Made by a program: the position numbers and the translations under genes
Shown here: piece after piece, positions 1-20,767 of the stretch
How the letters are laid out: every line of letters starts with the position of its first letter
How positions within the stretch are numbered: position 1 is the stretch's first letter
Notes under the pieces: generated by a model
Databases searched by the model: none
The model's input: the letters and a program-made list of their open reading frames with translations, nothing else
Told to the model about the DNA's origin: nothing
Source of the DNA: a virus
UHGV virus genome: UHGV-2126844
Strand: one strand, 5' to 3'
Length of the DNA stretch: 20,767 nucleotides

Positions 1-1284
1 TTACTTCTTCGCCTCTGCAACCACTTTACTACCCACGCCGCGGTTATTGTATTCCCACATGCGGTTGTAGTTAGTGTCATTCAGATTGCGCTGTATTTCG
101 TCGTTATCATCTACGCTGCCGGTATTACCCGCAAACGGACGATTAGAGATCACCGCATCGGCCCACGGTTTAGCCGTGTTAAAACCTTCGTTGATGGCGC
201 TATCACGGATCACCACCTGACCGTTGGTATTGGCATCAACATCCAGCGAGCGGCCCAGTTGCGCCACACCATCACCGAAAGCATTGAAACGGCTGTTTAC
301 GGCGAGGAAACCGTAGTAAATGTTGGACAGCGTAGCCGGTGCAAACACATACGCTTCTTGCTGAGTACGTGAGTTCACCACGCGGAATTCGGTGTTATCG
401 AACACCACTGCGCCGCGACCAGAAACGATATCCACATCCCCTTCAATGTAGCTGTTGGTCACCAGCGTACGCGGCTGACGATTTGTTTCCAGACGGTTCT
501 GCACACCGCTGTTGGTGACAAAGAAGGTGTTCTGACGACCGAGAATGTTAACGTTGTTAATCTGTACCTGGTCACCATCAGTACGCAGTGCCACCGCCGG
601 ATGGTTACCTGCATCTACGCTATCGCCCAGCGTGTTTTCGATGGTCAGATTTTGCAGTTGCAGGCCATTGTTTTGTGACCAGAAGACCGCAGAGCAGAGA
701 ACACCGATACTGTCGCTGCGTTTGCTCTGGCAGCTATCGTACATATACCACGCTGGTTTACCTGGCATATATTTGCCGCGCGGGTTGACGTCGTGACGCC
801 AGTCGGCAGGGCTCATGCCACCATCAAGGGAAAGCCCAATCTTCACATCAATCGGTTTTTCACCTGTACCGTACAGAGTAATTCCACCCGGAGCGGCAGG
901 GACATATACCGTTCCCTGATACTCACCAGGCATCACGGCAATATACTGGCGCTTGTTGGTACGCTTGATAATTGCCGCATCTACCGCCGCCTGAATCGTG
1001 GTATGCGTTACACCTTGAGTGCCCGCCGGGCCGACAACAAAGTCAGGTTGCGCAGGCAGGGTAATCGGGGAAGGATTCCACGCTGCAGCACCTGGTGTCA
1101 GGGATGCAAAATAGTGTTGAGCATCGAAATTCTGCGCTTCTTTTGCCGACAGAATCGGGCGAGAAGAGGTACCAGGCGCGGTTTGATCAGAAGGACGTTG
1201 ATCGGGCGGGGTTGAGCTACAGGCGGTCAGCGTCACGCCAAAAGCCAATGCCAGCGCCAGACGGGAAACTGAAAATGTGTTCAC
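1..1284 (-). CDS. ybhC: YbhC-like pectinesterase-family lipoprotein; host gene flanking the lambda attachment site
   Basis: Complete 427-aa ORF on the minus strand (ATG at 1284, TAA at 1-3). N-terminal signal peptide with lipobox LTAC. Sequence recognised as E. coli YbhC from memory; position immediately beside the lambda att core is consistent. Confidence 0.88.
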   Translation of the reverse strand: MNTFSVSRLALALAFGVTLTACSSTPPDQRPSDQTAPGTSSRPILSAKEAQNFDAQHYFASLTPGAAAWNPSPITLPAQPDFVVGPAGTQGVTHTTIQAAVDAAIIKRTNKRQYIAVMPGEYQGTVYVPAAPGGITLYGTGEKPIDVKIGLSLDGGMSPADWRHDVNPRGKYMPGKPAWYMYDSCQSKRSDSIGVLCSAVFWSQNNGLQLQNLTIENTLGDSVDAGNHPAVALRTDGDQVQINNVNILGRQNTFFVTNSGVQNRLETNRQPRTLVTNSYIEGDVDIVSGRGAVVFDNTEFRVVNSRTQQEAYVFAPATLSNIYYGFLAVNSRFNAFGDGVAQLGRSLDVDANTNGQVVIRDSAINEGFNTAKPWADAVISNRPFAGNTGSVDDNDEIQRNLNDTNYNRMWEYNNRGVGSKVVAEAKK

Positions 1285-1315
1285 AGGTTGCTCCGGGCTA
1301 TGAAATAGAAAAATG

Positions 1316-1420
1316 AATCCGTTGAAGCCTGCTTTTTTATACTAAGTTGGCATTATAAAAAAGCATTGCTTATCAATTTGTTGCAACGAACAGGTCACTA
1401 TCAGTCAAAATAAAATCATT
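1316..1420. other. attL: Prophage attL (B-O-P'): lambda core at 1331-1345, then P' arm with IHF-like site (1371-1383) and Int arm-type repeats (about 1393-1423)
   Basis: Exact 15-bp lambda common core GCTTTTTTATACTAA. Left flank (gaagcct) matches the bacterial B arm; right flank (gttggcattataaaaaagcattgcttatcaatttgttgcaacgaacaggtcactatcagtcaaaataaaatcatt) matches the lambda P' arm. int lies immediately adjacent. Confidence 0.88.
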
Positions 1421-2489
1421 ATTTGATTTCAATTTTGTCCCACTCCCTGCCTCTGTCATCACGATACTGTGATGCCATGGTGTCCGACTTATGCCCGAGA
1501 AGATGTTGAGCAAATTTATCGCTTATCTGCTTCTCATAGAGTCTTGCAGACAAACTGCGCAACTCGTGAAAGGTTGGCGGATCCCCTTCGAAGGAGAGAC
1601 CTGATGCTTTTCGTGCGCGCATAAAATACCTTGATACTGTGCCGGATGAAAGCGGTTCACGACGAGTAGATGCAATTATGGTTTCTCCGCCAAGAATCTT
1701 TTTGCATTTATCAAGTGTTTCCTTCATTGATATCCCGAGAGCATCAACATGCAATGTTGTTGGGATGGCAATTTTTACGCCTGTTTTGCTTTGCTCGACA
1801 TAAAGATATCCATCTACGATATCAGACCACTTCATTTCGCATAAATCACCAACTCGCTGCCCGGTAACAACAGCCAGTTCCATTGCAAGTCTAAGCCAAC
1901 ATGGTGATGATTCTGCTGCTTGATAAATTTTCAGGTATTCGTCAGCCGTAAGTCTTGATCTCCTTACCTCTGATTTTGCAGCGCGAGTGGCTGCGACCGG
2001 GTTTGTTGTTATATGGCCTTCAGCCATAGCCTCTCGGAATGCATCGCTCAGTGTTGATCTGATTAACTTGGCTGATGCCGCCTTTCCCTCGTCTATGTAT
2101 CCATTGAGCATTGCCGCAATTTCTTTTGTGGTGATGTCTTCAAGTGGAGCATCAGGCAGACCCCTCCTTATTGCTTTAATTTTGCTCATGTAATTTATGA
2201 GTGTCTTCTGCTTGATTCCTCTGCTGGCCAGGATTTTTTCGTAGCGATCAAGCCATGAATGTAACGTAACGGAATTATCACTGTTGATTCTCGCTGTCAG
2301 AGGCTTGTGTTTGTGTCCTGAAAATAACTCAATGTTGGCCTGTATAGCTTCAGTGATTGCGATTCGCCTGTCTCGGCCTAATCCAAACTCTTTACCCGTC
2401 CTTGGGTCCCTGTAGCAGTAATATCCATTGTTTCTTATATAAAGGTTAGGGGGTAAATCCCGGCGCTCATGACTTCGCCTTCTTCCCAT
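1419..2489 (-). CDS. int: Lambda-type tyrosine integrase Int (356 aa)
   Basis: Full-length ORF ending at the P' arm. Translation matches lambda Int as recalled (MGRRRSHERRDLPPNLYIRNNGYYCYRDPRTGKEFGLGRD...; catalytic region HELRSLSARLY ... LLGHKSDTMASQYRDDRG). Confidence 0.97.
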   Translation of the reverse strand: MGRRRSHERRDLPPNLYIRNNGYYCYRDPRTGKEFGLGRDRRIAITEAIQANIELFSGHKHKPLTARINSDNSVTLHSWLDRYEKILASRGIKQKTLINYMSKIKAIRRGLPDAPLEDITTKEIAAMLNGYIDEGKAASAKLIRSTLSDAFREAMAEGHITTNPVAATRAAKSEVRRSRLTADEYLKIYQAAESSPCWLRLAMELAVVTGQRVGDLCEMKWSDIVDGYLYVEQSKTGVKIAIPTTLHVDALGISMKETLDKCKKILGGETIIASTRREPLSSGTVSRYFMRARKASGLSFEGDPPTFHELRSLSARLYEKQISDKFAQHLLGHKSDTMASQYRDDRGREWDKIEIK

Positions 2490-2685
2490 TTCTGATCCTC
2501 TTCAAAAGGCTACCTGTTACTGGTCGATTTAAGTCAACCTTTACCGCTGATTCGTGGAACAGATATTCTCTTCCATCCTTAACCGGAGGAGGGAATATCC
2601 TGCATTCGCGCACCCATCGACGAACTGTTTCAAGGCTTCTTGGGCGTCGCTGGCGAGCGTTCCACTCCTGAAGTGTCAAGTACAT
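2467..2685 (-). CDS. xis: Excisionase Xis (72 aa)
   Basis: 72-aa ORF overlapping the int start, as in lambda. Translation MYLTLQEWNARQRRPRSLETVRRWVRECRIFPPPVKDGREYLFHESAVKVDLNRPV... matches lambda Xis as recalled. Confidence 0.95.
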   Translation of the reverse strand: MYLTLQEWNARQRRPRSLETVRRWVRECRIFPPPVKDGREYLFHESAVKVDLNRPVTGSLLKRIRNGKKAKS

Positions 2686-2711
2686 CGCAAAGTCTCCGCA
2701 ATTACACGCAA

Positions 2712-2733
2712 GAAAAAACCGCCATCAGGCGGC
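2712..2733 (-). terminator. Candidate rho-independent terminator on the minus strand (stem ccgcc/ggcgg, loop tgat, then UUUUUUCUU) overlapping the stop of the 55-aa ORF, just upstream of xis
   Basis: Read directly: plus strand aaaaaaccgccatcaggcgg; the minus-strand RNA forms a GC hairpin followed by a U-run. Strength and function not tested. Confidence 0.45.
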
Positions 2734-2892
2734 TTGGTGTTCTTTCAGTTCTTCAATTCGAATATTGGTTATGTCTGCATGTGCTATCTGCGCCCATATC
2801 ATCCAGTGGTCATAGCAGTCATTGATGTTCTCTGCTTCGATAACTCTGTTGAATGGTTCTCCATTCCATTCACCTGTGACTCGGAAGTGCAT
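2725..2892 (-). CDS. Small 55-aa ORF in the position and length of lambda's unnamed ORF upstream of xis
   Basis: ATG at 2892 preceded by GGAG; translation MHFRVTGEWNGEPFNRVIEAENINDCYDHWMIWAQIAHADITNIRIEELKEHQAA. Below the 60-aa cut-off of the supplied track; found by manual translation. Offset from int/xis matches my recollection of the lambda map. Confidence 0.55.
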   Translation of the reverse strand: MHFRVTGEWNGEPFNRVIEAENINDCYDHWMIWAQIAHADITNIRIEELKEHQAA

Positions 2893-2974
2893 TTATCATC
2901 TCCATAAAACAAAACTCGCCGTAGCGAGTTCAGATATAATTTCCACCAAAGGCAGTAGTTGCTGATGCTAAGAA

Positions 2975-3403
2975 TTATTCAATATCTATTCCTGTAATAT
3001 CTTTTATCTTTTTCCTTGCAAAGCCTTTTGCTAGTGATTTTGAAACACTTATTAGTGTACTAATTCCCTCATCCTTAAAGTTTGTTTTTATAGTTTGCCA
3101 GACCTCCTTTTGACGCAAGTCAGCAATAAAATCATGCCCTCTTGCTGTCAACCTCAGTGGTACTTCGATCCAACTATATCCAACACCTTCCCCTAACTCG
3201 TTGGACATTATATGACCGAACCCAGGTTTTCCATCAACCCTGACTATTAATTCGTAGTCGCATAATAATCGCATATGGAAAATAAAATTTTGGTCATATC
3301 TATTAAAGCCATTATCCTCTAGTTCACTAAGCATCGTGTCAGGGCCATGAGTTTTTTCGAATGCGATAAGTAGATCTTTTAGATATTGCTGGTCTAATTT
3401 CAT
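2975..3403 (-). CDS. Hypothetical 142-aa cytoplasmic protein, non-lambda; family not assignable by eye
   Basis: Clean ORF with a strong RBS (GGAGG, 6 nt before ATG at 3403). Occupies the position where lambda has ea8.5. No signal peptide or transmembrane segment. Translation MKLDQQYLKDLLIAFEKTHGPDTMLSELEDNGF... not recognised. Confidence 0.6.
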   Translation of the reverse strand: MKLDQQYLKDLLIAFEKTHGPDTMLSELEDNGFNRYDQNFIFHMRLLCDYELIVRVDGKPGFGHIMSNELGEGVGYSWIEVPLRLTARGHDFIADLRQKEVWQTIKTNFKDEGISTLISVSKSLAKGFARKKIKDITGIDIE

Positions 3404-3431
3404 TGCCGCCTCCGTGACATGTCACAGAGAT

Positions 3432-3770
3432 TTATATCATTAATTTTGTTTCGTGCCAGCCTTTGGTCACCCAGCATTGTGAGTCACCATTACACGGGCA
3501 TGAATTAACAGGAACTCTCTCGCCGCACTTACCGCAACGTTTTCTGCTGATCGATTTTATACGCCAGCGCACACGTGCATCATCCTGGCGGCTCAGTAAC
3601 GCGATGTACTCACCAAACTCGTAAGGCGCATGCCTGAAGCGGCGCGTGGCTCAGTTACGATCCAGCATTTCAATTTCCTGAGCATCAAGTACAAGCTCCA
3701 GCTTACGCATACCGGATGATGCTTGCTTGGCTCTCTGATCGACTTTGCGCTCTGCTGATGATTTAGCCAT
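3432..3770 (-). pseudogene. 112-codon frame encoding a ribbon-helix-helix-like N-terminus and a C-terminal zinc ribbon (CGKCG...CPCN...C), interrupted by an in-frame TGA at 3651-3653; nonsense-disrupted gene or two very small genes
   Basis: Manual translation: MAKSSAERKVDQRAKQASSGMRKLELVLDAQEIEMLDRN-stop-ATRRFRHAPYEFGEYIALLSRQDDARVRWRIKSISRKRCGKCGERVPVNSCPCNGDSQCWVTKGWHETKLMI. RBS AGGAAAAG before ATG at 3770. No in-frame ATG after the TGA; only a GTG about 46 codons from the end. Confidence 0.4.
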
Positions 3771-3964
3771 TCTGCTTTTCCTGCATTAGGAGAAAGACAA
3801 TCATGGCGGCGCGGATACTTCCGGTATCTTTTTACTCGATATTACCCTTCAATGGCACATACAAGAAGAGAGCCATCAACAGGAGTGAGTGAGGAATCGA
3901 CAACCAGCAACTCTTAATTATCTATAGTGTCGTATTTGCTTCATAAAATATGGCGAATAACACA

Positions 3965-3998
3965 AAGCCCGCAGCAGCTCATTGTGCGGGCTTTTCTT
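3965..3998 (-). terminator. Candidate intrinsic terminator hairpin (9-bp stem aagcccgca/tgcgggctt, 11-nt loop) between the 204-aa gene and the downstream operon; U-rich on both strands
   Basis: Read directly: plus aagcccgcagcagctcattgtgcgggcttttctt; minus-strand RNA has the same stem followed by uuugugUUaUU. Confidence 0.45.
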
Positions 3999-4063
3999 AT
4001 ACATACTTCCTAGAGATAATTCTATGGAGGCATTAAATTAATACTGTCATTGGTAATATCATA

Positions 4064-4678
4064 TTATCTAAAAGTCTTTCCACTTTTAACGTCTAGGTAT
4101 ATTCTGTTCGACAACGTCATTCCTCCGCAATATGTGAAATAGATGTTTTTCCCCTTATTGCTTGATGCCATCCACCCTCCGATTTCCTTAAAGTCGCTTT
4201 CCGTGCAGACCCCTTCGTTTATTAACTTCCTAGCTGCCGAAGAAAACTCTTTTTTGTATATACGGTAGTCATCAGATCCTTTGATTAAAGTATCATCTCC
4301 GCTCGCATTTTCAGCAGGATCTGATGGCCTTTCACTGCTAAGATCACTAAGTTTAACCCATTCTGAAAACTTGCCATTGACGATTCCGTTTTTTCTTGTG
4401 CAGGATTTATTACCTTCTTTAATATATTCGCTTTCCCCTCCCACACATGAGGCTGAATATGGCTCAGTTATACGAACCCATTCACCTTTTTTTTCTAGAA
4501 AATCTACGCCTTCCCTGAAAAATAGTTTCCCAGCCACTCCACATTTACTTGAAGGGCAGGTATGTCTTTCCGTTCGATCAACAACAACCCAAAGTCTTGA
4601 TTCATTTTTTGCCATTGCCGATGGTATTTGAGATGAGACAATTAACGTAAGCCCTAAAATTAGTATTGATTTTTTCAT
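4064..4678 (-). CDS. Secreted or periplasmic cysteine-rich hypothetical protein (204 aa) with a cleavable signal peptide; prophage cargo
   Basis: N-terminus MKKSILILGLTLIVSSQIPSAMA-KNES is a typical Sec signal peptide with an AxA cleavage site. Mature part has 7 Cys and two similar ...GxW/FxEWV+... segments. RBS AAGGAA before ATG. Terminator-like hairpin downstream. Not a lambda gene. Confidence 0.65.
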   Translation of the reverse strand: MKKSILILGLTLIVSSQIPSAMAKNESRLWVVVDRTERHTCPSSKCGVAGKLFFREGVDFLEKKGEWVRITEPYSASCVGGESEYIKEGNKSCTRKNGIVNGKFSEWVKLSDLSSERPSDPAENASGDDTLIKGSDDYRIYKKEFSSAARKLINEGVCTESDFKEIGGWMASSNKGKNIYFTYCGGMTLSNRIYLDVKSGKTFR

Positions 4679-4976
4679 TGTAATTTCCTTTTACTTTTTA
4701 CAAAGCGTTTAATCATGGCTGATTATCTTTAAGCGTAGTAACAGCCTTGTGCGAAACATGTTACCAAATCGCCATTTCAGTGTATCCGCAGTTAGGCTGC
4801 CACTTCAAGGATTCCTAATTACATGGTACGTAAGCGTAAAATCCCGTTGGTTGTCGGGTAATAACTCTGATCAAATCTCCCTTGTCTTTTGCTCTTACGT
4901 ATGCAGCTCTTGTGTATTCAACCCAGGCCTCCAGTTCAGCAATACGCTTACTTCCATCCGAGATAACACCTTCTAC

Positions 4977-5228
4977 TCACGCTGCTCGTTGAGTTTTGAT
5001 TTTTGCTGTCTCCAGCTCAACACGCAGTTTCCTCACCGTTAGCGCAATATCCTCGTTCTCCTGGTCGCGGCGTTTGATGTACTGCTGGTTTCTTTCCCGT
5101 TCATCCAGCAGTGTCAGCACAATCGATGGTGTTACCAGCTCATGGAAAAGGTCCGCGTCAAATCCCCAGTTGTCATGCATTGCCTGCTCTGCCGCTTCAC
5201 GCAGTGCCTGAGAGTGAATTACGCTCAC
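4977..5228 (-). CDS. 83-aa ORF at the ea22 position, translationally coupled to orf73 (GTGA overlap); the same frame continues for 53 codons past an in-frame TGA (4977-4979) to TAG at 4815-4817
   Basis: Track ORF MSVIHSQALREAAEQAMHDNWGFDADLFHELV...KTQRAA (the M is a GTG start). Manual translation after the TGA: VEGVISDGSKRIAELEAWVEYTRAAYVRAKDKGDLIRVITRQPTGFYAYVPCN. Assignment to ea22 is by position only. Confidence 0.5.
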   Translation of the reverse strand: MSVIHSQALREAAEQAMHDNWGFDADLFHELVTPSIVLTLLDERERNQQYIKRRDQENEDIALTVRKLRVELETAKIKTQRAA

Positions 5229-5446
5229 TTCGAACCTCTCTGTTTACTGATAAGTTCCAGATCCTCCTGGCAACTTGCACAAGTCCGACAACCCTGAACG
5301 GCCAGGCGTCTTCGTTCATCTATCGGATCGCCACACTCACAACAATGAGTGGCAGATATAGCCTGGTGGTTCAGGCGGCGCATTTTTATTGCTGTGTTGC
5401 GCTGTAATTCTTCAATTTCTGATGCTGAATCAATGATGTCTGCCAT
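5225..5446 (-). CDS. orf73: TraR/DksA-family C4 zinc-finger protein (73 aa), lambda Orf73-like
   Basis: 73-aa ORF with CxxC...CxxC (CCECGDPIDERRRLAVQGCRTCASCQ), characteristic of TraR-like RNA-polymerase-binding proteins. Size and position between the ea22 region and exo match lambda orf73 as recalled. Confidence 0.8.
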   Translation of the reverse strand: MADIIDSASEIEELQRNTAIKMRRLNHQAISATHCCECGDPIDERRRLAVQGCRTCASCQEDLELISKQRGSK

Positions 5447-5495
5447 CTTTCATTAATCCCTGAATTGTTGGTTAATACGCTTGAGGGTGAATGCG

Positions 5496-5522
5496 AATAA
5501 TAAAAAAGGAGCCTGTAGCTCC
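5496..5522 (-). terminator. Candidate rho-independent terminator on the minus strand (stem ggagc/gctcc, then UUUUUUAUUAUU) between the 5545-5826 ORF and orf73; possibly a tL-type terminator of the early-left operon
   Basis: Read directly: plus aataataaaaaaggagcctgtagctcc; minus RNA hairpin followed by a U-run. Identity with a named lambda terminator not verified. Confidence 0.45.
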
Positions 5523-5544
5523 CTGATGATTTTGCTTTTCATGT

Positions 5545-5826
5545 TCACCGTTCCTTAAAAACGCCGTTTAACATGCCGATTGCTAGACTTAAATGAGTCG
5601 GTGTGAATCCCATCAGCGTTACCGTTTCGCGGTGCTTCTTCAGTACGCTACGGCAAATGTCATCGACGTTTTTATCCGGAAACTGCTGTCTGGCTTTTTT
5701 GATTTCAGAATTAGCCTGACGGGCAATGCTGCGAAGGGCGTTTTCCTGCTGAGGTGTCACTGAACAAGCCCCATGTCGGCAAGCATAAGCACACAGAATA
5801 TGAAGCCCGCTGCCAGAAAAATGCAT
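5545..5826 (-). CDS. Hypothetical early-left ORF (up to 93 aa; true start uncertain) in the orf61 region
   Basis: Track ORF ending ...ETVTLMGFTPTHLSLAIGMLNGVFKER. Overlapped in another frame by a 27-aa hydrophobic ORF (MTTTECIFLAAGFIFCVLMLADMGLVQ, 5757-5840) that is start/stop-coupled to orf63. I could not reconcile either frame with lambda orf61 from memory. Confidence 0.35.
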   Translation of the reverse strand: MHFSGSGLHILCAYACRHGACSVTPQQENALRSIARQANSEIKKARQQFPDKNVDDICRSVLKKHRETVTLMGFTPTHLSLAIGMLNGVFKER

Positions 5827-5836
5827 TCAGTGGTTG

Positions 5837-6028
5837 TCATACCTGGTCTCTCTCATCTGCTTCTGCTTTCGCCACCATCATTTCCAGTTTTTGTGAAAGG
5901 GATGTGGCTAACGTATGAAATTCTTCGTCTGTTTCTACTGGTATTGGCACAAACCTGATTCCAATTTGAGCAAGGCTATGTGCCATCTCGATACTCGTTC
6001 TTAACTCAACAGGAGATGCTTTGTGCAT
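5837..6028 (-). CDS. Lambda orf63-like small protein (63 aa)
   Basis: 63-aa ORF. Position and length relative to exo match lambda orf63 as recalled; the sequence itself was not recalled independently. Confidence 0.55.
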   Translation of the reverse strand: MHKASPVELRTSIEMAHSLAQIGIRFVPIPVETDEEFHTLATSLSQKLEMMVAKAEADERDQV

Positions 6029-6183
6029 ACAGCCCCTCGTTTATTATTTATCTCCTCAGCCAGCCGCTGTGCTTTCAGTGGATTTCGGATAACAGAAAGG
6101 CCGGGAAATACCCAGCCTCGCTTTGTAACGGAGTAGACGAAAGTGATTGCGCCTACCCGGATATTATCGTGAGGATGCGTCAT
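6001..6183 (-). CDS. Lambda orf60a-like small protein (60 aa)
   Basis: The ORF overlaps the exo start by 4 nt when started at the ATG at 6183 ([29 protein letters not shown]...). The track's 62-aa version starts two codons upstream. Length and position match lambda orf60a as recalled. Confidence 0.55.
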
Positions 6184-6860
6184 CGCCATTGCTCCCCAAA
6201 TACAAAACCAATTTCAGCCAGTGCCTCGTCCATTTTTTCGATGAACACCGGCACCATCTCGTCAAAACTCGCCATGTACTTTTCATCCCGCTCAACCACG
6301 ACATAATGCAGTCCTTCACGCTTCATACGCGGGTCATAGTTGGCAAAGTACCAGGCATCTTTTCGTGTCACCCACATGCTGTACTGCACCTGGGCCATGT
6401 AAGCCGACTTTATGGCCTCGAAACCACCGAGCCGGAACTTCATGAAATCCCGGGAGGTAAACGGGCATTTCAGCTCAAGGCCATTGCCGTCACTGCATAA
6501 ACCATCGGGAGAGCAGGCGGTGCGCATACTTTCGTCGCGATAGATGATCGGGGATTCAGTAACATTCACGCCGGAAGTGAATTCAAACAGGGTTCTGGCG
6601 TCGTTCTCGTACTGTTTTCCCCATGCCAGCGCCTTAGCATTAACTTCCGGAGCCACACCGGTGCAAACCTCAGCCAGCAGGGTGTGGAAGTAGGACATTT
6701 TCATGTCAGGCCACTTCTTTCCTGAGCGGGGCTTGGCTATCACGTTGTGAACTTCTGAAGCGGTGATGACGCCGAGCCGTAATTTGTGCCATGCATCATC
6801 CCCCTGTTCGACAGCTCTCACGTCGATCCCGGTACGCTGCAGGATAATGTCCGGTGTCAT
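6180..6860 (-). CDS. exo: Lambda exonuclease (Red-alpha), 226 aa
   Basis: Full-length ORF; translation [65 protein letters not shown]... matches lambda Exo as recalled. Confidence 0.96.
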
Positions 6861-7300
6861 GCTGCCACCTTCTGCTCAGTGGCTTTCTGTTTCAGGAATC
6901 CAAGAGCTTTCACTGCTTCGGCCTGTGTCAGTTCTGACGATGCGCGAATGTCGCGGCGAAATATCTGGGAACAGAGCGGCAATAAGTCGTCATCCCATGT
7001 TTTGTCCAGGGCAATCAGCAGAGTGTTAATCTCCTGCATGGTTTCATCGTTAACCGGAGTAATGTCGCGTTCCGGCTGACGTTCTGCGGTGTATGCGGTA
7101 TTTTCGACAATGCGCTCGGCTTCATCCTTGTCATAGATACCAGCAAATCCGAAGGCCAGACGGGCACACTGAATCATGGCTTTATGCCGTAACATCCGTT
7201 TGGGATGCGACTGCCACGGCCCCGTAATTTCTCTGCCTTCGCGGGTTTTGAATGGTTCGCGGCGGCATTCATCCATCCACTCGGTAACGCAGATCGGATG
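6857..7300 (-). pseudogene. bet: 5'-truncated bet (Red-beta): only about the C-terminal 140-145 codons remain; homology ends near 7300 with an in-frame TAG immediately upstream
   Basis: Minus-frame translation ...NHPICVTEWMDECRREPFKTREGREITGPWQSHPKRMLRHKAMIQCARLAFG...KATEQKVAA matches the C-terminal half of lambda Bet. Upstream of about 7300 the sequence is unrelated and AT-rich. Confidence 0.85.
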
Positions 7301-7462
7301 ATTACCGGTTCGCTACCAGGGAAGAACGGGAAGGAAAGGTGAGCACGAATCTGATTTTCAAGGAGTGTCGCCAGAGTGCCGCGATGAAGCGGGTGTTGGC
7401 ATTTTATCGCGGCAATTTTCAATAGACTATGTACATAAAAATATCATTTTTTTAATACATGT

Positions 7463-7654
7463 CTAATTATTGGACGAAATTGGTTTTTGCTTTGGTTTAG
7501 TTAGCCTAGCAATCAAGCCAGAGGCAATAATGATGATCCAAGCAATTTGATGCAATGCTACTCCAATATAAGAACCTTTATAGATAATAAAGGCATAGAT
7601 CGCTAGAAACGAAATAAATATCCATAACGAAAGTTGATAAATTTTGGCGCGCAT
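7463..7654 (-). CDS. Small hypothetical two-helix membrane protein (63 aa from ATG; 68 aa from an upstream TTG)
   Basis: Two strongly hydrophobic segments (IYQLSLWIFISFLAIYAFIIY; IAWIIIIASGLIARL) and a Lys-rich tail. Weak RBS. Sits in AT-rich inserted DNA, divergent from the lipoprotein operon. Confidence 0.35.
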   Translation of the reverse strand: MRAKIYQLSLWIFISFLAIYAFIIYKGSYIGVALHQIAWIIIIASGLIARLTKPKQKPISSNN

Positions 7655-7910
7655 ATTTAATCCAATCAATCAGAAAGACGAGTAATCATAGAGGTACTAT
7701 CACCCGGGTAACTATTGCTATTATGAACGGATAGGATAGAGGCTTCAATAACATATGCATCAAGTATGATGGAATATGTAGGTGAAAATGACTTGTGTCA
7801 AATTTGTGGAAATGAGTACCATGTTTCTCTGAAATTGATGTCGTTAATGGCTAGTGATAGTGAACTTTTTTACTTTATAATTCCTTTGGTTATAACAATA
7901 AGGTAAATTT

Positions 7911-8471
7911 ATGAAGAAGATAATATTATTAGCCATGATTATTGGTTCTTTAACAGGTTGCGCTAGTGTGCCACCATTGAATTTTTCAACACCTAACGTG
8001 GGAGTTAGCCAGAAAAAAATAGATGCTGAAATTAAGTCATTAACGGTATCACTTGCTCGTCCAGATGAGCAGAAAGGGGATATCACTGCTGGTATGGAGG
8101 CTATAACTCCAATTTGGCGTGAATCTTTGCAGGAAGCACTCGACCGAATGACTATTTTTCGTGATAGTTCACCAAATACGGTTAGCTTAAATGTTAAAGT
8201 GTTGGCTCTTGACGTTCCTGCTTTTGGTGTTTCAATGACAACTAAAGCAATTGCAAGGTATGAAATAATCAACCGTGCGAATGGTGATATTATATATACG
8301 CAGGATATTGAGTCTACCGGTACTGTTCCAGCCAGTTACGCATTCTACGGTATTGTTCGAGCACGCGAATCTGTTAATCGCGCGGTGCAAAACAACATAA
8401 CGCAGTTCTTGCAAGCATTAGAAAGTGTTGATCTTTCTCGTCCAATGTTTCCTGTTAGGGTAGCTAAATGA
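7911..8471 (+). CDS. Hypothetical outer-membrane lipoprotein (186 aa), first gene of a coupled two-lipoprotein operon
   Basis: Signal peptide with lipobox LTGC (MKKIILLAMIIGSLTGC|ASV) and Ala at +2. RBS AAGG 7 nt before ATG. Stop overlaps the next gene's start (ATGA). Family not recognised. Confidence 0.72.
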   Translation: MKKIILLAMIIGSLTGCASVPPLNFSTPNVGVSQKKIDAEIKSLTVSLARPDEQKGDITAGMEAITPIWRESLQEALDRMTIFRDSSPNTVSLNVKVLALDVPAFGVSMTTKAIARYEIINRANGDIIYTQDIESTGTVPASYAFYGIVRARESVNRAVQNNITQFLQALESVDLSRPMFPVRVAK

Positions 8472-8920
8472 AGCGATTATTCGTAATTGCTCCACTCTTA
8501 GTGTTGGTTGGATGCGCACAAAATATATCGCCAAATAGTTATTCTGTTGGCTCTGTGGGCATGGTTAATCGAACTATCGCTGGTACAGTTATTAGTGCTA
8601 GGGGGGTTGATATCAGTGGGACTTCCGCGTTAGGCGGGACTGCTGGGGCTGCCGTGGGGGCAACCGCTGGTTCTGCGCTTGGTGGGGGAGTTCGTTCTAA
8701 TATCGTTGGTGCCGTTGGTGGTGCAGTCATTGGTGGTATTGCCGGGGCAGCAATCGAATCTTCAGCAACAAAACAAACAGGCATGGAATATGTTGTCGAA
8801 ACTGAGAATGGGAATTTAATGATCATTGTTCAAGGCAAAGATCCGTTATTTACTCAAGGAAGTAAGGTCCTTGTTTTATACGGAAACCCTTCTCGCATAA
8901 TAACAGACCCGCGTCACTAA
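8468..8920 (+). CDS. SlyB-family glycine-zipper outer-membrane lipoprotein (150 aa)
   Basis: Lipobox LVGC. Long Gly/Ala zipper (GGTAGAAVGATAGSALGGGVRSNIVGAVGGAVIGGIAGAAI) and a C-terminal beta-rich segment (GMEYVVETENGNLMIIVQGKDPLFTQGSKVLVLYGN) that aligns by eye with the E. coli SlyB architecture. Confidence 0.78.
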   Translation: MKRLFVIAPLLVLVGCAQNISPNSYSVGSVGMVNRTIAGTVISARGVDISGTSALGGTAGAAVGATAGSALGGGVRSNIVGAVGGAVIGGIAGAAIESSATKQTGMEYVVETENGNLMIIVQGKDPLFTQGSKVLVLYGNPSRIITDPRH

Positions 8921-9012
8921 CATACCTTTTGATTTTGTAAAATCAATTCGTAATAATAAAGTCATCGGAGCTTGAACAACTCCGGTGACTTCTGCGCTAA
9001 ACGGGGACGTTT

Positions 9013-9114
9013 ATGCGCACATACAATCCAAACTCTCTTCTCCCTTCACAGATGCAGAAATGCACCTGCGATTTTTTGCATCCAGCGTCTGACCTCTGCG
9101 GAGGTGAAGCGTGA
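9013..9114 (+). CDS. ylcH: DLP12-type small protein YlcH (33 aa)
   Basis: Manual translation [33 protein letters not shown]. Stop overlaps the GTG start of the next gene. Below the track cut-off. Name from recalled DLP12 gene order. Confidence 0.5.
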
Positions 9115-9566
9115 ACCTACCACAAGATGGCATCAAACTGCATCGCGGTAACTTCACCGCTATCGGCCAGCAGATCCAGCCTTATCTGGAGGACGGAAAA
9201 TGCTTTCGCATGGTGCTTAAACCGTGGCGTGAGAAACGCAGTCTTTCCCAGAATGCACTCAGCCACATGTGGTACAGCGAAATCAGTGAATACCTCATCA
9301 GCAGGGGGAAATCGTTCGCTACCGCAGCATGGGTAAAAGATGCTCTCAAACACACATACCTCGGTTATGAAACCAAGGACCTGGTTGATGTCGTAACCGG
9401 CGAAATCACTACTATCCAGTCGTTACGCCATACCTCCGATCTTGATACCGGAGAGATGTATATCTTCCTGTGTAAGGTTGAAGCCTGGGCGGTGAATATT
9501 GGCTGCCACCTGACTATTCCGCAGAGCTGCGAGTTCCAGCAGCTCCGCGACAAACAGGAGGCGTAA
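9111..9566 (+). CDS. ybcN: YbcN-like prophage protein (151 aa, GTG start)
   Basis: Translation [55 protein letters not shown]... recognised as DLP12 YbcN. RBS GAGGTGAAG upstream. Confidence 0.78.
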
Positions 9567-9736
9567 TGGCTACACCGCTTATTCGTGTCATGAACGGACA
9601 CATCTACAGAGTACCAAATCGTCGTAAGCGTAAACCGGAGCTGAAGCCTTCCGAAATACCAACACTGCTCGGATATACCGCCAGCCTGGTTGATAAAAAA
9701 TGGTTGCGACTGGCAGCAAGGAGGAGTCATGGCTGA
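9566..9736 (+). CDS. ninE: NinE-family protein (56 aa)
   Basis: Manual translation [56 protein letters not shown]. Start overlaps the ybcN stop (TAATG). Below the track cut-off. Confidence 0.7.
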   Translation: MATPLIRVMNGHIYRVPNRRKRKPELKPSEIPTLLGYTASLVDKKWLRLAARRSHG

Positions 9737-10019
9737 TTTGAGAAAAGCAGCGCGTGGTCGGGAATGCCAGGTAAGAATCCCTGGCGTATGTAATGGCAAC
9801 CCTGAAACGTCTGTACTGGCACATATCCGGCTGACTGGATTGTGCGGCACCGGTACGAAACCGCCAGACCTGATTGCCACCATTGCATGTTCTGCCTGCC
9901 ACGACGAAATCGACCGCCGCACACATTTTGTCGATGCTGCATATGCAAAAGAATGCGCGCTGGAAGGTATGGCGAGAACACAGGTTATCTGGCTGAAAGA
10001 GGGGGTTATTAAGGCGTGA
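9729..10019 (+). CDS. ybcO: YbcO-like prophage protein with a Cys-rich motif (96 aa)
   Basis: From the internal ATG at 9729 (RBS GGAGGAG): [64 protein letters not shown]... Recognised as DLP12 YbcO. Confidence 0.78.
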
Positions 10020-10378
10020 ATACCTACAGCATCACATTACCCTGGCCTCCGAGCAATAATCGCTATTACCGCCATAATCGCGGGCGCACACACATCAGCG
10101 CAGAAGGGCAGGCATACCGCGATAACGTCACCCGAATCATTAAAAACGCAATGCTGGATATCGGCCTGGCTATGCCAGTGAAAATCCGTATTGAGTGCCA
10201 CATGCCGGATCGCCGTCGCCGTGACCTGGATAATCTGCAAAAAGCCGCTTTTGACGCACTCACCAAAGCAGGTTTCTGGCTGGATGATGCTCAGGTCGTT
10301 GATTACCGCGTTGTGAAGATGCCTGTTACCAAAGGTGGGAGGCTGGAACTGACCATCACCGAAATGGGGAATGAATGA
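10016..10378 (+). CDS. rusA: Holliday-junction resolvase RusA (120 aa)
   Basis: Translation [97 protein letters not shown]... matches RusA as recalled. Confidence 0.95.
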
Positions 10379-10515
10379 TGTTTGAGTTTAATATGGCAGA
10401 ACTTCTTCGCCACCGCTGGATGCGCCTGCGCTTATATCGTTTCCCCAGTTCTGTTTTGACCGATTACCGAATACTGAGGAATTACGCCAAAACCCTGACA
10501 GGAGCAGGAGTATGA
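10378..10515 (+). CDS. ylcG: YlcG-like small protein (45 aa)
   Basis: Manual translation [45 protein letters not shown]. Start overlaps the rusA stop (TGATG). Confidence 0.55.
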   Translation: MFEFNMAELLRHRWMRLRLYRFPSSVLTDYRILRNYAKTLTGAGV

Positions 10516-10600
10516 AGTCAGAGATAACAATCAACTAATACTGTTTTATTGATTTTTGCTTGTAATTGGCGTTCTGGTCTGATTTTTGTGGAGTAAGTTG

Positions 10601-10984
10601 ATGCGTGATATTCAGATGGTTCTTGAGCGTTGGGGAGCGTGGGCGGCTAATAATCATGAAGATGTGACCTGGTCGTCCATTGCCGCCGGTTTTAAGGGAT
10701 TAATTACTTCAAAAGTAAAATCTCGCCCGCAATGTTGTGACGATGACGCGATGATCATTTGCGGGTGCATGGCCCGTCTGAAAAAGAACAACAGCGATTT
10801 GCACGATTTATTAGTAGATTATTATGTAGTCGGTATGACATTCATGTCACTGGCAGGTAAGCATTGCTGCTCTGATGGTTATATCGGGAAAAGGTTACAG
10901 AAGGCTGAGGGTATAATTGAAGGGATGTTAATGGCATTAGATATCCGGTTAGAGATGGATATCGTTGTTAATAACTCTAATTAA
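10601..10984 (+). CDS. quuD: Q-family late-gene antiterminator (QuuD / phage 82 type), 127 aa
   Basis: From ATG at 10601 (RBS GGAG): [60 protein letters not shown]..., with the Cys-rich zinc motif typical of Q proteins. The track's longer version starts at an upstream TTG. Confidence 0.85.
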
Positions 10985-11000
10985 TATGCCAATTGTTTAC

Positions 11001-11037
11001 TAAAAATTATTAAAAATGGGGCGTTGAGACGCCCCCA
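11001..11037 (-). terminator. Rho-independent terminator on the minus strand downstream of nmpC (stem ggggcg/cgcccc, loop tctcaa, then AUUUUUAAUAAUUUUU)
   Basis: Read directly: plus taaaaattattaaaaatggggcgttgagacgcccc. Confidence 0.5.
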
Positions 11038-11172
11038 AAAATAAAGGGTAATATATAACAGAAGGTTTATATAGTTAGAAGCAAGGTTGTGCTCCTAAAG
11101 GAAGTGGCTTGAGGGAGCCACTTATATGTTGGGGAGGCAAAGCCTCCCGCAACATATCTTTTAGTAATCAAA

Positions 11173-12255
11173 TTAGAACTGGTAAACCATACCTACAGCA
11201 ACGATATCATCGGTAGCAACGCCAGATGCTTTCGTGAAATCGCTCTTATCAATCAGGTTGATTTTGTAATCAACAAAAGTGGACATATTTTTGTTGAAGT
11301 AATAGGTTGCACCTACATCAATATATTCAACCAGGTCCTGATCACCCCACGCACCCAAGTCTTTTCCTTTAGATTGCAGGTAAGCAACGGACGGACGCAG
11401 ACCGAAGTCGAACTGATATTGTGCAACTACTTCGAAGTTTTGTGCTTTGTTGGCAATATGGTTATTACCAAAAACAGTCATGTTCTGGGTTTCAGAATAG
11501 GTGGTAGCCAGATAGATGTTGTTCGCATCATATTTCAGACCAGCTGCCCATACTTCAGCATTTTGACCAGATGCATTCAGGCTGTTGTTACCGTAGATAA
11601 CCTGATTATTAGTGCGGTCAGATTTAGCATAGGTTGCACCTACACCGAATCCTTCATACTCATAAGTAGTGGAGAAACCGAAACCATCACCATTAGCTTC
11701 AGTTACGTCAGTGCGGTCATTTTTACCCTGATACTGAGCAGCAAAGTTCAGACCATCAACCAGACCAAAGAAGTCATTGTTACGATAAGTTGCAACACCT
11801 GTGGTGCGACCAGTCATGAATACATCTGTTTGGGTCCAGGTATCGCCACCGAATTCTGGCAGAACGTCGGTCCATGCACCAATATCGTATGCTACACCGT
11901 AGTTACGGCCATAATCGATGGAGCCGTAGTCACCGAATTTCAGGCCAGCGAAGGCAAGACGGGTTTTATCTTTGGAGGAACCTTGAGATTCAGCGCGGTT
12001 GCCTTTGAATTCATATTCCCACTGACCGAAACCAGTCAGTTGATCGTTGATTTGGGTTTCACCTTTGAAGCCAAGACGGGCATAAGTAGTATCACCATCA
12101 TCTGCATCATTAGAGGAGAAGTAGTGCTTAGCATTAACTTTCCCGTACAGATCCAGCTTGTTACTGTCTTTATTATAAATTTCAGCTGCCTGAGCAGACA
12201 TCGCCATCAGTACTGATGCAGCTACAGCAGAAATTGCCACTGTTAATTTTTTCAT
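11173..12255 (-). CDS. nmpC: OmpC/OmpF-family general porin NmpC, apparently intact (360 aa precursor)
   Basis: Start taken at [23 protein letters not shown] (signal peptide); ends ...VAVGMVYQF with the C-terminal Phe typical of porins. Uninterrupted frame. Lies opposite in orientation between Q and the lysis genes. Confidence 0.9.
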
Positions 12256-12681
12256 CGTGAGCCCTTTTTTTGAACTATTATTAAAAAATGATGTCACTGC
12301 GCGATAAATATTCATCTAATCAATGTGATTATTTCAAGATGTAAGTTTTGGTTTCTCATTTGATTTGTGAAGTAGATCTCTATTTTTATCTGAACTTTTT
12401 CTATCGAATCCTATTCATGGCTCTTGGCTGAATAAAAATAAATCTATTAGCCAATTTATATTAATGGCTGTTATTTATAAGTGCTCTATAATTTGAAGAT
12501 TCAATTTAAACCAGCTAAAAATAACGCTGGAAATTATTTGTTGGTTATTTGTTGAGATTTGCTTATGTATTTGTAGTGGTGTTTTCAATACTCGGTAGCA
12601 TTCTCGCAAATATCATTTAGTGGTTTACGTACGTAAAAAATTGGTTATGCTGTTAAGAGTGGTTACTTCGTCACACAGCTT

Positions 12682-12716
12682 AAACCCGCCGTCGAGCGGG
12701 TTTTTCCATTTTTTGA
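12682..12716 (+). terminator. Rho-independent terminator on the plus strand (stem aaacccgc/gcgggttt, then UUCCAUUUUUU) upstream of the holin gene; candidate tR'-like terminator of a short late leader transcript
   Basis: Read directly: aaacccgccgtcgagcgggtttttccattttttgag. A promoter-like TTTACG-16 nt-TATGCT lies about 60 nt upstream. The tR' assignment is inference from lambdoid late-operon architecture. Confidence 0.45.
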
Positions 12717-12842
12717 GTCTCGATATTAGCTGATAACCCAATACCTGAGTTATTCACTGACTCCGAGTCTGTTACGTTTCTGCTTTTTTGCGATACGTTG
12801 TATTCCCTCAATTTACACCCGCTTTGTCTGCGAGGTGGGGTT

Positions 12843-13058
12843 ATGAAATCCATGGATAAGTTAACAACGGGTGTCGCCTATGGCACCTCAGCAGGTAGTG
12901 CCGGTTACTGGTTTTTACAGCTGCTCGATAAAGTCACGCCCTCACAGTGGGCAGCAATAGGTGTGCTGGGTAGCCTGGTATTTGGCCTGCTGACGTACCT
13001 GACAAACCTTTATTTCAAGATTAAAGAAGATAAGCGCAAGGCTGCGAGAGGTGAATAA
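12843..13058 (+). CDS. essD: Class II holin (EssD / S21-like), 71 aa
   Basis: From ATG at 12843: [71 protein letters not shown]; two TM segments and a charged C-terminus. Confidence 0.85.
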
Positions 13059-13555
13059 TGCCTCCATCATTACGAAAAGCCGTTGCTGCTGCTATTGGTG
13101 GCGGAGCAATTGCTATAGCATCAGTGTTAATTACTGGCCCAAGTGGTAACGATGGTCTGGAAGGTGTCAGCTACGTACCATACAAAGATATCGTTGGCGT
13201 ATGGACTGTATGTCACGGACACACCGGAAAAGACATCATGCTCGGTAAAACGTATACCAAAGCAGAATGCAAAGCACTCTTGAATAAAGACCTTGCCACT
13301 GTCGCCAGACAAATTAACCCGTACATCAAAGTCGATATACCGGAAACAACGCGCGGCGCTCTTTACTCATTCGTTTACAACGTGGGTGCTGGCAATTTCA
13401 GAACATCGACGCTTCTTCGCAAAATAAACCAGGGCGATATCAAAGGCGCATGTGATCAGCTACGTCGCTGGACATATGCTGGCGGTAAGCAATGGAAAGG
13501 TCTCATGACTCGTCGTGAGATTGAGCGTGAAATCTGTTTGTGGGGTCAGCAATGA
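13058..13555 (+). CDS. rrrD: Phage lysozyme / endolysin (RrrD-like), 165 aa
   Basis: Start overlaps the holin stop (TAATG). Translation [59 protein letters not shown]... recognised as the DLP12-type lysozyme. Confidence 0.9.
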
Positions 13556-14013
13556 ACAGAGTAACCGCGATTATCTCCGCTCTGGTTATCTGCATCATCG
13601 TCTACCTGTCATGGGCTGTTAATCATTACCGTGATAACGCCATTACCTACAAAGCCCAGCGCGACAAAAATGCCAGAGAACTGAAGCTGGCGAACGCGGC
13701 AATTACTGACATGCAGATGCGTCAGCGTGATGTTGATGCGCTCGATGCAAAATACACGAAGGAGTTAGCTGATGCGAAAGCTGAAAATGATGCTCTGCGT
13801 GATGATGTTGCCGCTGGTCGTCGTCGGTTGCACATCAAAGCAGTCTGTCAGTCAGTGCGTGAAGCCACCACCGCCTCCGGCGTGGATAATGCAGCCTCCC
13901 CCCGACTGGCAGACACCGCTGAACGGGATTATTTCACCCTCAGAGAGAGGCTGATCACTATGCAAAAACAACTGGAAGGAACCCAGAAGTATATTAATGA
14001 GCAGTGCAGATAG
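13552..14013 (+). CDS. rzpD: Inner-membrane spanin Rz (RzpD), 153 aa
   Basis: From ATG at 13552 overlapping the endolysin stop: [60 protein letters not shown]...; N-terminal TM anchor and coiled-coil region. Confidence 0.85.
13772..13954 (+). CDS. rzoD: Outer-membrane lipoprotein spanin Rz1 (RzoD), 60 aa, embedded in the +1 frame of Rz
   Basis: [24 protein letters not shown]... with a lipobox and a proline-rich tail ([18 protein letters not shown]); classic embedded Rz1 arrangement. Confidence 0.8.
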
Positions 14014-14044
14014 AGTTGCCCATATCGATGGGCAACTCATGCAA

Positions 14045-14338
14045 TTATTGTGAGCAATACACACGCGCTTCCAGCGGAGTATAAATGCCTAAAGTAATAA
14101 AACCGAGCAATCCATTTACGAATGTTTGCTGGGTTTCTGTTTTAACAACATTTTCTGCGCCGCCACAAATTTTGGCTGCATCGACAGTTTTCTTCTGCCC
14201 AATTCCAGAAACGAAGAAATGATGGGTGATGGTTTCCTTTGGTGCTACTGCTGCCGGTTTGTTTTGAACAGTAAACGTCTGTTGAGCACATCCTGTAATA
14301 AGCAGGGCCAGCGCAGTAGCGAGTAGCATTTTTTTCAT
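14045..14338 (-). CDS. borD: Bor lipoprotein (serum-resistance family), 97 aa
   Basis: MKKMLLATALALLITGCAQQTFTVQNKPAAVAPKETITHHFFVSGIGQKKTVDAAKICGGAENVVKTETQQTFVNGLLGFITLGIYTPLEARVYCSQ matches lambda Bor as recalled. Confidence 0.9.
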   Translation of the reverse strand: MKKMLLATALALLITGCAQQTFTVQNKPAAVAPKETITHHFFVSGIGQKKTVDAAKICGGAENVVKTETQQTFVNGLLGFITLGIYTPLEARVYCSQ

Positions 14339-14628
14339 GGTGTTATTCCCGATGCTTTTTGAAGTTCGCAGAATCGTATGTGTAGAAAATTAAACAAACC
14401 CTAAACAATGAGTTGAAATTTCATATTGTTAATATTTATTAATGTATGTCAGGTGCGATGAATCGTCATTGTATTCCCGGATTAACTATGTCCACAGCCC
14501 TGACGGGGAACTTCTCTGCGGGAGTGTCCGGGAATAATTAAAAACGATGCACACAGGGTTTAGCGCGTACACGTATTGCATTATGCCAACGCCCCGGTGC
14601 TGACACGGAAGAAACCGGACGTTATGAT

Positions 14629-15042
14629 TTAGCGTGGAAAGATTTGTGTAGTGTTCTGAATGCTCTCAGTAAATAGTAATGAATTATCAAAGGTATAGTA
14701 ATATCTTTTATGTTCATGGATATTTGTAACCCATCGGAAAACTCCTGCTTTAGCAAGATTTTCCCTGTATTGCTGAAATGTGATTTCTCTTGATTTCAAC
14801 CTATCATAGGACGTTTCTATAAGATGCGTGTTTCTTGAGAATTTAACATTTACAACCTTTTTAAGTCCTTTTATTAACACGGTATTATCGTTTTCTAACA
14901 CGATGTGAATATTATCTGTGGCTAGATAGTAAATATAATGTGAGACGTTGTGACGTTTTAGTTCAGAATAAAACAATTCACAGTTTAAATCTTTTCGCAC
15001 TTGATCGAATATTTCTTTAAAAATGGCAACCTGAGCCATTGG
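14629..15042 (-). CDS. ybcV: YbcV-like protein of the lambda right-end region (136 aa from the RBS-supported ATG)
   Basis: Start chosen at [18 protein letters not shown]... with RBS GGAAGG upstream. The track's 177-aa version begins at an upstream GTG with no RBS. The surrounding DNA matches the lambda right end between bor and cos as recalled. Confidence 0.65.
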
Positions 15043-15324
15043 TAAAACCTTCCATGTGATACGAGGGCGCGTAGTTTGCATTATCGTTTTTATCGTTTCA
15101 ATCTGGTCTGACCTCTTTGTGTTTTGTTGATGATTTATGTCAAATATTAGGAATGTTTTCACTTAATAGTATTGGTTGCGTAACAAAGTGCGGTCCTGCT
15201 GGCATTCTGGAGGGAAATACAACCGACAGATGTATGTAAGGCCAACGTGCTCAAATCTTCATACAGAAAGATTTGAAGTAATATTTTAACCGCTAGATGA
15301 AGAGCAAGCGCATGGAGCGACAAA

Positions 15325-15531
15325 ATGAATAAAGAACAATCTGCTGATGATCCCTCCGTGGATCTGATTCGTGTAAAAAATATGCTTAATAGCACCATTT
15401 CTATGAGTTACCCTGATGTTGTAATTGCATGTATAGAACATAAGGTGTCTCTGGAAGCATTCAGAGCAATTGAGGCAGCGTTGGTGAAGCACGATAATAA
15501 TATGAAGGATTATTCCCTGGTGGTTGACTGA
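15325..15531 (+). CDS. ybcW: YbcW-like small protein (68 aa)
   Basis: [68 protein letters not shown]; recognised from the DLP12 / lambda right-end region. Confidence 0.7.
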
Positions 15532-15695
15532 TCACCATAACTGCTAATCATTCAAACTATTTAGCCTGTGACAGAGCCAACACGCAGTCTGTCACTGTCA
15601 GGAAAGTGGTAAAACTGCAACTCAATTACTGCAATGCCCTCGTAATTAAGTGAATTTACAATATCGTCCTGTTCGGAGGGAAGAACGCGGGATGT

Positions 15696-15890
15696 TCATT
15701 CTTCATCACTTTTAATTGATGTATATGCTCTCTTTTCTGACGTTAGTCTCCGACGGCAGGCTTCAATGACCCAGGCTGAGAAATTCCCGGACCCTTTTTG
15801 CTCAAGAGCGATGTTAATTTGTTCAATCATTTGGTTAGGAAAGCGGATGTTGCGGGTTGTTGTTCTGCGGGTTCTGTTCTTCGTTGACAT
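15696..15890 (-). CDS. ylcI: YlcI-like ribbon-helix-helix-type small protein (64 aa)
   Basis: MSTKNRTRRTTTRNIRFPNQMIEQINIALEQKGSGNFSAWVIEACRRRLTSEKRAYTSIKSDEE; basic N-terminus then a strand-helix-helix pattern. Sits just upstream of cos. Confidence 0.65.
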   Translation of the reverse strand: MSTKNRTRRTTTRNIRFPNQMIEQINIALEQKGSGNFSAWVIEACRRRLTSEKRAYTSIKSDEE

Positions 15891-16039
15891 GAGGTTGCCC
15901 CGTATTCAGTGTCGCTGATTTGTATTGTCTGAAGTTGTTTTTACGTTAAGTTGATGCAGATCAATTAATACGATACCTGCGTCATAATTGATTATTTGAC
16001 GTGGTTTGATGGCGTAGATGCACGTTGTGACATGTAGAT

Positions 16040-16280
16040 GATAATTATTATCATTTTGCGGGTCCTTTCCGGCGATCCGACAGGTTACGGGGCGGCGACC
16101 TCGCGGGTTTTCGCTATTTATGAAAATTTTCCGGTTTAAGGCGTTTCCGTTCTTCTTCGTCATAACTTAATGTTTTTATTTAAAATACCCTCTGAAAAGA
16201 AAGGAAGCGACAGGTGCTGAAAGCGAGCTTTTTGGCCTCTGTCGTTTCCTTTCTCTGTTTTTGTCCGTGGAATGAACAAT
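16040..16280. other. cos: Lambda-type cos site: cosN 12-nt cohesive end GGGCGGCGACCT at 16090-16101, flanked by cosQ-side sequence (...caggttacg) and the cosB region up to the Nu1 start
   Basis: The sequence ...gatccgacaggttacg|gggcggcgacct|cgcgggttttcgctatttatgaaaattttccggtttaaggcgtttccgttcttcttcgtcataacttaatg... matches the joined lambda right and left ends as recalled. Confidence 0.88.
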
Positions 16281-16905
16281 GGAAGTCAACAAAAAGCAGC
16301 TGGCTGACATTTTCGGTGCGAGTATCCGTACCATTCAGAACTGGCAGGAACAGGGAATGCCCGTTCTGCGAGGCGGTGGCAAGGGTAATGAGGTGCTTTA
16401 TGACTCTGCCGCCGTCATAAAATGGTATGCCGAAAGGGATGCTGAAATTGAGAACGAAAAGCTGCGCCGGGAGGTTGAAGAACTGCGGCAGGCCAGCGAG
16501 GCAGATCTCCAGCCAGGGACTATTGAGTACGAACGCCATCGACTTACGCGTGCGCAGGCCGACGCACAGGAACTGAAGAATGCCAGAGACTCCGCTGAAG
16601 TGGTGGAAACCGCATTCTGTACTTTCGTGTTGTCGCGGATCGCAGGTGAAATTGCCAGTATTCTCGACGGGATCCCCCTGTCGGTGCAGCGGCGTTTTCC
16701 GGAACTGGAAAACCGACATGTTGATTTCCTGAAACGGGATATCATCAAAGCCATGAACAAAGCAGCCGCGCTGGATGAACTGATACCCATAGTATTAGCG
16801 GGACTGCAAATAGTGCCGGTGCGCACCAACACAAGAGTTCCGGTGCATTTGGTGGCACGAACACGAGCATTTTCCCTAATGGTTATACCGCGATTTCAAA
16901 TCTAA
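16279..16905 (+). pseudogene. nohD: Terminase small subunit Nu1/NohD, C-terminally truncated: homology for about 170 codons to about 16789, then reads out of frame into tail-fibre DNA
   Basis: MEVNKKQLADIFGASIRTIQNWQEQGMPVLRGGGKGNEVLYDSAAVIKWYAERD...KAAALDELIP matches lambda Nu1; after ELIP the ORF diverges (IVLAGLQIVPVRTNTRV...) where lambda has GLLSEYIEQSG. No terminase large subunit follows. Confidence 0.82.
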
Positions 16906-17165
16906 GCGCGGGGATTATGAGCACAACAAGCGGTAGTGGCCAGACTCGTAATGCAGGGAAGACATCATCAGATGGTGCTCATACCCACTCGCTGTCCGGC
17001 ACTGCTGCAAGCGCAGGCGCACATGCACATACTGTCGGTATTGGTGCTCATACGCACTCCGTTGCGATTGGCTCACACGGACACACCATCACCGTTAACG
17101 CTGCTGGTAACGCGGAAAACACCGTCAAAAACATCGCATTTAACTATATTGTGAGGCTTGCATAA
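16790..17165 (+). pseudogene. 3' fragment of a side-tail-fibre gene (lambda Stf-like C-terminus with His-x-His repeats), joined to nohD by deletion
   Basis: In-frame translation ...[101 protein letters not shown]; no start codon and no N-terminal fibre domains. Confidence 0.72.
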
Positions 17166-17746
17166 TGGCATTCAGAATGAGTGAACAACCACGGACCATA
17201 AAAATTTATAATCTGCTGGCCGGAACTAATGAATTTATTGGTGAAGGTGATGCATATATTCCGCCTCATACAGGTCTGCCAGCAAACAGTACCGATATTG
17301 CACCGCCAGATATTCCGGCTGGCTTCGTGGCTGTTTTCAACAGTGATGAGTCATCGTGGCATCTTGTTGAAGACCATCGGGGTAAAACAGTTTATGACGT
17401 GGCATCAGGGGACGCGTTATTTATTTCTGAACTCGGCTCATTACCGGAAAATGTTACCTGGTTATCCCCGGAAGGGGAGTTTCAGAAGTGGAACGGCACA
17501 GCCTGGGTGAAGGATACGGAAGCAGAAAAACTGTTCCGGATCCGGGAGGTGGAAGAAACAAAAAACAGCCTGATGCAGGTAGCCAGTGAGCATATAGCGC
17601 CGCTTCAGGATGCTGTGGATCTGGAAATCGCAACGGAGGAAGAAACCTTGTTGCTGGAAGCCTGGAAAAAGTATCGGGTATTGCTGAACCGTGTTGATAC
17701 GTCAACTGCACAGGATATTGAATGGCCAGTAGCACCTATAGGGTAA
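17165..17746 (+). CDS. tfa: Tail-fibre assembly protein Tfa (193 aa)
   Basis: [62 protein letters not shown]... matches lambda Tfa as recalled; start overlaps the stf stop (TAATG). Confidence 0.9.
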
Positions 17747-18604
17747 ATTCGTAATGATTACCTAAATACGTTATTCTTTTGTTCAAAAAGTGATTTTGCT
17801 ATAGATAGGGAGTATGTTCTTGGATTAAGAATAAAAATCGCCATGAAAGAGCTTCATGGCGAGTACATAAACGTACAAAATGTGATGAAAGTAGAGTGGC
17901 GTAAGCCACTATATTAAGATGTGACAATAGCGAAGAAAAGTAAATAACATTTTATGGACGTTTAATTGTTAATTATAAAAACTAGAGTGCCCGATATTGT
18001 TTACCTTGCTTTAAAATAATGTACTCAAACCAAATTTTTGAGCTAAAAGCTCAAATAATATAAATGCAATAATAATGTTTAATAAGACAATTAGCTTGCT
18101 TTGTATTTTCATTTCGGAATACTGTTAAGTAACTTTGATGACCCTAACAATAGATCGGAATTTTCTTAGAGTCAATGGTCACTGTTTTTGCTTGCAAAGC
18201 AAATGTTTTGGTGGTTATAAGTTGTCTTAATATAGTCACGCATGCAACTTGTTCCATGCGGAGATTAAAGATTGGAATATAACGCTAAGATGGAATTAAA
18301 TTACATTTGCAATAATCAATTTATTATTACGCAATAATTACCGATATTATTATTGTAAATTAATCATTAGAGTGCAAAAAGAAATGTAACGGCAAAATAA
18401 GAGGACGATAGCTGAGAAAAAAGCGTGCTTTCCCAATCTGGGGCAAATCACGTCTGAATGACACCTGAAAACAGGTGGTAGCCTCAAGAAGGCTTGGAAT
18501 ATTCTTCTTTAATGTTATGTAATTCATTGATTTTTCGTGTACGATTTAAAGACATTTATTCCAAGAAAAATTTTTAACTCTTTGATTTTTCGACTCTGTA
18601 TCAT

Positions 18605-18666
18605 CGGTCTCGAAAACCGGAGTAGGGGCAACTCTACCGGGGGTTCAAATCCCCCTCTCTCCGCCA
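18605..18666 (+). tRNA. Partial tRNA-Ser (3' about 62 nt: anticodon arm with CGA anticodon, long variable arm, T-arm, 3' acceptor strand and CCA); the 5' 30 nt are absent, so not a functional gene
   Basis: CGGTCTCGAAAACCGGAGTAGGGGCAACTCTACCGGGGGTTCAAATCCCCCTCTCTCCGCCA matches the 3' two-thirds of E. coli tRNA-Ser(CGA) as recalled. No complementary 5' acceptor strand (GGAGAGA) upstream. Confidence 0.75.
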
Positions 18667-19250
18667 CTTTATCAATGACTTATCTCCCGACTTCCCGCCT
18701 TGCTTTTCCTAAACAGAACAATCGTAGAATATTCTTGAAGGGTTAGATCGTCACTGTTTTCTGTTCGATACTGTGACATTCAGCACTTGATTCGCTATGG
18801 ATCTGACAGGAAGGTTTTGAGCGAAAATTTGCAGTTATTCAGTCGTTTTCTTATCGGTCACCATTATTCTTTTAGACATTGATCCTACAAAGCTGCCGCA
18901 AAGTTGGTGGTGGGAACTGAAGTTGCGTAGAGAAGGGGTCAATACCCGGAGGCAAACATGGGCTGGCAAAAGTGTAGCGGTATTAGGCGCAGCTATTTAG
19001 CCTAGTTATGTTTTATGAAAACTTGATATCATATAAGTGTCTTACTTATTGGCTGTAAATAAGTTTTTCCTAAGGAATTGTTTCTTGAGTATCATTTGTA
19101 ACTGTAACGGAATTTATAATCCTTTGCTTTATTGTTACGGTATTTTTTATCACACCCTATTTTTTATGTGGTTTTTTATACTGAAGTTTGGCAAAGTGAA
19201 CTTTATATGCATATACTTCATCCTGGTTTCAGTTAAGTTGGGTGGATGAT

Positions 19251-19994
19251 ATGGCAACTACATGTTCAGTTATATTGATTTTGGAGTCCTTTGATGTTTA
19301 TTTCGGAAAAGAGAGTGTGTTTCTGGAGAGAGGTTCATCTGTACTTGTCGACTCTAGCTCTAGAGATTTTTTCCTGACATATCCTGAAAGAGTGATAGTG
19401 GCGGATTTTGGCGCTGAGTTTATTAGTCGCTATTTGAAAGCTAATAACTTAAGGGATATTTCTGATTGTAGGGAATATCCATCTTATTTAAAAATAAACT
19501 TTGCTGACTTCAGTTTAATTAAAGGATTAATTAGTTGGGCTAATCACTGTGCTGAATACATAGAAATTTTTGATGAGTCTATTGCTTTTACATGTCTCTC
19601 TGCATTTTCTTCTGAAAAACAATTTGGAGTATTTCTGTTTGAATGTTTGAAAAGCACAGGGGCTAAAGTTAAAACGATTATTCATACGGATTTATCTGCA
19701 CCATGGCGTCTTAAGGATATATCATCAAGATTATATCTCAGCGAAAGTTTACTAAAGAGGAAATTGAAAGAAGAGGGGGTATCATTCAGTAAGATCATAC
19801 TTGATGAGAGGATGCAAATGGCTGAATATTTACTCAGCACTCGTTGTTATCCTATTAGTAAAGTAGCTAAGGTCTGTGGTTATGCCAGTGTCTCATACTT
19901 TACTTATGTATTTAGACGTTATTTTGGTGTTTCTCCAAGTCAATACTCTCAGAGCAGTTCAGAAAGTAAAATTCTTACTCACCAGGGAATCTGA
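19251..19994 (+). CDS. AraC/XylS-family transcriptional regulator (about 247 aa), AppY/EnvY-like
   Basis: C-terminal double helix-turn-helix typical of AraC proteins (WRLKDISSRLYLSESLLKRKLKEEGVSFSKIILDERMQMAEYLLSTRCYPISKVAKVCGYASVSYFTYVFRRYFGVSPSQY). Recognisably related but not identical to AppY as recalled. Long AT-rich leader. Start may instead be the GTG at 19242. Confidence 0.78.
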   Translation: MATTCSVILILESFDVYFGKESVFLERGSSVLVDSSSRDFFLTYPERVIVADFGAEFISRYLKANNLRDISDCREYPSYLKINFADFSLIKGLISWANHCAEYIEIFDESIAFTCLSAFSSEKQFGVFLFECLKSTGAKVKTIIHTDLSAPWRLKDISSRLYLSESLLKRKLKEEGVSFSKIILDERMQMAEYLLSTRCYPISKVAKVCGYASVSYFTYVFRRYFGVSPSQYSQSSSESKILTHQGI

Positions 19995-20035
19995 TCATTG
20001 TTCTTGCCCCCTTATTTCCAGACAGGGGGTGTATC

Positions 20036-20503
20036 TTAAGTTAACGTTACCCGCTGACGTCGATATTCTCGCGGAGAGCGATAACCCAACGCACTGTGCG
20101 GATGGTTTTCATTGTAATGTTCGATCGCCACTGCAAGATTATGCAATGCCGTTCTTACATTCGGTTTCGGCATGAACGCGATGTAGTCTTCCTTCATCGT
20201 TTTCACGAACCTTTCTGCCATTCCATTACTCTGAGGACTGCTGATTGCCGTTGTGCAGGGCTCCAGATTCAACTCTCTGGCGAACTGCCATGTTTCATGC
20301 GCTCTATACGCTGAACCGTTATCTGTCAGCCACTGGATGGACTGTTCCGGTACTTTATCGCCAAAGCGTTTTTCTATCGCTCCTAACATGACATCCTGCA
20401 CTGTCGCTTTATCGTAACCTCCCGTGCTTGCGGCCCAGTCTATGGCTTCACGATCGCAACAGTCCAGGGCGAACGTAACACGCAGTTTTGAATCGCCACG
20501 GGT
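20036..20503 (-). pseudogene. IS3-family transposase OrfB fragment (C-terminal integrase/DDE core, about 155 codons, no start)
   Basis: Open frame [48 protein letters not shown]...[22 protein letters not shown]. The upstream part is missing; the frame is closed by TAA at 20504-20506. Confidence 0.72.
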
Positions 20504-20551
20504 TTAACAGACACCTCAGAGTCATTTAAGATGGCTTAAAGAGAGGTGCCC

Positions 20552-20767
20552 ATGAGCGGTAAGCGTTATCCCGAAGAGTTTAAAACTGAAGCAGTCAAAC
20601 AGGTTGTTGATCGCGGTTATTCTGTTGCCAGCGTTGCAACACGTCTCGATATCACCACCCACAGCCTTTATGCCTGGATAAAGAAGTACGGTCCGGATTA
20701 CTCCACTTTTTCATCAAGCCAATCCGCCCACCACTGCATCATTTCTCTGCGCTTATCGAGATACTGA
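20552..20767 (+). CDS. IS3-family transposase OrfA (HTH N-terminal part, 71 aa to a TGA at the window end); may be truncated or frameshifted
   Basis: MSGKRYPEEFKTEAVKQVVDRGYSVASVATRLDITTHSLYAWIKKYGPD is a typical IS3-family OrfA helix-turn-helix. The tail (YSTFSSSQSAHHCIISLRLSRY) does not look like the usual leucine-zipper region. Confidence 0.65.
   Translation: MSGKRYPEEFKTEAVKQVVDRGYSVASVATRLDITTHSLYAWIKKYGPDYSTFSSSQSAHHCIISLRLSRY

Follow-up and report, generated by a model that had tools for sequence, protein, structure and literature searches.

Both gene families treated here have been catalogued before, and RefSeq annotates the exact sequences under study; the finding is in this respect an ordinary one. 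The first is the phrog_536 family ('transcriptional regulator'). Its phage members are epsilon15 gp49, phiV10 p55, TL-2011b gp20 and ZF40 gp22, and N15 gp46 is a homologue by profile comparison (hhalign 99%, E 3e-18). A search of 5.8 billion proteins returned 299 homologues from Escherichia, Salmonella, Citrobacter, Klebsiella and others, and almost every one of them is 112 aa long. They share a basic N-terminal arm and a Cys-rich C-terminus, and the residues C79-x2-C82 and C91-x-C93 (CxxC-x8-CxC) are invariant in the close phrog_536 family; in N15 gp46, Phe takes the place of the Cys at position 93. The second family is DUF2513 (Pfam PF10711; PHROG 585), and our literature search on DUF2513 and PF10711 found no paper. 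The other systems with which the locus invites comparison are the type II toxin-antitoxin pairs having a ribbon-helix-helix antitoxin and the moron or cargo slots of lambda-type phages.

We analysed a stretch of 20,767 nt, the viral genome UHGV-2126844 (hereafter, the window), in which a preliminary description had pointed to a two-gene cassette beside xis. We consider it quite probable that the xis-proximal part of the foreign DNA, 2975-3770, is the relic of a module of the epsilon15/N15/ZF40 type, comprising a dead phrog_536 gene, a palindrome and an intact DUF2513 gene carried as cargo in a variable slot.

Setting and extent of the foreign block

The window starts in ybhC, which leads into a lambda-like prophage at att-lambda. 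We compared the window with lambda 27000-36000 by blastn and observed the following. Window 1331-2940, which includes the attP core, int, xis and the 55-aa ORF, corresponds to lambda 27724-29333 at 97.9% identity; exo and bet lie further along the prophage, past the 55-aa ORF. The lambda match is back from window 4930, equal to lambda 30094 inside ea22, and window 4930-7305 corresponds to lambda 30094-32473. By this alignment, the int-proximal arm of the lambda-like prophage contains a mosaic substitution, made up of the DNA in between (Table 1). The earlier reading, that the sequence is lambda-like through int, xis and the 55-aa ORF and then diverges, with non-lambda accessory DNA near xis in place of ea8.5, is borne out by blastn, which confirmed the imported fragment. 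The extent of 2893-3770 given for the replacement, however, has to be corrected to 2941-4929.

The DNA of E. coli ATCC 8739 and of many other strains is 100% identical to the window over the region of interest, and ≥80% of window 2893-3900 is present in 141 of 5,426 complete E. coli genomes. The ATCC 8739 annotation was transferred with the window coordinate taken as the locus coordinate minus 1108. Among relatives, IS1 insertions were found within the block. The block also holds a umuD-like stub, situated between the pseudogene and the hairpin at 3959-3992 and annotated as UmuD-like in phage Chlobot, and a gene for a 204-aa protein, for which Pfam gave hints of SH3_3 and LPAM_1, both weak.

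Table 1. Coordinates of features in the window and of palindrome copies in related phages
Sequence	Feature	Position	Strand	Remarks
Window	int	1419-2489		
Window	xis	2467-2685		
Window	55-aa ORF	2725-2892		
Window	Non-lambda substitution block	2941-4929		1,989 bp; replaces lambda 29334-30093 (ea8.5 and part of ea22); blastn
Window	DUF2513 gene, intact, 142 aa	2975-3403	-	Winged helix-turn-helix and C-terminal helices (predicted); Pfam PF10711, phrog_585
Window	GGAGG Shine-Dalgarno of the DUF2513 gene	3409-3413	-	5 nt ahead of ATG; read from sequence
Window	Perfect 12-bp palindrome GTGACATGTCAC	3414-3425	.	Within the 28-nt spacer; sole copy in the window
Window	phrog_536 pseudogene (epsilon15 gp49 / phiV10 p55 / N15 gp46 family)	3432-3770	-	Full-length phrog_536 match
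Window	In-frame TGA, codon 40	3651-3653	-	Near-invariant Cys (TGT/TGC) in homologues
Window	umuD-like remnant, 22 codons	3845-3910	-	PGAP on identical ATCC 8739 DNA: 'DNA repair protein, incomplete'
Window	Candidate intrinsic terminator, hairpin and T-rich tail (agcccgca...tgcgggct ttgtgtt)	3959-3992	-	After the 204-aa gene; read from sequence
Window	Gene for 204-aa signal-peptide protein	4064-4678	-	phrog_8310, E 4e-136; inside the same non-lambda block
epsilon15	Palindrome	39612		After gp49
epsilon15	Palindrome	2142		After the terminase-large terminator, facing a variable convergent gene
epsilon15	Palindrome	19517		On the gp18 stop codon
phiV10	Palindromes	2262, 19493		Positions equivalent to epsilon15
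phiV10	One-mismatch palindrome	Genome-end junction		After the family gene, equivalent to epsilon15
N15	Palindrome GTGACTGGTCAC	39269		On the gp46 stop, then GGAGG and gp47
N15	Palindrome	28550		Intergenic
N15	Palindrome	33237		Inside repA
ZF40	Palindrome	One copy		After gp22

The upstream gene and its lesions

Translated from 3770 to 3432, the small ORF consists of 39 codons, a TGA and 72 further in-frame codons. With the stop read through, residues 1-111 match positions 2-114 of the 115-position phrog_536 profile (E 7.8e-48). Across the aligned intact homologues Cys40 is near-invariant; its codon in their DNA is TGT, rarely TGC, and TGA in the window. RefSeq/PGAP annotates the identical DNA of ATCC 8739 as a hypothetical protein, pseudogene, with an 'internal stop'. 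The small ORF had been taken as a gene in the preliminary description, a reading that is overturned by the in-frame TGA and the PGAP call. The 39-aa stub has a PHROG match of its own (34005), so truncated copies have previously been annotated in phage genomes. These observations indicate that the window copy is a dead copy of the family and not a functional member. For the region that had been read as ribbon-helix-helix and zinc ribbon, the AlphaFold monomer is of low confidence (pLDDT 60) and lacks a strand at 23-28; comparison of the family with CopG gave an hhalign probability of 0.3. Pfam matched no family in 29 members of the small-gene family, and a PDB sequence search with the family returned no match.

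We surveyed lesions in 39 E. coli-clade IMG/VR loci carrying the cassette. Codon 40 was TGA in 19 and TGT in 18 of them. The small gene was disrupted in 23 of the 39, by at least five independent lesions; those other than the TGA were a C79* nonsense mutation, a 1-nt deletion, a replacement of the 5' half and a deletion of the 5' half. Conserved residues of the small gene were also substituted in TGA haplotypes (C99Y, G80R and R66H). The DUF2513 gene was intact in 37 of the same 39 loci; a C-terminal frameshift in it was seen at two loci. Such a combination of a frequently broken gene and a mostly intact neighbor is the signature of a pseudogene beside a maintained gene. In a fortieth locus, unscorable for either gene, an IS1 end abuts the Shine-Dalgarno at the expected palindrome site. 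To judge from these lesions, the small gene is in decay throughout the cassette-bearing E. coli clade, by TGT to TGA at Cys40 in the case of the window.

The DUF2513 gene

The description of the downstream gene as a 142-aa ORF with a strong ribosome-binding site agrees with the sequence (Table 1), as does the gap of 28 nt between the small-gene stop codon and the DUF2513 start. The statement that its product has no recognisable family does not hold. The protein scores 42.9 bits against Pfam DUF2513 (cut-off 29.6; profile positions 1-100 of 100) and matches phrog_585 over residues 1-135 (E 2.3e-34), and RefSeq names the product of the identical DNA 'DUF2513 domain-containing protein'. DUF2513 was the only Pfam family above threshold, and no toxin family was among the matches. 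The NCBIfam search gave no match, and the PDB sequence search found no relative of this protein.

The structural model is confident and shows a three-helix bundle with a beta-hairpin wing, matching solved winged helix-turn-helix regulators (MarR/PadR/TubR-like). Matches among the BFVD viral structures were solely uncharacterised or PadR-like. The modelled fold is a DNA-binding one, neither toxin-like nor effector-like, and by its similarity DUF2513 probably binds DNA. N15 gp47 was considered as a DUF2513 relative and rejected (hhalign probability 0.6%, unrelated).

At 46-77% identity, the DUF2513 subfamily has members in Citrobacter, Serratia, Pectobacterium, Yersinia, Cronobacter, Pantoea and Erwinia. 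Between genera, pN was 0.15-0.17 vs a pS of 0.75-0.85, with synonymous sites saturated. Such values indicate strong purifying selection on the gene in Citrobacter, Serratia, Cronobacter, Pantoea and Yersinia. Within E. coli, pN/pS did not separate the two genes (0.61 vs 0.57, the value for DUF2513 being ∼0.57).

Pairing of the two genes and the cargo slot

The two genes had been presented as a pair, and a survey across prophages upholds this in part. In epsilon15-like prophages of Cronobacter, the 112-aa family gene lies next to DUF2513 across a 27-nt gap, the palindrome stands between the two genes, and terminase-small comes after DUF2513; a 112-aa gene, a gap of ∼28 nt and DUF2513 are also arranged in this way in other Enterobacterales prophages. 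Altogether, some twelve different contexts outside E. coli (IMG/VR) have a full-length phrog_536 gene directly upstream of DUF2513. The pairing, therefore, recurs in several genera, but DUF2513 also occurs without the partner. The gene upstream of it is dATP/dGTP pyrophosphohydrolase-like in Citrobacter, in the nin region, and an unrelated 120-aa gene near the integrase in Serratia. Both of these loci retain ∼30 nt of the phrog_536 3' end (…GGCTGGCATGAGACAAAATTG…) together with the palindrome. No trace of the phrog_536 gene accompanies the most divergent DUF2513 genes (<60% identity).

Seen from the other side, DUF2513 was the next gene after phrog_536 in 0 of 48 species-level loci. The slot behind phrog_536 is hypervariable, and the next gene was terminase-small (7 loci), AbiTii, HigB, DUF4224, a UmuD-like gene behind a LexA box or one of various unknowns. 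This list of occupants also supports the earlier statement that the region is a hotspot for accessory genes. Judged from these neighborhoods, the linkage of phrog_536 to DUF2513 is ancestral for one DUF2513 subfamily, yet it is one-sided. Such one-sidedness points to a cargo gene that once came to rest behind a conserved anchor and was afterwards carried elsewhere along with parts of it, and does not fit an obligate two-component system.

A palindrome linked to phrog_536

The spacer between the two genes carries a perfect 12-bp palindrome (Table 1). The motif GTGAC-N2-GTCAC lies on the stop codon, or ≤6 nt past it, in 27 of 48 species-level phrog_536 loci, and is kept at loci of 47-50% protein identity (Erwinia, Pantoea rodasii and Xenorhabdus). 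Its half-sites do not vary, while its central dinucleotide can be AT, GT, AC, CT or AG. In Xenorhabdus the palindrome is outside the reading frame, and so its conservation does not come from coding. The DNA past the palindrome is unrelated between loci. Every copy in epsilon15 has a stop codon on one side and an intrinsic terminator on the other. By chance, a motif of 10 specified bases is expected in ∼0.04 copies per 40 kb. A literature search for the palindrome sequence found no paper.

At the RNA level, a predicted 9-bp hairpin, CUCUGUGA-CAUG-UCACGGAG, extends the palindrome (-10.8 kcal/mol; z -1.84), and the GGAG of the DUF2513 ribosome-binding site is paired within it. This hairpin suggests a translational coupling of DUF2513 to the upstream gene. 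The extension is weaker in Cronobacter, where the spacer was read by eye from the sequence alone.

Several identities were considered for the palindrome and its linked gene. The inverted repeats IR1-4 of N15, which form the SopB centromere, read GTGCGACC-NN-GGTCGCAC (PMC7205306) and are a different sequence. The annotated repressor operators of epsilon15 are ATTACC-N5-GGTAAT, which removes a prophage repressor operator from the list. An operator for DUF2513 itself is unlikely, as most copies are in phages without DUF2513. The position of phrog_536 before terminase in epsilon15 and phiV10 gave rise to the idea of a Q-type late antiterminator; this was rejected, because both N15 and ZF40 encode Q-like genes distinct from it and have the family gene at other positions. 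Rfam around the Klebsiella palindrome and terminator gave a sub-threshold rseX match alone.

Expression

A search for sigma-70-like promoters on the minus strand of 2650-4750 detected none. The hairpin at 3959-3992 likely separates the 204-aa gene from the cassette as an intrinsic terminator; the terminator scan at this site flagged the opposite strand only. Because no promoter was detected, we propose read-through from pL: by analogy with lambda biology, the cassette is most likely transcribed only within the N-antiterminated pL transcript. Transcription from pL only would be a poor fit for a defence function expressed in the lysogen.

Discussion

In our reconstruction, the module would have three parts: a gene of the gp49/gp46 family (phrog_536), dead here; the palindrome that accompanies the 3' end of this gene; and, past the palindrome, DUF2513 as the cargo of a variable slot. 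DUF2513 is probably a dimeric winged-helix DNA-binding protein whose role is that of a lone accessory regulator and not of a toxin. Its transcription probably comes about by read-through within the N-antiterminated pL transcript. Because the palindrome hairpin buries the DUF2513 Shine-Dalgarno, we propose that translation of DUF2513 may in the past have been coupled to that of the upstream gene.

The preliminary description had seen in the cassette a resemblance to toxin-antitoxin or abortive-infection modules, with a small DNA-binding antitoxin or regulator followed by the 142-aa protein as effector. A compact co-directional pair with a 28-nt gap that is found repeatedly in several genera would suit such a module, and AbiTii and HigB occupy the same slot in other prophages. 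The resemblance, however, does not survive closer inspection, and we regard this reading as very improbable. The putative regulator is a pseudogene, broken in 23 of 39 loci beside an intact downstream gene, and the association is one-sided, with DUF2513 standing alone behind unrelated genes in Citrobacter and Serratia. The modelled fold of the supposed effector is that of a winged-helix regulator with no toxin-like match, and the cassette lies behind a predicted terminator with no promoter detected. PADLOC-DB v2 (E ≤ 0.1) returned no match for either cassette protein or for two neighboring ORFs, and NCBIfam was likewise without a match. Even less probable, in our estimate hardly credible, is that the TGA is recoded as selenocysteine or read through, leaving the small ORF with a full-length product. 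In its favour, TGA in place of a conserved Cys codon follows the classic Sec/Cys pattern, as many as 19 of 39 loci have the allele, and most TGA alleles are free of any other lesion. The allele also occurs on three haplotype backgrounds; at least one of these is an evident recombinant, and recombination accounts for this distribution most simply, or alternatively the allele could be tolerated or kept. Against recoding, the 81 nt around and after the TGA, searched for a SECIS-like structure, fold no better than shuffles (z -0.07), and Rfam over 2400-5200 gave no match besides a chance Thr_leader (E 0.78). The same gene has, moreover, been knocked out independently elsewhere in the clade. On these three results we rejected selenocysteine and read-through. 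The downstream conserved residues mutated in the TGA haplotypes also count against it, and read-through would result in Trp at an invariant Cys.

A further alternative is that no part of the cassette, not even DUF2513, has a function, and that all of it is hitch-hiking DNA heading for deletion. The DUF2513 pN/pS within E. coli, the C-terminal frameshift at two loci, the loss of the gene by deletion in some relatives (L028-30 and L097) and the IS1 insertions taken by the block are compatible with this, but DUF2513 remained intact at 37 loci while its neighbor was broken at 23, and its subfamily is under strong purifying selection across five genera; we find this alternative distinctly improbable. 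Somewhat less so, but still unlikely, is a regulator-operator-target unit, in which the phrog_536 protein would bind the end-of-gene palindrome and control the next gene, the loss of the regulator here freeing DUF2513 from control or collapsing its expression. The palindrome is tightly linked to phrog_536 over 42-99% protein identity, out-of-frame cases included. In the window, and likewise in Cronobacter and N15, it is separated by 0-1 nt from the Shine-Dalgarno of the gene that follows, and invariant half-sites around a variable center are as expected for a candidate dimer site. However, the extra copies in epsilon15, phiV10 and N15 are beside terminators or in repA and not ahead of genes, the next gene differs from phage to phage and is unrelated, and the model of the small protein is of low confidence.

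Our preferred reading, the relic of an anchor gene with its palindrome and a cargo gene behind them, can be joined to a more general proposal, which we put forward tentatively as a possibility with the balance still against it. The phrog_536 protein and GTGAC-N2-GTCAC might be an undescribed cis/trans pair of temperate enterobacterial phages (epsilon15, phiV10, N15, ZF40 and many prophages). The protein would bind the palindrome between the final stop codon and the intrinsic terminator of a transcription unit, at the edge of the cargo slot, and would govern termination, the stability of the 3' end or how the cargo is expressed. We infer the binding from the tight linkage, and it is consistent with a dimeric DNA-binding protein. 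If the pair is real, the window holds a decaying copy of it, and DUF2513 is one cargo gene, possibly with an exclusion or regulatory role.

Nothing in these data indicates a new defence system. The decay of the neighbor and the retention of DUF2513 in the E. coli clade suggest that DUF2513 is the selected part. This gives functional tests a clean target, a single gene. The palindrome is a specific, testable lead on operon ends and cargo slots in epsilon15, phiV10 and N15.

Comparison with known systems

Within DUF2513 (PF10711; PHROG 585), the window protein is a regular member with nothing atypical. Its likeness to MarR, PadR, HxlR and TubR is at the level of the fold, with 8-20% identity, and we do not claim membership. 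It has no Pfam match to MarR or PadR, and its three C-terminal helices (87-137) are differently arranged.

The upstream gene resembles epsilon15 gp49, phiV10 p55, N15 gp46 and ZF40 gp22 in its 112 codons, its Cys motif and the palindrome after the stop. The window copy differs from the epsilon15 gp49 family by the nonsense codon at Cys40 and by its location in the lambda b-region by xis, instead of at the end of the early-right/nin region.

With type II toxin-antitoxin systems having a ribbon-helix-helix antitoxin, the locus shares two small co-directional genes, a short gap and an upstream small protein that looks DNA-binding. In contrast to those systems, it has no toxin family, the downstream protein has a predicted DNA-binding fold, the 'antitoxin' is dispensable, as it is broken in most loci, and the pairing is not reciprocal. 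The likeness to the moron or cargo slots of lambda-type phages lies in a conserved anchor followed by unrelated cargo (AbiTii, HigB, UmuD-like, DUF4224 and DUF2513), with a sharp boundary between the conserved and the variable part; the difference is that the boundary here is marked by a conserved 12-bp palindrome.

Variable DNA downstream of phrog_536 genes

Directly 3' of the phrog_536 homologues in the 48 species-level loci (L097–L144), we observed a hypervariable slot. It was occupied by AbiTii in Providencia and Proteus, by the HigB toxin in Xenorhabdus, or by DUF4224, a UmuD-like gene with a LexA box ahead of it, other small ORFs also preceded by LexA boxes, or terminase-small. It has the look of a hotspot for cargo and defence genes, defined by the phrog_536 anchor gene.

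In 27 of these 48 loci the stop codon of the gene is followed by a 12-bp palindrome, GTGAC-N2-GTCAC, which is present in 2–3 copies per phage genome (see table). An intrinsic terminator adjoins all the copies in epsilon15 and both perfect copies in phiV10, in each case at the boundary between conserved and variable DNA. Among the N15 copies, one is intergenic and one is located within repA. The SopB centromere of N15 and the repressor operator of epsilon15 were both considered as identities of the palindrome and rejected, as it is neither of these elements. A literature search for the palindrome gave nothing.

A conserved mini-ORF of 8 codons, M-x-D-E-F-D-G-F-stop, was also observed just 3' of the palindrome (loci L032, L102, L106, L107, L115 and others), between it and an intrinsic terminator and upstream of terminase-small. 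Its carriers are prophages of Klebsiella, Scandinavium, Superficieibacter and Buttiauxella. The mini-ORF may encode a leader peptide, or it may be what is left of a gene.

Positions of the features in the window and in the compared genomes
Feature	Source	Position	Strand	Remark
Palindrome	window	3414–3425
Palindrome	epsilon15 (L146)	2142, 19517, 39612
Palindrome	phiV10 (L145)	2262, 19493		two perfect copies
Palindrome	N15 (L228)	28550, 33237, 39269
Palindrome	ZF40 (L229)	3004
Repressor operator	epsilon15 (L146)	12–27		annotated
204-aa ORF	window	4064–4678	(-)	N-terminal signal peptide; within the non-lambda block
umuD-like stub, 22 codons	window	3845–3910	(-)	just upstream of the phrog_536 pseudogene
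IS1	ATCC 8739 (L001)	5899–6596		between the 204-aa gene and ea22
IS1	L174, NCTC9040			right at the DUF2513 RBS and the palindrome

Other genes and rearrangements of the non-lambda block

The 204-aa ORF, behind which lies its own terminator-like hairpin, matches phrog_8310, a PHROG of unknown function; Pfam gave weak SH3_3 and lipoprotein-signal hints and nothing more. The umuD-like stub is overlapped in the Phage Chlobot record by a 105-aa 'UmuD-like' CDS, which crosses the N-terminal part of the small phrog_536 ORF in a different frame and is probably an annotation artefact.

The insertion points of IS1 within the non-lambda block differ between strains, and the block of the window itself is without IS1. 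In some Escherichia loci (L028–L030 and L097), DUF2513 is wholly lost through a deletion that leaves the small gene fused at codon ∼109 to the lambda 55-aa ORF's end and terminator.

Operators of the epsilon15 repressor

The annotated repressor operator of epsilon15, ATTACC-N5-GGTAAT, is located immediately 5' of terminase-small, and the record contains more copies ahead of other late genes. This arrangement suggests that the late operons of epsilon15 are directly controlled by the repressor.

Follow-up and report, generated by a model that had tools for sequence, protein, structure and literature searches.

The interrupted reading frame at positions 3432-3770 raises a simple question: is it one small gene broken by a stop codon, two genuinely tiny genes lying end to end, or a single gene whose stop is read through? 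The locus lies in a 20,767-nt stretch of the virus genome UHGV-2126844, the whole of which is referred to here as the window. A reading of the sequence alone had left the choice between a recent nonsense mutation in a cryptic-prophage gene and two tiny genes, had proposed a ribbon-helix-helix (RHH) protein with a zinc ribbon, and had raised the possibility of a toxin-antitoxin pair.

Translation of window:3432-3770 on the minus strand gave MAKSSAERKVDQRAKQASSGMRKLELVLDAQEIEMLDRN, which is the 39-codon stretch from ATG 3770, then a stop, then ATRRFRHAPYEFGEYIALLSRQDDARVRWRIKSISRKRCGKCGERVPVNSCPCNGDSQCWVTKGWHETKLMI and a final stop. The frame was as originally described: 39 codons from the ATG, which has a Shine-Dalgarno-like AGGA on its 5' side, to the TGA at codon 40, followed by 72 codons to a TAA at 3432-3434. 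Past the TGA, the sole in-frame Met was codon 111. The earliest in-frame alternative start was GTG 3572, the late GTG of the sequence-only reading, which corresponds to codon 67, has an AGGA 10 nt on its 5' side and would open a 46-aa ORF (3432-3572). The Cys cluster in the remainder of the gene has the pattern C79-x2-C82...C91-x-C93...C99. Coordinates are collected in Table 1.

Table 1. Coordinates of the interrupted gene, its parts and its nearest neighbours in the window.
Feature	Position	Strand	Basis or remark
Pseudogene, PHROG 536 family, 112-codon ORF	3432..3770	-	Stop at codon 40 (translation, profile match)
Premature TGA, codon 40	3651..3653	-	From TGT (Cys), T-to-A at gene position 120
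Silent C, gene position 129 (CGC, codon 43)	3642	-	Variable-site table, fixed differences
Residual 39-codon ORF	3654..3770	-	Basic N-terminal helix, putative ribbon strand, most of helix 1
Gene remainder after the stop, untranslated	3432..3650	-	Loop, helix 2 (the long helix, residues 52-76), Cys cluster
DUF2513 gene, 142 aa	2975..3403	-	Pfam DUF2513, E=6.8e-11
UmuD-like S24 peptidase remnant, 66 nt	3845..3910	-	PGAP: incomplete 'DNA repair protein'

Once Cys was put back at codon 40, the resulting 112-aa protein matched PHROG 536 ('transcriptional regulator') almost from end to end, residues 1-111 aligning with positions 2-114 of the 115-position profile at E=6.7e-49, and 299 database homologs were found at E<=1e-3. 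Length was exactly 112 aa in 104 of the best 120 homolog clusters. The uninterrupted ORF of ~112 codons that PHROG 536 membership calls for was absent here, with the TGA at codon 40, and the locus is therefore a pseudogene member of the family. Aligning the homologs, as the sequence-only reading had proposed, gave the codon that was lost: all three intact loci in the DNA alignment, those of phages Chlobot, TL-2011b and phiV10, had TGT at codon 40, and the nearest, that of Chlobot, was 97.3% identical over 481 nt. Cys40 was likewise invariant in an alignment of 108 intact 112-aa proteins from Escherichia, Salmonella, Citrobacter, Klebsiella, Enterobacter, Raoultella and Edwardsiella. Because intact homologs read TGT and Cys40 is invariant, the ancestral codon was TGT and the window carries a T-to-A nonsense change. 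Judged from these alignments, the interruption is a Cys-to-stop nonsense mutation in a single gene rather than the boundary between two tiny genes. Had the latter been the case, the two halves should always be separate genes at homologous loci; the opposite was found, homologs being overwhelmingly single proteins of full length. The nonsense option put forward at the outset has thus been borne out by the TGT codons, by the invariant Cys40 and by the defective state of the host prophage (see below).

The pseudogene status of the locus is already known, being flagged in NCBI PGAP/RefSeq annotation: all seven genomes inspected carry 'hypothetical protein; internal stop' over the same interval, including strains ATCC 8739, PEC1009, 1409, TW14425 and LR-28 and a plasmid-like element of SZQ1. 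Literature searches found no functional study of the PHROG 536 family or of the locus tags, and the vB_EcoP_ZX5 paper deals with other ORFs. The Uetakevirus 'transcriptional regulator' (epsilon15 p49, phiV10 p55, TL-2011b gp20) belongs to the same family over its whole length, and the phiV10 and TL-2011b genes share with the window gene ~90% nucleotide identity, 112 codons and the Cys pattern. In TL-2011b the Uetakevirus gene lies just 5' of the small terminase gene, whereas the window gene lies in the accessory region close to int and xis and is interrupted. Chlobot is the sole isolated phage of the clade, and its ORF is intact. The Chlobot GenBank record (PP925838) omits this intact 112-codon ORF (1591-1929) and instead lists a 105-aa 'UmuD-like protein' with a TTG start in another frame (1451-1768), together with a 46-aa 'transcriptional regulator' called from an internal GTG (1789-1929). 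Gene calling around the UmuD remnant probably produced this mis-annotation.

The product of the intact gene is a conserved protein of 112 aa, whose N-terminal half comprises a basic helix, a short extended segment and two helices and whose C-terminal half carries a CxxC...C...C cluster. An AlphaFold monomer of medium confidence (pLDDT 72.6) placed helices at residues 5-18, 30-42 and 52-76, followed by a Cys-rich tail, with coil at 19-29 and an extended segment at 22-28. The break does separate the start of the protein from helix 2, as the sequence-only reading had it, but not in the loop: on this model the stop would fall in the last turn of helix 1, with the loop at residues 43-51. The proposed RHH and zinc-ribbon architecture is plausible and weakly matched, as no Pfam family passed threshold for the protein, its 108 close homologs or 57 distant ones, and the matches to YbfE, RHH, TraR and YbiI were all sub-threshold. 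NCBIfam YbfE 'LexA-regulated protein' matched residues 9-47 at E=0.041 (cut-off 62 bits); RHH_5, RepB-RCR_reg and RHH_1 matched one or two of the 57 distant relatives each, at E 0.013-0.07. The family profile searched against PDB sequences gave YbiI (E=0.049) and TraR (E=0.063 and 0.071) over residues 48-109, and also a sub-threshold adenylyl cyclase-associated protein. Foldseek of the model against the PDB returned nothing at E<=0.001 (best E=5.7). Pfam Fer4_20, a 4Fe-4S domain, matched 52 of the 108 close homologs weakly (best E=0.012), probably as an effect of Cys spacing.

Across the 57 distant relatives (25-50% identity), C79 and C82 were invariant and C99 nearly so. We infer that the intact protein could be a dimeric RHH-like DNA binder with a C4 zinc finger. 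In the model, the order of elements (extended segment 22-28, helices 30-42 and 52-76) resembles that of RHH proteins (CopG/Arc/MetJ superfamily; YbfE), unlike which the PHROG 536 protein would add a basic N-terminal helix and a C-terminal Cys cluster. It also resembles proteins with a DksA/TraR C4 zinc finger (TraR, YbiI) in having a long helix followed by CxxCG..(I/V/L)P, whereas its second Cys pair, C91/C93...C99, is spaced unlike the DksA/TraR CxxC-x17-CxxC. Membership of DksA/TraR was not found, with no match to Pfam zf-dskA_traR and only sub-threshold profile E-values; the weak TraR and YbiI matches may point to remote kinship or to no more than a CxxCG..P zinc-finger motif in common. A true TraR/DksA-family gene of 73 aa is present in the window at 5225-5446 (-), 1.5 kb from the pseudogene.

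The window runs from ybhC through a lambda-type int, xis, a 55-aa ORF, the DUF2513 gene, the pseudogene and the S24 peptidase remnant to a gene for a 204-aa predicted lipoprotein, an ea22 remnant, the TraR/DksA gene, exo and a truncated bet/recT. The whole window was 100% identical to strains such as PEC1009 and MS 124-1. The 481 nt around the TGA were identical to ATCC 8739, which differs from the window by one IS1 length and in gene content beyond bet. In strains of the PEC1009/MS 124-1 type, a ~23-kb element sits between ybhC and ybhB (att-lambda); PEC1009-type elements lack head genes, tail genes and an immunity region; their bet/recT is truncated and joined to what is left of ren, ea22 carries a frameshift, and ren and lom are partial. 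By its gene content the host element is a defective lambda-like prophage of E. coli with several further pseudogenes. The bet/recT gene (window 6857-7425, -) is cut at its 5' end, leaving a 139-codon ORF that abuts the ren remnant, and the immunity and replication region between bet/recT and ren is deleted in this window type; full-length bet is retained in ATCC 8739 and TW14425. Such truncated, frameshifted and IS-interrupted genes are also seen in cryptic lambdoid prophages of E. coli with decay of the DLP12, Rac and Qin type, and the right arm of the window prophage is DLP12-like (ybcN, ninE, ybcO, rusA, ylcG, quuD, porin, essD, rrrD, rzpD, bor, nohD). Unlike those prophages, the present one is integrated at att-lambda (ybhC/ybhB) and has lambda-type Int and Xis, and its nonsense allele also occurs in a near-complete circular phage genome.

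Decay extends to the immediate neighbours of the pseudogene. The S24 peptidase fragment is internal and itself contains a stop, reading EG and then the stop against EGEYRVK in Chlobot; strain LR-28 has a longer remnant (246 nt, annotated 'S24 family peptidase'), and the 5' end of the query sequence matched the umuD-like gene of phage D6. The 55-aa ORF between DUF2513 and xis (window 2725-2892) has its own internal stop in TW14425 (L046, 3795-3962), which is further decay in the same accessory region. No sigma-70-like site turned up in a consensus scan of the coding strand around the gene. On the other side, the DUF2513 gene begins 28 nt past the pseudogene TAA, with a GGAGG ribosome-binding site of its own. 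It was this neighbour that would have made up a toxin-antitoxin pair, an idea that did not survive comparison of homologous loci: DUF2513 was missing at those of phiV10, TL-2011b, Salmonella and Klebsiella and adjoined the gene only in the att-lambda clade. Elsewhere the intact gene was found in the nin region (Salmonella), 5' of the small terminase gene (Klebsiella, TL-2011b) or at the genome end (phiV10). PADLOC gave no match for either the PHROG 536 protein or the DUF2513 protein. A type II toxin-antitoxin or defence cassette was rejected on these grounds, the pairing not being conserved and the partner matching DUF2513 only, with no known toxin or defence family.

We evaluated the frequency of the TGA allele with two probes against 5,426 complete E. 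coli genomes. A 61-nt probe found the gene in 500 of these, in identity classes of 100% (29 genomes), 96.7% (36), 93.4% (81; the value that same-clade TGT alleles should show) and 80-90% (357; the other clade). A 28-nt probe spanning the TGA and C129 matched 65 genomes (63 exactly), and the 100% and 96.7% classes are therefore TGA alleles. Scanning IMG/VR gave 19 contigs with the TGA allele and 21 TGY alleles of the same sub-clade, as defined by the protein motif RRFR. The TGA share of the clade is ~45% (65 against 81 genomes, 19 against 21 IMG/VR loci), with the qualification that the isolate genomes are highly redundant, several re-sequencings of ATCC 8739 being among the 65. Among isolated phages of the phage collection, the TGA allele was not found.

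At least three haplotype groups could be told apart among the TGA alleles, with differences of up to 11 of 339 nt between them. In the alleles compared, only positions 120 and 129, nine bases apart, were fixed differences between TGA and TGT alleles of the clade: position 129 was a C wherever a TGA allele had been read (the window, 19 IMG/VR loci and three RefSeq genomes) and a T in all 21 intact clade alleles. Since every TGA allele compared has the linked silent C129, recurrent mutation to TGA was rejected; the pattern indicates a single origin followed by divergence and recombination. One IMG/VR locus (L037) has TGT at codon 40 together with G80R and C99Y, two changes that elsewhere accompany TGA haplotype B, and looks like an intragenic recombinant of intact and broken alleles.

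At least two prophage backgrounds carry the TGA allele, one at att-lambda and one in a prophage adjoining torI/dsdC in strain LR-28. In LR-28 (L047, 2639-3712), a module of the S24 remnant, the TGA pseudogene and DUF2513 adjoins torI/dsdC; the module lies at a different site there and has therefore moved between lambdoid prophages by recombination. The SZQ1 'plasmid' pOHT76-1_1 (NZ_CP174001.1), a 43,337-bp circle, also carries the TGA allele. It encodes terminase, portal, capsid and tail genes as far as the tail fibre, together with int/xis, exo/bet/gam, O/P, Q and lysis genes, and so amounts to an almost complete genome of a lambdoid phage. Next to int, this record has a truncated diguanylate cyclase gene, and it looks like an att-lambda prophage that has been excised or is replicating. 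The mutation is accordingly not 'recent', as had been supposed, occurring as it does in 65 complete genomes, at least three haplotype groups, two integration sites and a 43-kb phage genome.

Between pairs of intact homologs, dN/dS was 0.07-0.27, which indicates a gene family under purifying selection. Comparison of the window allele with haplotype B, or with Chlobot, gave dN/dS 0.97 (7 nonsynonymous, 2 synonymous). Within TGA alleles, polymorphism amounted to 14 nonsynonymous and 3 synonymous changes, counts so small that 14:3 against 8:5 is not significantly different; 5 nonsynonymous and 0 synonymous changes lay before the stop and 9 and 3 after it. They included G80R, G80D and C99Y, which alter residues whose conservation across the family is 90% or more. 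These counts, though small, all run in one direction and point to a probable relaxation of constraint on the gene in prophages of this lineage. Further lesions were seen in IMG/VR: a second nonsense change in the same gene (C79, TGC to TGA; L028), a frameshift (L031), the TGA combined with an N-terminal frameshift (L022) and replacement of the 3' end after codon 104 (L033, L035, L039 and L044).

Several other explanations of the stop were weighed against a loss-of-function mutation. A sequencing or assembly error in the window record can be dismissed: beyond the general prior that single-base stops can be errors nothing favours it, and the identical TGA was seen in 65 complete genomes, which come from different laboratories and platforms, and on 19 IMG/VR contigs. 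It is very unlikely that the pieces are separate small genes acting independently, one running from ATG 3770 (39 aa) and the other, a zinc-finger peptide of 46 aa, from GTG 3572. Both ORFs are present, PHROG 34005 (40 aa, E=2e-28) and a 39-aa cluster (P0213) correspond to the N-terminal piece, and a further cluster (P0160) matches the 46-aa piece that the Chlobot record lists as a 'transcriptional regulator'. Chlobot nevertheless has the intact 112-aa ORF, making the 46-aa call a gene-calling choice, and single 112-aa proteins make up the 104 homolog clusters noted above. Intact alleles have the same GTG and AGGA, so that the mutation created nothing new; two separate genes would also discard the 26 codons between stop and GTG, helix 2 included, and neither half shows purifying selection (5:0 and 9:3), the near-invariant C99 having been lost. 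Recoding, in which UGA would be read as selenocysteine in a Sec/Cys pair or as Trp to give the full-length protein, is scarcely credible. The stop does replace a Cys that is invariant among close homologs, as in Sec/Cys pairs, and E. coli has the Sec machinery; basal UGA readthrough in E. coli is well under a few per cent. An Rfam scan of the region at E<=10 found no family, SECIS included. The 60 nt that follow the UGA were folded for three alleles, with fdhF as control; the window allele folded no better than shuffles (z=+0.84), and the best hairpin differed between haplotypes A and B and was not at the position of the fdhF element. Damaging changes also accumulate downstream of the stop in TGA alleles. 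A bacterial selenoprotein was rejected, as no SECIS-like element follows the UGA and Cys40 is replaced in many distant relatives by Met, Ala, Arg or Ile, the position therefore not being catalytic or metal-binding.

Alternatively, the TGA allele might be kept for a function, either through low-level UGA readthrough that sets the amount of a regulator harmful when fully expressed or through separate 39-aa and/or reinitiated 46-aa factors. If true, this would explain why a stop of single origin stands at ~45% of the clade and in a near-complete phage genome, yet we give it very little weight. Adaptive inactivation, in which the intact protein would burden the lysogen, or the phage in this host background, and its loss would be favoured, is improbable. 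In its favour are the ~45% share, the independent breakage of the same gene by other lesions within the clade, and the movement of the allele between prophages at different integration sites and its occurrence in the near-complete phage genome. The same pattern is equally expected of a neutral pseudogene hitch-hiking in a vertically inherited, recombining prophage; moreover, the isolate genomes are heavily redundant through the re-sequencing of ATCC 8739, and the TGA mutation arose from a single origin without recurrence.

The best explanation, to which we assign a probability of about 90%, is that the change of the Cys40 codon from TGT to TGA is a nonsense mutation that has inactivated a small accessory phage gene, carried by a lambda-like prophage lineage which integrates at att-lambda and is defective in the window. 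Translation from ATG 3770 would stop at 39 residues, ahead of helix 2 and the zinc finger, and we infer that a product lacking these would have no two-helix dimer core and therefore be non-functional. The mutation arose once; it would then have been passed on vertically with the prophage, and recombination would have carried it into other prophage backgrounds, the gene drifting as the constraint on it relaxed. The gene appears to be dispensable for the phage, and the allele would therefore persist as neutral baggage. Between the stop and the DUF2513 gene, ~219 nt of mRNA would go untranslated, and transcriptional polarity might lower expression of the DUF2513 gene, although its own ribosome-binding site would act against this. 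Given the ~45% share and the 43-kb phage genome, there may also be selection for loss, or a residual function of the pieces.

The finding matters little: the TGA is confirmed as a genuine nonsense change, and the accessory phage gene that it breaks is a conserved one. The PHROG 536 family to which this gene belongs has a consistent predicted architecture of basic helix, RHH-like segment and C4 Cys cluster. The TGA together with C129 is a single-origin marker, which can be used to trace a lambdoid prophage module across E. coli genomes and integration sites.

Follow-up and report, generated by a model that had tools for sequence, protein, structure and literature searches.

Lambdoid prophages have a left arm full of unnamed genes. 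The locus considered here raises the question of what one of these genes encodes, how it came to stand in this arm, and which benefit it might confer on its carrier. It lies in the window, by which we mean the whole 20,767-nucleotide stretch of viral genome UHGV-2126844 that was analysed, and it encodes a protein of 204 amino acids with a predicted export signal. The initial annotation regarded the gene as an autonomous moron for a secreted, cysteine-rich protein.

The locus and its setting in a lambdoid prophage remnant

The window matches, with 100% identity, a defective lambdoid prophage of E. coli located between ybhC and ybhB, which we take to be the lambda attachment site. The gene order in this remnant is ybhC, int, xis, DUF2513, decayed S24/UmuD-like fragments, the ORF under study, a truncated ea22-like gene, a TraR/DksA-like gene, and exo. 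Truncated recT directly adjoins a fragment of ren, and most virion genes are gone; bor and a gene for an OmpC-like porin are also present. The lysis genes are found at about 12.8–14.0 kb of the window, and the ORF belongs to the early-left arm. The features of the locus at the DNA level are as follows:

3845..3910, minus strand: S24/UmuD-like gene remnant, for which phage Chlobot has a called UmuD-like ORF; downstream edge of the low-GC insert
3956..3994, minus strand: terminator-like hairpin (about 3964–3994) with U-rich tail, 70 nt past the stop codon, bidirectional in appearance
4064..4678, minus strand: coding sequence of the exported 204-aa protein, ATG start, stop codon included (homologues, dN/dS, AF2 model)
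4686..4691, minus strand: Shine-Dalgarno sequence (AAGGA / AAAGGA), 7 nt 5' of the ATG
4679..4820, minus strand: 142-nt 5' region, shared along with the ORF by lambdoid and P1-like elements (blastn homology boundary)
4977..5228, minus strand: truncated ea22-like pseudogene, upstream edge of the low-GC insert (composition; identical locus as annotated in RefSeq)

The product of the ORF corresponds to RefSeq entry WP_000748284.1, a 'hypothetical protein', and to PHROG 8310. The coordinates given in the initial annotation are exact, and so is its claim of a ribosome-binding site of the gene's own: the AAGGA motif is present 7 nt upstream of the ATG and is also kept in the aligned copies from E. 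fergusonii and phage Chlobot. Many homologues begin with TTG or GTG. The GC content of the ORF is 39.2%, and the composition profile of the 3900–4950 stretch (approximately 0.37–0.40) departs from that of the DNA on either side (0.49–0.53). The ORF is under strong purifying selection, with a dN/dS of about 0.09 (0.085 in the comparison with the E. fergusonii copy, 0.097 in that with Chlobot). Together with 82 full-length homologues and an AF2 model of high confidence (mean pLDDT 90.5), this low ratio excludes a chance reading frame.

A tblastn search against 50,697 phage records returned Escherichia phage Chlobot as the sole match and no lambda homologue, which bears out the earlier remark that lambda has no such gene. 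Chlobot is an intact phage of 46.5 kb whose module is 98% identical to that of the window. Its ORF is co-oriented within a block that reads N, ..., exo, ..., DksA-like gene, ORF, UmuD-like gene, DUF2513, xis, int. In lambda, the leftward early block from N to int is the pL operon.

Predicted export and two-domain structure of the protein

The N-terminus has the makings of a type-I Sec signal peptide. Its sequence, MKKSILILGLTLIVSSQIPSAMA|KNE, can be divided into an n-region (MKK), an h-region (SILILGLTLIV) and a c-region (SSQIPSAMA|K) with A-x-A at positions −3/−1. This call was made by inspection according to rule, that is, a charged n-region, a hydrophobic h-region, small residues at −3/−1, and the presence or absence of a lipobox cysteine; all features of a type-I signal peptide were found, and the lipobox cysteine is lacking. 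An AxA-like end to a hydrophobic N-terminus recurs across the homologues, and residues 1–8 have a pLDDT below 50 in the AF2 model. A lipoprotein was considered and ruled out since no cysteine occupies position +1, the first one being residue 41. Pfam LPAM_1 scores only 14 bits against a cut-off of 20. The Sec signal peptide with AxA site put forward in the initial annotation is thus seen in all its parts. By contrast, its count of seven cysteines in the mature part has to be corrected to six (C41, C46, C78, C93, C158, C184).

The mature protein of approximately 20 kDa consists, according to the AF2 model and the homologues, of two compact domains with a conserved RPxDPA linker between them. 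Including the signal peptide, the protein is divided as follows:

4610..4678, minus strand: type-I Sec signal peptide, codons 1–23, predicted cleavage AMA|K (sequence inspection)
4334..4597, minus strand: SH3b-type beta domain, codons 28–115, with an inserted loop and four conserved cysteines (41, 46, 78, 93)
4067..4297, minus strand: C-terminal alpha+beta domain (helix, helix, three strands), codons 128–204 (models, family alignment)

The first domain forms an SH3-like beta-barrel that can be superimposed on solved SH3b domains, and structurally it comes closest to the SH3b modules found in endolysins, lysostaphin and NlpC/P60 enzymes. As modelled, it is a bona fide SH3b fold, from which binding to peptidoglycan is only predicted. 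At the sequence level Pfam SH3_3 (PF08239) stays below threshold in the 204-aa protein (16.1 bits, E 0.013, cut-off 27); some homologues do carry PF08239 matches.

The C-terminal domain of about 75 amino acids is a previously undescribed extracytoplasmic domain. Modelled alone (residues 128–204) it folds into two helices and a three-stranded sheet with a pLDDT of 89.4, and it is marked by the invariant cysteines C158 and C184 and by the motifs S135-D136-D137, G167-G168-W169 and Y180-F-T-Y-C-G-G186. No match to it was obtained in Pfam, NCBIfam, the PDB or BFVD. Profile matches to de novo designed TIM barrels in the PDB (E 1e-6 to 4e-9) were dismissed as a spurious repeat artefact because they sum four copies of a short 'SDDWR..K.A..A..LI' helix with no single stretch being significant, and because the domain itself, a helix plus three strands, has another fold than a TIM barrel.

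Searches with the whole protein returned sub-threshold matches to SH3_3 and LPAM_1 in Pfam, nothing in NCBIfam, no PADLOC family at E≤1, and in PHROGs only family 8310, which is labelled 'unknown function'. No catalytic muralytic domain was detected in the protein or in 20 longer relatives that were scanned. Homology to a known phage structural or lysis protein, the finding that would have told against the initial annotation, was not found; what resemblance there is concerns the SH3b fold, which is shared with the binding domains of endolysins. A search of a literature library by accession, phage name and topic yielded no mention of the protein, its accessions or Chlobot. The initial annotation had held that no function could be read from the sequence. 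This stands as far as a functional name is concerned, and it is sharpened by the confident fold with its SH3b-like first domain and a new extracytoplasmic domain.

The family of the C-terminal domain

A profile of the C-terminal domain (hereafter C-domain) recovered 529 clusters at 50% identity (E≤1e-3) from 1.84 billion representatives. In 220 of the 227 proteins collected the domain sits at the extreme C-terminus. Among 219 proteins that appear complete, 171 begin with a hydrophobic segment, and a lipobox-like motif is present in 48. C158 and C184 are invariant in all 221 aligned sequences, and conservation reaches at least 91% in this alignment for S135-D136-D137, F145, L152, G167-G168-W169, S172, Y180-F-x-Y-C-G185 and Y194-L195.

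The architecture found here is one of two common ones: 67 of 146 representative matches have an SH3b domain, and the remaining 79 consist of the C-domain alone and are typically exported proteins of about 100 amino acids. Further partners are ankyrin repeats, IalB, and N-terminal zinc-ribbon regions ahead of the exported part. One distant relative, a single case among the 227 proteins, has the C-domain fused to an Imm_superinfect membrane domain (Pfam PF14373, E 2e-17). As far as can be judged from these sequences, the partners of the C-domain are anchoring or binding parts only.

All of 80 genome loci examined are from double-membraned lineages, and the taxa represented include Alpha-, Beta-, Gamma- and Epsilonproteobacteria, Acidobacteriota, Vampirovibrionales and Bacteroidota, among others. 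Clustering of the ORFs at 83 related loci disclosed no conserved neighbour beyond synteny at the genus level; DUF2513 recurs next to the gene in no setting other than the E. coli module and Marinobacter. Some distant relatives reside in ordinary chromosomal settings, for example between metW and pheT, or are syntenic in a clade of Vibrio; other distant members are again found in prophage-like or island-like regions. Given that many distant relatives are chromosomal, the ancestral role of the family may have nothing to do with phages.

Mobility and distribution

Homology to the DNA of a P1-like E. fergusonii plasmid extends over positions 4062–4820 of the window only (blastn, 85% identity). Since this stretch comprises just the ORF and 142 nt upstream of it, it defines a cassette of 759 bp. 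In the E. fergusonii plasmid the cassette adjoins humD. It is present in 132 of 5,426 complete E. coli genomes as a unit, with the truncated ea22-like and S24-like genes at its edges and with boundaries given by the P1-like element. The downstream flank with the terminator occurs in 133 E. coli genomes and the ORF in 129–132, the two being always linked, and a search with the flank revealed no empty site, i.e. no E. coli genome with the downstream flank that lacks the ORF. At least four independent insertions of IS1 disrupt or abut the gene, so that some strains can do without it and perhaps bear a cost in having it.

Beyond E. coli, an IncA plasmid of Citrobacter has picked up the prophage fragment, and further large plasmids from Citrobacter, Klebsiella and Enterobacter have copies with 98.5–99% identity. 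More distant protein homologues (58–69% identical) were met with on a 5.3-kb ColE1-type plasmid of Citrobacter, directly 3' of integrases in Pseudomonas islets of about 5 kb, and in an Aeromonas prophage between antiterminator and holin, where its neighbours include a restriction-modification pair and a toxin-antitoxin-like pair. All copies examined from Enterobacterales, Pseudomonas and Aeromonas are on or beside mobile elements. By these sequence comparisons the cassette common to lambdoid and P1-like elements is horizontally mobile accessory cargo. This agrees with the view taken initially of a self-contained cargo gene: its GC content is distinct (39% against approximately 50% in the flanks), its predicted product is exported and disulfide-rich, and it moves between unrelated elements.

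Transcription signals

Two marks of a moron, distinct composition and a terminator of its own, are found at this locus. The terminator noted in the initial annotation is present as a hairpin at about 3964–3994 (−19.2 kcal/mol, z −2.1) whose stem is formed by AAAGCCCGCAGC and GCUGCGGGCUUU and is followed by UUUGUGUUAUU. Because a terminator consensus scan called this hairpin in the plus orientation only, it looks bidirectional. The E. fergusonii copy has a separate bidirectional terminator 3' of the gene.

The promoter is a different matter. A consensus scan of positions 3400–5300 found no sigma-70-like promoter on the minus strand, on which the gene lies, and autonomous transcription is unproven for this reason. 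By eye, the alignment of the 142-nt 5' region offers only weak candidates with 8 of 12 promoter positions, and the E. fergusonii copy has a promoter-like site with 9 of 12 at the homology boundary. The 142-nt region (4679..4820), which may be regulatory, forms a more stable fold than its shuffled counterparts (z −2.7). A long-range pairing in it that would mask the Shine-Dalgarno sequence was considered; it is not the minimum-energy fold in the E. fergusonii copy, and non-homologous leaders do without it. No RNA family was identified by Rfam over positions 3800–5100; the sole match, Thr-leader with E 0.36, covers the terminator. Of the initial observations, then, the ORF, its ribosome-binding site, the signal peptide, the hairpin and the absence from lambda hold, the cysteine count does not, and the autonomy of the gene is unproven; likewise, the interpretation as cargo for an exported disulfide-rich protein is retained, and a promoter of its own was not found in the scan.

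How the gene might be transcribed differs between the two lambdoid contexts. By analogy with lambda, the ORF of Chlobot would be positioned for transcription with the early-left genes, and its place inside the block from N to int renders an early lytic gene as plausible as a moron expressed in the lysogen. In lambda, the stretch between the positions of recT and ren holds pL, N and the repressor genes. As this stretch is lost in the remnant, any expression of the ORF there would have to be independent of pL.

Proposed role and alternatives

With confidence only slightly better than even, we favour a model in which this mobile cassette of a lambdoid remnant encodes a peptidoglycan-tethered, non-enzymatic binder of the periplasm, likely to provide protection at the level of the envelope. 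In an intact phage such as Chlobot the gene would be transcribed together with the early-left genes. The 204-aa pre-protein would be exported by Sec and oxidized in the periplasm to form three disulfides (41–46, 78–93, 158–184). The SH3b domain may then dock the protein on peptidoglycan, and the C-domain would bind, rather than modify, a periplasmic partner or ligand via the conserved Ser-Asp-Asp and an aromatic surface. The most likely benefit would be protection of the envelope by blocking peptidoglycan-degrading proteins, entry steps of incoming phages, or other muralytic attack. A protective or exclusion role in the envelope is our best single guess on three grounds, namely the alternative anchors used within the family (soluble, lipoprotein, zinc-ribbon, SH3b, Imm-like), its restriction to double-membraned bacteria, and the repeated carriage by phages, plasmids and islets, often beside defence or counter-defence genes. 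Counted against the binder are the sub-threshold match to SH3_3, the lack of a conserved neighbour, the chromosomal relatives, the absence of a PADLOC family, the missing promoter and the IS1 insertions. It is tempting to go one step further and to regard the disulfide-locked domain of about 75 amino acids (SDD...C...GGW...YFTYCGG...NRIYL) as the founder of a hitherto undescribed class of inhibitor or exclusion modules in the periplasm, which, held on peptidoglycan by SH3b or, in other members, on membranes by lipid, transmembrane or Imm-like anchors, would neutralize muralytic proteins or the entry machinery of phages or other attackers. Such a class would explain why the gene is carried as cargo by several kinds of mobile element, yet we consider its existence rather unlikely.

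Two alternatives concern the time at which the gene acts. Following the initial annotation, it might be transcribed autonomously as a moron that is on in the repressed prophage, its product being a periplasmic factor for lysogenic conversion or superinfection exclusion. The distinct GC content, the terminator and the conserved 5' region of 142 nt transferred together with the ORF are in keeping with this, as are the ORF that stays intact in a remnant lacking the recT–ren stretch, the cargo or defence regions harbouring the gene in Aeromonas, Marinobacter and the P1-like plasmid, and the distant fusion of a C-domain to Imm_superinfect (E 2e-17). That fusion, however, is one of 227 proteins; known exclusion families and PADLOC gave no match, the gene's strand lacks a sigma-70 consensus promoter, the TTG or GTG starts of many homologues suggest low expression, and in Chlobot the ORF is embedded, co-oriented, in the early-left block. 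We regard this reading as doubtful, though well worth bearing in mind. The same position and orientation in Chlobot, between the DksA-like gene and xis/int in the block from N to int, speak for a gene of the lytic cycle that is read from the leftward early transcript and adjusts or guards the sacculus, for instance by delaying lysis or blocking secondary infection, with no trait conferred on the lysogen. A promoter of the gene's own was not detected in the scan, and the terminator would be passed by an N-modified transcription complex, which in lambda reads through terminators. Such a dedicated early gene is nevertheless unlikely in view of the varied transcriptional settings of its relatives (humD in the P1-like plasmid, the antiterminator–holin region in Aeromonas, the post-integrase position in Pseudomonas, the ColE1-type plasmid) and of its retention in remnants no longer capable of lytic growth.

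The other two alternatives do without a conflict between phage and host or turn the protein into part of a lytic enzyme. A general housekeeping or structural protein of the envelope of double-membraned bacteria, merely hitch-hiking on mobile DNA, would account for the wide taxonomic spread and for distant members in non-mobile chromosomal contexts, with synteny in the Vibrio clade. It seems improbable for the gene studied here, which occurs in only 132 of 5,426 complete E. coli genomes, is on or beside mobile elements in every copy examined from Enterobacterales, Pseudomonas and Aeromonas, and is under strong purifying selection in the very copy that moves between elements. A degenerate endolysin or cell-wall hydrolase of which the SH3b part is left, or an accessory lysis protein, is suggested by the structural comparison of the first domain, whose best matches are the endolysin, lysostaphin and NlpC/P60 modules noted above. 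This explanation is effectively refuted: the protein has its own signal peptide, the full-length architecture of 204 amino acids is conserved across genera, no relative examined has a hydrolase domain, dN/dS is 0.09, and the gene is located in the early-left arm and not in the lysis cassette (about 12.8–14.0 kb).

Relation to known systems and significance

The gene is a moderately interesting, uncharacterised member of a familiar class of prophage cargo, in which the C-domain family is the sole novel element. The family is sizeable, with at least 529 clusters at 50% identity, and confined to double-membraned bacteria. If the favoured protective or exclusion role is true, it would represent a new periplasmic player in conflicts between phage and host or between phages, and a new peptidoglycan-tethered binding scaffold. 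If the protein is not protective, the C-domain is nonetheless well enough defined to be proposed as a new Pfam family, and it is accessible through one gene, a product of about 20 kDa and a high-confidence model.

The closest counterparts among prophage genes are the lambdoid morons bor and lom. Like these, the gene is a small piece of cargo with deviant GC content, a terminator at its 3' side and an envelope-targeted product; phage growth does not depend on it, and its presence varies from one related prophage to another. Bor belongs to the lipoproteins, and Lom forms a barrel in the outer membrane; by contrast, the product of the cassette is predicted to be a soluble periplasmic protein, with no relation to either in sequence or fold. 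The cassette gene also differs in its location in the early-left arm instead of the late region and in that a promoter of its own is not evident.

None of the described exclusion, lysozyme-inhibitor, lysis or defence families includes the 204-aa protein. Lysozyme inhibitors such as Ivy, PliC/MliC and PliG and periplasmic immunity proteins against muralytic effectors are likewise found in double-membraned bacteria and are small, encoded by single genes, exported, sporadic in distribution, and either soluble or lipoproteins. The C-domain family resembles them in having soluble and lipoprotein-like versions, a likeness that is a functional analogy only: neither a sequence or structural match to Ivy, MliC/PliC or PliG nor a recognisable inhibitory loop motif was found. 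With T4 Imm and Sp, T5 Llp, Cor and P22 SieA the protein has in common that it is a (predicted) exported protein of a temperate phage; homology to any of them was not detected with Pfam, PHROGs or PADLOC.

For the first domain, the closest known structures are the SH3b domains of endolysins, lysostaphin and NlpC/P60 proteins (PF08239; PDB 9ovi, 3pvq, 4krt, 6rk4). The 204-aa protein differs from these in that no catalytic domain is attached and in its predicted location in a Gram-negative periplasm. A further difference is an inserted loop that is closed by the additional cysteines 78 and 93, together with the pair Cys41/Cys46.

Disruption of the cassette and translation of the ORF

The cassette is a recurrent target of IS1, with at least four distinct insertion positions within or just upstream of it (window 4064-4820; equivalent sites in the genome loci L102, L103, L104 and L105) and at least five of about 132 carriers affected. 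In strain ATCC 8739, and probably also in its equivalent KCTC 2571, the element lies ~60-110 nt upstream of the ATG of the ORF. Strains PSS-16, EC529 and 1332KP carry IS1 inside the ORF at three different sites, with both orientations represented. This pattern reflects either that the AT-rich cassette is a hot spot for IS1 or that silencing or alteration of the ORF is selected for.

At its 5' edge the mobile cassette carries a sequence, CCAUGUAAUU...UCCUU, with complementarity to the region of the Shine-Dalgarno site and start codon ~140 nt further downstream (window 4679-4823, minus strand); the 161-nt leader folds with a z score of -2.7. In the copy of Escherichia fergusonii an ATG-to-GTG change is paired with a U-to-C change in the complementary partner, a comparison that comprises two distinct sequences only; the minimum-energy fold of the E. 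fergusonii leader differs. Based on this complementarity it is possible that leader pairing occludes translation of the ORF. The start codon is TTG in the homologues from a Citrobacter plasmid, Aeromonas and Pseudomonas, and GTG in E. fergusonii. The non-ATG starts map to the following positions:

L095:2914
L005:8001
L002:8001
L007:1891
L012:4232

Since TTG or GTG is the start codon of most homologues outside E. coli, the sequences suggest that weak translation initiation is typical of this family. The leaders of the Citrobacter and Aeromonas copies are nearly identical across their last ~35 nt.

Genes adjoining the ORF

Two genes recur next to members of the ORF family, of which the first encodes a DUF2513 protein:

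2975-3403, minus strand, DUF2513 gene that closely follows the ORF in the module shared by E. coli and the intact phage Chlobot
L099:5401-5763, DUF2513 gene of a Marinobacter litoralis island, directly 3' of a stand-alone C-domain gene

The Marinobacter island also contains PIN, NERD and MqsA-like genes. DUF2513 was absent from the vicinity of the ORF family in the other ~95 loci. Its recurrence may be a coincidence or a weak functional link. The second is an S24/UmuD-like gene:

3593-3910, minus strand, S24/UmuD-like gene
L012:3681-4073, S24/UmuD-like gene
L011:6769-7086, S24/UmuD-like gene

In the lambdoid module it is located downstream of the ORF and is decayed (it is called a UmuD-like ORF in Chlobot); in the P1-like plasmid of E. 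fergusonii it is intact and located upstream. That such a gene adjoins the ORF in both element types hints at movement of the cassette by recombination at umuD/humD-like genes.

Elements carrying the ORF and its homologues

The prophage itself is a remnant of ~22 kb. At window ~6857-7425 a truncated recT adjoins a fragment of ren that is encoded on the other strand, which implies that the intervening stretch, the site of the immunity region in lambda, was deleted. Further to the right, a fragment of lom is fused to nohD. The lysis cassette was retained, as were two further genes:

11173-12315, minus strand, OmpC-like porin
14045-14338, minus strand, bor

Part of this prophage arm, comprising DUF1317, DUF1382, DksA-like, ORF and DUF2513 genes, is present on a Citrobacter IncA plasmid (L096, NZ_CP022274.1), where it is flanked by a Tn3-family transposon on one side and an IS5 element on the other and is adjoined by an ars operon. 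Further large plasmids, from Klebsiella, Enterobacter and E. coli, carry ORF copies of 98.5-99% identity (among plasmid matches H53-H68).

The Pseudomonas homologues lie in ~5-kb islets, in which the gene of a 424-499-aa integrase is followed directly by the homologue:

L002:6402-12411
L007:537-6065
L008
L009

The remaining islet genes encode a PHROG-129-like regulator and three proteins without a family match (105, 130 and 337 aa). These islets may represent small integrative elements or satellites of no recognised type.

In an Aeromonas hydrophila prophage (L005:4241-16009) the homologue belongs to ~12 kb of cargo extending from the antiterminator to the holin genes, together with an Eco29kI-like restriction-modification pair, a Gp49/HTH toxin-antitoxin-like pair and a DUF2971 protein.

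Only one of the 227 C-domain proteins examined, the 198-aa P0159 of the representative library, combines a signal peptide and the C-domain with a C-terminal Imm_superinfect membrane domain (PF14373; E 2e-17).

Follow-up and report, generated by a model that had tools for sequence, protein, structure and literature searches.

A bet'::'ren junction in a defective lambda-type prophage of Escherichia coli, probably left by one internal deletion

How did the bet gene of a lambda-type prophage come to end abruptly in its middle, and how much of the phage was lost with it? The stretch of DNA analysed here (the window; 20,767 nucleotides) is E. coli chromosome that holds a prophage where lambda classically integrates, between ybhC and ybhB (Table 1). 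A first-pass annotation had remarked that Bet homology stops near 7300 with an in-frame TAG, had placed a deletion or replacement inside bet, and had described the DNA beyond the break as unrelated and AT-rich. The abrupt edge and the TAG are where that annotation put them (homology ends at 7303-7305). A deletion with its breakpoint in bet also stands, but the replacement does not, the junction partner being ren and the AT-rich block being native phage cargo.

The gene map, including ybhC, int and xis, was drawn from the PGAP annotation of E. coli PEC1009, which is near-identical to the window over positions 1-16787 (99.96%, 6 differences). Allowing up to 1 mismatch, the attL core of the lambda attachment site has no other match in the window, against a chance expectation of 0, and in NCTC9104 an attR-like core precedes ybhB, which is followed by bioA. 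We compared the window with lambda (NC_001416, positions 27000-48502) by blastn, which returned four collinear blocks and nothing else. Taken with the alignments to the intact phage PhiR30_1 (PV340558) and to the K-12 prophage DLP12, and with the PGAP annotation, these blocks show the scar to be flanked by genes in lambdoid order, with att, int, xis and, further on, exo to its left, and ren, nin, Q and the lysis genes to its right. The nin region is of the DLP12 type, opening with ylcH and ybcN and continuing through ninE, ybcO, rusA, ylcG and quuD.

Table 1. Features of the prophage and its surroundings, in window coordinates, with the later deletions seen in other carriers of the junction.
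Feature	Position	Strand	Description
ybhC	1-1284	minus	
attL core of the lambda attachment site	1331-1345	+	GCTTTTTTATACTAA; between ybhC and int; exact match
Lambda block 1 (int-xis)	1331-2940		lambda 27724-29333; 97.9% (blastn)
int	1419-2489	minus	full length; PGAP 'tyrosine-type recombinase/integrase' in PEC1009
xis	2467-2685	minus	full length; PGAP 'excisionase' in PEC1009
Lambda block 2 (ea22, exo, C-terminal part of bet)	4930-7305		lambda 30094-32473; 97.1% (blastn)
exo	6180-6860	minus	226 aa, full length; cut off from pL
bet fragment	6857-7303	minus	Bet residues 114-261 (148 of 261 aa)
bet::ren deletion junction	7301-7305		every base is bet or ren, none left over
Lambda block 3 (3' end of ren)	7301-7400		lambda 40449-40548; 93% (blastn)
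ren fragment	7306-7425	+	last ~40 codons (residues ~58-97) and stop; no start codon, no promoter
In-frame TAG closing the bet frame upstream	7313-7315	minus	in antisense ren sequence; 8-10 nt beyond the junction
AT-rich cargo block, ren-ninB interval	~7426-8950		GC 0.32-0.40
Small hydrophobic ORF	7463-7669	minus	63 aa version at 7466-7654
186-aa ORF	7911-8471	+	
150-aa ORF	8468-8920	+	glycine-zipper lipoprotein-like
ylcH	9013-9114	+	PGAP annotation of PEC1009
ybcN/ninB-type gene	9111-9566	+	PGAP annotation of PEC1009; PHROG 72 NinB/Orf
Lambda block 4	13552-16089		lambda 45966-48502 (blastn)
Second deletion junction	16783-16787		truncated nohD fused to tail-fibre gene fragment; microhomology ATACC
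Variant B1 (JNQH497)	deleted 5131-6830		7 genomes; microhomology GGT; exo deleted
Variant B2 (A14)	deleted 5571-6832		4 genomes; microhomology TA; exo deleted
Variant C (RM10410)	deleted 3639-5810 and 6835-7281		6 genomes; microhomology 8 bp imperfect and CGGTA, respectively; bet' and first 8 codons of exo lost
Variant D (VG48B2)	deleted 2449-6125		1 genome; microhomology TA; int fused to orf60a

The first-pass annotation had proposed mapping the breakpoints against lambda and DLP12-type prophages and looking there for microhomology or IS scars, and this mapping placed the lambda edges at 32473 and 40449. Bet homology runs to 7305 when the window is aligned with lambda or with the prophage of strain 38, and to 7303 when it is aligned with PhiR30_1, while the ren side is perfect from 7301. 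The alignments from the two sides share 3-5 bp, both flanks are collinear with the intact reference, and no filler DNA separates them. With the breakpoint marked by a slash, parental bet reads GGATGATTAC/GGTCC in the lambda allele and GGATGATT/GCGG in PhiR30_1, and parental ren reads GTGTATTAC/CGGTT. One copy of a short direct repeat is kept at the junction; the shared ATT (7301-7303) is certain, and the match extends to ATTAC (7301-7305) if the ancestral bet had the lambda-type allele. Both bet alleles are abundant in IMG/VR, and the haplotypes nearest to the exo and bet' of the window disagree (the first two read ATTGCGG, giving 3 bp, and the third ATTACGG, giving 5 bp), hence the microhomology is reported as 3-5 bp. 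A random join would show at least 3 bp of microhomology with p ~0.05 and at least 5 bp with p ~0.005; 3 bp is thus only marginally above chance. The absent interval corresponds to lambda 32474-40453 (7,980 bp) or to 6,374 bp of PhiR30_1, and the deleted length is given as a range of 6-8 kb because it depends on the immunity module that the true ancestor carried.

In the alignments, the junction is what one deletion at a short direct repeat leaves, and very probably this was an internal deletion in a lambda-type prophage integrated at attB-lambda, with ybhC and ybhB on either side. The rival that survives best is a deletion directed by an enzyme, whether an IS-mediated adjacent deletion, Int acting at secondary att sites, or RecA acting between repeats. 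Intact int and xis genes, IS remnants at the far right end of the prophage, and the re-use of endpoints by several later deletions, which hints at non-random breakage, would all suit such an event. However, neither IS sequence, IS end nor transposase was found at or near 7301-7305, where bet and ren account for all bases, so that of the two signatures sought there only the microhomology, a short one, is present. Nor did the window scan for att core-like sequence find any at the breakpoint, the attL core being the sole match. The 3-5 bp of shared identity are far too short for RecA, and the junction DNA, folded in search of a hairpin or quasi-palindrome, did no better than shuffled sequence (z = -0.33). 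We therefore regard an enzyme-directed deletion as very improbable.

The junction is not peculiar to the window. Among 5,426 complete genomes, 24 carry it in identical form, all at ybhC; a probe of 120 bp spanning the junction has full-length matches in 18 independent genomes, and a further 6 keep 7282-7363. Because the same junction recurs in independent complete genomes, it is not an assembly artefact. Across the junction region, identity among the carriers is 99.9% or higher, and their sharing of the junction could partly reflect transfer by homologous recombination and not vertical descent. Further losses came later and nest around it, with 2-8 bp of microhomology at each (variants B1, B2, C and D, Table 1). 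On the right arm, a second deletion separates the window from NCTC9104. Window positions 14691-16787 correspond to 5692-7788 of the NCTC9104 locus and positions 16783-20767 to 9665-13649, with 1,876 bp missing relative to NCTC9104, and no complete genome has the right arm of the window in one piece. In PEC1009 this arm holds a nohD'::'lom fusion, part of lom and a full tail-fibre gene, whereas NCTC9104 has a complete nohD, with its 3' end kept, and a terminase-large fragment fused to a tail-fibre fragment. Since PEC1009 and NCTC9104 share the bet'::'ren junction, yet each holds DNA that the other lacks, the bet'::'ren deletion predates at least two independent losses of morphogenesis genes.

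What the deletion left of the lambda Red module (Exo, Bet and Gam) is a full-length Exo, without a full-length Bet and without Gam. Residues 1-226 of lambda Exo match the exo of the window at 98.2% identity (tblastn), and its score against the lambda-exonuclease family model TIGR03033 (54.7 bits, E 1.2e-14) lies under the curated cutoff of that model, 68.05. Residues 114-261 of lambda Bet are placed at 7303-6860 with 99.3% identity (tblastn); residues 1-113 are gone, which removes the start codon and half of the annealing domain (its N-terminal part), pL is lost as well, and only positions 125-195 of the 198 in the Pfam RecT profile are covered. PGAP accordingly labels the fragment in PEC1009 'recombinase RecT, incomplete, missing N-terminus'. 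Translated on the minus strand in the bet frame (6857-7345), the sequence runs through LPW to the stop and resumes with RTGNHPICVTEWMDECRR beyond it. An ORF of 139 aa begins at an ATG at 7276 and spans the entire Bet C-terminal domain, which in Red-beta is the part that contacts Exo.

These remains raise the possibility of domestication, in which the host uses Exo, possibly together with the C-terminal Bet fragment, and the arrangement is kept for that reason. The full length of exo and its closeness to lambda Exo, the 139-aa ORF, and leftward promoter-like sites upstream would be in keeping with such a use, but the carriers do not preserve it: exo is deleted in 11 of the 24, another 6 lack bet' and the first 8 codons of exo, and 7 keep both. 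DLP12 of K-12 likewise retains just 264 bp of exo, and with carriers at least 99.9% identical, an intact ORF is uninformative on selection. Domestication is, in our judgement, more improbable still than an enzyme-directed deletion. The orphan Exo, which the first-pass annotation had singled out as unusual, looks like a transient stage of decay and not a maintained feature, because exo and bet' survive side by side in only 7 of the 24 carriers. Both bet' and 'ren are pseudogenes, and exo is an intact, promoter-less leftover that is presumably silent in transcription.

On the other side of the junction, the DNA is ren. The ren fragment ends in YRFATREEREGKVSTNLIFKECRQSAAMKRVLAFYRGNFQ and a stop at 7423-7425, and PGAP records it in PEC1009 as 'protein ren, incomplete, missing N-terminus', abutting the RecT fragment at window position 7303. 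The fall in GC content from ~0.53 to ~0.32 starts only near 7420, after ren, and from 7292 onward the match to PhiR30_1 has 99.8% identity. In that intact phage the order is P, ren, a hypothetical gene, the 186-aa ORF, the 150-aa ORF and NinB, and the arrangement of P, ren and the AT-rich block recurs in 246 of the 5,426 complete E. coli genomes. The cargo ORFs match PHROG families 12521 and 13877, both of unknown function, and have no match in NCBIfam or among the defence systems of PADLOC. The AT-rich block is ordinary phage cargo, native to the ren-ninB interval and older than the deletion; because it follows a complete P-ren in PhiR30_1 and in the 246 genomes, it had no part in the event. 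A replacement, in which a foreign AT-rich island displaced the gam-to-P region and the junction marks its edge, could draw on the sharp GC fall ~120 bp beyond the junction and on ORFs with no assigned function, but it was rejected as the least credible reading, since the DNA at the junction itself is ren and not AT-rich, and the block lies behind intact ren in functional PhiR30_1, in the 246 complete genomes and in strain 38. Two descriptions in the first-pass annotation change with this: the AT-rich DNA is neither unrelated nor adjacent to the break, being the normal neighbour of the ren 3' end that adjoins it, and the next phage gene after the junction is not ylcH or ybcN, which are preceded by the ren fragment and three phage-borne cargo ORFs.

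Promoter-like sites occur in the cargo block on both strands, in numbers that the scan finds to be no greater than in shuffled sequence. Those pointing leftward lie at 7801-7773, 7748-7720 and 7465-7438, and between them and the sole minus-strand terminator-like site (6119-6097) there is no other such terminator. Read-through from these sites into bet' and exo would be possible in principle, though unsupported. With promoter-like sites of its own, the cargo block may be the only obviously autonomous transcription unit nearby.

The loss of the gam-to-P genes, as first described, was borne out. We searched the whole window by tblastn with lambda and PhiR30_1 proteins, and for Gam, Kil, CIII, Ea10, Ral, SieB, N, RexA/B, CI, Cro, CII, O and P nothing scored better than E = 0.03. 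Repressor, N, O and P are also absent from the PGAP annotation of PEC1009, and other immunity-type alleles were covered by that annotation and by Pfam and PHROG scans of the larger unknown ORFs, all negative; the cI, N or O/P homologues that would have contradicted the first-pass annotation were not found by any of these searches. Besides genes, the window has lost pL, pR, the nut sites, ori-lambda and the first ~57 codons of ren. Because the control and replication region is gone, the element should, judged by its gene content, be unable to repress, to replicate or to antiterminate through N, as had been argued from the gene loss, and it is predicted to be non-inducible and non-excising. The deletion leaves exo, like the genes to its left, without pL, and ybcN, rusA and quuD without pR, so it is a reasonable inference, drawn already in the first-pass annotation, that the remaining genes need promoters of their own. 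This fits what is known of rusA in the promoter-less nin region of DLP12, where the gene is quiescent and is expressed only after insertion of IS2 or IS10 upstream supplies a promoter (PMC1636454).

How a single deletion would produce this arrangement can be set out in a few steps. In the intact phage, bet in the leftward pL operon and ren in the rightward pR operon lie 6-8 kb apart and divergent, and because both are natively divergent, a plain deletion explains their tail-to-tail fragments with no inversion needed. An illegitimate join would then have paired a short direct repeat, ATT or ATTAC, in bet with the same letters in ren. What lay between the two copies was removed: bet lost its 5' half and ren the 5' 60% of its length, and gam, kil, cIII, N, nutL, pL/oL, the exclusion genes, cI, pR/oR, cro, nutR, cII, O with ori, and P were lost completely. 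Slippage during replication, or end joining at the microhomology, is the likely mechanism; either would be RecA-independent, and neither site-specific nor IS-mediated. With the repressor and the early promoters gone in one step, the lysogen may survive; the loss of cI would be tolerated because pL, pR, N, kil, O, P and ori went with it. Loss of pL and cII would also remove the known drivers of int and xis expression and leave the prophage effectively locked in. A non-inducible lysogen would escape prophage-mediated death, which may confer a selective advantage, and the remnant would afterwards decay through small deletions. A plausible selective route to such prophages is offered by the replicative-killing survivors of the Hayes laboratory. 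There, a lambda fragment that cannot excise kills its host when its replication is induced, and the rare survivors (10^-6 to 10^-8) carry lesions that block the initiation of lambda replication, among them insertions or deletions that inactivate O or P (PMC3640518). In contrast to the present case, those survivors were laboratory constructs selected at 42 C; natural selection of the bet'::'ren deletion is something we infer only.

The nearest relatives of the window show both the undeleted state and comparable scars. PhiR30_1 is collinear with it through exo, bet, ren, the cargo block and nin, and lambda through att, int, xis, ea22, exo, bet, ren and the interval from Rz to cos; identities to the two phages range from 97 to 99.8%, with 93% for the ren block of lambda. 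Unlike the window, both phages have the early control and replication genes, occupying 6.4 kb in PhiR30_1 and 8.0 kb in lambda, as well as head and tail genes. The prophage of strain 38 (NZ_CP048376), at the same locus, has the same left arm, cargo block and nin genes, but it carries an independent bet'::'P deletion that lost the same control genes at a microhomology of 4 bp (ACCA). Its breakpoint lies 114 bp further into bet, with 561 bp kept, and it retains 231 bp of P and an intact ren. In DLP12, as in the window, what remains of a left-arm recombination gene is joined to the last part of the replication region. Its junction joins exoD' (lambda 31322-31627) to peaD (the 3' end of P, from lambda 39972) at the microhomology TA, and the deletion removed bet, gam, kil, cIII, N, immunity and O. 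Over window positions 8927-16787 (nin, Q, porin, lysis genes and nohD) the two are 96-97% identical (96.9% over 8927-11214), and both have tail-fibre assembly remnants and an AraC-family regulator after nohD. However, DLP12 sits at argU with a different integrase, and its breakpoints are in exo and P, as opposed to bet codon 114 and ren codon ~58. Its exo is reduced to the 264-bp fragment where that of the window is intact, IS3 interrupts renD, and the cargo after ren consists of emrE and ybcK-M, without the block of the 186-aa and 150-aa ORFs. The finding is thus a scar of the DLP12 type that lies at another att site and has other breakpoints. It is an ordinary and already annotated kind of prophage decay, the immunity-replication deletion of a defective (cryptic) lambdoid prophage.

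Across the junctions compared here, some endpoints recur. Variants B1, B2 and C have an endpoint in common to within 4 bp, at window positions 6831-6834 (GGTA), and nohD at 16783-16788 (GATACC) is the endpoint of both the nohD'::'stf fusion of the window and the nohD'::'lom fusion of PEC1009. By a rough estimate from ~20 endpoints in ~20 kb, ~0.08 coincidences are expected, compared with four pairs observed. We also noticed, post hoc, TAC or TAAC at the crossover in most junctions examined, including those of bet::ren (GATTAC/C) and DLP12 (GGTA/CG). Folding of the two re-used endpoints revealed no hairpin or quasi-palindrome better than shuffles (z = 0.65 and -1.97), and RusA, RuvC, gyrase and restriction-site motifs gave no consistent fit to the TAC-rich junctions. 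A probe over the exo-bet boundary was intact in 3,207 genomes, at a resolution too coarse to reveal other truncations there. It is conceivable, though we think it unlikely, that decay of these prophages is non-random and proceeds by sequence-directed breakage or template switching as opposed to plain slippage, with the bet-to-ren/P interval lost repeatedly by a preferred one-step route of domestication. If so, the repeated loss would include this lineage, strain 38 and DLP12.

On its own, the finding matters little, and it bears on the minor question of whether prophage deletions have preferred endpoints. It does change how the AT-rich block is to be understood, as cargo of the phage and not as replacement DNA. 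It also provides a base-resolved example of a one-step disarming, in which the repressor, the early promoters, N, kil and the replication genes were lost together; because control and replication genes went in the same step, the event would not have been lethal. The 24 genomes, with the same scar and different later deletions, form an ordered series of decay in which the deletion of the control region came before the loss of head and tail genes.

Among genomes that carry the bet'::'ren scar, the deletion junction at window 7301-7305, three separate secondary deletions (L004, L005 and L008) have endpoints within the same 4 bp, the sequence GGTA at window 6831-6834, which lies 26-29 nt into exo, counted from its 5′ terminus. 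The clustering of three endpoints in so short a stretch suggests a deletion hotspot. A hairpin was looked for at this endpoint and none was found. The DNA retained in each of these later-deletion variants (B1, B2 and C) is listed in the table below. A further apparent pattern, spotted post hoc, is that TAC or TAAC lies at the crossover in most deletion junctions of the prophage family and of DLP12, the cryptic lambdoid prophage of E. coli K-12. The crossover sequences are GATTAC|C, CGGTA|ACG, GGT|ACG, TTTA|CG, GGTTA|ACG, GGTA|CG and GATACC|, and the junctions compared were window 7301-7305 and 16783-16787, together with L002 4414-4417, L004 3831-3835, L005 7001-7003, L008 6001-6002, L009 6001-6002 and L007 2877-2878.

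The window also contains a nohD'::tail-fibre junction at 16783-16788, with the microhomology ATACC, where 1,876 bp are absent relative to NCTC9104 (L010 7788 and 9665). This junction was found in one piece in none of 5,426 complete genomes. PEC1009 carries a different deletion, nohD'::'lom (L001 19788), which breaks nohD at the same base as in the window.

To the left of exo, a non-lambda segment at 2900-5000 stands in place of lambda ea8.5 and part of ea22, and most of it is deleted in variant C genomes. The AT-rich cargo block had no match in PADLOC or NCBIfam, and its annotations disagree, being given as 'YajG family lipoprotein', 'UDP-N-acetylglucosamine acyltransferase' or 'outer membrane lipoprotein'. 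The intact reference phage PhiR30_1 has the order P, ren, block, as do 246 complete E. coli genomes. Between quuD and the lysis genes lies a porin gene that is uninterrupted, whereas nmpC of K-12 DLP12 is broken by IS5. At the prophage's right end, an AraC-family regulator occupies the place of DLP12 appY. An att-like core with one mismatch (ACTTTTTTATACTAA) is present in NCTC9104 before ybhB, approximately 225 bp past the position of the window end.

Features of the window and DNA retained in the later-deletion variants
Feature	Position	Direction	Remarks
DUF2513 protein	2975-3403		in non-lambda segment
Pseudogene	within 2900-5000		internal stop
'DNA repair protein' fragment	within 2900-5000		66 bp
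204-aa ORF	4064-4678		PHROG 8310, family without assigned function
Variant B1	from 6831	rightward	DNA retained
Variant B2	from 6833	rightward	DNA retained
Variant C	up to 6834		left-hand DNA retained
AT-rich cargo block	7426-8950		GC 0.32-0.40; between ren and ylcH/ybcN
Hydrophobic ORF	7463-7669	leftward	63-68 aa
186-aa ORF	after hydrophobic ORF	rightward	PHROG 12521
150-aa ORF	after 186-aa ORF	rightward	glycine-zipper lipoprotein-like; PHROG 13877
Porin gene	11173-12315	minus	intact; PGAP: ompC; nmpC-like
AraC-family regulator	19242-19994		best match YdeO/GadX-type, weak
IS/transposase remnants	20036-20767		right end of prophage

In E. coli strain 38 (NZ_CP048376, L002), the related prophage stops directly after the Q gene, which is followed by a lipocalin gene and ybgA rather than by the lysis genes and ybhB. 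These neighbors suggest that a much larger deletion or rearrangement has affected both the right arm of the prophage and the adjoining chromosome in this strain.

Follow-up and report, generated by a model that had tools for sequence, protein, structure and literature searches.

A SlyB-family lipoprotein and a coupled partner lipoprotein form a mobile two-gene cassette in a defective lambda-like prophage of Escherichia coli

The window analysed here, the whole stretch of 20,767 nucleotides of the virus genome UHGV-2126844, derives from a defective, lambda-like (DLP12-like lambdoid) prophage of Escherichia coli. At positions 7463-9012, it carries an island flanked by a ren remnant and ylcH, in which an ORF search recovered all three ORFs at the coordinates given in a preliminary description of this DNA, namely, two lipoprotein genes, the products of which are referred to below as LipoA and LipoB, and a divergent small ORF. 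The features of the locus are:

7303..7425 (+), C-terminal remnant of ren, as annotated by RefSeq in the identical locus L001 (offset of 1601 bases)
7463..7669 (-), divergent small ORF of 63 aa (ATG at 7654) or 68 aa (TTG at 7669), with two hydrophobic segments
7854..7881 (+), candidate sigma-70 promoter, GTGATA-16-TATAAT, 30 nt ahead of the LipoA start codon
7911..8471 (+), LipoA, 186 aa, signal peptide MKKIILLAMIIGSLTG followed by CAS, lipobox LTG followed by C, Ala at +2
8468..8920 (+), LipoB, 150 aa, signal peptide MKRLFVIAPLLVLVG followed by CAQ, lipobox LVG followed by C, Ala at +2
11173..12315 (-), porin gene, full length compared with the solved OmpC/OmpK37 porins

The two lipoprotein genes are coupled, as previously noted: the ATG of the LipoB gene (8468-8470) overlaps the TGA of the LipoA gene (8469-8471), yielding an ATGA at 8468-8471. 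From the lipobox and the Ala at +2, an outer-membrane location is predicted for LipoA and LipoB alike, in agreement with the preliminary description, which was also correct about the intact porin gene of the element. According to the annotation of the identical locus in RefSeq, the bet'/'ren deletion junction falls at approximately window position 7303, and this deletion took out the immunity and replication genes, leaving the prophage defective. On its left, the island begins immediately after the stop codon of the ren remnant (7425), and so the bet remnant, first described as the left border, is not the direct border, the ren fragment lying in between. In PhiR30_1, an intact, isolated phage with a full lambdoid gene set, the island is located between full-length ren and ninB. 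This position, together with a GC content (0.33-0.36 over 7400-8200) below that of the flanks, supports the view of the region as an inserted island. Because the GC content climbs in the second gene, reaching 0.47-0.49 in the Gly/Ala-rich LipoB gene, only the left two-thirds of the island are truly AT-rich, and the earlier characterization of the entire island as such holds for this part but not for the second gene. No known RNA elements were found in the island. In 280 of the 5426 complete E. coli genomes (~5%), both lipoprotein frames are preserved without interruption, at 99% identity or more.

LipoB is a full-length SlyB-family glycine-zipper lipoprotein, in accordance with the initial assignment. 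In a phmmer search, residues 2-149 of LipoB aligned with residues 3-155 of SlyB (PDB 7ojf_A; E=6.2e-15), and BLASTP showed 33% identity to the SlyB of E. coli K-12 over 157 columns. The same SlyB structure, 7ojf, was the top and only significant match in a Foldseek search (E=4.6e-8, probability 1.0). The AF2 model of LipoB, which is of low confidence (pLDDT 62), contains a strand (36-49), two helices (55-70 and 75-101) and then four strands, so that the order of strand, helical hairpin and strands in this model is that of SlyB. The Pfam glycine-zipper models scored under their gathering cutoffs on LipoB (21.1 versus 24.2 bits). The relatives of LipoB, which belongs to the PHROG family phrog_13877, form a conserved subfamily with 63-76% identity.

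The partner, LipoA, belongs to no Pfam family. The preliminary description had proposed predicting the structure of this 186-aa protein, and the resulting model is a confident one (pLDDT 86), placing LipoA with confidence in the alpha/beta lipoprotein fold of the LptE/PqiC/PelC/TraT-core type. Sequence identity to LptE/PqiC/PelC/CsgG-class proteins is only 7-14%, and no Pfam match to the PqiC/DUF330 (PF03886) and LptE profiles was obtained at E<=1 among 40 members of the LipoA family. Judged by its model, LipoA shares a fold with the PqiC/DUF330 and LptE families; it is the founding member of an unnamed family. An invariant linker, PPLNFSVPNVG, and a helix with the pattern RARESxNR-QNNIxQFLQ are features of LipoA, and its more distant relatives amount to roughly 870 clusters with E between 1e-30 and 1e-3. 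Typically, proteins of the LptE/PqiC/PelC fold bind anionic lipid or glycan and are arranged as rings or plugs at the outer membrane, on its periplasmic side. At the 67 loci inspected, no lptD, pqiAB, pel or csg genes lie next to the LipoA gene, LipoB being the only conserved neighbour. One RefSeq genome labels LipoA as a 'YajG family lipoprotein'. BLASTP aligned LipoA with E. coli YajG at 26% identity over 166 residues, and a YajG assignment was rejected: the NF008637 model scored 11.4 bits against a cutoff of 242, through the N-terminus alone, hhalign covered only the first 54 residues, and there was no YajG-like name among the Pfam matches of the 40 members scanned (the YajG family is PRK11627/NF008637 in NCBIfam and PF03923 in Pfam). 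Kinship between LipoA and YajG is, at best, very distant.

The LipoA and LipoB genes constitute a fixed, conserved two-gene cassette. Across species-representative genomes, the LipoB gene is located immediately 3' of the LipoA gene in 64 of 69 cases, with hosts ranging from alpha-, beta- and gammaproteobacteria through Verrucomicrobia, that is, at least two phyla. Stop and start codons overlap at 57 of the 67 resolved junctions (by 4 nt at 45 and by 1 nt at 12), whereas the lipobox is kept in both proteins at all 67, with Asp at +2 in none. The two proteins also diverge together: the LipoA and LipoB distance matrices are strongly correlated (Mantel r = 0.90, reached by 0 of 2000 permutations), and mean column identity is 67% for each. 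This almost invariable adjacency and co-divergence contradicts the alternative, raised earlier, of a 186-aa housekeeping lipoprotein with no relation to its SlyB-like neighbour. Given that LipoA and LipoB each have more than 500 homologues and a PHROG family of their own, chance ORFs can be firmly dismissed for both genes. When the flanking ORFs were clustered all against all, no third conserved cassette gene emerged; the other large clusters consist of ORFs antisense to the two genes or reflect Stenotrophomonas synteny. A small number of loci (Photorhabdus L048 and L051, L060, L063, L073 and IMG/VR L114-116) have LipoA but no detectable LipoB, so that LipoA can persist alone. No natural fusions of the two proteins occur among the long relatives, which carry unrelated C-terminal or N-terminal extensions lacking a SlyB domain.

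The putative 63-aa ORF on the opposite strand, which had been described on the same island, is an E. coli-only orphan lying outside the conserved cassette, and its membership of the module was rejected. Its homologues form five clusters, all 86-98% identical, in which the named organisms are E. coli; it is present in 21 of 21 E. coli-type IMG/VR contigs with full-length LipoA and in phage PhiR30_1, and is absent from all non-E. coli cassette loci. Profile searches returned no family match for this ORF, and RefSeq lists no CDS at the corresponding position of L001, the identical locus.

What had escaped the preliminary description is that this prophage is only one of the carriers of the pair: the cassette is mobile and resides on phages, on other mobile DNA and in the chromosomes of many Gram-negative bacteria, in mutually unrelated phage contexts. 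It occupies three distinct positions in phage genomes and is also found adjoining integrases or recombinases. Besides the location between ren and ninB, it separates the tape-measure gene from a minor tail gene in one phage (L101) and adjoins cI-like repressors in two high-GC phage contigs (L104 and L109). The cassette is also found in a metagenomic prophage and in a Salmonella lambdoid prophage, in the latter among toxin-antitoxin modules; toxin-antitoxin genes often surround the cassette. As is characteristic of morons, the insert is placed at a junction of conserved genes and has an atypical GC content (ren/ninB in PhiR30_1, L101; GC down to 0.33 in the window). In Stenotrophomonas, the cassette is sandwiched between a TonB receptor gene and ispH-lspA-ileS, and in Xanthomonas, it is located beside pgaABCD, in both cases with no phage genes nearby. 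Such copies at ordinary chromosomal sites point to a generic envelope function rather than the masking of one receptor.

Upstream of LipoA, the segment 7854-7881 is a candidate sigma-70 promoter for the cassette, matching the consensus at 10 of 12 positions, with a count of such sites not above the shuffled expectation. The -35-like TGATAG lines up with the same motif ahead of the cassette genes in a phage contig and in Edaphovirga. A conserved upstream promoter or regulator site was considered and rejected, as the cross-host alignment is nearly without conservation. Inspection of the upstream region by eye yielded no convincing match to PhoP-box or sigma-E-like motifs, and no consensus terminator directly follows position 8920.

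Comparison with known systems places the cassette closest to SlyB. LipoB shares with SlyB (PDB 7ojf/7ojg, SlyB13-BamA) an end-to-end alignment, the lipobox, the double glycine-zipper hairpin and a C-terminal ...PR, but its subfamily is separate (63-76% identity within versus 33% to SlyB), nearly always has a LipoA gene ahead of it to which it is translationally coupled, and is carried on mobile DNA. By contrast, the neighbours of E. coli slyB are anmK and the convergent slyA, and a partner of the LipoA kind is absent. To our knowledge, housekeeping SlyB needs no partner, and SlyB-type proteins have so far been known to us only as products of single chromosomal stress genes (SlyB, YfgH). SlyB-type lipoproteins have recently been reported to protect the outer membrane, with ring-shaped nanodomains said to enclose lipids and beta-barrel proteins; the globular domain of SlyB is reportedly periplasmic. 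According to a preprint on YfgH (bioRxiv 10.64898/2025.12.22.696046), both SlyB and YfgH have a stabilising effect on the outer membrane and are co-purified with BamA, LptD and porins, and SlyB is believed to form oligomers around outer-membrane proteins. We also considered YfgH-YfgI (yfgH followed by yfgI in K-12) as an analogous pair and rejected it, YfgI being charged, of low complexity and devoid of similarity to LipoA; by eye, YfgI looks like a coiled coil.

TraT consists of an LptE-like core plus two transmembrane helices and mediates exclusion as a decameric outer-membrane ring with a lipid plug (PMC12658005). The loop joining its two transmembrane helices is periplasmic (PMC12658005), so that the TraT core lies on the outer side. 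Compared with TraT, the IncF surface-exclusion and serum-resistance protein (PDB 9e2v, 9fs5), the cassette has the two elements on separate polypeptides, and the outer-side core of TraT contrasts with the reportedly periplasmic globular domain of SlyB. Sequence homology between TraT and the cassette proteins is absent, and the resemblance is one of analogy rather than membership. Llp of T5 and Cor of phi80/N15/HK022 are, like the cassette proteins, phage-borne accessory outer-membrane lipoproteins. However, whereas Llp and Cor are small single-gene products specific for FhuA, the cassette comprises two genes and is common outside phages too. Kinship to Cor, Llp or other exclusion families, as evoked earlier, found no sequence or profile link: the cassette matched no exclusion-annotated PHROG family at E<=0.1, the only families matched being of unknown function, and a PADLOC defence search of the locus gave no match. 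A fold search of viral proteins (BFVD) returned weak, uninformative matches only. Receptor masking, and any link to nmpC, are suggested by analogy only.

The reading that we hold with slightly better than even confidence is that the island is a moron, that is, cargo unneeded for phage growth, in the gap between ren and ninB, and that its coupled pair forms one outer-membrane complex that remodels or hardens the envelope of the lysogen. A stoichiometric outer-membrane complex building SlyB-type rings appears to be the likeliest function. By homology, the glycine-zipper helical hairpin of LipoB would be embedded in the outer membrane, and LipoB would assemble into rings enclosing lipid and outer-membrane proteins. 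We infer that LipoA and LipoB are produced in roughly equal amounts and interact physically in one such complex, with LipoA serving as a cap, an adaptor or a lipid-binding subunit of the LipoB ring. With expression in the lysogen driven by a promoter of the cassette itself, such an assembly would lead to a remodelled or hardened outer membrane, and the lysogen would gain stress tolerance, a shield for its outer-membrane proteins against external agents (phages, colicins, tailocins, serum), or both. Stress protection and exclusion are not told apart by the evidence for this reading, and defence and exclusion families show no match. Several observations speak against the reading: the LipoB monomer model is poor, the promoter count is at chance and the upstream DNA differs between hosts, LipoA stands alone in a few loci, a natural fusion of the two proteins was not found, and housekeeping SlyB does without a partner.

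The cassette might instead, as put forward in the preliminary description, be an exclusion module in which LipoB rings together with LipoA cover or sequester receptors or block the DNA-ejection channel, resulting in superinfection exclusion or in resistance to colicins, tailocins or conjugation, as with Llp, Cor and TraT. We regard this possibility as unlikely on balance, albeit deserving serious consideration. Capture by phages at three distinct positions is typical of genes that benefit the lysogen, toxin-antitoxin modules surround the cassette in the Salmonella prophage, and two of ten sampled cassette neighbours fit PADLOC candidate defence models, which is too weak for a defence-island association. 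TraT, an exclusion protein, has the same two structural elements, and SlyB, according to the YfgH preprint, is believed to ring outer-membrane proteins. Separately, BamA and OmpC serve as receptors for the EHEC phages studied in PMC12502783. The EHEC phage paper itself cites the SlyB study solely for a BamA purification protocol. However, the cassette lacks similarity to Cor, Llp and the PHROG or PADLOC exclusion and defence families, and copies reside at chromosomal sites without phage genes (Stenotrophomonas, Xanthomonas). Moreover, receptor-specific excluders are normally confined to phages using that receptor, whereas the cassette is 45-85% conserved over hosts with very different surface proteins. 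A receptor-independent variant, a 'split TraT', is somewhat more doubtful still: here, an LptE-like subunit and a SlyB-type hairpin subunit, LipoA and LipoB, would form a hetero-oligomeric ring that encapsulates outer-membrane proteins and blocks phage adsorption or DNA ejection, possibly also colicins, tailocins and conjugation, and that is traded as a generic exclusion device. If so, SlyB-type nanodomain formation would be a mobile antiviral mechanism. That the pair is a neutral passenger, acquired by chance as an envelope gene pair with no role for phage or lysogen and decaying in a cryptic prophage, seems improbable. The prophage is indeed defective through the bet'/'ren deletion, and no documented function for the cassette was found in the literature searched, but the frames remain intact and nearly identical in the 280 E. 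coli genomes and in the isolated phage PhiR30_1, and the independent phage captures, together with the mean column identity of 67%, argue for selection. Least probable, in our estimation, is that the pair responds to envelope damage as a toxin-antidote or abortive-infection device, in which LipoA would be a chaperone or inhibitor controlling or targeting a potentially membrane-damaging LipoB. The tight coupling with LipoA first is the usual antidote-toxin layout, the cassette is often found among toxin-antitoxin genes, and glycine-zipper proteins include membrane-damaging toxins, such as a T7SS effector (PMC12955049). Nevertheless, LipoB is no secreted toxin but is homologous to SlyB over its full length and has a lipobox and predicted outer-membrane sorting, an outer-membrane lesion kills cells poorly, and the unpaired loci keep LipoA and lose LipoB, which this scenario does not predict in either direction.

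No publications on the cassette were found, the RefSeq protein accessions and the PV340558 record being unmentioned in the literature searched, and the prophage and superinfection-exclusion literature searched does not mention SlyB. The cassette represents a second form of SlyB-type lipoproteins, a distinct subfamily locked to a partner with a predicted LptE/PqiC fold and moving horizontally on phages and other mobile elements. If LipoA and LipoB indeed form one complex, this would add a new component to the SlyB mechanism, explain a widely misannotated family ('UDP-N-acetylglucosamine acyltransferase' in many databases) and offer a simple two-gene test of whether phages use outer-membrane nanodomains in lysogenic conversion or exclusion. 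Because ~5% of complete E. coli genomes carry the cassette, strains are available for this purpose, as is the isolated phage PhiR30_1.

All three open reading frames (ORFs) of the preliminary description were recovered at their original coordinates, and the annotation of an identical locus defines what precedes them:

~7303: junction of the bet'/'ren deletion (identical-locus annotation)
7425, plus strand: end of the C-terminal ren fragment, where the island starts (identical-locus annotation)
7463..7669, minus strand: small ORF, 63 aa when read from the ATG at 7654
7911..8471, plus strand: LipoA, 186 aa, signal peptide LTG/CAS
8468..8920, plus strand: LipoB, 150 aa, signal peptide LVG/CAQ, its ATG overlapping the LipoA TGA

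Both LipoA and LipoB open with a textbook lipoprotein signal peptide and, by sequence rules, are two predicted outer-membrane lipoproteins. The putative 63-aa ORF does not belong to the LipoA-LipoB cassette. It has no family match, is represented by near-identical copies only (those with a named organism are all from E. coli) and co-occurs solely with the island in its E. coli form; at the identical locus, RefSeq places no CDS at its position.

When a single genome from each of 185,579 species was surveyed, LipoA relatives turned up at 69 distinct loci in gamma-, beta- and alphaproteobacteria, a Desulfobulbaceae MAG and Chthoniobacteraceae (Verrucomicrobia). At 64 of these, a LipoB homologue lies directly downstream, and clustering of all flanking ORFs recovered no further gene conserved with the pair. 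Among the 67 junctions with resolved boundaries, 4-nt overlaps predominate (45), followed by 1-nt overlaps (12), and all but one of the remainder are spaced by 4 nt or less. The lipobox is kept in every LipoA and LipoB of this set, and Asp occurs at +2 in none. Pairwise divergences of LipoA and LipoB are tightly correlated (r = 0.90, Mantel test; reached by 0 of 2000 permutations), indicating that the two genes are passed on, vertically and horizontally, as a unit and diverge at comparable speed. LipoA occurs alone in two Photorhabdus species, at three further genome loci (L060, L063 and L073) and in one viral contig group. Near-constant adjacency, translational coupling, co-divergence and mobility characterize the pair. 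In an Acetobacteraceae MAG (L057:6588-7010) and a Porisulfidus MAG (L061:6582-6848), the gene following LipoA is 30-34% identical to LipoB, so that the pairing seems to persist with far more divergent downstream partners.

The likeness of LipoB to SlyB, previously noted from the sequence, was borne out. In a phmmer search of all PDB sequences, LipoB matched SlyB (7ojf; E=6e-15) over its whole length, and in BLASTP it was 33% identical to K-12 SlyB across 157 columns; its relationship to YfgH is more remote. Pfam glycine-zipper models match below their cutoffs. The AlphaFold model, built from 31 subfamily sequences, is of moderate confidence only (pLDDT 62); its elements follow the SlyB order (strand, two-helix hairpin, four strands), and 7ojf is its sole significant Foldseek match (E=4.6e-8). 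These sequence and fold matches identify LipoB as a true SlyB-family protein of a separate subfamily, the members of which are 63-76% identical to it.

Neither LipoA nor any of 39 relatives matches a Pfam family. LipoA nevertheless belongs to a large and strongly conserved family, with 512 matches, 59-87% identical, from hosts that include Klebsiella, Edaphovirga, Bordetella, Xanthomonas, Stenotrophomonas and Lysobacter; a profile run against 1.84 billion representatives retrieved 963 clusters at E<=1e-3, including 97 at E<=1e-30. LipoA has the LptE/PqiC fold.

Structures compared with LipoA, with comparison values
XCC0632 (DUF330), 2iqi: 13.3
PelC: 10.5
HpaA: 10.3
LptE: 9.8
PqiC: 9.3
CsgG: 9.2
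TraT: 7.3

The entries for PelC and TraT name ring-shaped oligomers (a dodecamer and a decamer, respectively), and PqiC and CsgG also form rings. One RefSeq genome names LipoA a 'YajG family lipoprotein', but its score with the NCBIfam YajG model is 11 bits, where the cutoff is 242, and hhalign aligned only the first 54 residues with YajG. Many NCBI and UniRef entries, as well as the record of PhiR30_1, an isolated intact lambdoid phage, carry the name 'UDP-N-acetylglucosamine acyltransferase' or 'acyltransferase'. Nothing in the sequence or fold backs this name, which looks like a propagated misannotation. Three distant relatives (P0305, P0327 and P0355) have an ordinary signal peptide without a lipobox and long C-terminal extensions that appear, by eye, coiled-coil or repeat-rich, so that the LipoA domain also occurs within larger secreted or periplasmic proteins.

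The window is a lambdoid prophage of the DLP12 type, integrated next to ybhC. At the identical locus of E. coli JNQH498, integrase, excisionase, partial recT/bet, partial ren, ybcN, ninE, ybcO, rusA, quuD, a porin gene, essD, rrrD, rzpD and bor are annotated. The island had been placed between the bet remnant and ylcH; on its left side, the ren fragment intervenes. Within 6857-7425, the deletion joins truncated bet/recT (minus strand) straight to C-terminal ren (plus strand). Because it removed gam, kil, N, cI, cro, cII, O and P, the prophage is cryptic, without an immunity or replication region. PhiR30_1, an intact relative, retains all eight genes and carries the island between full-length ren and ninB. 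GC content is ~0.53 in the flanks, 0.33-0.36 over 7400-8200 and 0.47-0.49 in the Gly/Ala-rich LipoB gene. The porin gene (11173-12315, minus strand) is full length, residues 44-380 aligning end to end with the solved OmpK37 and OmpC structures; the true start of the 380-aa ORF is probably at a downstream Met. Its counterpart has an internal stop in JNQH498 and is split in PhiR30_1.

Of 5426 complete E. coli genomes, 280 contain the island at 99% identity or more. Its full E. coli form is present in 21 IMG/VR contigs; 13 others carry diverged pairs (52-76% identity, GC 0.51-0.68). In phage L101, the pair lies between the tape-measure and a minor tail gene. Its neighbour in L104 and L109 is a cI-like repressor, replication O-like genes being close by, and L112 shares this layout judging from ORF similarity. 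In a Salmonella lambdoid prophage, toxin-antitoxin modules surround the pair, and ybcO and a Q-like antiterminator gene lie downstream of it. The cassette is also carried by a metagenomic prophage with an integrase. In Edaphovirga it adjoins a P4-like integrase island, and in one Alcaligenaceae genome the gene for a SRAP-serine recombinase. Its surroundings in Bordetella are toxin-antitoxin and transposase genes, and in Klebsiella oxytoca umuDC is nearby. Ordinary chromosomal sites are occupied in Stenotrophomonas, where a TonB-dependent receptor and ispH-lspA-ileS flank the cassette, and in Xanthomonas, where pgaABCD is adjacent. Given these varied contexts, the cassette is an accessory unit that diverse mobile elements have acquired time and again, rather than a trait of this prophage or its porin gene.

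The coupled synthesis of LipoA and LipoB, together with their co-evolution, suggests a stoichiometric complex. As a SlyB homologue, LipoB would be expected to assemble into transmembrane rings encircling lipid and outer-membrane proteins, as described for SlyB and proposed for YfgH (bioRxiv 10.64898/2025.12.22.696046). Fold analogy would place LipoA at the periplasmic face, as a ring, a cap or a subunit that binds lipid. For the cell, the outcome could be envelope hardening, consistent with the copies on chromosomes and with the phenotypes known for SlyB and YfgH, or exclusion of phages or other external agents, which fits the repeated phage capture and the toxin-antitoxin and candidate defence gene neighbours; the island proteins match no known exclusion or defence families. 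As pR is deleted, expression in this cryptic prophage would require the cassette's own promoter. A candidate (GTGATA-16-TATAAT) lies at 7854-7881, although such sites are no commoner than chance, and the upstream DNA is poorly conserved between hosts. We found no publication on the LipoA or LipoB proteins or on phage-borne SlyB homologues. The cassette appears to represent a partner-dependent, horizontally mobile SlyB subfamily whose function we infer, and its clear anatomy opens a recently described outer-membrane mechanism to a simple two-gene experiment.

Several individual loci deserve mention. In a Salmonella enterica prophage (L122:5388-9776 and L123), the region equivalent to ren-ninB is crowded with toxin-antitoxin modules around the cassette (YdaS/YdaT, PaaA2-ParE, MazE-PemK, YoeB-Phd and HigB); LipoA is called as 107 aa in L122 versus 201 aa in L123, and the former copy may be truncated. 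The cassette and flanks of L030, titled Nocardiopsis yanglingensis (an actinomycete), cluster with Stenotrophomonas loci, and the record probably reflects assembly contamination. In Photorhabdus caribbeanensis, some 700 bases past an unpaired LipoA homologue (L048, 6001-6555) in the downstream direction, a motif recurs every ~20 residues in several frames (7268-8049), signifying a DNA repeat with a period of ~60 nt that looks like a CRISPR array.

Follow-up and report, generated by a model that had tools for sequence, protein, structure and literature searches.

A lambdoid prophage remnant at att-lambda of E. coli with an intact cos sequence and a deletion junction at a recurrent Nu1 breakpoint

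Introduction

The closest described counterparts of the locus analysed here are two prophages of E. coli K-12. In Qin (ynfO-cos-nohA-stfQ'-tfaQ-pinQ), a lambda-type cos is followed by a Nu1 gene cut near its 3' end, a C-terminal fibre fragment and an intact tfa, and the head and tail genes are all gone. In DLP12 (ylcI-cos-nohD-aaaD'-tfaD-ybcY'-tfaX-appY), a full-length Nu1 (181 aa) is kept and the break falls ~100 codons inside gene A. Recombination between lambda and DLP12 swaps the cos-nu1 region, half of the junctions lying beside cos, and the DLP12 segment works in lambda; stf/tfa sequences are likewise exchanged with Qin and Rac (PMC3945230).

Two further systems depend on the terminase of another phage. 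Sp4 of E. coli O157 Sakai is a lambdoid prophage without a working terminase whose cos matches that of a co-resident phage, and a prophage with a disrupted nu1 can be packaged when another prophage sharing its cos supplies the terminase (PMC2669165). PICIs carry a chromosomal cosQ-cosN beside a TerS-like gene and need a lambda-like helper terminase (PMC9026076). For lambda-type packaging, cosN and cosB suffice for initiation, whereas termination requires the cosN of a second cos together with cosQ, the subsite with a role in termination (PMC4669245).

Here we analyse a 20,767-nucleotide stretch of DNA, referred to throughout as the window, which resembles each of these systems in part. With Qin it shares all of the features listed above, with 97% DNA identity on either side of the junction. 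Qin differs in its locus (ydfJ, not att-lambda), in its breakpoints (Nu1 residue 176 and 233 fibre codons, against 169 and 126 in the window) and in the pinQ invertase next to tfa, which the window lacks. The late region is that of DLP12 (ybcN-ninE-ybcO-rusA-ylcG-quuD-porin-essD-rrrD-rzpD-bor-ybcV-ybcW-ylcI-cos-Nu1; 98.3% over 12945-16780), and both elements have an AraC-family (AppY-like) gene downstream; DLP12 is set apart by its argU locus, its own integrase, its full-length Nu1 and its break within gene A. Sp4 retains the greater part of its genome, is amplified when a neighbouring prophage replicates and has a size that can be packaged, whereas the window has no ori and its element is 19.7 kb. 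PICIs have their own replication, AlpA regulation, Rpp and a cosB unlike that of the helper, none of which is found in the window.

Results

The window carries a 19.7-kb lambdoid remnant at att-lambda of E. coli (ybhC...ybhB/bioA; Table 1). In PEC1009, which is 99.96% identical, attR lies ~225 bp past the window end, its core carrying one mismatch outside the overlap, and ybhB-bioA comes immediately after it. Head and tail genes are therefore not hidden just outside the window, the one circumstance that an earlier, sequence-only reading of this DNA had named as fatal to a deletion.

Annotation was carried over from PEC1009 to the window by a 1500-nt offset. Lambda homology is confined to att-int-xis, ea22-exo-bet', Rz-cos-Nu1' and tfa, and neither comparison with lambda nor the transferred annotation placed any of A-J, cI, cro, N, O or P in the window; the absence of O and P, already noted from the sequence, is thus borne out and extends to cI, cro and N. 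With the deletion that joined bet' to ren', the interval from gam to P was lost, and with it cI, cro, N, O and ori. Also missing is the morphogenetic block, ~21 kb on the lambda map, from A up to and including most of stf. The element is accordingly a cryptic lambdoid prophage: it is bounded by att at a known site, its structural, replication and immunity genes are gone, and other phage genes are kept. K-12 DLP12 at argU was ruled out as its identity by the ybhC and ybhB/bioA flanks, the lambda int/att and the intact porin gene, the K-12 DLP12 counterpart of which, nmpC, is reportedly IS5-disrupted.

Table 1. Features of the prophage remnant, in window coordinates.
Feature	Position	Strand	Evidence
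attL core GCTTTTTTATACTAA (lambda att), 47 bp from ybhC	1331..1345	+	exact match; same position in PEC1009
lambda-type integrase, 356 aa, intact	1419..2489	-	Pfam Phage_integrase and lambda Arm-DNA-binding domain; 97.9% DNA identity to lambda
excisionase, 72 aa, intact	2467..2685	-	Pfam Exc, E=4e-41
bet' (N-terminus missing) joined to ren' at ~7303	6857..7425		PEC1009 annotation; lambda homology ends inside bet at 7305
cosQ heptamer GGGTCCT	16060..16066	+	identical to lambda; ~30 bp upstream of cosN
cosN 12-nt cohesive-end sequence GGGCGGCGACCT	16090..16101	+	sole exact match within the window; flanks as in lambda
cosB: R3 16139-16154; I1 (IHF site) between R3 and R2; R2 16198-16213, inverted; R1 16239-16254	16139..16254	+	alignment
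Nu1' (TerS), codons 1-169 plus 2 nt	16279..16787	+	Pfam Phage_Nu1, 1-164 of 164, E=1e-100
chimeric 208-aa ORF: Nu1(1-169) plus 39 residues out of frame from fibre DNA	16279..16905	+	translation
deletion junction, 5-bp microhomology ATACC	16783..16787	+	common to both parents; inside hotspot CTGATACCGG
stf', last 126 codons of side-tail-fibre gene, GAHTHS-type repeats	16788..17165	+	translation
tfa, tail-fibre assembly gene, 193 aa, intact	17165..17746	+	Pfam Caudo_TAP, E=8e-43

The cosN, cosB and first ~170 Nu1 codons described from the sequence were all found, as was cosQ. The cosN 12-mer occurs once in the window against 0.03 occurrences expected by chance, with a top-strand nick expected between 16089 and 16090. 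Using the subsite definitions of PMC9026076 and PMC4669245, we aligned cosB with lambda, Turner, PhiR68_2, DE3, Qin and the sister remnants described below. R3, R2 and R1 lie upstream of the TerS gene in the order, spacing and orientation of lambda, with no indel relative to lambda PV340536. Positions 16000-16300 differ from the isolated phages Turner and PhiR68_2 at a single base, an A to G change at 16207 in R2. This position is equivalent to R3 bp 55 and lies at the edge of the TerS-contacted segment; mutations in R2 are reported to be milder than those in R3 (PMC9026076). The R2-G allele is also carried by contigs in which the Nu1, A, portal and capsid genes (Nu1, A, B, C, E) are full length. 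We infer from these comparisons a sequence-intact cos of lambda specificity, which lambda terminase with IHF would be expected to nick.

Homology to lambda continues into Nu1 and stops at 16787 (98.5% DNA identity over 15900-16787). Nu1(1-169) differs from the lambda protein by a single amino acid, L132I; its winged-helix DNA-binding and oligomerisation parts are complete, and the last 12 of 181 residues are lost, replaced by 39 unrelated ones. The TerL-binding segment comprises the last 30-40 residues, and loss of 30 residues is reported to lead to poor TerL binding (PMC9026076). The truncated TerS is probably still able to bind cosB, but the element has no TerL gene to supply its partner.

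The jump from Nu1 into the last ~125 codons of stf, followed by an intact tfa, was seen much as first described. The accompanying statement that Nu1 is fused to a tail-fibre fragment holds for the DNA but not for a protein: the Nu1 frame continues into the fibre DNA in a different reading frame for 39 codons and stops at 16905, giving no hybrid polypeptide. The fibre frame lacks a start codon apart from one internal ATG, at 16917. In PEC1009 the same sequence as stf' forms the 3' end of a 987-aa fibre gene, and stf' is 97% identical to phage ev099; tfa has 93% DNA identity to lambda tfa and is annotated in PEC1009 as tail fiber assembly protein. The parents of the junction read CTGATACC followed by GGGG on the Nu1 side and GCGCATACC followed by CATAG on the stf side.

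Near-identical remnants of other strains show four different junctions. At att-lambda, PEC1009, MS 124-1, NCTC9087 and NCTC9040 carry the same element with the same R2-G cos allele, 1-7 SNPs apart. The junction joins Nu1(169) to lom'-stf in PEC1009, A(349) to stf' in NCTC9087 and Nu1(15) to the lom 3' end in NCTC9040, all unlike the window. The proposal that a single deletion removed the genes from A to the tail is thus right about the missing block, but one event is not demonstrable, because sister remnants only 1-7 SNPs away carry other junctions.

Taking exactly 3,084 bp out of PEC1009 gives the window, apart from 7 SNPs in 20.7 kb. The window could have arisen in a single step from a less reduced ancestor, or by two steps via a PEC1009-like state. 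In the latter case, loss of A to part of lom at ATACCG would first have given Nu1(169) joined to lom' with a full stf and tfa, and a 3,084-bp ATACC-to-ATACC loss would have followed. Besides the exact length difference, the two-step route draws on the PEC1009 junction (CTGATACCG followed by TTATGAG; intact lom parent, AAATACCG followed by TTATGAG) and on a similar possible chain from NCTC9087 (GGGGATACC followed by TTCTG) to a P0053-type junction (CTGATACC followed by TTCTG). However, the window lineage and PEC1009 have no derived SNP in common, two PEC1009-private SNPs are missing from the window, and two independent events at the Nu1 site are not improbable because the site is a general hotspot. 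A SNP phylogeny, tried as a means of ordering the deletion steps, was uninformative: the pattern among the att-lambda remnants is star-like and does not decide between a one-step and a two-step origin. We regard two steps as a reasonable possibility that falls somewhat short of probable.

The breakpoint zone, CTGATACCGG, corresponds to lambda nt ~697-704, immediately ahead of gene A's ribosome-binding site and start. Among Nu1-like proteins, at least 30 distinct junction partners occur at residue 169/170. In one sample of 102 metagenome contigs, 6 distinct junctions fell within 8 bp at this zone versus 9 single breaks over the 1.9 kb of gene A, a breakpoint density roughly 100-fold higher. The hotspot is not confined to this prophage or this locus, and it reappears in a Nu1 lineage with only 82% identity; many independent remnants keep cos-Nu1 with Nu1 truncated within residues 165-176. 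The Qin junction also shows TA microhomology (GAATATA followed by ACCGCG; parent, GGGTA followed by ACCGCG). We conclude that the Nu1 breakpoint is a recurrent hotspot, and this is the new element here; no description of a Nu1 deletion hotspot was found in the literature searched. In a wider contig census, matches were mostly lambda control-DNA contamination.

Several candidate explanations for the hotspot were rejected. Integration of a mobile element at the Nu1 site was suggested by a Nu1-integrase fusion (P0045/L021), but the integrase belongs to a PKF11 satellite inserted in capsid gene E, and the Nu1 junction there is another deletion endpoint; the satellite itself, with genes for integrase, AlpA, primase, SSB, capsid and TerS, is unlike the window. 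No IS element was present at the hotspot in the six contexts examined. The zone can form only a weak 7-bp stem, and its fold is no better than that of shuffled sequences (z = -0.6). A Chi-directed RecBCD stop fails on two counts: there is no Chi in the window, the nearby GCTGGATG matching 6 of 8 Chi positions, and DNA is retained for 8-12 nt beyond it versus 4-6 nt expected. To the eye, the left half of cosN resembles the Nu1 site and some of its partners, a likeness unsupported by any test. A general "TA rule" for deletions in these prophages was also rejected: nine gene A breakpoints do not follow it.

Discussion

The window is probably a passive relic within a cryptic lambdoid prophage at att-lambda, with a DLP12-like late region and lambda-like int, xis and att. 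An illegitimate join at ATACC microhomology between the Nu1 3' end and the 3' part of stf, in one step or as the last of a series, would have stripped the terminase large subunit, portal, capsid, tail, lom and most of the fibre gene. What remains is a sequence-intact cos of lambda specificity, TerS without TerL, a promoterless and startless fibre fragment and an intact tfa. "Passive relic" is the default reading of such a locus; selection could also account for cos-Nu1 being kept in many independent remnants.

How breaks come to recur at the same place is a separate matter. It is possible, and we suggest it tentatively, that a specific activity repeatedly makes a DNA end or lesion at CTGATACCGG, and that microhomology joining then strips the morphogenetic genes while always sparing cos and TerS. 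Candidate makers of such an end are off-site terminase, a topoisomerase or other host nuclease, and a fixed block to replication or transcription. On the specific-activity reading, successive rounds could reuse the site because each junction preserves it, and prophage "grounding" would be channelled via this one site.

Established lambda biology indicates that the element cannot package itself. The truncated Nu1 is its only packaging gene. By the same biology, a lambda-specificity terminase from a co-resident or superinfecting phage could nick cos, and packaging in situ would proceed towards tfa, attR and bio; lacking a terminating cos, it would yield defective one-ended particles rather than transducing phage. 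There is one cosN in the window, and PEC1009 has no exact cosN in the 50 kb downstream in the packaging direction, which excludes cos-to-cos packaging unless the element is excised and multimerised. A cosmid-like substrate has two cos sites in the same orientation ~38-51 kb apart, or is a replicating multimer; the window has neither arrangement and no ori. The earlier suggestion of packaging in trans is thus plausible as regards initiation, given the intact cos, but meets a single cos, no ori and no downstream cosN beyond that step.

We think it unlikely that the remnant is kept as a mobilisable element, excised by a helper and packaged via cos by the helper terminase, whether as a primitive satellite or for cos-initiated transduction of the bio region. 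The intact int and xis, the exact attL core, an attR core whose one mismatch is outside the overlap, and the intact cos of lambda specificity are all compatible with mobilisation, and defective prophages packaged in trans offer a precedent (PMC2669165). Against this, neither the ORF list nor the transferred annotation holds a replication module or a helper-responsive regulator, as a satellite or PICI would have; there is no packaging-redirecting protein (Rpp) and no capsid gene, and cosB is of lambda type. The cos is single, with no second within 50 kb. Lambda heads accept DNA within size limits, and 19.7-kb monomers, at ~40% of the lambda genome, are too small to fill one. The sister remnants have also lost different pieces, NCTC9040 even Nu1 beyond codon 15, which resembles drift and not a conserved mobile unit.

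More doubtful still is an anti-phage decoy, in which Nu1(1-169) would bind the cosB of an invading lambda-specificity phage without recruiting TerL, or the chromosomal cos would titrate terminase, so that packaging is disturbed. The complete DNA-binding and oligomerisation parts, the replacement of the extreme C-terminus (part of the TerL-binding region), the recurrence of truncation within residues 165-176 in independent cos-Nu1 remnants, and the real interference at the TerS/cosB level exerted by PICI Rpp proteins (PMC9026076) all speak for it. However, only 12 residues are lost, as opposed to the 30 reported for poor TerL binding (PMC9026076), expression would require the late promoter and Q, and a selective window does not explain junctions packed within 4-8 nt.

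An assembly or scaffolding artefact between two lambdoid prophages can be dismissed almost entirely: although the contiguous window-type junction is absent from all 5,426 complete RefSeq E. coli genomes searched, the identical 208-aa ORF is present on 23 public contigs of independent assemblies (NCBI, ENA and Logan; one contig of 5.15 Mb) at the same chromosomal locus, always between ylcI and tfa and next to ybhB-bioABFCD, and two of these loci equal the window over all shared sequence while a third differs by 7 SNPs.

As a passive relic, the window is a further example of the familiar cryptic lambdoid prophages in which cos, Nu1 and tfa persist. Incoming phages can acquire cos, lysis and fibre-assembly sequence from relics of this type, and recombination of this kind, also envisaged in the sequence-only reading, is already documented for the K-12 counterparts (PMC3945230). 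From established lambda biology, a terminase cut at cos would be expected to leave a double-strand break, promoting homologous exchange with a phage over the R-Rz-bor-cos-Nu1 block, and tfa with the fibre-tip sequence may be exchanged with phages sharing homology.

If a specific process makes an end at the Nu1/A boundary, it would explain the common cos-Nu1'-fibre'-tfa layout of E. coli remnants, including that of the K-12 Qin type. The hotspot would then represent a concrete, testable mechanism of prophage domestication, and a natural hotspot for the study of end joining and illegitimate recombination in E. coli.

Locus and cos site of the element

The flanking genes, ybhC on the left and ybhB-bioA just past the right end, rule out K-12 DLP12 as the identity of the element, which sits where lambda itself classically integrates. 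In E. coli PEC1009, a 99.96% identical strain, the core of attR has 1 mismatch and is found ~225 bp past the window end; together with the position of attL, this gives an element of ~19.7 kb. The sequence-only reading had allowed that head and tail genes might lie just outside the window; none is there, and ybhB-bioA follows attR. Both int and xis are intact. Lambda homology is confined to att-int-xis, ea22-exo-bet', Rz-bor-cos-Nu1' and tfa (primes denote truncation), and the remaining late region is DLP12-like, running from ybcN through quuD, an intact porin gene, essD-rrrD-rzpD, bor, ybcV, ybcW and ylcI. In K-12, the DLP12 copy of the porin gene is reported to be disrupted by IS5. The join of bet' to ren' implies that the segment from gam to P, with cI, cro, N, O and ori, was lost, and immunity and replication with it; the sister remnant of E. 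coli NCTC9087 has lost an additional 452 bp in this region. The sequence from the AT-rich stretch to the IS fragments may have been inserted separately, or may mark a previous end of the phage.

Features of the element in window coordinates
Feature	Position	Details
attL core	1331-1345	exact
bet' joined to ren'	6857-7425	join at ~7303; second, old deletion
OmpC/NmpC-like porin gene, prophage-borne	11173-12255	- strand; intact, 360 aa
cosQ	16060-16066	GGGTCCT
cosN	16090-16101	12-nt cohesive-end sequence; single occurrence within the window
cosB R3	16139-16154	
cosB R2	16198-16213	inverted
cosB R1	16239-16254	
Nu1 start	16279	
AT-rich stretch	17750-19240	1.5 kb without ORFs, between tfa and the AraC-family gene
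att-core-like GGTTTTTTATACTGA	19170-19184	2 mismatches; in the AT-rich stretch past tfa
AraC-family (AppY-like) gene	19242-19994	
IS fragments	~20036-20700	downstream of the AppY-like gene

The cos region is laid out as the right end of the lambda chromosome joined to the left end, as in a prophage. Using the subsite definitions of Feiss and co-workers (PMC4669245, PMC9026076), we aligned it with lambda, DE3, Turner, PhiR68_2, K-12 Qin and the sister remnants. All of cosQ, cosN and cosB were located and are near-identical to those of isolated phages, bearing out the earlier claim of an intact cos. Across 16000-16300 a single base differs from the recently isolated phages Turner and PhiR68_2: an A-to-G change at 16207 in R2, equivalent to bp 55 of R3, at the border of the stretch that TerS, the small terminase subunit encoded by Nu1, contacts. 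This change is common to all att-lambda remnants, and it also occurs on two metagenome contigs (L031 and L096) with full-length Nu1, A, portal, protease/scaffold and capsid genes. It is therefore a natural cos allele rather than a scar of decay.

The Nu1-stf junction and its sister remnants

When a 1.9-kb query was compared with a phage database, 15900-16787 matched the cos-Nu1 region of lambda-type phages (98.5-99.7%) and 16783-17800 matched the tail-fibre 3' end and tfa of phages ev099 (97.1%) and mEp332 (96.0%); no single phage record spanned both parts. Much as had been read from the sequence, Nu1 retains 169 codons plus 2 nt, followed by 126 codons of the side-tail-fibre gene stf and an intact tfa of 193 aa. 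The parental sequences (CTGATACC followed by GGGG in Nu1, GCGCATACC followed by CATAG in stf) share the bases of a 5-bp microhomology through which they were joined. The described fusion of Nu1 to the fibre fragment holds for the DNA but not for a protein: past the junction the Nu1 reading frame enters the fibre DNA out of register, runs for 39 more codons and stops at 16905 (208-aa ORF in total), and the fibre frame, which encodes GAHTHS-type repeats, lacks its own start, so no hybrid is made. A search of 5,426 complete E. coli genomes in RefSeq did not find the junction as contiguous sequence. The exact 208-aa ORF was found on 23 contigs from public assemblies other than those, always with ylcI on one side, tfa on the other and ybhB-bioABFCD adjoining; two of these loci equal the window over all shared sequence.

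Sister strains carry the same remnant, separated by 1-7 SNPs over ~20 kb (loci L001, L004 and L005 against the window), with other junctions, giving four junction states including that of the window. PEC1009 passes from Nu1 residue 169 to lom', full stf and tfa, joined through ATACCG; NCTC9087 has full Nu1 and 349 codons of A, then 400 codons of stf; NCTC9040 passes from 15 codons of Nu1 to the lom 3' end. At a minimum, the ancestor they share must have possessed A' and lom'-stf; as the bet'-ren' junction is common to the sister remnants, this ancestor was by then already defective. As PEC1009 minus exactly 3,084 bp is the window, the latter may be a second-step derivative, formed between ATACC at the old junction and ATACC in stf, or may be an independent one-step deletion of ~21 kb. 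The originally proposed loss of the late-gene block stands; as to its having been a single deletion, the SNP matrix is star-like and does not separate one step from two. Four junction states at 1-7 SNPs imply that late genes were lost quickly and in parallel once the element had become defective.

Known relatives and the capacity of cos

The feature is an unremarkable example of an established class, the cos-bearing cryptic lambdoid prophages with a Qin-like Nu1'-stf'-tfa arrangement. Qin of K-12 has the same layout, from cos to nohA (its Nu1 gene) cut at residue 176, 233 fibre codons and tfaQ, likewise joined at a microhomology (TA); K-12 DLP12 has full nohD and ~100 codons of A, then tfaD. 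Between lambda and DLP12 the R-Rz-cos-nu1-A block is swapped, and half of these junctions adjoin cos, which the authors ascribe to terminase cuts; DLP12 nu1 is functional in lambda, and stf/tfa are exchanged between lambda and Qin or Rac (De Paepe et al., PMC3945230). A prophage whose nu1 is disrupted was shown to be packaged by terminase from a second prophage that has the same cos (Asadulghani et al., PMC2669165), and fibre/tfa remnants can serve the host, as in the PinQ/StfE2 block of T2 adsorption (PMC12529663). Packaging in trans and fibre exchange, the two functions suggested earlier, were thus already known for this class.

Packaging initiation requires cosN and cosB, and termination requires a second cosQ-cosN downstream (PMC4669245). 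Both initiation subsites are intact, the window has one cos, and in PEC1009 no exact cosN was present over the next 50 kb along the direction of packaging (tfa, attR, bio, uvrB, moa ... ybiU). A helper terminase could therefore nick cos and start packaging towards bio, the product being only one-ended, defective particles. Such particles are the 'doc' class of old lambda work. If helper Int/Xis excised the element, the resulting 19.7-kb circle would have no ori and, unless multimerised, could not fill a head. By the defining tests the element is not a satellite or PICI, since it has no replication module, regulator, Rpp or distinct cosB. The suggested functions are plausible, restricted here to recombination and abortive packaging initiation.

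Additional sequences

In E. coli PKF11 (L023, 8115-18900), a ~10-kb satellite-like element interrupts the capsid gene E of a lambdoid prophage. It encodes an integrase, AlpA, a TIR/nucleotide-binding protein, an Icd-like protein, primase, SSB, its own major capsid and decoration proteins, TerS and an Abi protein; remnants of this type occur in L021 (8509-10300). Lambda homology ends at the same point on three metagenome contigs (L049, L056 and L121), and the satellite integrase is present on L049 and L121.

Exact matches to a Nu1 21-mer in species-representative genomes (L144-L174) fell mostly on short contigs of unrelated taxa, including Marinifilum, Kitasatospora, Bradyrhizobium and Paenibacillus. 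All of these contigs are lambda-identical, several with assembler-reported coverage near 1x, and for their lambda identity they look like lambda control-DNA contamination of the assemblies.

A recurrent breakpoint at the Nu1/A boundary

With the 208-aa ORF as query, a protein census returned many chimeric Nu1 proteins, which were then aligned to Nu1. Most part from Nu1 exactly at residue 169/170 (after ...AAALDELI or ...ELIP), where at least 30 distinct downstream partners follow; elsewhere from residue 145 to 181 the number of partners per position is 0-4. The partners include the phage genes A, portal (three junctions), protease/scaffold, capsid E, FI, Z/U, V, tail-tip genes and J, and further lom (three), stf (several), tfa (four), the host gene ydfJ and a satellite integrase. 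An independent DNA census covered 102 metagenome contigs with a Nu1 18-mer ending in GATA. Seven contigs, with 6 distinct junctions, break within GATA..CCG, three share one junction at +21 (Qin type), and the next 1.9 kb holds only 9 single, non-recurrent ends. The breakpoint excess at the hotspot is ~100-fold per bp relative to gene A.

The hotspot is present in lambda-, DLP12- and Qin-like late regions, at the att-lambda and ydfJ loci, and even in a Nu1 lineage of just 82% identity. In lineages with ATG for ATA the junctions move to ATGCC^ or ATGCCGG^ (^ marks the break), and one contig breaks at GATACCGG^; these shifts define the hot zone as CTGATACCGG, immediately 5' of the gene A ribosome-binding site. 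Examples are the window (16780-16790) and the compared loci L001, L020, L021, L041, L060, L073, L086, L091, L103 and L176-L178. In L177 Nu1 is joined to an inverted early region, so this case is not a simple deletion. Partner sites share TA with the Nu1 site in 23 of ~33 cases, although TA makes up just 3% of positions in the late DNA of lambda, and GGTA is over-represented among them (9/23, p=6.5e-4 in a post hoc test). Because the left half of the site is kept at each junction, the site is reusable, and reuse would account for the Nu1 breakpoints of the window and PEC1009 being 1 bp apart.

Two kinds of cause are left as candidates: a nick or protein-linked end formed site-specifically, and a stall at a fixed point. 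Selection that keeps TerS residues 1-165 while removing the A start could narrow the zone, but such selection cannot focus junctions on 4-8 nt. A hairpin, Chi, and an IS or integrative element at the hotspot, as well as a general TA rule for deletions, were each tested without success. Our literature search, whose reach did not extend to several older papers on cryptic lambda prophages, found no description of a Nu1 hotspot. It is this recurrent breakpoint at the Nu1/A boundary that is worth pursuing.

Follow-up and report, generated by a model that had tools for sequence, protein, structure and literature searches.

A tRNA-Ser fragment in an mEp332-like prophage is probably a displaced serU attR junction captured with host DNA

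The window analysed here is the whole 20,767-nt stretch of the virus genome UHGV-2126844. The left prophage end, adjoining ybhC, was marked by an exact match to the lambda att core (GCTTTTTTATACTAA; 1331–1345, + strand) in attL, which confirmed the lambda site named in a preliminary description of this DNA. Next to it lies a gene for a lambda-type tyrosine integrase of 356 aa (1419–2489, − strand), identified from the list of open reading frames, the annotation of the close relative RM10410 (L001), collinearity with the int gene of mEp332 and matches to tyrosine-recombinase families. This was the only integrase in the window, and no second or serU-type integrase was found there in the reading-frame list. 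mEp332 is a plaque-forming lambdoid phage of K-12 belonging to the lambda immunity group (PMC3442831). When the two sequences were aligned, window 1330–2936 corresponded to mEp332 1–1607 (99.2%) and window 16783–20767 to mEp332 41994–45979 (98.5%). Compared to mEp332, the window lacks about 22 kb of head and tail genes, so the prophage is defective. The deletion joint (16783–16787) fuses the small-terminase (nohD) region, which corresponds to mEp332 as far as 19972, to a tail-fibre gene that matches mEp332 from 41994 on, and other genomes carry different deletions at the same spot. We also observed two further genes, one for an OmpC/NmpC-like porin (11173–12315, − strand) that separates Q from the lysis genes, and one for a bor/iss-type lipoprotein (14045–14338, − strand) located after Rz; this layout resembles DLP12 and is the same in mEp332.

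In the right part of the window, positions 18605–18666 (+ strand; CGGTCTCGAAAACCGGAGTAGGGGCAACTCTACCGGGGGTTCAAATCCCCCTCTCTCCGCCA) were identical at all 62 positions to nucleotides 29–90 of the 90-nt K-12 serU tRNA-Ser(CGA), from the 5′ strand of the anticodon stem to the CCA (E = 3e-23 in a search of 28 Gb of E. coli genomes). Allowing up to three mismatches, we found no match anywhere in the window to the 5′ 28 nt of serU, nor does the window hold a second copy of the anticodon stem-loop. These results agree with the original description of a 3′ part reaching from the anticodon stem through the CCA with no 5′ half; an intact 5′ half nearby, which had been named as a finding that would speak against it, was absent from the window at the same stringency. 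ARAGORN called no tRNA gene in the window. Rfam gave no tRNA for the fragment at the gathering threshold or at E ≤ 1, and the sole match below threshold, on the opposite strand, was to a plastid family and seems to reflect no more than a likeness between that family and a tRNA-Ser complement. A functional tRNA or a known RNA family was rejected because neither ARAGORN nor Rfam gave anything usable. The fragment lacks the complete cloverleaf and the pair of acceptor strands of a tRNA gene, and it was annotated as the identity block of a serU attachment site and not as a gene. In phage SerU-LTIIb (KU052038), the same 62-nt piece was annotated by its depositors as a tRNA-Ser pseudogene beside yodB. 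Tyrosine integrases commonly cross over in the anticodon loop of tRNA genes, and a block that starts at the anticodon stem fits this habit.

Directly to the left of the fragment is an AT-rich phage arm (17747–18604, + strand; 31% GC) that would represent the P arm of a serU-type attachment site, the same DNA being present at the phage side of genuine serU attR junctions. At these junctions the match to the arm starts at 18410 in one genome (L002) and at 18482 in SerU-LTIIb, and it extends over the full length in the avian pathogenic E. coli (APEC) strain E12049 (L046). The O157:H7 prophage Sp14 (L003), which carries espJ and tccP and lies beside yodB, matches the arm from 18554, and thus the final 50 bp are conserved even there. 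The collinearity with the serU locus of APEC E12049 covers window 16960–18944 (1986 bp, 97.0%). It starts in the 3′ end of the tail-fibre gene and takes in the tail-fibre assembly gene (17165–17746; the two together 16960–17746, + strand), the arm and the tRNA part with its flank; its last position is precisely 18944, and zinT comes next in APEC E12049. In addition, the arm contains an 18-nt direct repeat, TAAYTCWTTGATTTTTCG, at 18520–18537 and 18575–18592 (+ strand), with 89% identity and a spacing of 55 nt, and these copies may be candidate arm-type sites of a serU-type integrase. In the tail-fibre assembly gene, a full-length match to the Rfam small RNA candidate family IS009 was found at 17508–17706 (+ strand; 218 bits against a gathering score of 117). 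It falls wholly within the 3′ part of the gene and may simply reflect a conserved coding segment of lambdoid tfa genes.

The right side of the fragment was then compared with native serU loci. The preliminary description had let the match end at the CCA; the 62-nt tRNA part held, but homology to the K-12 serU locus passes the CCA and ends at 18944, giving a match of 340 bp (18605–18944, 97.4%). The 278 bp after the tRNA part (18667–18944, + strand), contiguous with it in the K-12 match, are the serU–yodB spacer, that is, the chromosomal flank downstream of serU, and would form the B′ arm as captured host DNA. All native serU loci sampled from the 5400-genome set stopped matching the window at 18944. 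The following 56 bp (18945–19000, + strand) matched the ends of IS630-family transposase genes, and alignment to a full copy identified them as the right terminus of an IS630-family element that is internally truncated and has kept its terminal inverted repeat. Since these 56 bp are an internally cut IS630 terminus, the joint at 18944/18945 is illegitimate, connecting the host spacer to the interior of the element. The host DNA is thus contiguous with a former attachment site at one end and bounded by an illegitimate junction at the other, and this arrangement was found in the phage genomes of mEp332, PhiR70_1 and ev099.

Farther to the right is a gene for an AraC/XylS-family regulator (19251–19994, + strand), whose product is identical at 245 of 247 aa to that of the only AraC-family gene of O157:H7 Sp1/CP-933H. 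From its position and identity we infer that this gene is patE. PatE is encoded by z0321 on OI-8/CP-933H (PMC10877973; PMC3681947) and activates acid-resistance genes (PMC10877973; PMC3681947; PMC10057817). It is followed by a C-terminal fragment of an IS2-like (IS3-family) transposase (20036–20472, − strand; NCBIfam IS2 TnpB, 4.9e-53) and by an N-terminal fragment of an IS3-family transposase within the phage b region (20546–20767, + strand), identified from the RM10410 annotation and the mEp332 match. Upstream of patE, a 25-nt stretch at 19168–19192 (+ strand; TGGTTTTTTATACTGAAGTTTGGCA) resembles the lambda att core and the first bases of the P′ arm, with 22 identical positions and two gaps. 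Its score was reached by one of 300 shuffled sequences, placing it marginally above shuffles, and the stretch could be a chance likeness in AT-rich DNA or a decayed lambda-type att site.

We found that the fragment and its neighbours belong to known phage genomes. Window 17747–19240 is 98.9–99.3% identical in the sequenced lambdoid phages mEp332, PhiR70_1 and ev099, where the serU block is placed between tfa and the lambda-type attP and int. In ev099 the order is tail fibre, assembly gene, serU block, AraC gene, transposase fragments, integrase and excisionase, the last two being of lambda type. The mEp332 record begins at the lambda core, carries the serU block 2.3 kb before its end and encodes only the lambda-type integrase. 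Single phage genomes of 46–49 kb therefore hold the tRNA fragment, patE and the IS remnants together. In RM10410, lambda attL and attR cores bracket the whole element, and the attR core is followed by the right arm of lambda attB at L001 22588, before ybhB and about 225 bp past the end of the window. The preliminary description had offered the fragment as the boundary of a separate AraC and IS island and had suggested that the window spans two elements; neither proposal is compatible with the presence of the block, about 99% identical, in three lambdoid phages and with attachment sites that enclose the element as a whole. The co-occurrence in single phage genomes and the bracketing att cores instead point to one element. 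By sequence comparison, the window holds one deleted mEp332-like prophage with a mosaic right arm, in which the tRNA fragment, patE and the IS remnants are b-region cargo. The tRNA fragment is thus no basis for splitting this region into two islands or for inferring a tRNA integration site here.

The arm of a serU prophage on the left and the serU–yodB spacer on the right argue for an attR-type junction of a serU-integrating lambdoid prophage, in line with the earlier suggestion that the fragment is the type of scar left by integration into a tRNA gene. The identity block is the 3′ part of the tRNA from the anticodon stem and has the same extent as the SerU-LTIIb pseudogene. The surroundings are those of a lambda-att prophage between ybhC and ybhB with a lambda-type integrase only. 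As there is no serU location, no partner attL and no serU-type integrase at the other end, the window fragment would be a displaced attR and not a working one. Window 17747–18944 is thus best read as a displaced attR-type junction made up of the P arm, the 62-nt identity block and the B′ host arm. In K-12, pauD, ptwF and pawZ are attR tRNA pseudogenes at the ends of tRNA-integrated prophages or islands. The attR pseudogenes of SerU-LTIIb and of O157:H7 Sp14/CP-933U share with the window the 62-nt block as well as what flanks it, phage arm to the left and host spacer to the right. Such pseudogenes sit at the native tRNA locus beside the chromosome, whereas the window fragment is left with only 278 bp of flank and travels in phages with other integration sites, namely the lambda site in the window and thrW in O157. 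It also differs from phage-encoded tRNA genes, which are likewise tRNA-derived sequence in a phage genome, in that it retains only the 3′ 62 of 90 nt, forms no cloverleaf, escapes tRNA finders and has a mutated T-loop in many copies. The feature itself is of an ordinary kind; its location is what is unusual.

We wanted to know how widely the block is distributed. The junction of flank, IS630 remnant and patE upstream region occurred in 537 of the 5426 complete E. coli genomes, and 30 IMG/VR contigs had it as well. The preliminary description had named membership in a known conserved sequence as a finding that would count against its reading; this holds in part, the fragment lying within a 1.87-kb block in those 537 genomes. 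An exact 22-mer across 18944/18945 had no match in the genomes of one representative per species, a scan that detects exact matches only and covers the representatives of other species alone, the E. coli representative evidently being one without the block. O157:H7 shares the block over 18604–20472 (99.4% identical, with its right end at 20472), which there occupies the right end of the thrW-integrated Sp1/CP-933H, with the P4-like Sp2 coming directly after it. The displaced copies examined (window, RM10410, O157 Sp1, mEp332 and ev099) had one flank haplotype and an identical joint, and this haplotype differs from five native serU flanks, including that of O157 itself. The shared haplotype and joint argue for a single capture event, and the comparison points to subsequent spread. 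We also searched with a chimeric query consisting of intact serU, its flank and the truncated IS630 element, and none of the 5426 genomes contained it, a search that is blind to the same junction at a serU already holding a prophage; no intermediate of the capture was thus seen among them. With this result we rejected the possibilities that the patE block is native to serU or that an mEp332-like phage had integrated by homology at an empty serU.

Based on these data, we consider it very probable that the fragment is a displaced serU attR junction that was captured with 278 bp of host DNA and is now a passive fossil in a lambda-att phage lineage. In this model, which is reconstructed from the alignments, the ancestor of the right arm of the phage would have sat integrated at serU, about 1.2 Mb from the present locus. 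One recombination event would have moved the right end of the serU prophage, together with a little adjoining host DNA, into the b region of a lambda-att phage, between tail fibres and attP, and this recipient would already have had an IS630 element upstream of patE. The right-hand crossover would be the illegitimate one, from host spacer to IS630 interior at 18944/18945, while the left-hand crossover was probably homologous and took place in shared tail-fibre genes. The event would have followed the logic of lambda-bio specialised transduction, through aberrant excision or homology-facilitated illegitimate recombination, and its product would be a viable phage lineage that includes mEp332, PhiR70_1 and ev099. 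The window would then be a lysogen of this mEp332-like lineage at the lambda site, which later lost its approximately 22 kb of head and tail genes. Both the order of events and the type of recombination are our reconstruction. The second integration event of the preliminary description stands insofar as an event other than that at the lambda site is indicated, but it would have happened at serU and not at this locus.

Specialised transducing phages of the lambda-bio type arise by aberrant excision. As in these phages, the host DNA of the window is contiguous with a former attR and has an illegitimate far junction. Unlike them, the window lineage is natural and fixed, its payload is tiny and non-coding, and the phage is not defective. 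Moreover, a different, intact lambda-type attP and int lie to the right of the captured DNA, and one-step excision of the lambda-bio kind would therefore be insufficient, so that at least one extra recombination or a different route would be needed. A homologous crossover in the tail-fibre genes, combined with an illegitimate crossover between the serU–yodB spacer and IS630, would be the most economical route.

We next considered whether the copies decay. The GTTC of the T-loop, at fragment positions 40–41, had T-to-G changes giving GGGC or GGTC in 10 of the 30 viral-contig copies, and thus the invariant T-loop bases of a tRNA gene are not kept among the displaced IMG/VR copies. TT was changed to GG in eight contigs (L020, L024, L025, L027, L028, L031, L034 and L037) and T to G in two (L032 and L036), mostly on the second of the two left arms described below. 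Recurrence of the identical two-base change probably reflects a single variant passed on by descent. The fragment was truncated in one of the 30 viral-contig copies, and two IS1 variants had lost 18495–19044 and 18495–19237, respectively, and kept patE. A 462-bp query (18405–18866) found only two places in the genomes most like the window, the window copy and presumably serU, indicating that these genomes have no partner site and no serU prophage. Collectively, the tRNA piece looks like an inert, passive fossil, with no role as an RNA gene and dispensable for both the prophage and patE.

The same block is joined exactly at tRNA position 29 to two unrelated left arms. The type-A arm is that of the window and 8 of the 30 viral contigs, the type-B arm, which follows a GIY-YIG gene as in O157 Sp1, is that of 21 of the 30, and each arm occurs at true serU attR junctions as well. 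Counted from the CCA, the first discriminating SNP comes after about 110 nt. The 62 nt and this first part of the flank hold no discriminating SNPs, and SNPs therefore do not separate a homologous from a site-specific arm swap; the two-arm pattern fits either homologous exchange in the 62 nt plus the first approximately 110 nt of flank or the action of a serU integrase at the core. A related rearrangement was seen in E. coli EC7 (L014, NZ_CP060963.1; about 5360–7730, between thrW and pao), where the type-B GIY-YIG arm is followed by only the 16-nt anticodon stem-loop, cggtctcAaaaaccg, and the remainder of the tRNA fragment, like the patE block, has given way to a gene for a retron Ec67-family reverse transcriptase. 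It is a cargo swap exactly at the att core.

The presence of two left arms at the exact tRNA boundary could mean that the site is recombinationally active rather than purely passive. The displaced junction would then be a portable serU att site or a 340-bp homology patch, at which serU-type integrases or RecA swap right arms. We regard such a live junction as possible but unlikely, and hold it equally doubtful that prophages at serU, thrW and the lambda site pass the acid-resistance cassette with patE to one another through it. It would account for one block, with the same joint and haplotype, on unrelated arms that meet it precisely at position 29; the break in EC7 falls after the anticodon stem-loop, where an anticodon-loop crossover is expected; and the P arm keeps a direct repeat that resembles arm-type sites. 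However, ordinary homologous recombination in the 62 nt and the adjoining flank explains the arm swaps equally well, no tandem of a serU-type integrase beside a displaced copy was seen, in the genomes closest to the window there is no serU prophage as a source of the enzyme, and the copies decay. If the site were active, it would offer a concrete route of module exchange between prophages of different integration specificity and would explain both the one block on two unrelated arms and the retron cassette of EC7 at the tRNA core.

The other readings have far less in their favour. That a tRNA gene was the integration target at this very locus, or that the fragment is a seam between a lambda prophage and an AraC and IS island, with the window holding two integrated elements, is in our view very improbable: the fragment is indeed a genuine integrase-type scar, and to its right lies DNA of mixed composition and history (host spacer, IS630 remnant, patE and IS3 remnants), but all of it occurs inside the single 46–49-kb phage genomes and between lambda attL and attR, the flank is serU–yodB spacer and not ybhC–ybhB DNA, and the window has neither a second integrase nor a repeat of the fragment. 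Phage genomes from Klebsiella, Citrobacter and Escherichia carry the same 3′ block of tRNA-Ser (matches of 77–84 nt), and in Citrobacter phage Chris1, the one inspected, the block is an attP beside an integrase, which raised the idea that the fragment is the attP of a tRNA-Ser-integrating phage and a second functional attachment site. In Chris1, however, host identity ends about 3 nt after the CCA and the integrase gene is 48 nt away, whereas the window continues into 278 bp of host spacer and has no integrase adjacent to the fragment. An attP, in which host identity is confined to the core with phage DNA and int beyond it, was rejected in this comparison, and we find the idea scarcely credible. 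Just as improbable is a function at the RNA level, whether the fragment were expressed as a tRNA-derived fragment, acted as a decoy for anticodon nucleases or served patE as a terminator or regulatory element. The window copy is perfectly conserved and lies upstream of patE on the same strand, but without the 5′ acceptor strand and the D arm it cannot fold as a tRNA, every Rfam family scored below threshold for the fragment, the T-loop is mutated in a third of the viral-contig copies, and the IS1 deletion variants retain patE. In addition, no terminator-like site was found on the + strand between 17700 and 19300, which led us to reject a serU terminator insulating patE, and the promoter scan placed a promoter-like site at 19188–19217, upstream of patE and downstream of the tRNA fragment.

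The displaced serU junction matters for the annotation of mobile elements. That a displaced tRNA fragment marks the end of an island is a general principle (PMC4383910), and island finders that use tRNA fragments as ends would misplace a boundary in about 10% of complete E. coli genomes, including that of O157:H7 OI-8. It is also a clear case from nature in which a temperate phage carries part of a former integration site together with its host flank. A single capture at serU would be the source of the right arm that mEp332-like phages and O157 Sp1 have, an arm that includes the sequence immediately before the virulence-associated patE. Physically, the fragment belongs to the patE cassette of the lambdoid right end, one of the b-region ‘moron’ cassettes with AraC-like regulators such as PatE, PsrA/PsrB and AppY (PMC10057817). 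It differs from these in not being a cargo gene; it is a by-product of the assembly of the phage end and can be lost without loss of patE. The papers on PatE and mEp332 that we found make no mention of the serU fragment, the searchable literature being incomplete.

The surroundings of the block were also inspected in O157:H7 Z1816 (L008, 18360–21247 of the locus). There the IS2-like fragment closes the patE block, and immediately after it comes the integrase of the P4-like Sp2. Among the genes of Sp2 are an ‘ABC-three component system’ and others of the psu/ogr type. In O157:H7, Sp1 is thus arranged in tandem with Sp2 at thrW, and the serU relic lies near their seam.

Follow-up and report, generated by a model that had tools for sequence, protein, structure and literature searches.

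The window, a 20,767-nucleotide stretch of the virus genome UHGV-2126844, carries towards its right end an intact open reading frame (ORF) on the + strand, which ends at 19994 and starts at GTG 19242 or ATG 19251. For the identical sequence in Escherichia coli RM10410, the RefSeq annotation selects ATG 19251, leading to a protein of 247 aa (WP_000246057.1), and a ribosome-binding site, GGTGGA (19241-19246), is found 5 nt before this codon. The product of the coding sequence 19251-19994 combines a YdeO/GadW-like N-terminal domain with an AraC double helix-turn-helix in the C-terminal part (about residues 145-240). The Pfam models HTH_AraC (PF00165) and HTH_18 (PF12833) both matched residues 161-237, with 60.7 bits against a gathering threshold of 26.6 and 57.8 bits against 33.6, respectively. 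The protein thus possesses the C-terminal double helix-turn-helix domain of approximately 100 residues that defines the AraC/XylS family. Comparison with solved DNA-binding domains placed that of GadX (3mkl) closest (E 2e-23), followed by CsvR, Rns and ToxT, and a full-length match to phrog_1450 was obtained (E 3.6e-94). The gene and its proximal upstream DNA have a G+C content of 34-35%.

Profile and pairwise comparisons located the protein among the acid-resistance regulators without assigning it to any named member. The best NCBIfam model was YdeO (NF007407), which covered residues 4-237 with 148.7 bits against an equivalog cut-off of 348, and the GadX model (NF007432) reached 109.2 bits against a cut-off of 500 over residues 105-242 only. 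The score lies far under every NCBIfam equivalog cut-off, and the RefSeq name is only 'AraC family transcriptional regulator'. Identity along the full length amounted to 34.7% with YdeO and 33.5% with GadW, and GadX was 34.8% identical within the C-terminal 161 aa only. AppY shared 28.8% over 233 aa, short of orthology, and the 38.6% identity to EnvY was limited to the C-terminal 127 aa and did not extend to the full-length protein. The initial annotation had described an AppY/EnvY-like AraC regulator. Its family assignment is confirmed by the two Pfam models above their gathering thresholds, and the label 'AppY/EnvY-like' proved a loose one, correct as to AraC kinship, but passing over YdeO (35%) and GadW (33%) as the nearer relatives. 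The further statement that the protein is distinct from both AppY and EnvY holds in view of the low AppY identity and the partial EnvY match, and the proposed acid-type function agrees with its position in the group that controls acid-resistance genes.

Among prophage-encoded proteins, a group of 243-aa AraC regulators (P0013-P0016) displayed 52% identity to the window protein over nearly the full length, and PsrA, assigned to the locus tag ECs_1087 (PMC13502914) and compared here as the extended Sakai frame, displayed 37%, likewise over nearly the full length. PsrA and PsrB share 90% identity, and the 37% identity to the extended ECs_1087 frame leaves the window protein outside this pair. The 243-aa group was also considered as PsrA/PsrB and rejected, because it is only 39% identical to ECs_1087 and therefore represents a third group, for which no name was found. 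The clusters of this group contain up to 1131 members, and its representatives also occur in phages Lambda_ev203, 1H12 and others. At the loci examined (P0015; L012 6001-6732, L013 and L014), the gene is situated between the Q antiterminator and holin genes, not after tfa, and is preceded by a lipocalin gene and a DUF1722 gene.

The DNA preceding the regulator gene had been described as an AT-rich leader of about 600 bp. The 583 bp of 18668-19250 indeed contain no convincing ORF and have a lower G+C content (37.4%) than the window (44.3%), but uniform AT-richness is absent: the distal 278 bp are core-chromosome DNA with 41% G+C, and only the proximal 306 bp fall to 34%. This '600-bp leader' is a composite upstream region and is putative as a transcribed leader. 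The mosaic opens at 18605-18666 (+) with 62 nt of the 3' part of the tRNA-Ser(CGA) gene serU (positions 29-90 of 90), which was recognised by alignment with K-12 serU, while ARAGORN predicted no tRNA anywhere in the window. This fragment is a scar of the attR type rather than a functional tRNA. With Rfam at a permissive threshold, the tRNA fragment gave only sub-threshold matches (plastid 3'UTR, tmRNA and sX4), which were regarded as spurious echoes of tRNA-like sequence. It is followed at 18667-18944 (+) by a copy of the core serU-yodB intergenic DNA (278 bp, 41% G+C) that lies directly downstream of serU in K-12. The fragment and flank together are 97.4% identical to K-12 over 340 nt, and the 278-bp flank alone matched at the serU locus in 5405 of 5426 complete E. 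coli genomes.

The homology to the serU flank stops at a 55-bp right-end remnant of an IS630-family element (18945-18999, +), whose outer end faces the regulator gene. This piece showed a 92.9% match to the 3' end of a transposase gene and about 22 nt beyond it on plasmid pJNE23-001_1. The remaining approximately 250 bp (19000-19250, +) are AT-rich, with 34% G+C together with the IS630 piece, and belong specifically to the regulator gene; they are near-identical in Sakai Sp1, where expression of the gene is known. The best promoter-like match, TTGGCA-18-TATACT at 19188-19217, would leave a 5' UTR of about 30 nt. A sigma-70 consensus scan of the region returned 6 promoter-like matches compared with 9.1 expected from shuffled sequences, no better than chance.

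On the left, the mosaic abuts phage DNA. The C-terminal remnant of a tail-fibre gene (16783-17165, +) is colinear with the tail-fibre gene of phage ev099 and is annotated in RM10410 by RefSeq as 'phage tail protein, missing N-terminus'. It is followed by tfa (17165-17746, +), which encodes a tail-fibre assembly protein of 193 aa (phrog_105, E 9.9e-99; WP_000885613.1) and is 93.5% identical to K-12 tfaD over 417 nt. A strong match to the Rfam family IS009 (17508-17706, +; 218 bits against a gathering threshold of 117) lies wholly within the tfa coding sequence, in its 3' part. Between tfa and the serU fragment, positions 17747-18604 form an AT-rich, non-coding phage spacer with 31% G+C and no credible ORF, which ends at the serU-type attR junction and is also present in phages ev099 and mEp332. 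A chimeric query composed of the spacer, the serU fragment, its flank and the K-12 continuation towards yodB was fully covered at the native serU locus in 82 genomes. Considering that the spacer is found joined to the serU fragment and flank at the native locus, the junction behaves as the attR of a lambdoid phage that integrates at serU. In the avian pathogenic strain APEC O78, the spacer at the native serU locus comes after a tfa remnant. In this strain (L007 5277-7199), the tfa remnant and spacer lie between the copies of a 489-bp direct duplication consisting of serU positions 29-90 and 427 bp of flank, far longer than an ordinary att core duplication.

The minus strand of the spacer has features of its own. 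Two terminator-like hairpins (18055-18037 and 17862-17838), both with a T run after them, lie there together with a promoter-like site at 18175-18147. A 321-nt minus-strand RNA (17825-18145) was predicted to fold better than 100 of 100 shuffled sequences (z = -2.99). Searches of this strand gave no Rfam family, and its small ORFs had no PHROG match; it could correspond to a small phage transcript.

Downstream of the regulator gene, a truncated transposase fragment of the IS3 family, ISEc48-like, occupies 20036-20488 on the minus strand (RefSeq 'integrase core domain-containing protein, missing N-terminus'). Its Sakai counterpart is annotated as 'ISEc48 Family: IS3 partial', and the cassette shared with Sakai ends inside this fragment at 20472. 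From 20552 to the window end at 20767, the + strand carries the beginning of another truncated transposase of the IS3 family (orfA; RefSeq 'transposase, missing C-terminus'), and in phage ev099 its counterpart, a 'Mobile element protein', is located directly before attP. The cassette as a whole spans 1.87 kb and comprises the serU 3' fragment, the 278-bp serU flank, the IS630 end, the regulator gene (patE, see below) and the truncated IS3-family element.

The carrier of this cassette was traced through genomes and isolated phages. The region is 100% identical to many complete E. coli genomes, for example RM10410, in which a defective lambdoid prophage lies between ybhC and ybhB and the region constitutes its right end. 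At the left junction (attL) of the window, adjoining the integrase gene, positions 1331-1345 (+) contain GCTTTTTTATACTAA, the common core of the lambda att site; it was an exact single match with 0 expected by chance, and it shows that the prophage sits at the lambda attachment site. The same core is found in phage ev099 between the IS fragments and int (L018 7740-7754). The int-xis region of the window (1331-2939), of lambda type, is 98.9% identical to that of ev099, the late region (8927-16787) is 96-97% identical to K-12 DLP12, and 16783-20767 is colinear with ev099 (98.7% identical) and mEp332 (98.5%). The gene order in ev099 reads lom, tail fibre and tfa, then after 1.5 kb the regulator gene, IS fragments, att core, int and xis. 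The RM10410 prophage has an intact ompC/nmpC-type porin gene in its DLP12-like late region, the terminase gene has been fused to a tail-fibre remnant by deletion, and indels around 3639-5807 and 16787 distinguish the window from RM10410. A tblastn search against isolated phages detected the regulator in Escherichia phages PhiR70_1, mEp332 and ev099 at 98-99% identity. Phages ev099 and mEp332 also hold the piece of core E. coli chromosome equivalent to 18605-18944 beside the attR-type scar. The window holds a decayed mosaic prophage of the lambda att site, and the cassette is cargo of the phage b region.

The identity of the regulator was revealed by comparison with E. coli O157:H7 Sakai. The window protein and ECs_0287 are both 247 aa long and agree at 245 of 247 residues without gaps (99.2%). 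Of the two differences, E131 in place of G falls in the N-terminal domain or linker, and S235 in place of R falls in the C-terminal tail. ECs_0287 is the sole AraC-type gene annotated in Sakai Sp1 and represents the AraC-type regulator of prophage CP-933H, where Z0321 is listed as 'putative regulator (prophage CP-933H)' (PMC2907692), and a review gives PatE as z0321 on OI-8 (PMC10877973). ECs_0287 and Z0321 were equated on the basis of matching annotations and prophage identity, not of a locus-tag table. At the nucleotide level, window positions 18604-20472 are 99.3% identical to Sakai Sp1 over 1869 nt, including all 647 nt before the start codon, with the identity beginning abruptly at 18604/18605 and ending at 20472. 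Near-identity over the full length and a shared cassette, with both the upstream region and the downstream IS fragment, are what an orthologue of PatE should display.

Because ECs_0287 matches at 245 of 247 residues and the CP-933H regulator is PatE/Z0321, the gene in the window is assigned as patE, which was first characterised in the enterohaemorrhagic O157:H7 strain EDL933. We conclude with high confidence that its product is PatE, an activator carried by phages that would raise acid resistance by binding, in stationary phase, to AT-rich promoters in the acid fitness island. Such a regulator is not new, in that a regulon and a phenotype have been published for an allele two of 247 residues apart. 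The view that its target genes are unknown, and the novelty this implied, were consequently mistaken, and the initial annotation had itself named identity to a characterised regulator as the outcome that would overturn it, which is essentially what the match to PatE amounts to. The variants P0001, P0002, P0004 and P0006 (306-308 aa) match most of PatE at 99-100% identity but are extended at the N-terminus by about 59 aa or have an altered C-terminus; they may be gene-calling artefacts or short-contig fusions. The 'PatE homolog' of Nissle, the object of overexpression in a 2025 preprint, was also considered as this gene and rejected, since a Nissle-derived genome matched only the serU flank and not patE.

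The PatE locus of CP-933H/Sp1 resembles the window in the 247-aa product, the same 647-nt upstream DNA starting inside the serU fragment, the truncated IS3-family element downstream and the location in a defective lambdoid prophage, at the end with the tail-fibre genes. The carriers are different. The window represents a lambda-att-site prophage with a DLP12-like late region, and tfa and the 858-bp spacer precede its cassette, whereas the O157 carrier occupies thrW, pinE and a GIY-YIG gene lie to the left of the cassette, and its tRNA match begins 9 nt earlier than that of the window.

The arrangement also recalls AppY of DLP12, another AraC/XylS regulator, whose gene follows tfa genes where a DLP12-type prophage has its right end. 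The previously proposed analogy to the tfaX-appY order is genuine, given that the late region of the prophage is 96-97% identical to that of DLP12, and the regulator does lie after tail-fibre genes, with both tfa and the tail-fibre remnant upstream, although tfa is 1.5 kb away. Like PatE, AppY is an activator of gadE and of the AR2 genes for acid resistance, it responds to RpoS as well as to stationary phase, and both proteins share the N-terminal start 'vCSVi.i..sFD'. In contrast, there is no DNA similarity past tfa, the window from 17728 onwards being without a match in the K-12 DLP12 locus, and AppY has an anaerobic and phosphate-starvation regulon (hya, app) that has not been reported for PatE. 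Outside prophages, the best relatives are YdeO, GadW and GadX, which converge on the gadE/hdeA targets of PatE but are encoded in the core genome, while PatE is carried horizontally by phage. PsrA and PsrB of O157:H7 are prophage-borne AraC regulators that act through gadE/hdeA as PatE does.

Previous studies of the O157 allele outline what PatE does. According to the review (PMC10877973), an EDL933 patE mutant showed lowered expression of gadB, gadC, gadE and hdeAB, the activation site on hdeA was mapped to -132 to -45, and 18 genes, six of them genes of the LEE, were down-regulated by PatE. Expression of Z0321 was 6-fold RpoS-dependent (PMC2907692), and the transcriptome literature recorded the induction of ECs0287 at the transition to stationary phase. 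Direct activation of gadE and AR2 has been demonstrated for AppY, and the corresponding paper names PatE and PsrB as parallels.

The targets, RpoS dependence and phenotype are taken from this literature and would apply to the window gene by analogy. With a protein 99% identical to that of O157 and near-identical upstream DNA, patE would be transcribed mainly at the entry into stationary phase in an RpoS-dependent manner. The C-terminal double helix-turn-helix of PatE would then bind AT-rich promoter DNA of the acid fitness island, as at the mapped hdeA site (-132 to -45), and raise the expression of gadE, gadBC and hdeAB, probably resulting in better survival at very low pH. In LEE-positive strains, PatE may in addition reduce expression from the genes for type III secretion. 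The cassette is located between tfa and attP, within the dispensable 'b region' of temperate phages of the lambda type, and patE is therefore a gene of lysogenic conversion (a moron) that feeds into a regulon of the host lying beyond the window.

Two other readings were weighed against PatE. The gene could be a distinct, uncharacterised AppY/EnvY-like paralogue with a regulon of its own still unknown, as was initially supposed; the identity of only 28.8% to AppY, the EnvY likeness confined to the DNA-binding domain, the distance from all NCBIfam equivalog cut-offs (148.7 against 348 for YdeO and 109 against 500 for GadX) and a RefSeq label no more specific than 'AraC family transcriptional regulator' are all in keeping with this. 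However, the 99.2% full-length identity to O157:H7 PatE, along with the shared upstream region and flanks, already refutes such a paralogue, which is regarded as extremely improbable.

It is also very unlikely that patE in this host is an inert passenger, silenced by H-NS for instance and without effect on host physiology. The ORF is intact, with conservation of no less than 98% across about 540 genomes and three isolated phages. In O157, this same upstream sequence is what drives stationary-phase, RpoS-dependent expression, and a phenotype is reported for the EDL933 patE mutant. Inertness finds its arguments in the surroundings, since the gene is flanked by the IS630 end and two truncated IS3-family elements, most structural genes are gone from the prophage, some genomes contain an extra IS (ISKpn26, IS1A or IS2) directly upstream, and the gene and its proximal upstream DNA have only 34-35% G+C. 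Low-G+C DNA of such kind tends to be bound by H-NS. A scan for the H-NS nucleation motif showed nothing in favour of silencing, with 8 matches compared with 8.7 expected and zero upstream of the gene, a result that is uninformative and leaves the low G+C compatible with H-NS. The assignment as PatE is preferred over both readings.

With thresholds of 80% coverage, for upstream region and gene taken together, and 98% identity, patE and its upstream DNA were detected in 542 of 5426 complete E. coli genomes (about 10%). Two types of left junction were distinguished: the window type, beginning at tRNA position 29, in 99 genomes, and the O157/Sp1 type, beginning at about position 20, in 413 genomes. 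Some genomes have part or all of the mosaic replaced by an IS (ISKpn26, IS1A or IS2) that has inserted immediately before patE (L009 5873-7254, L010 6287-7014 and H106); these insertions could alter patE expression.

The origin of the cassette can be addressed only tentatively. The serU attR-type scar and the 278 bp of genuine serU-yodB DNA that open the cassette suggest a capture of host DNA, and it is possible, at somewhat less than even confidence, that the cassette is the fossil of a small island downstream of serU that was taken up by a serU lambdoid phage and spread between prophages. Under this scenario, an aberrant excision of the kind that yields lambda-bio transducing phages would have picked up patE, and recombination would subsequently have moved it into the b region of the viable lambda-att-site phages ev099, mEp332 and PhiR70_1 and into the O157 thrW prophage, with its spread between prophages proceeding through phage and IS homology. 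A chimeric mtfA-serU-flank-patE query found an intact serU directly followed by the flank and patE in 0 of 5426 complete genomes, and the ancestral arrangement is therefore hypothetical. The two left-junction types and the shared right end are compatible with more than one exact history.

The main value of these results is a correction, in that the gene should not be pursued as a new regulator. PatE is not restricted to enterohaemorrhagic E. coli, as its carriers include avian, commensal and environmental isolates. The mosaic upstream region, with its serU scar, host flank and IS630 end, is datable and provides a marker for tracing the moves of the cassette between prophages. If the capture of host DNA is true, a regulator known as 'prophage-encoded' began as a gene of a chromosomal island, and isolated phages keep the scar of its transduction. 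Since viable lambda-like phages carry patE, this activator of acid resistance is transferable by lysogeny.
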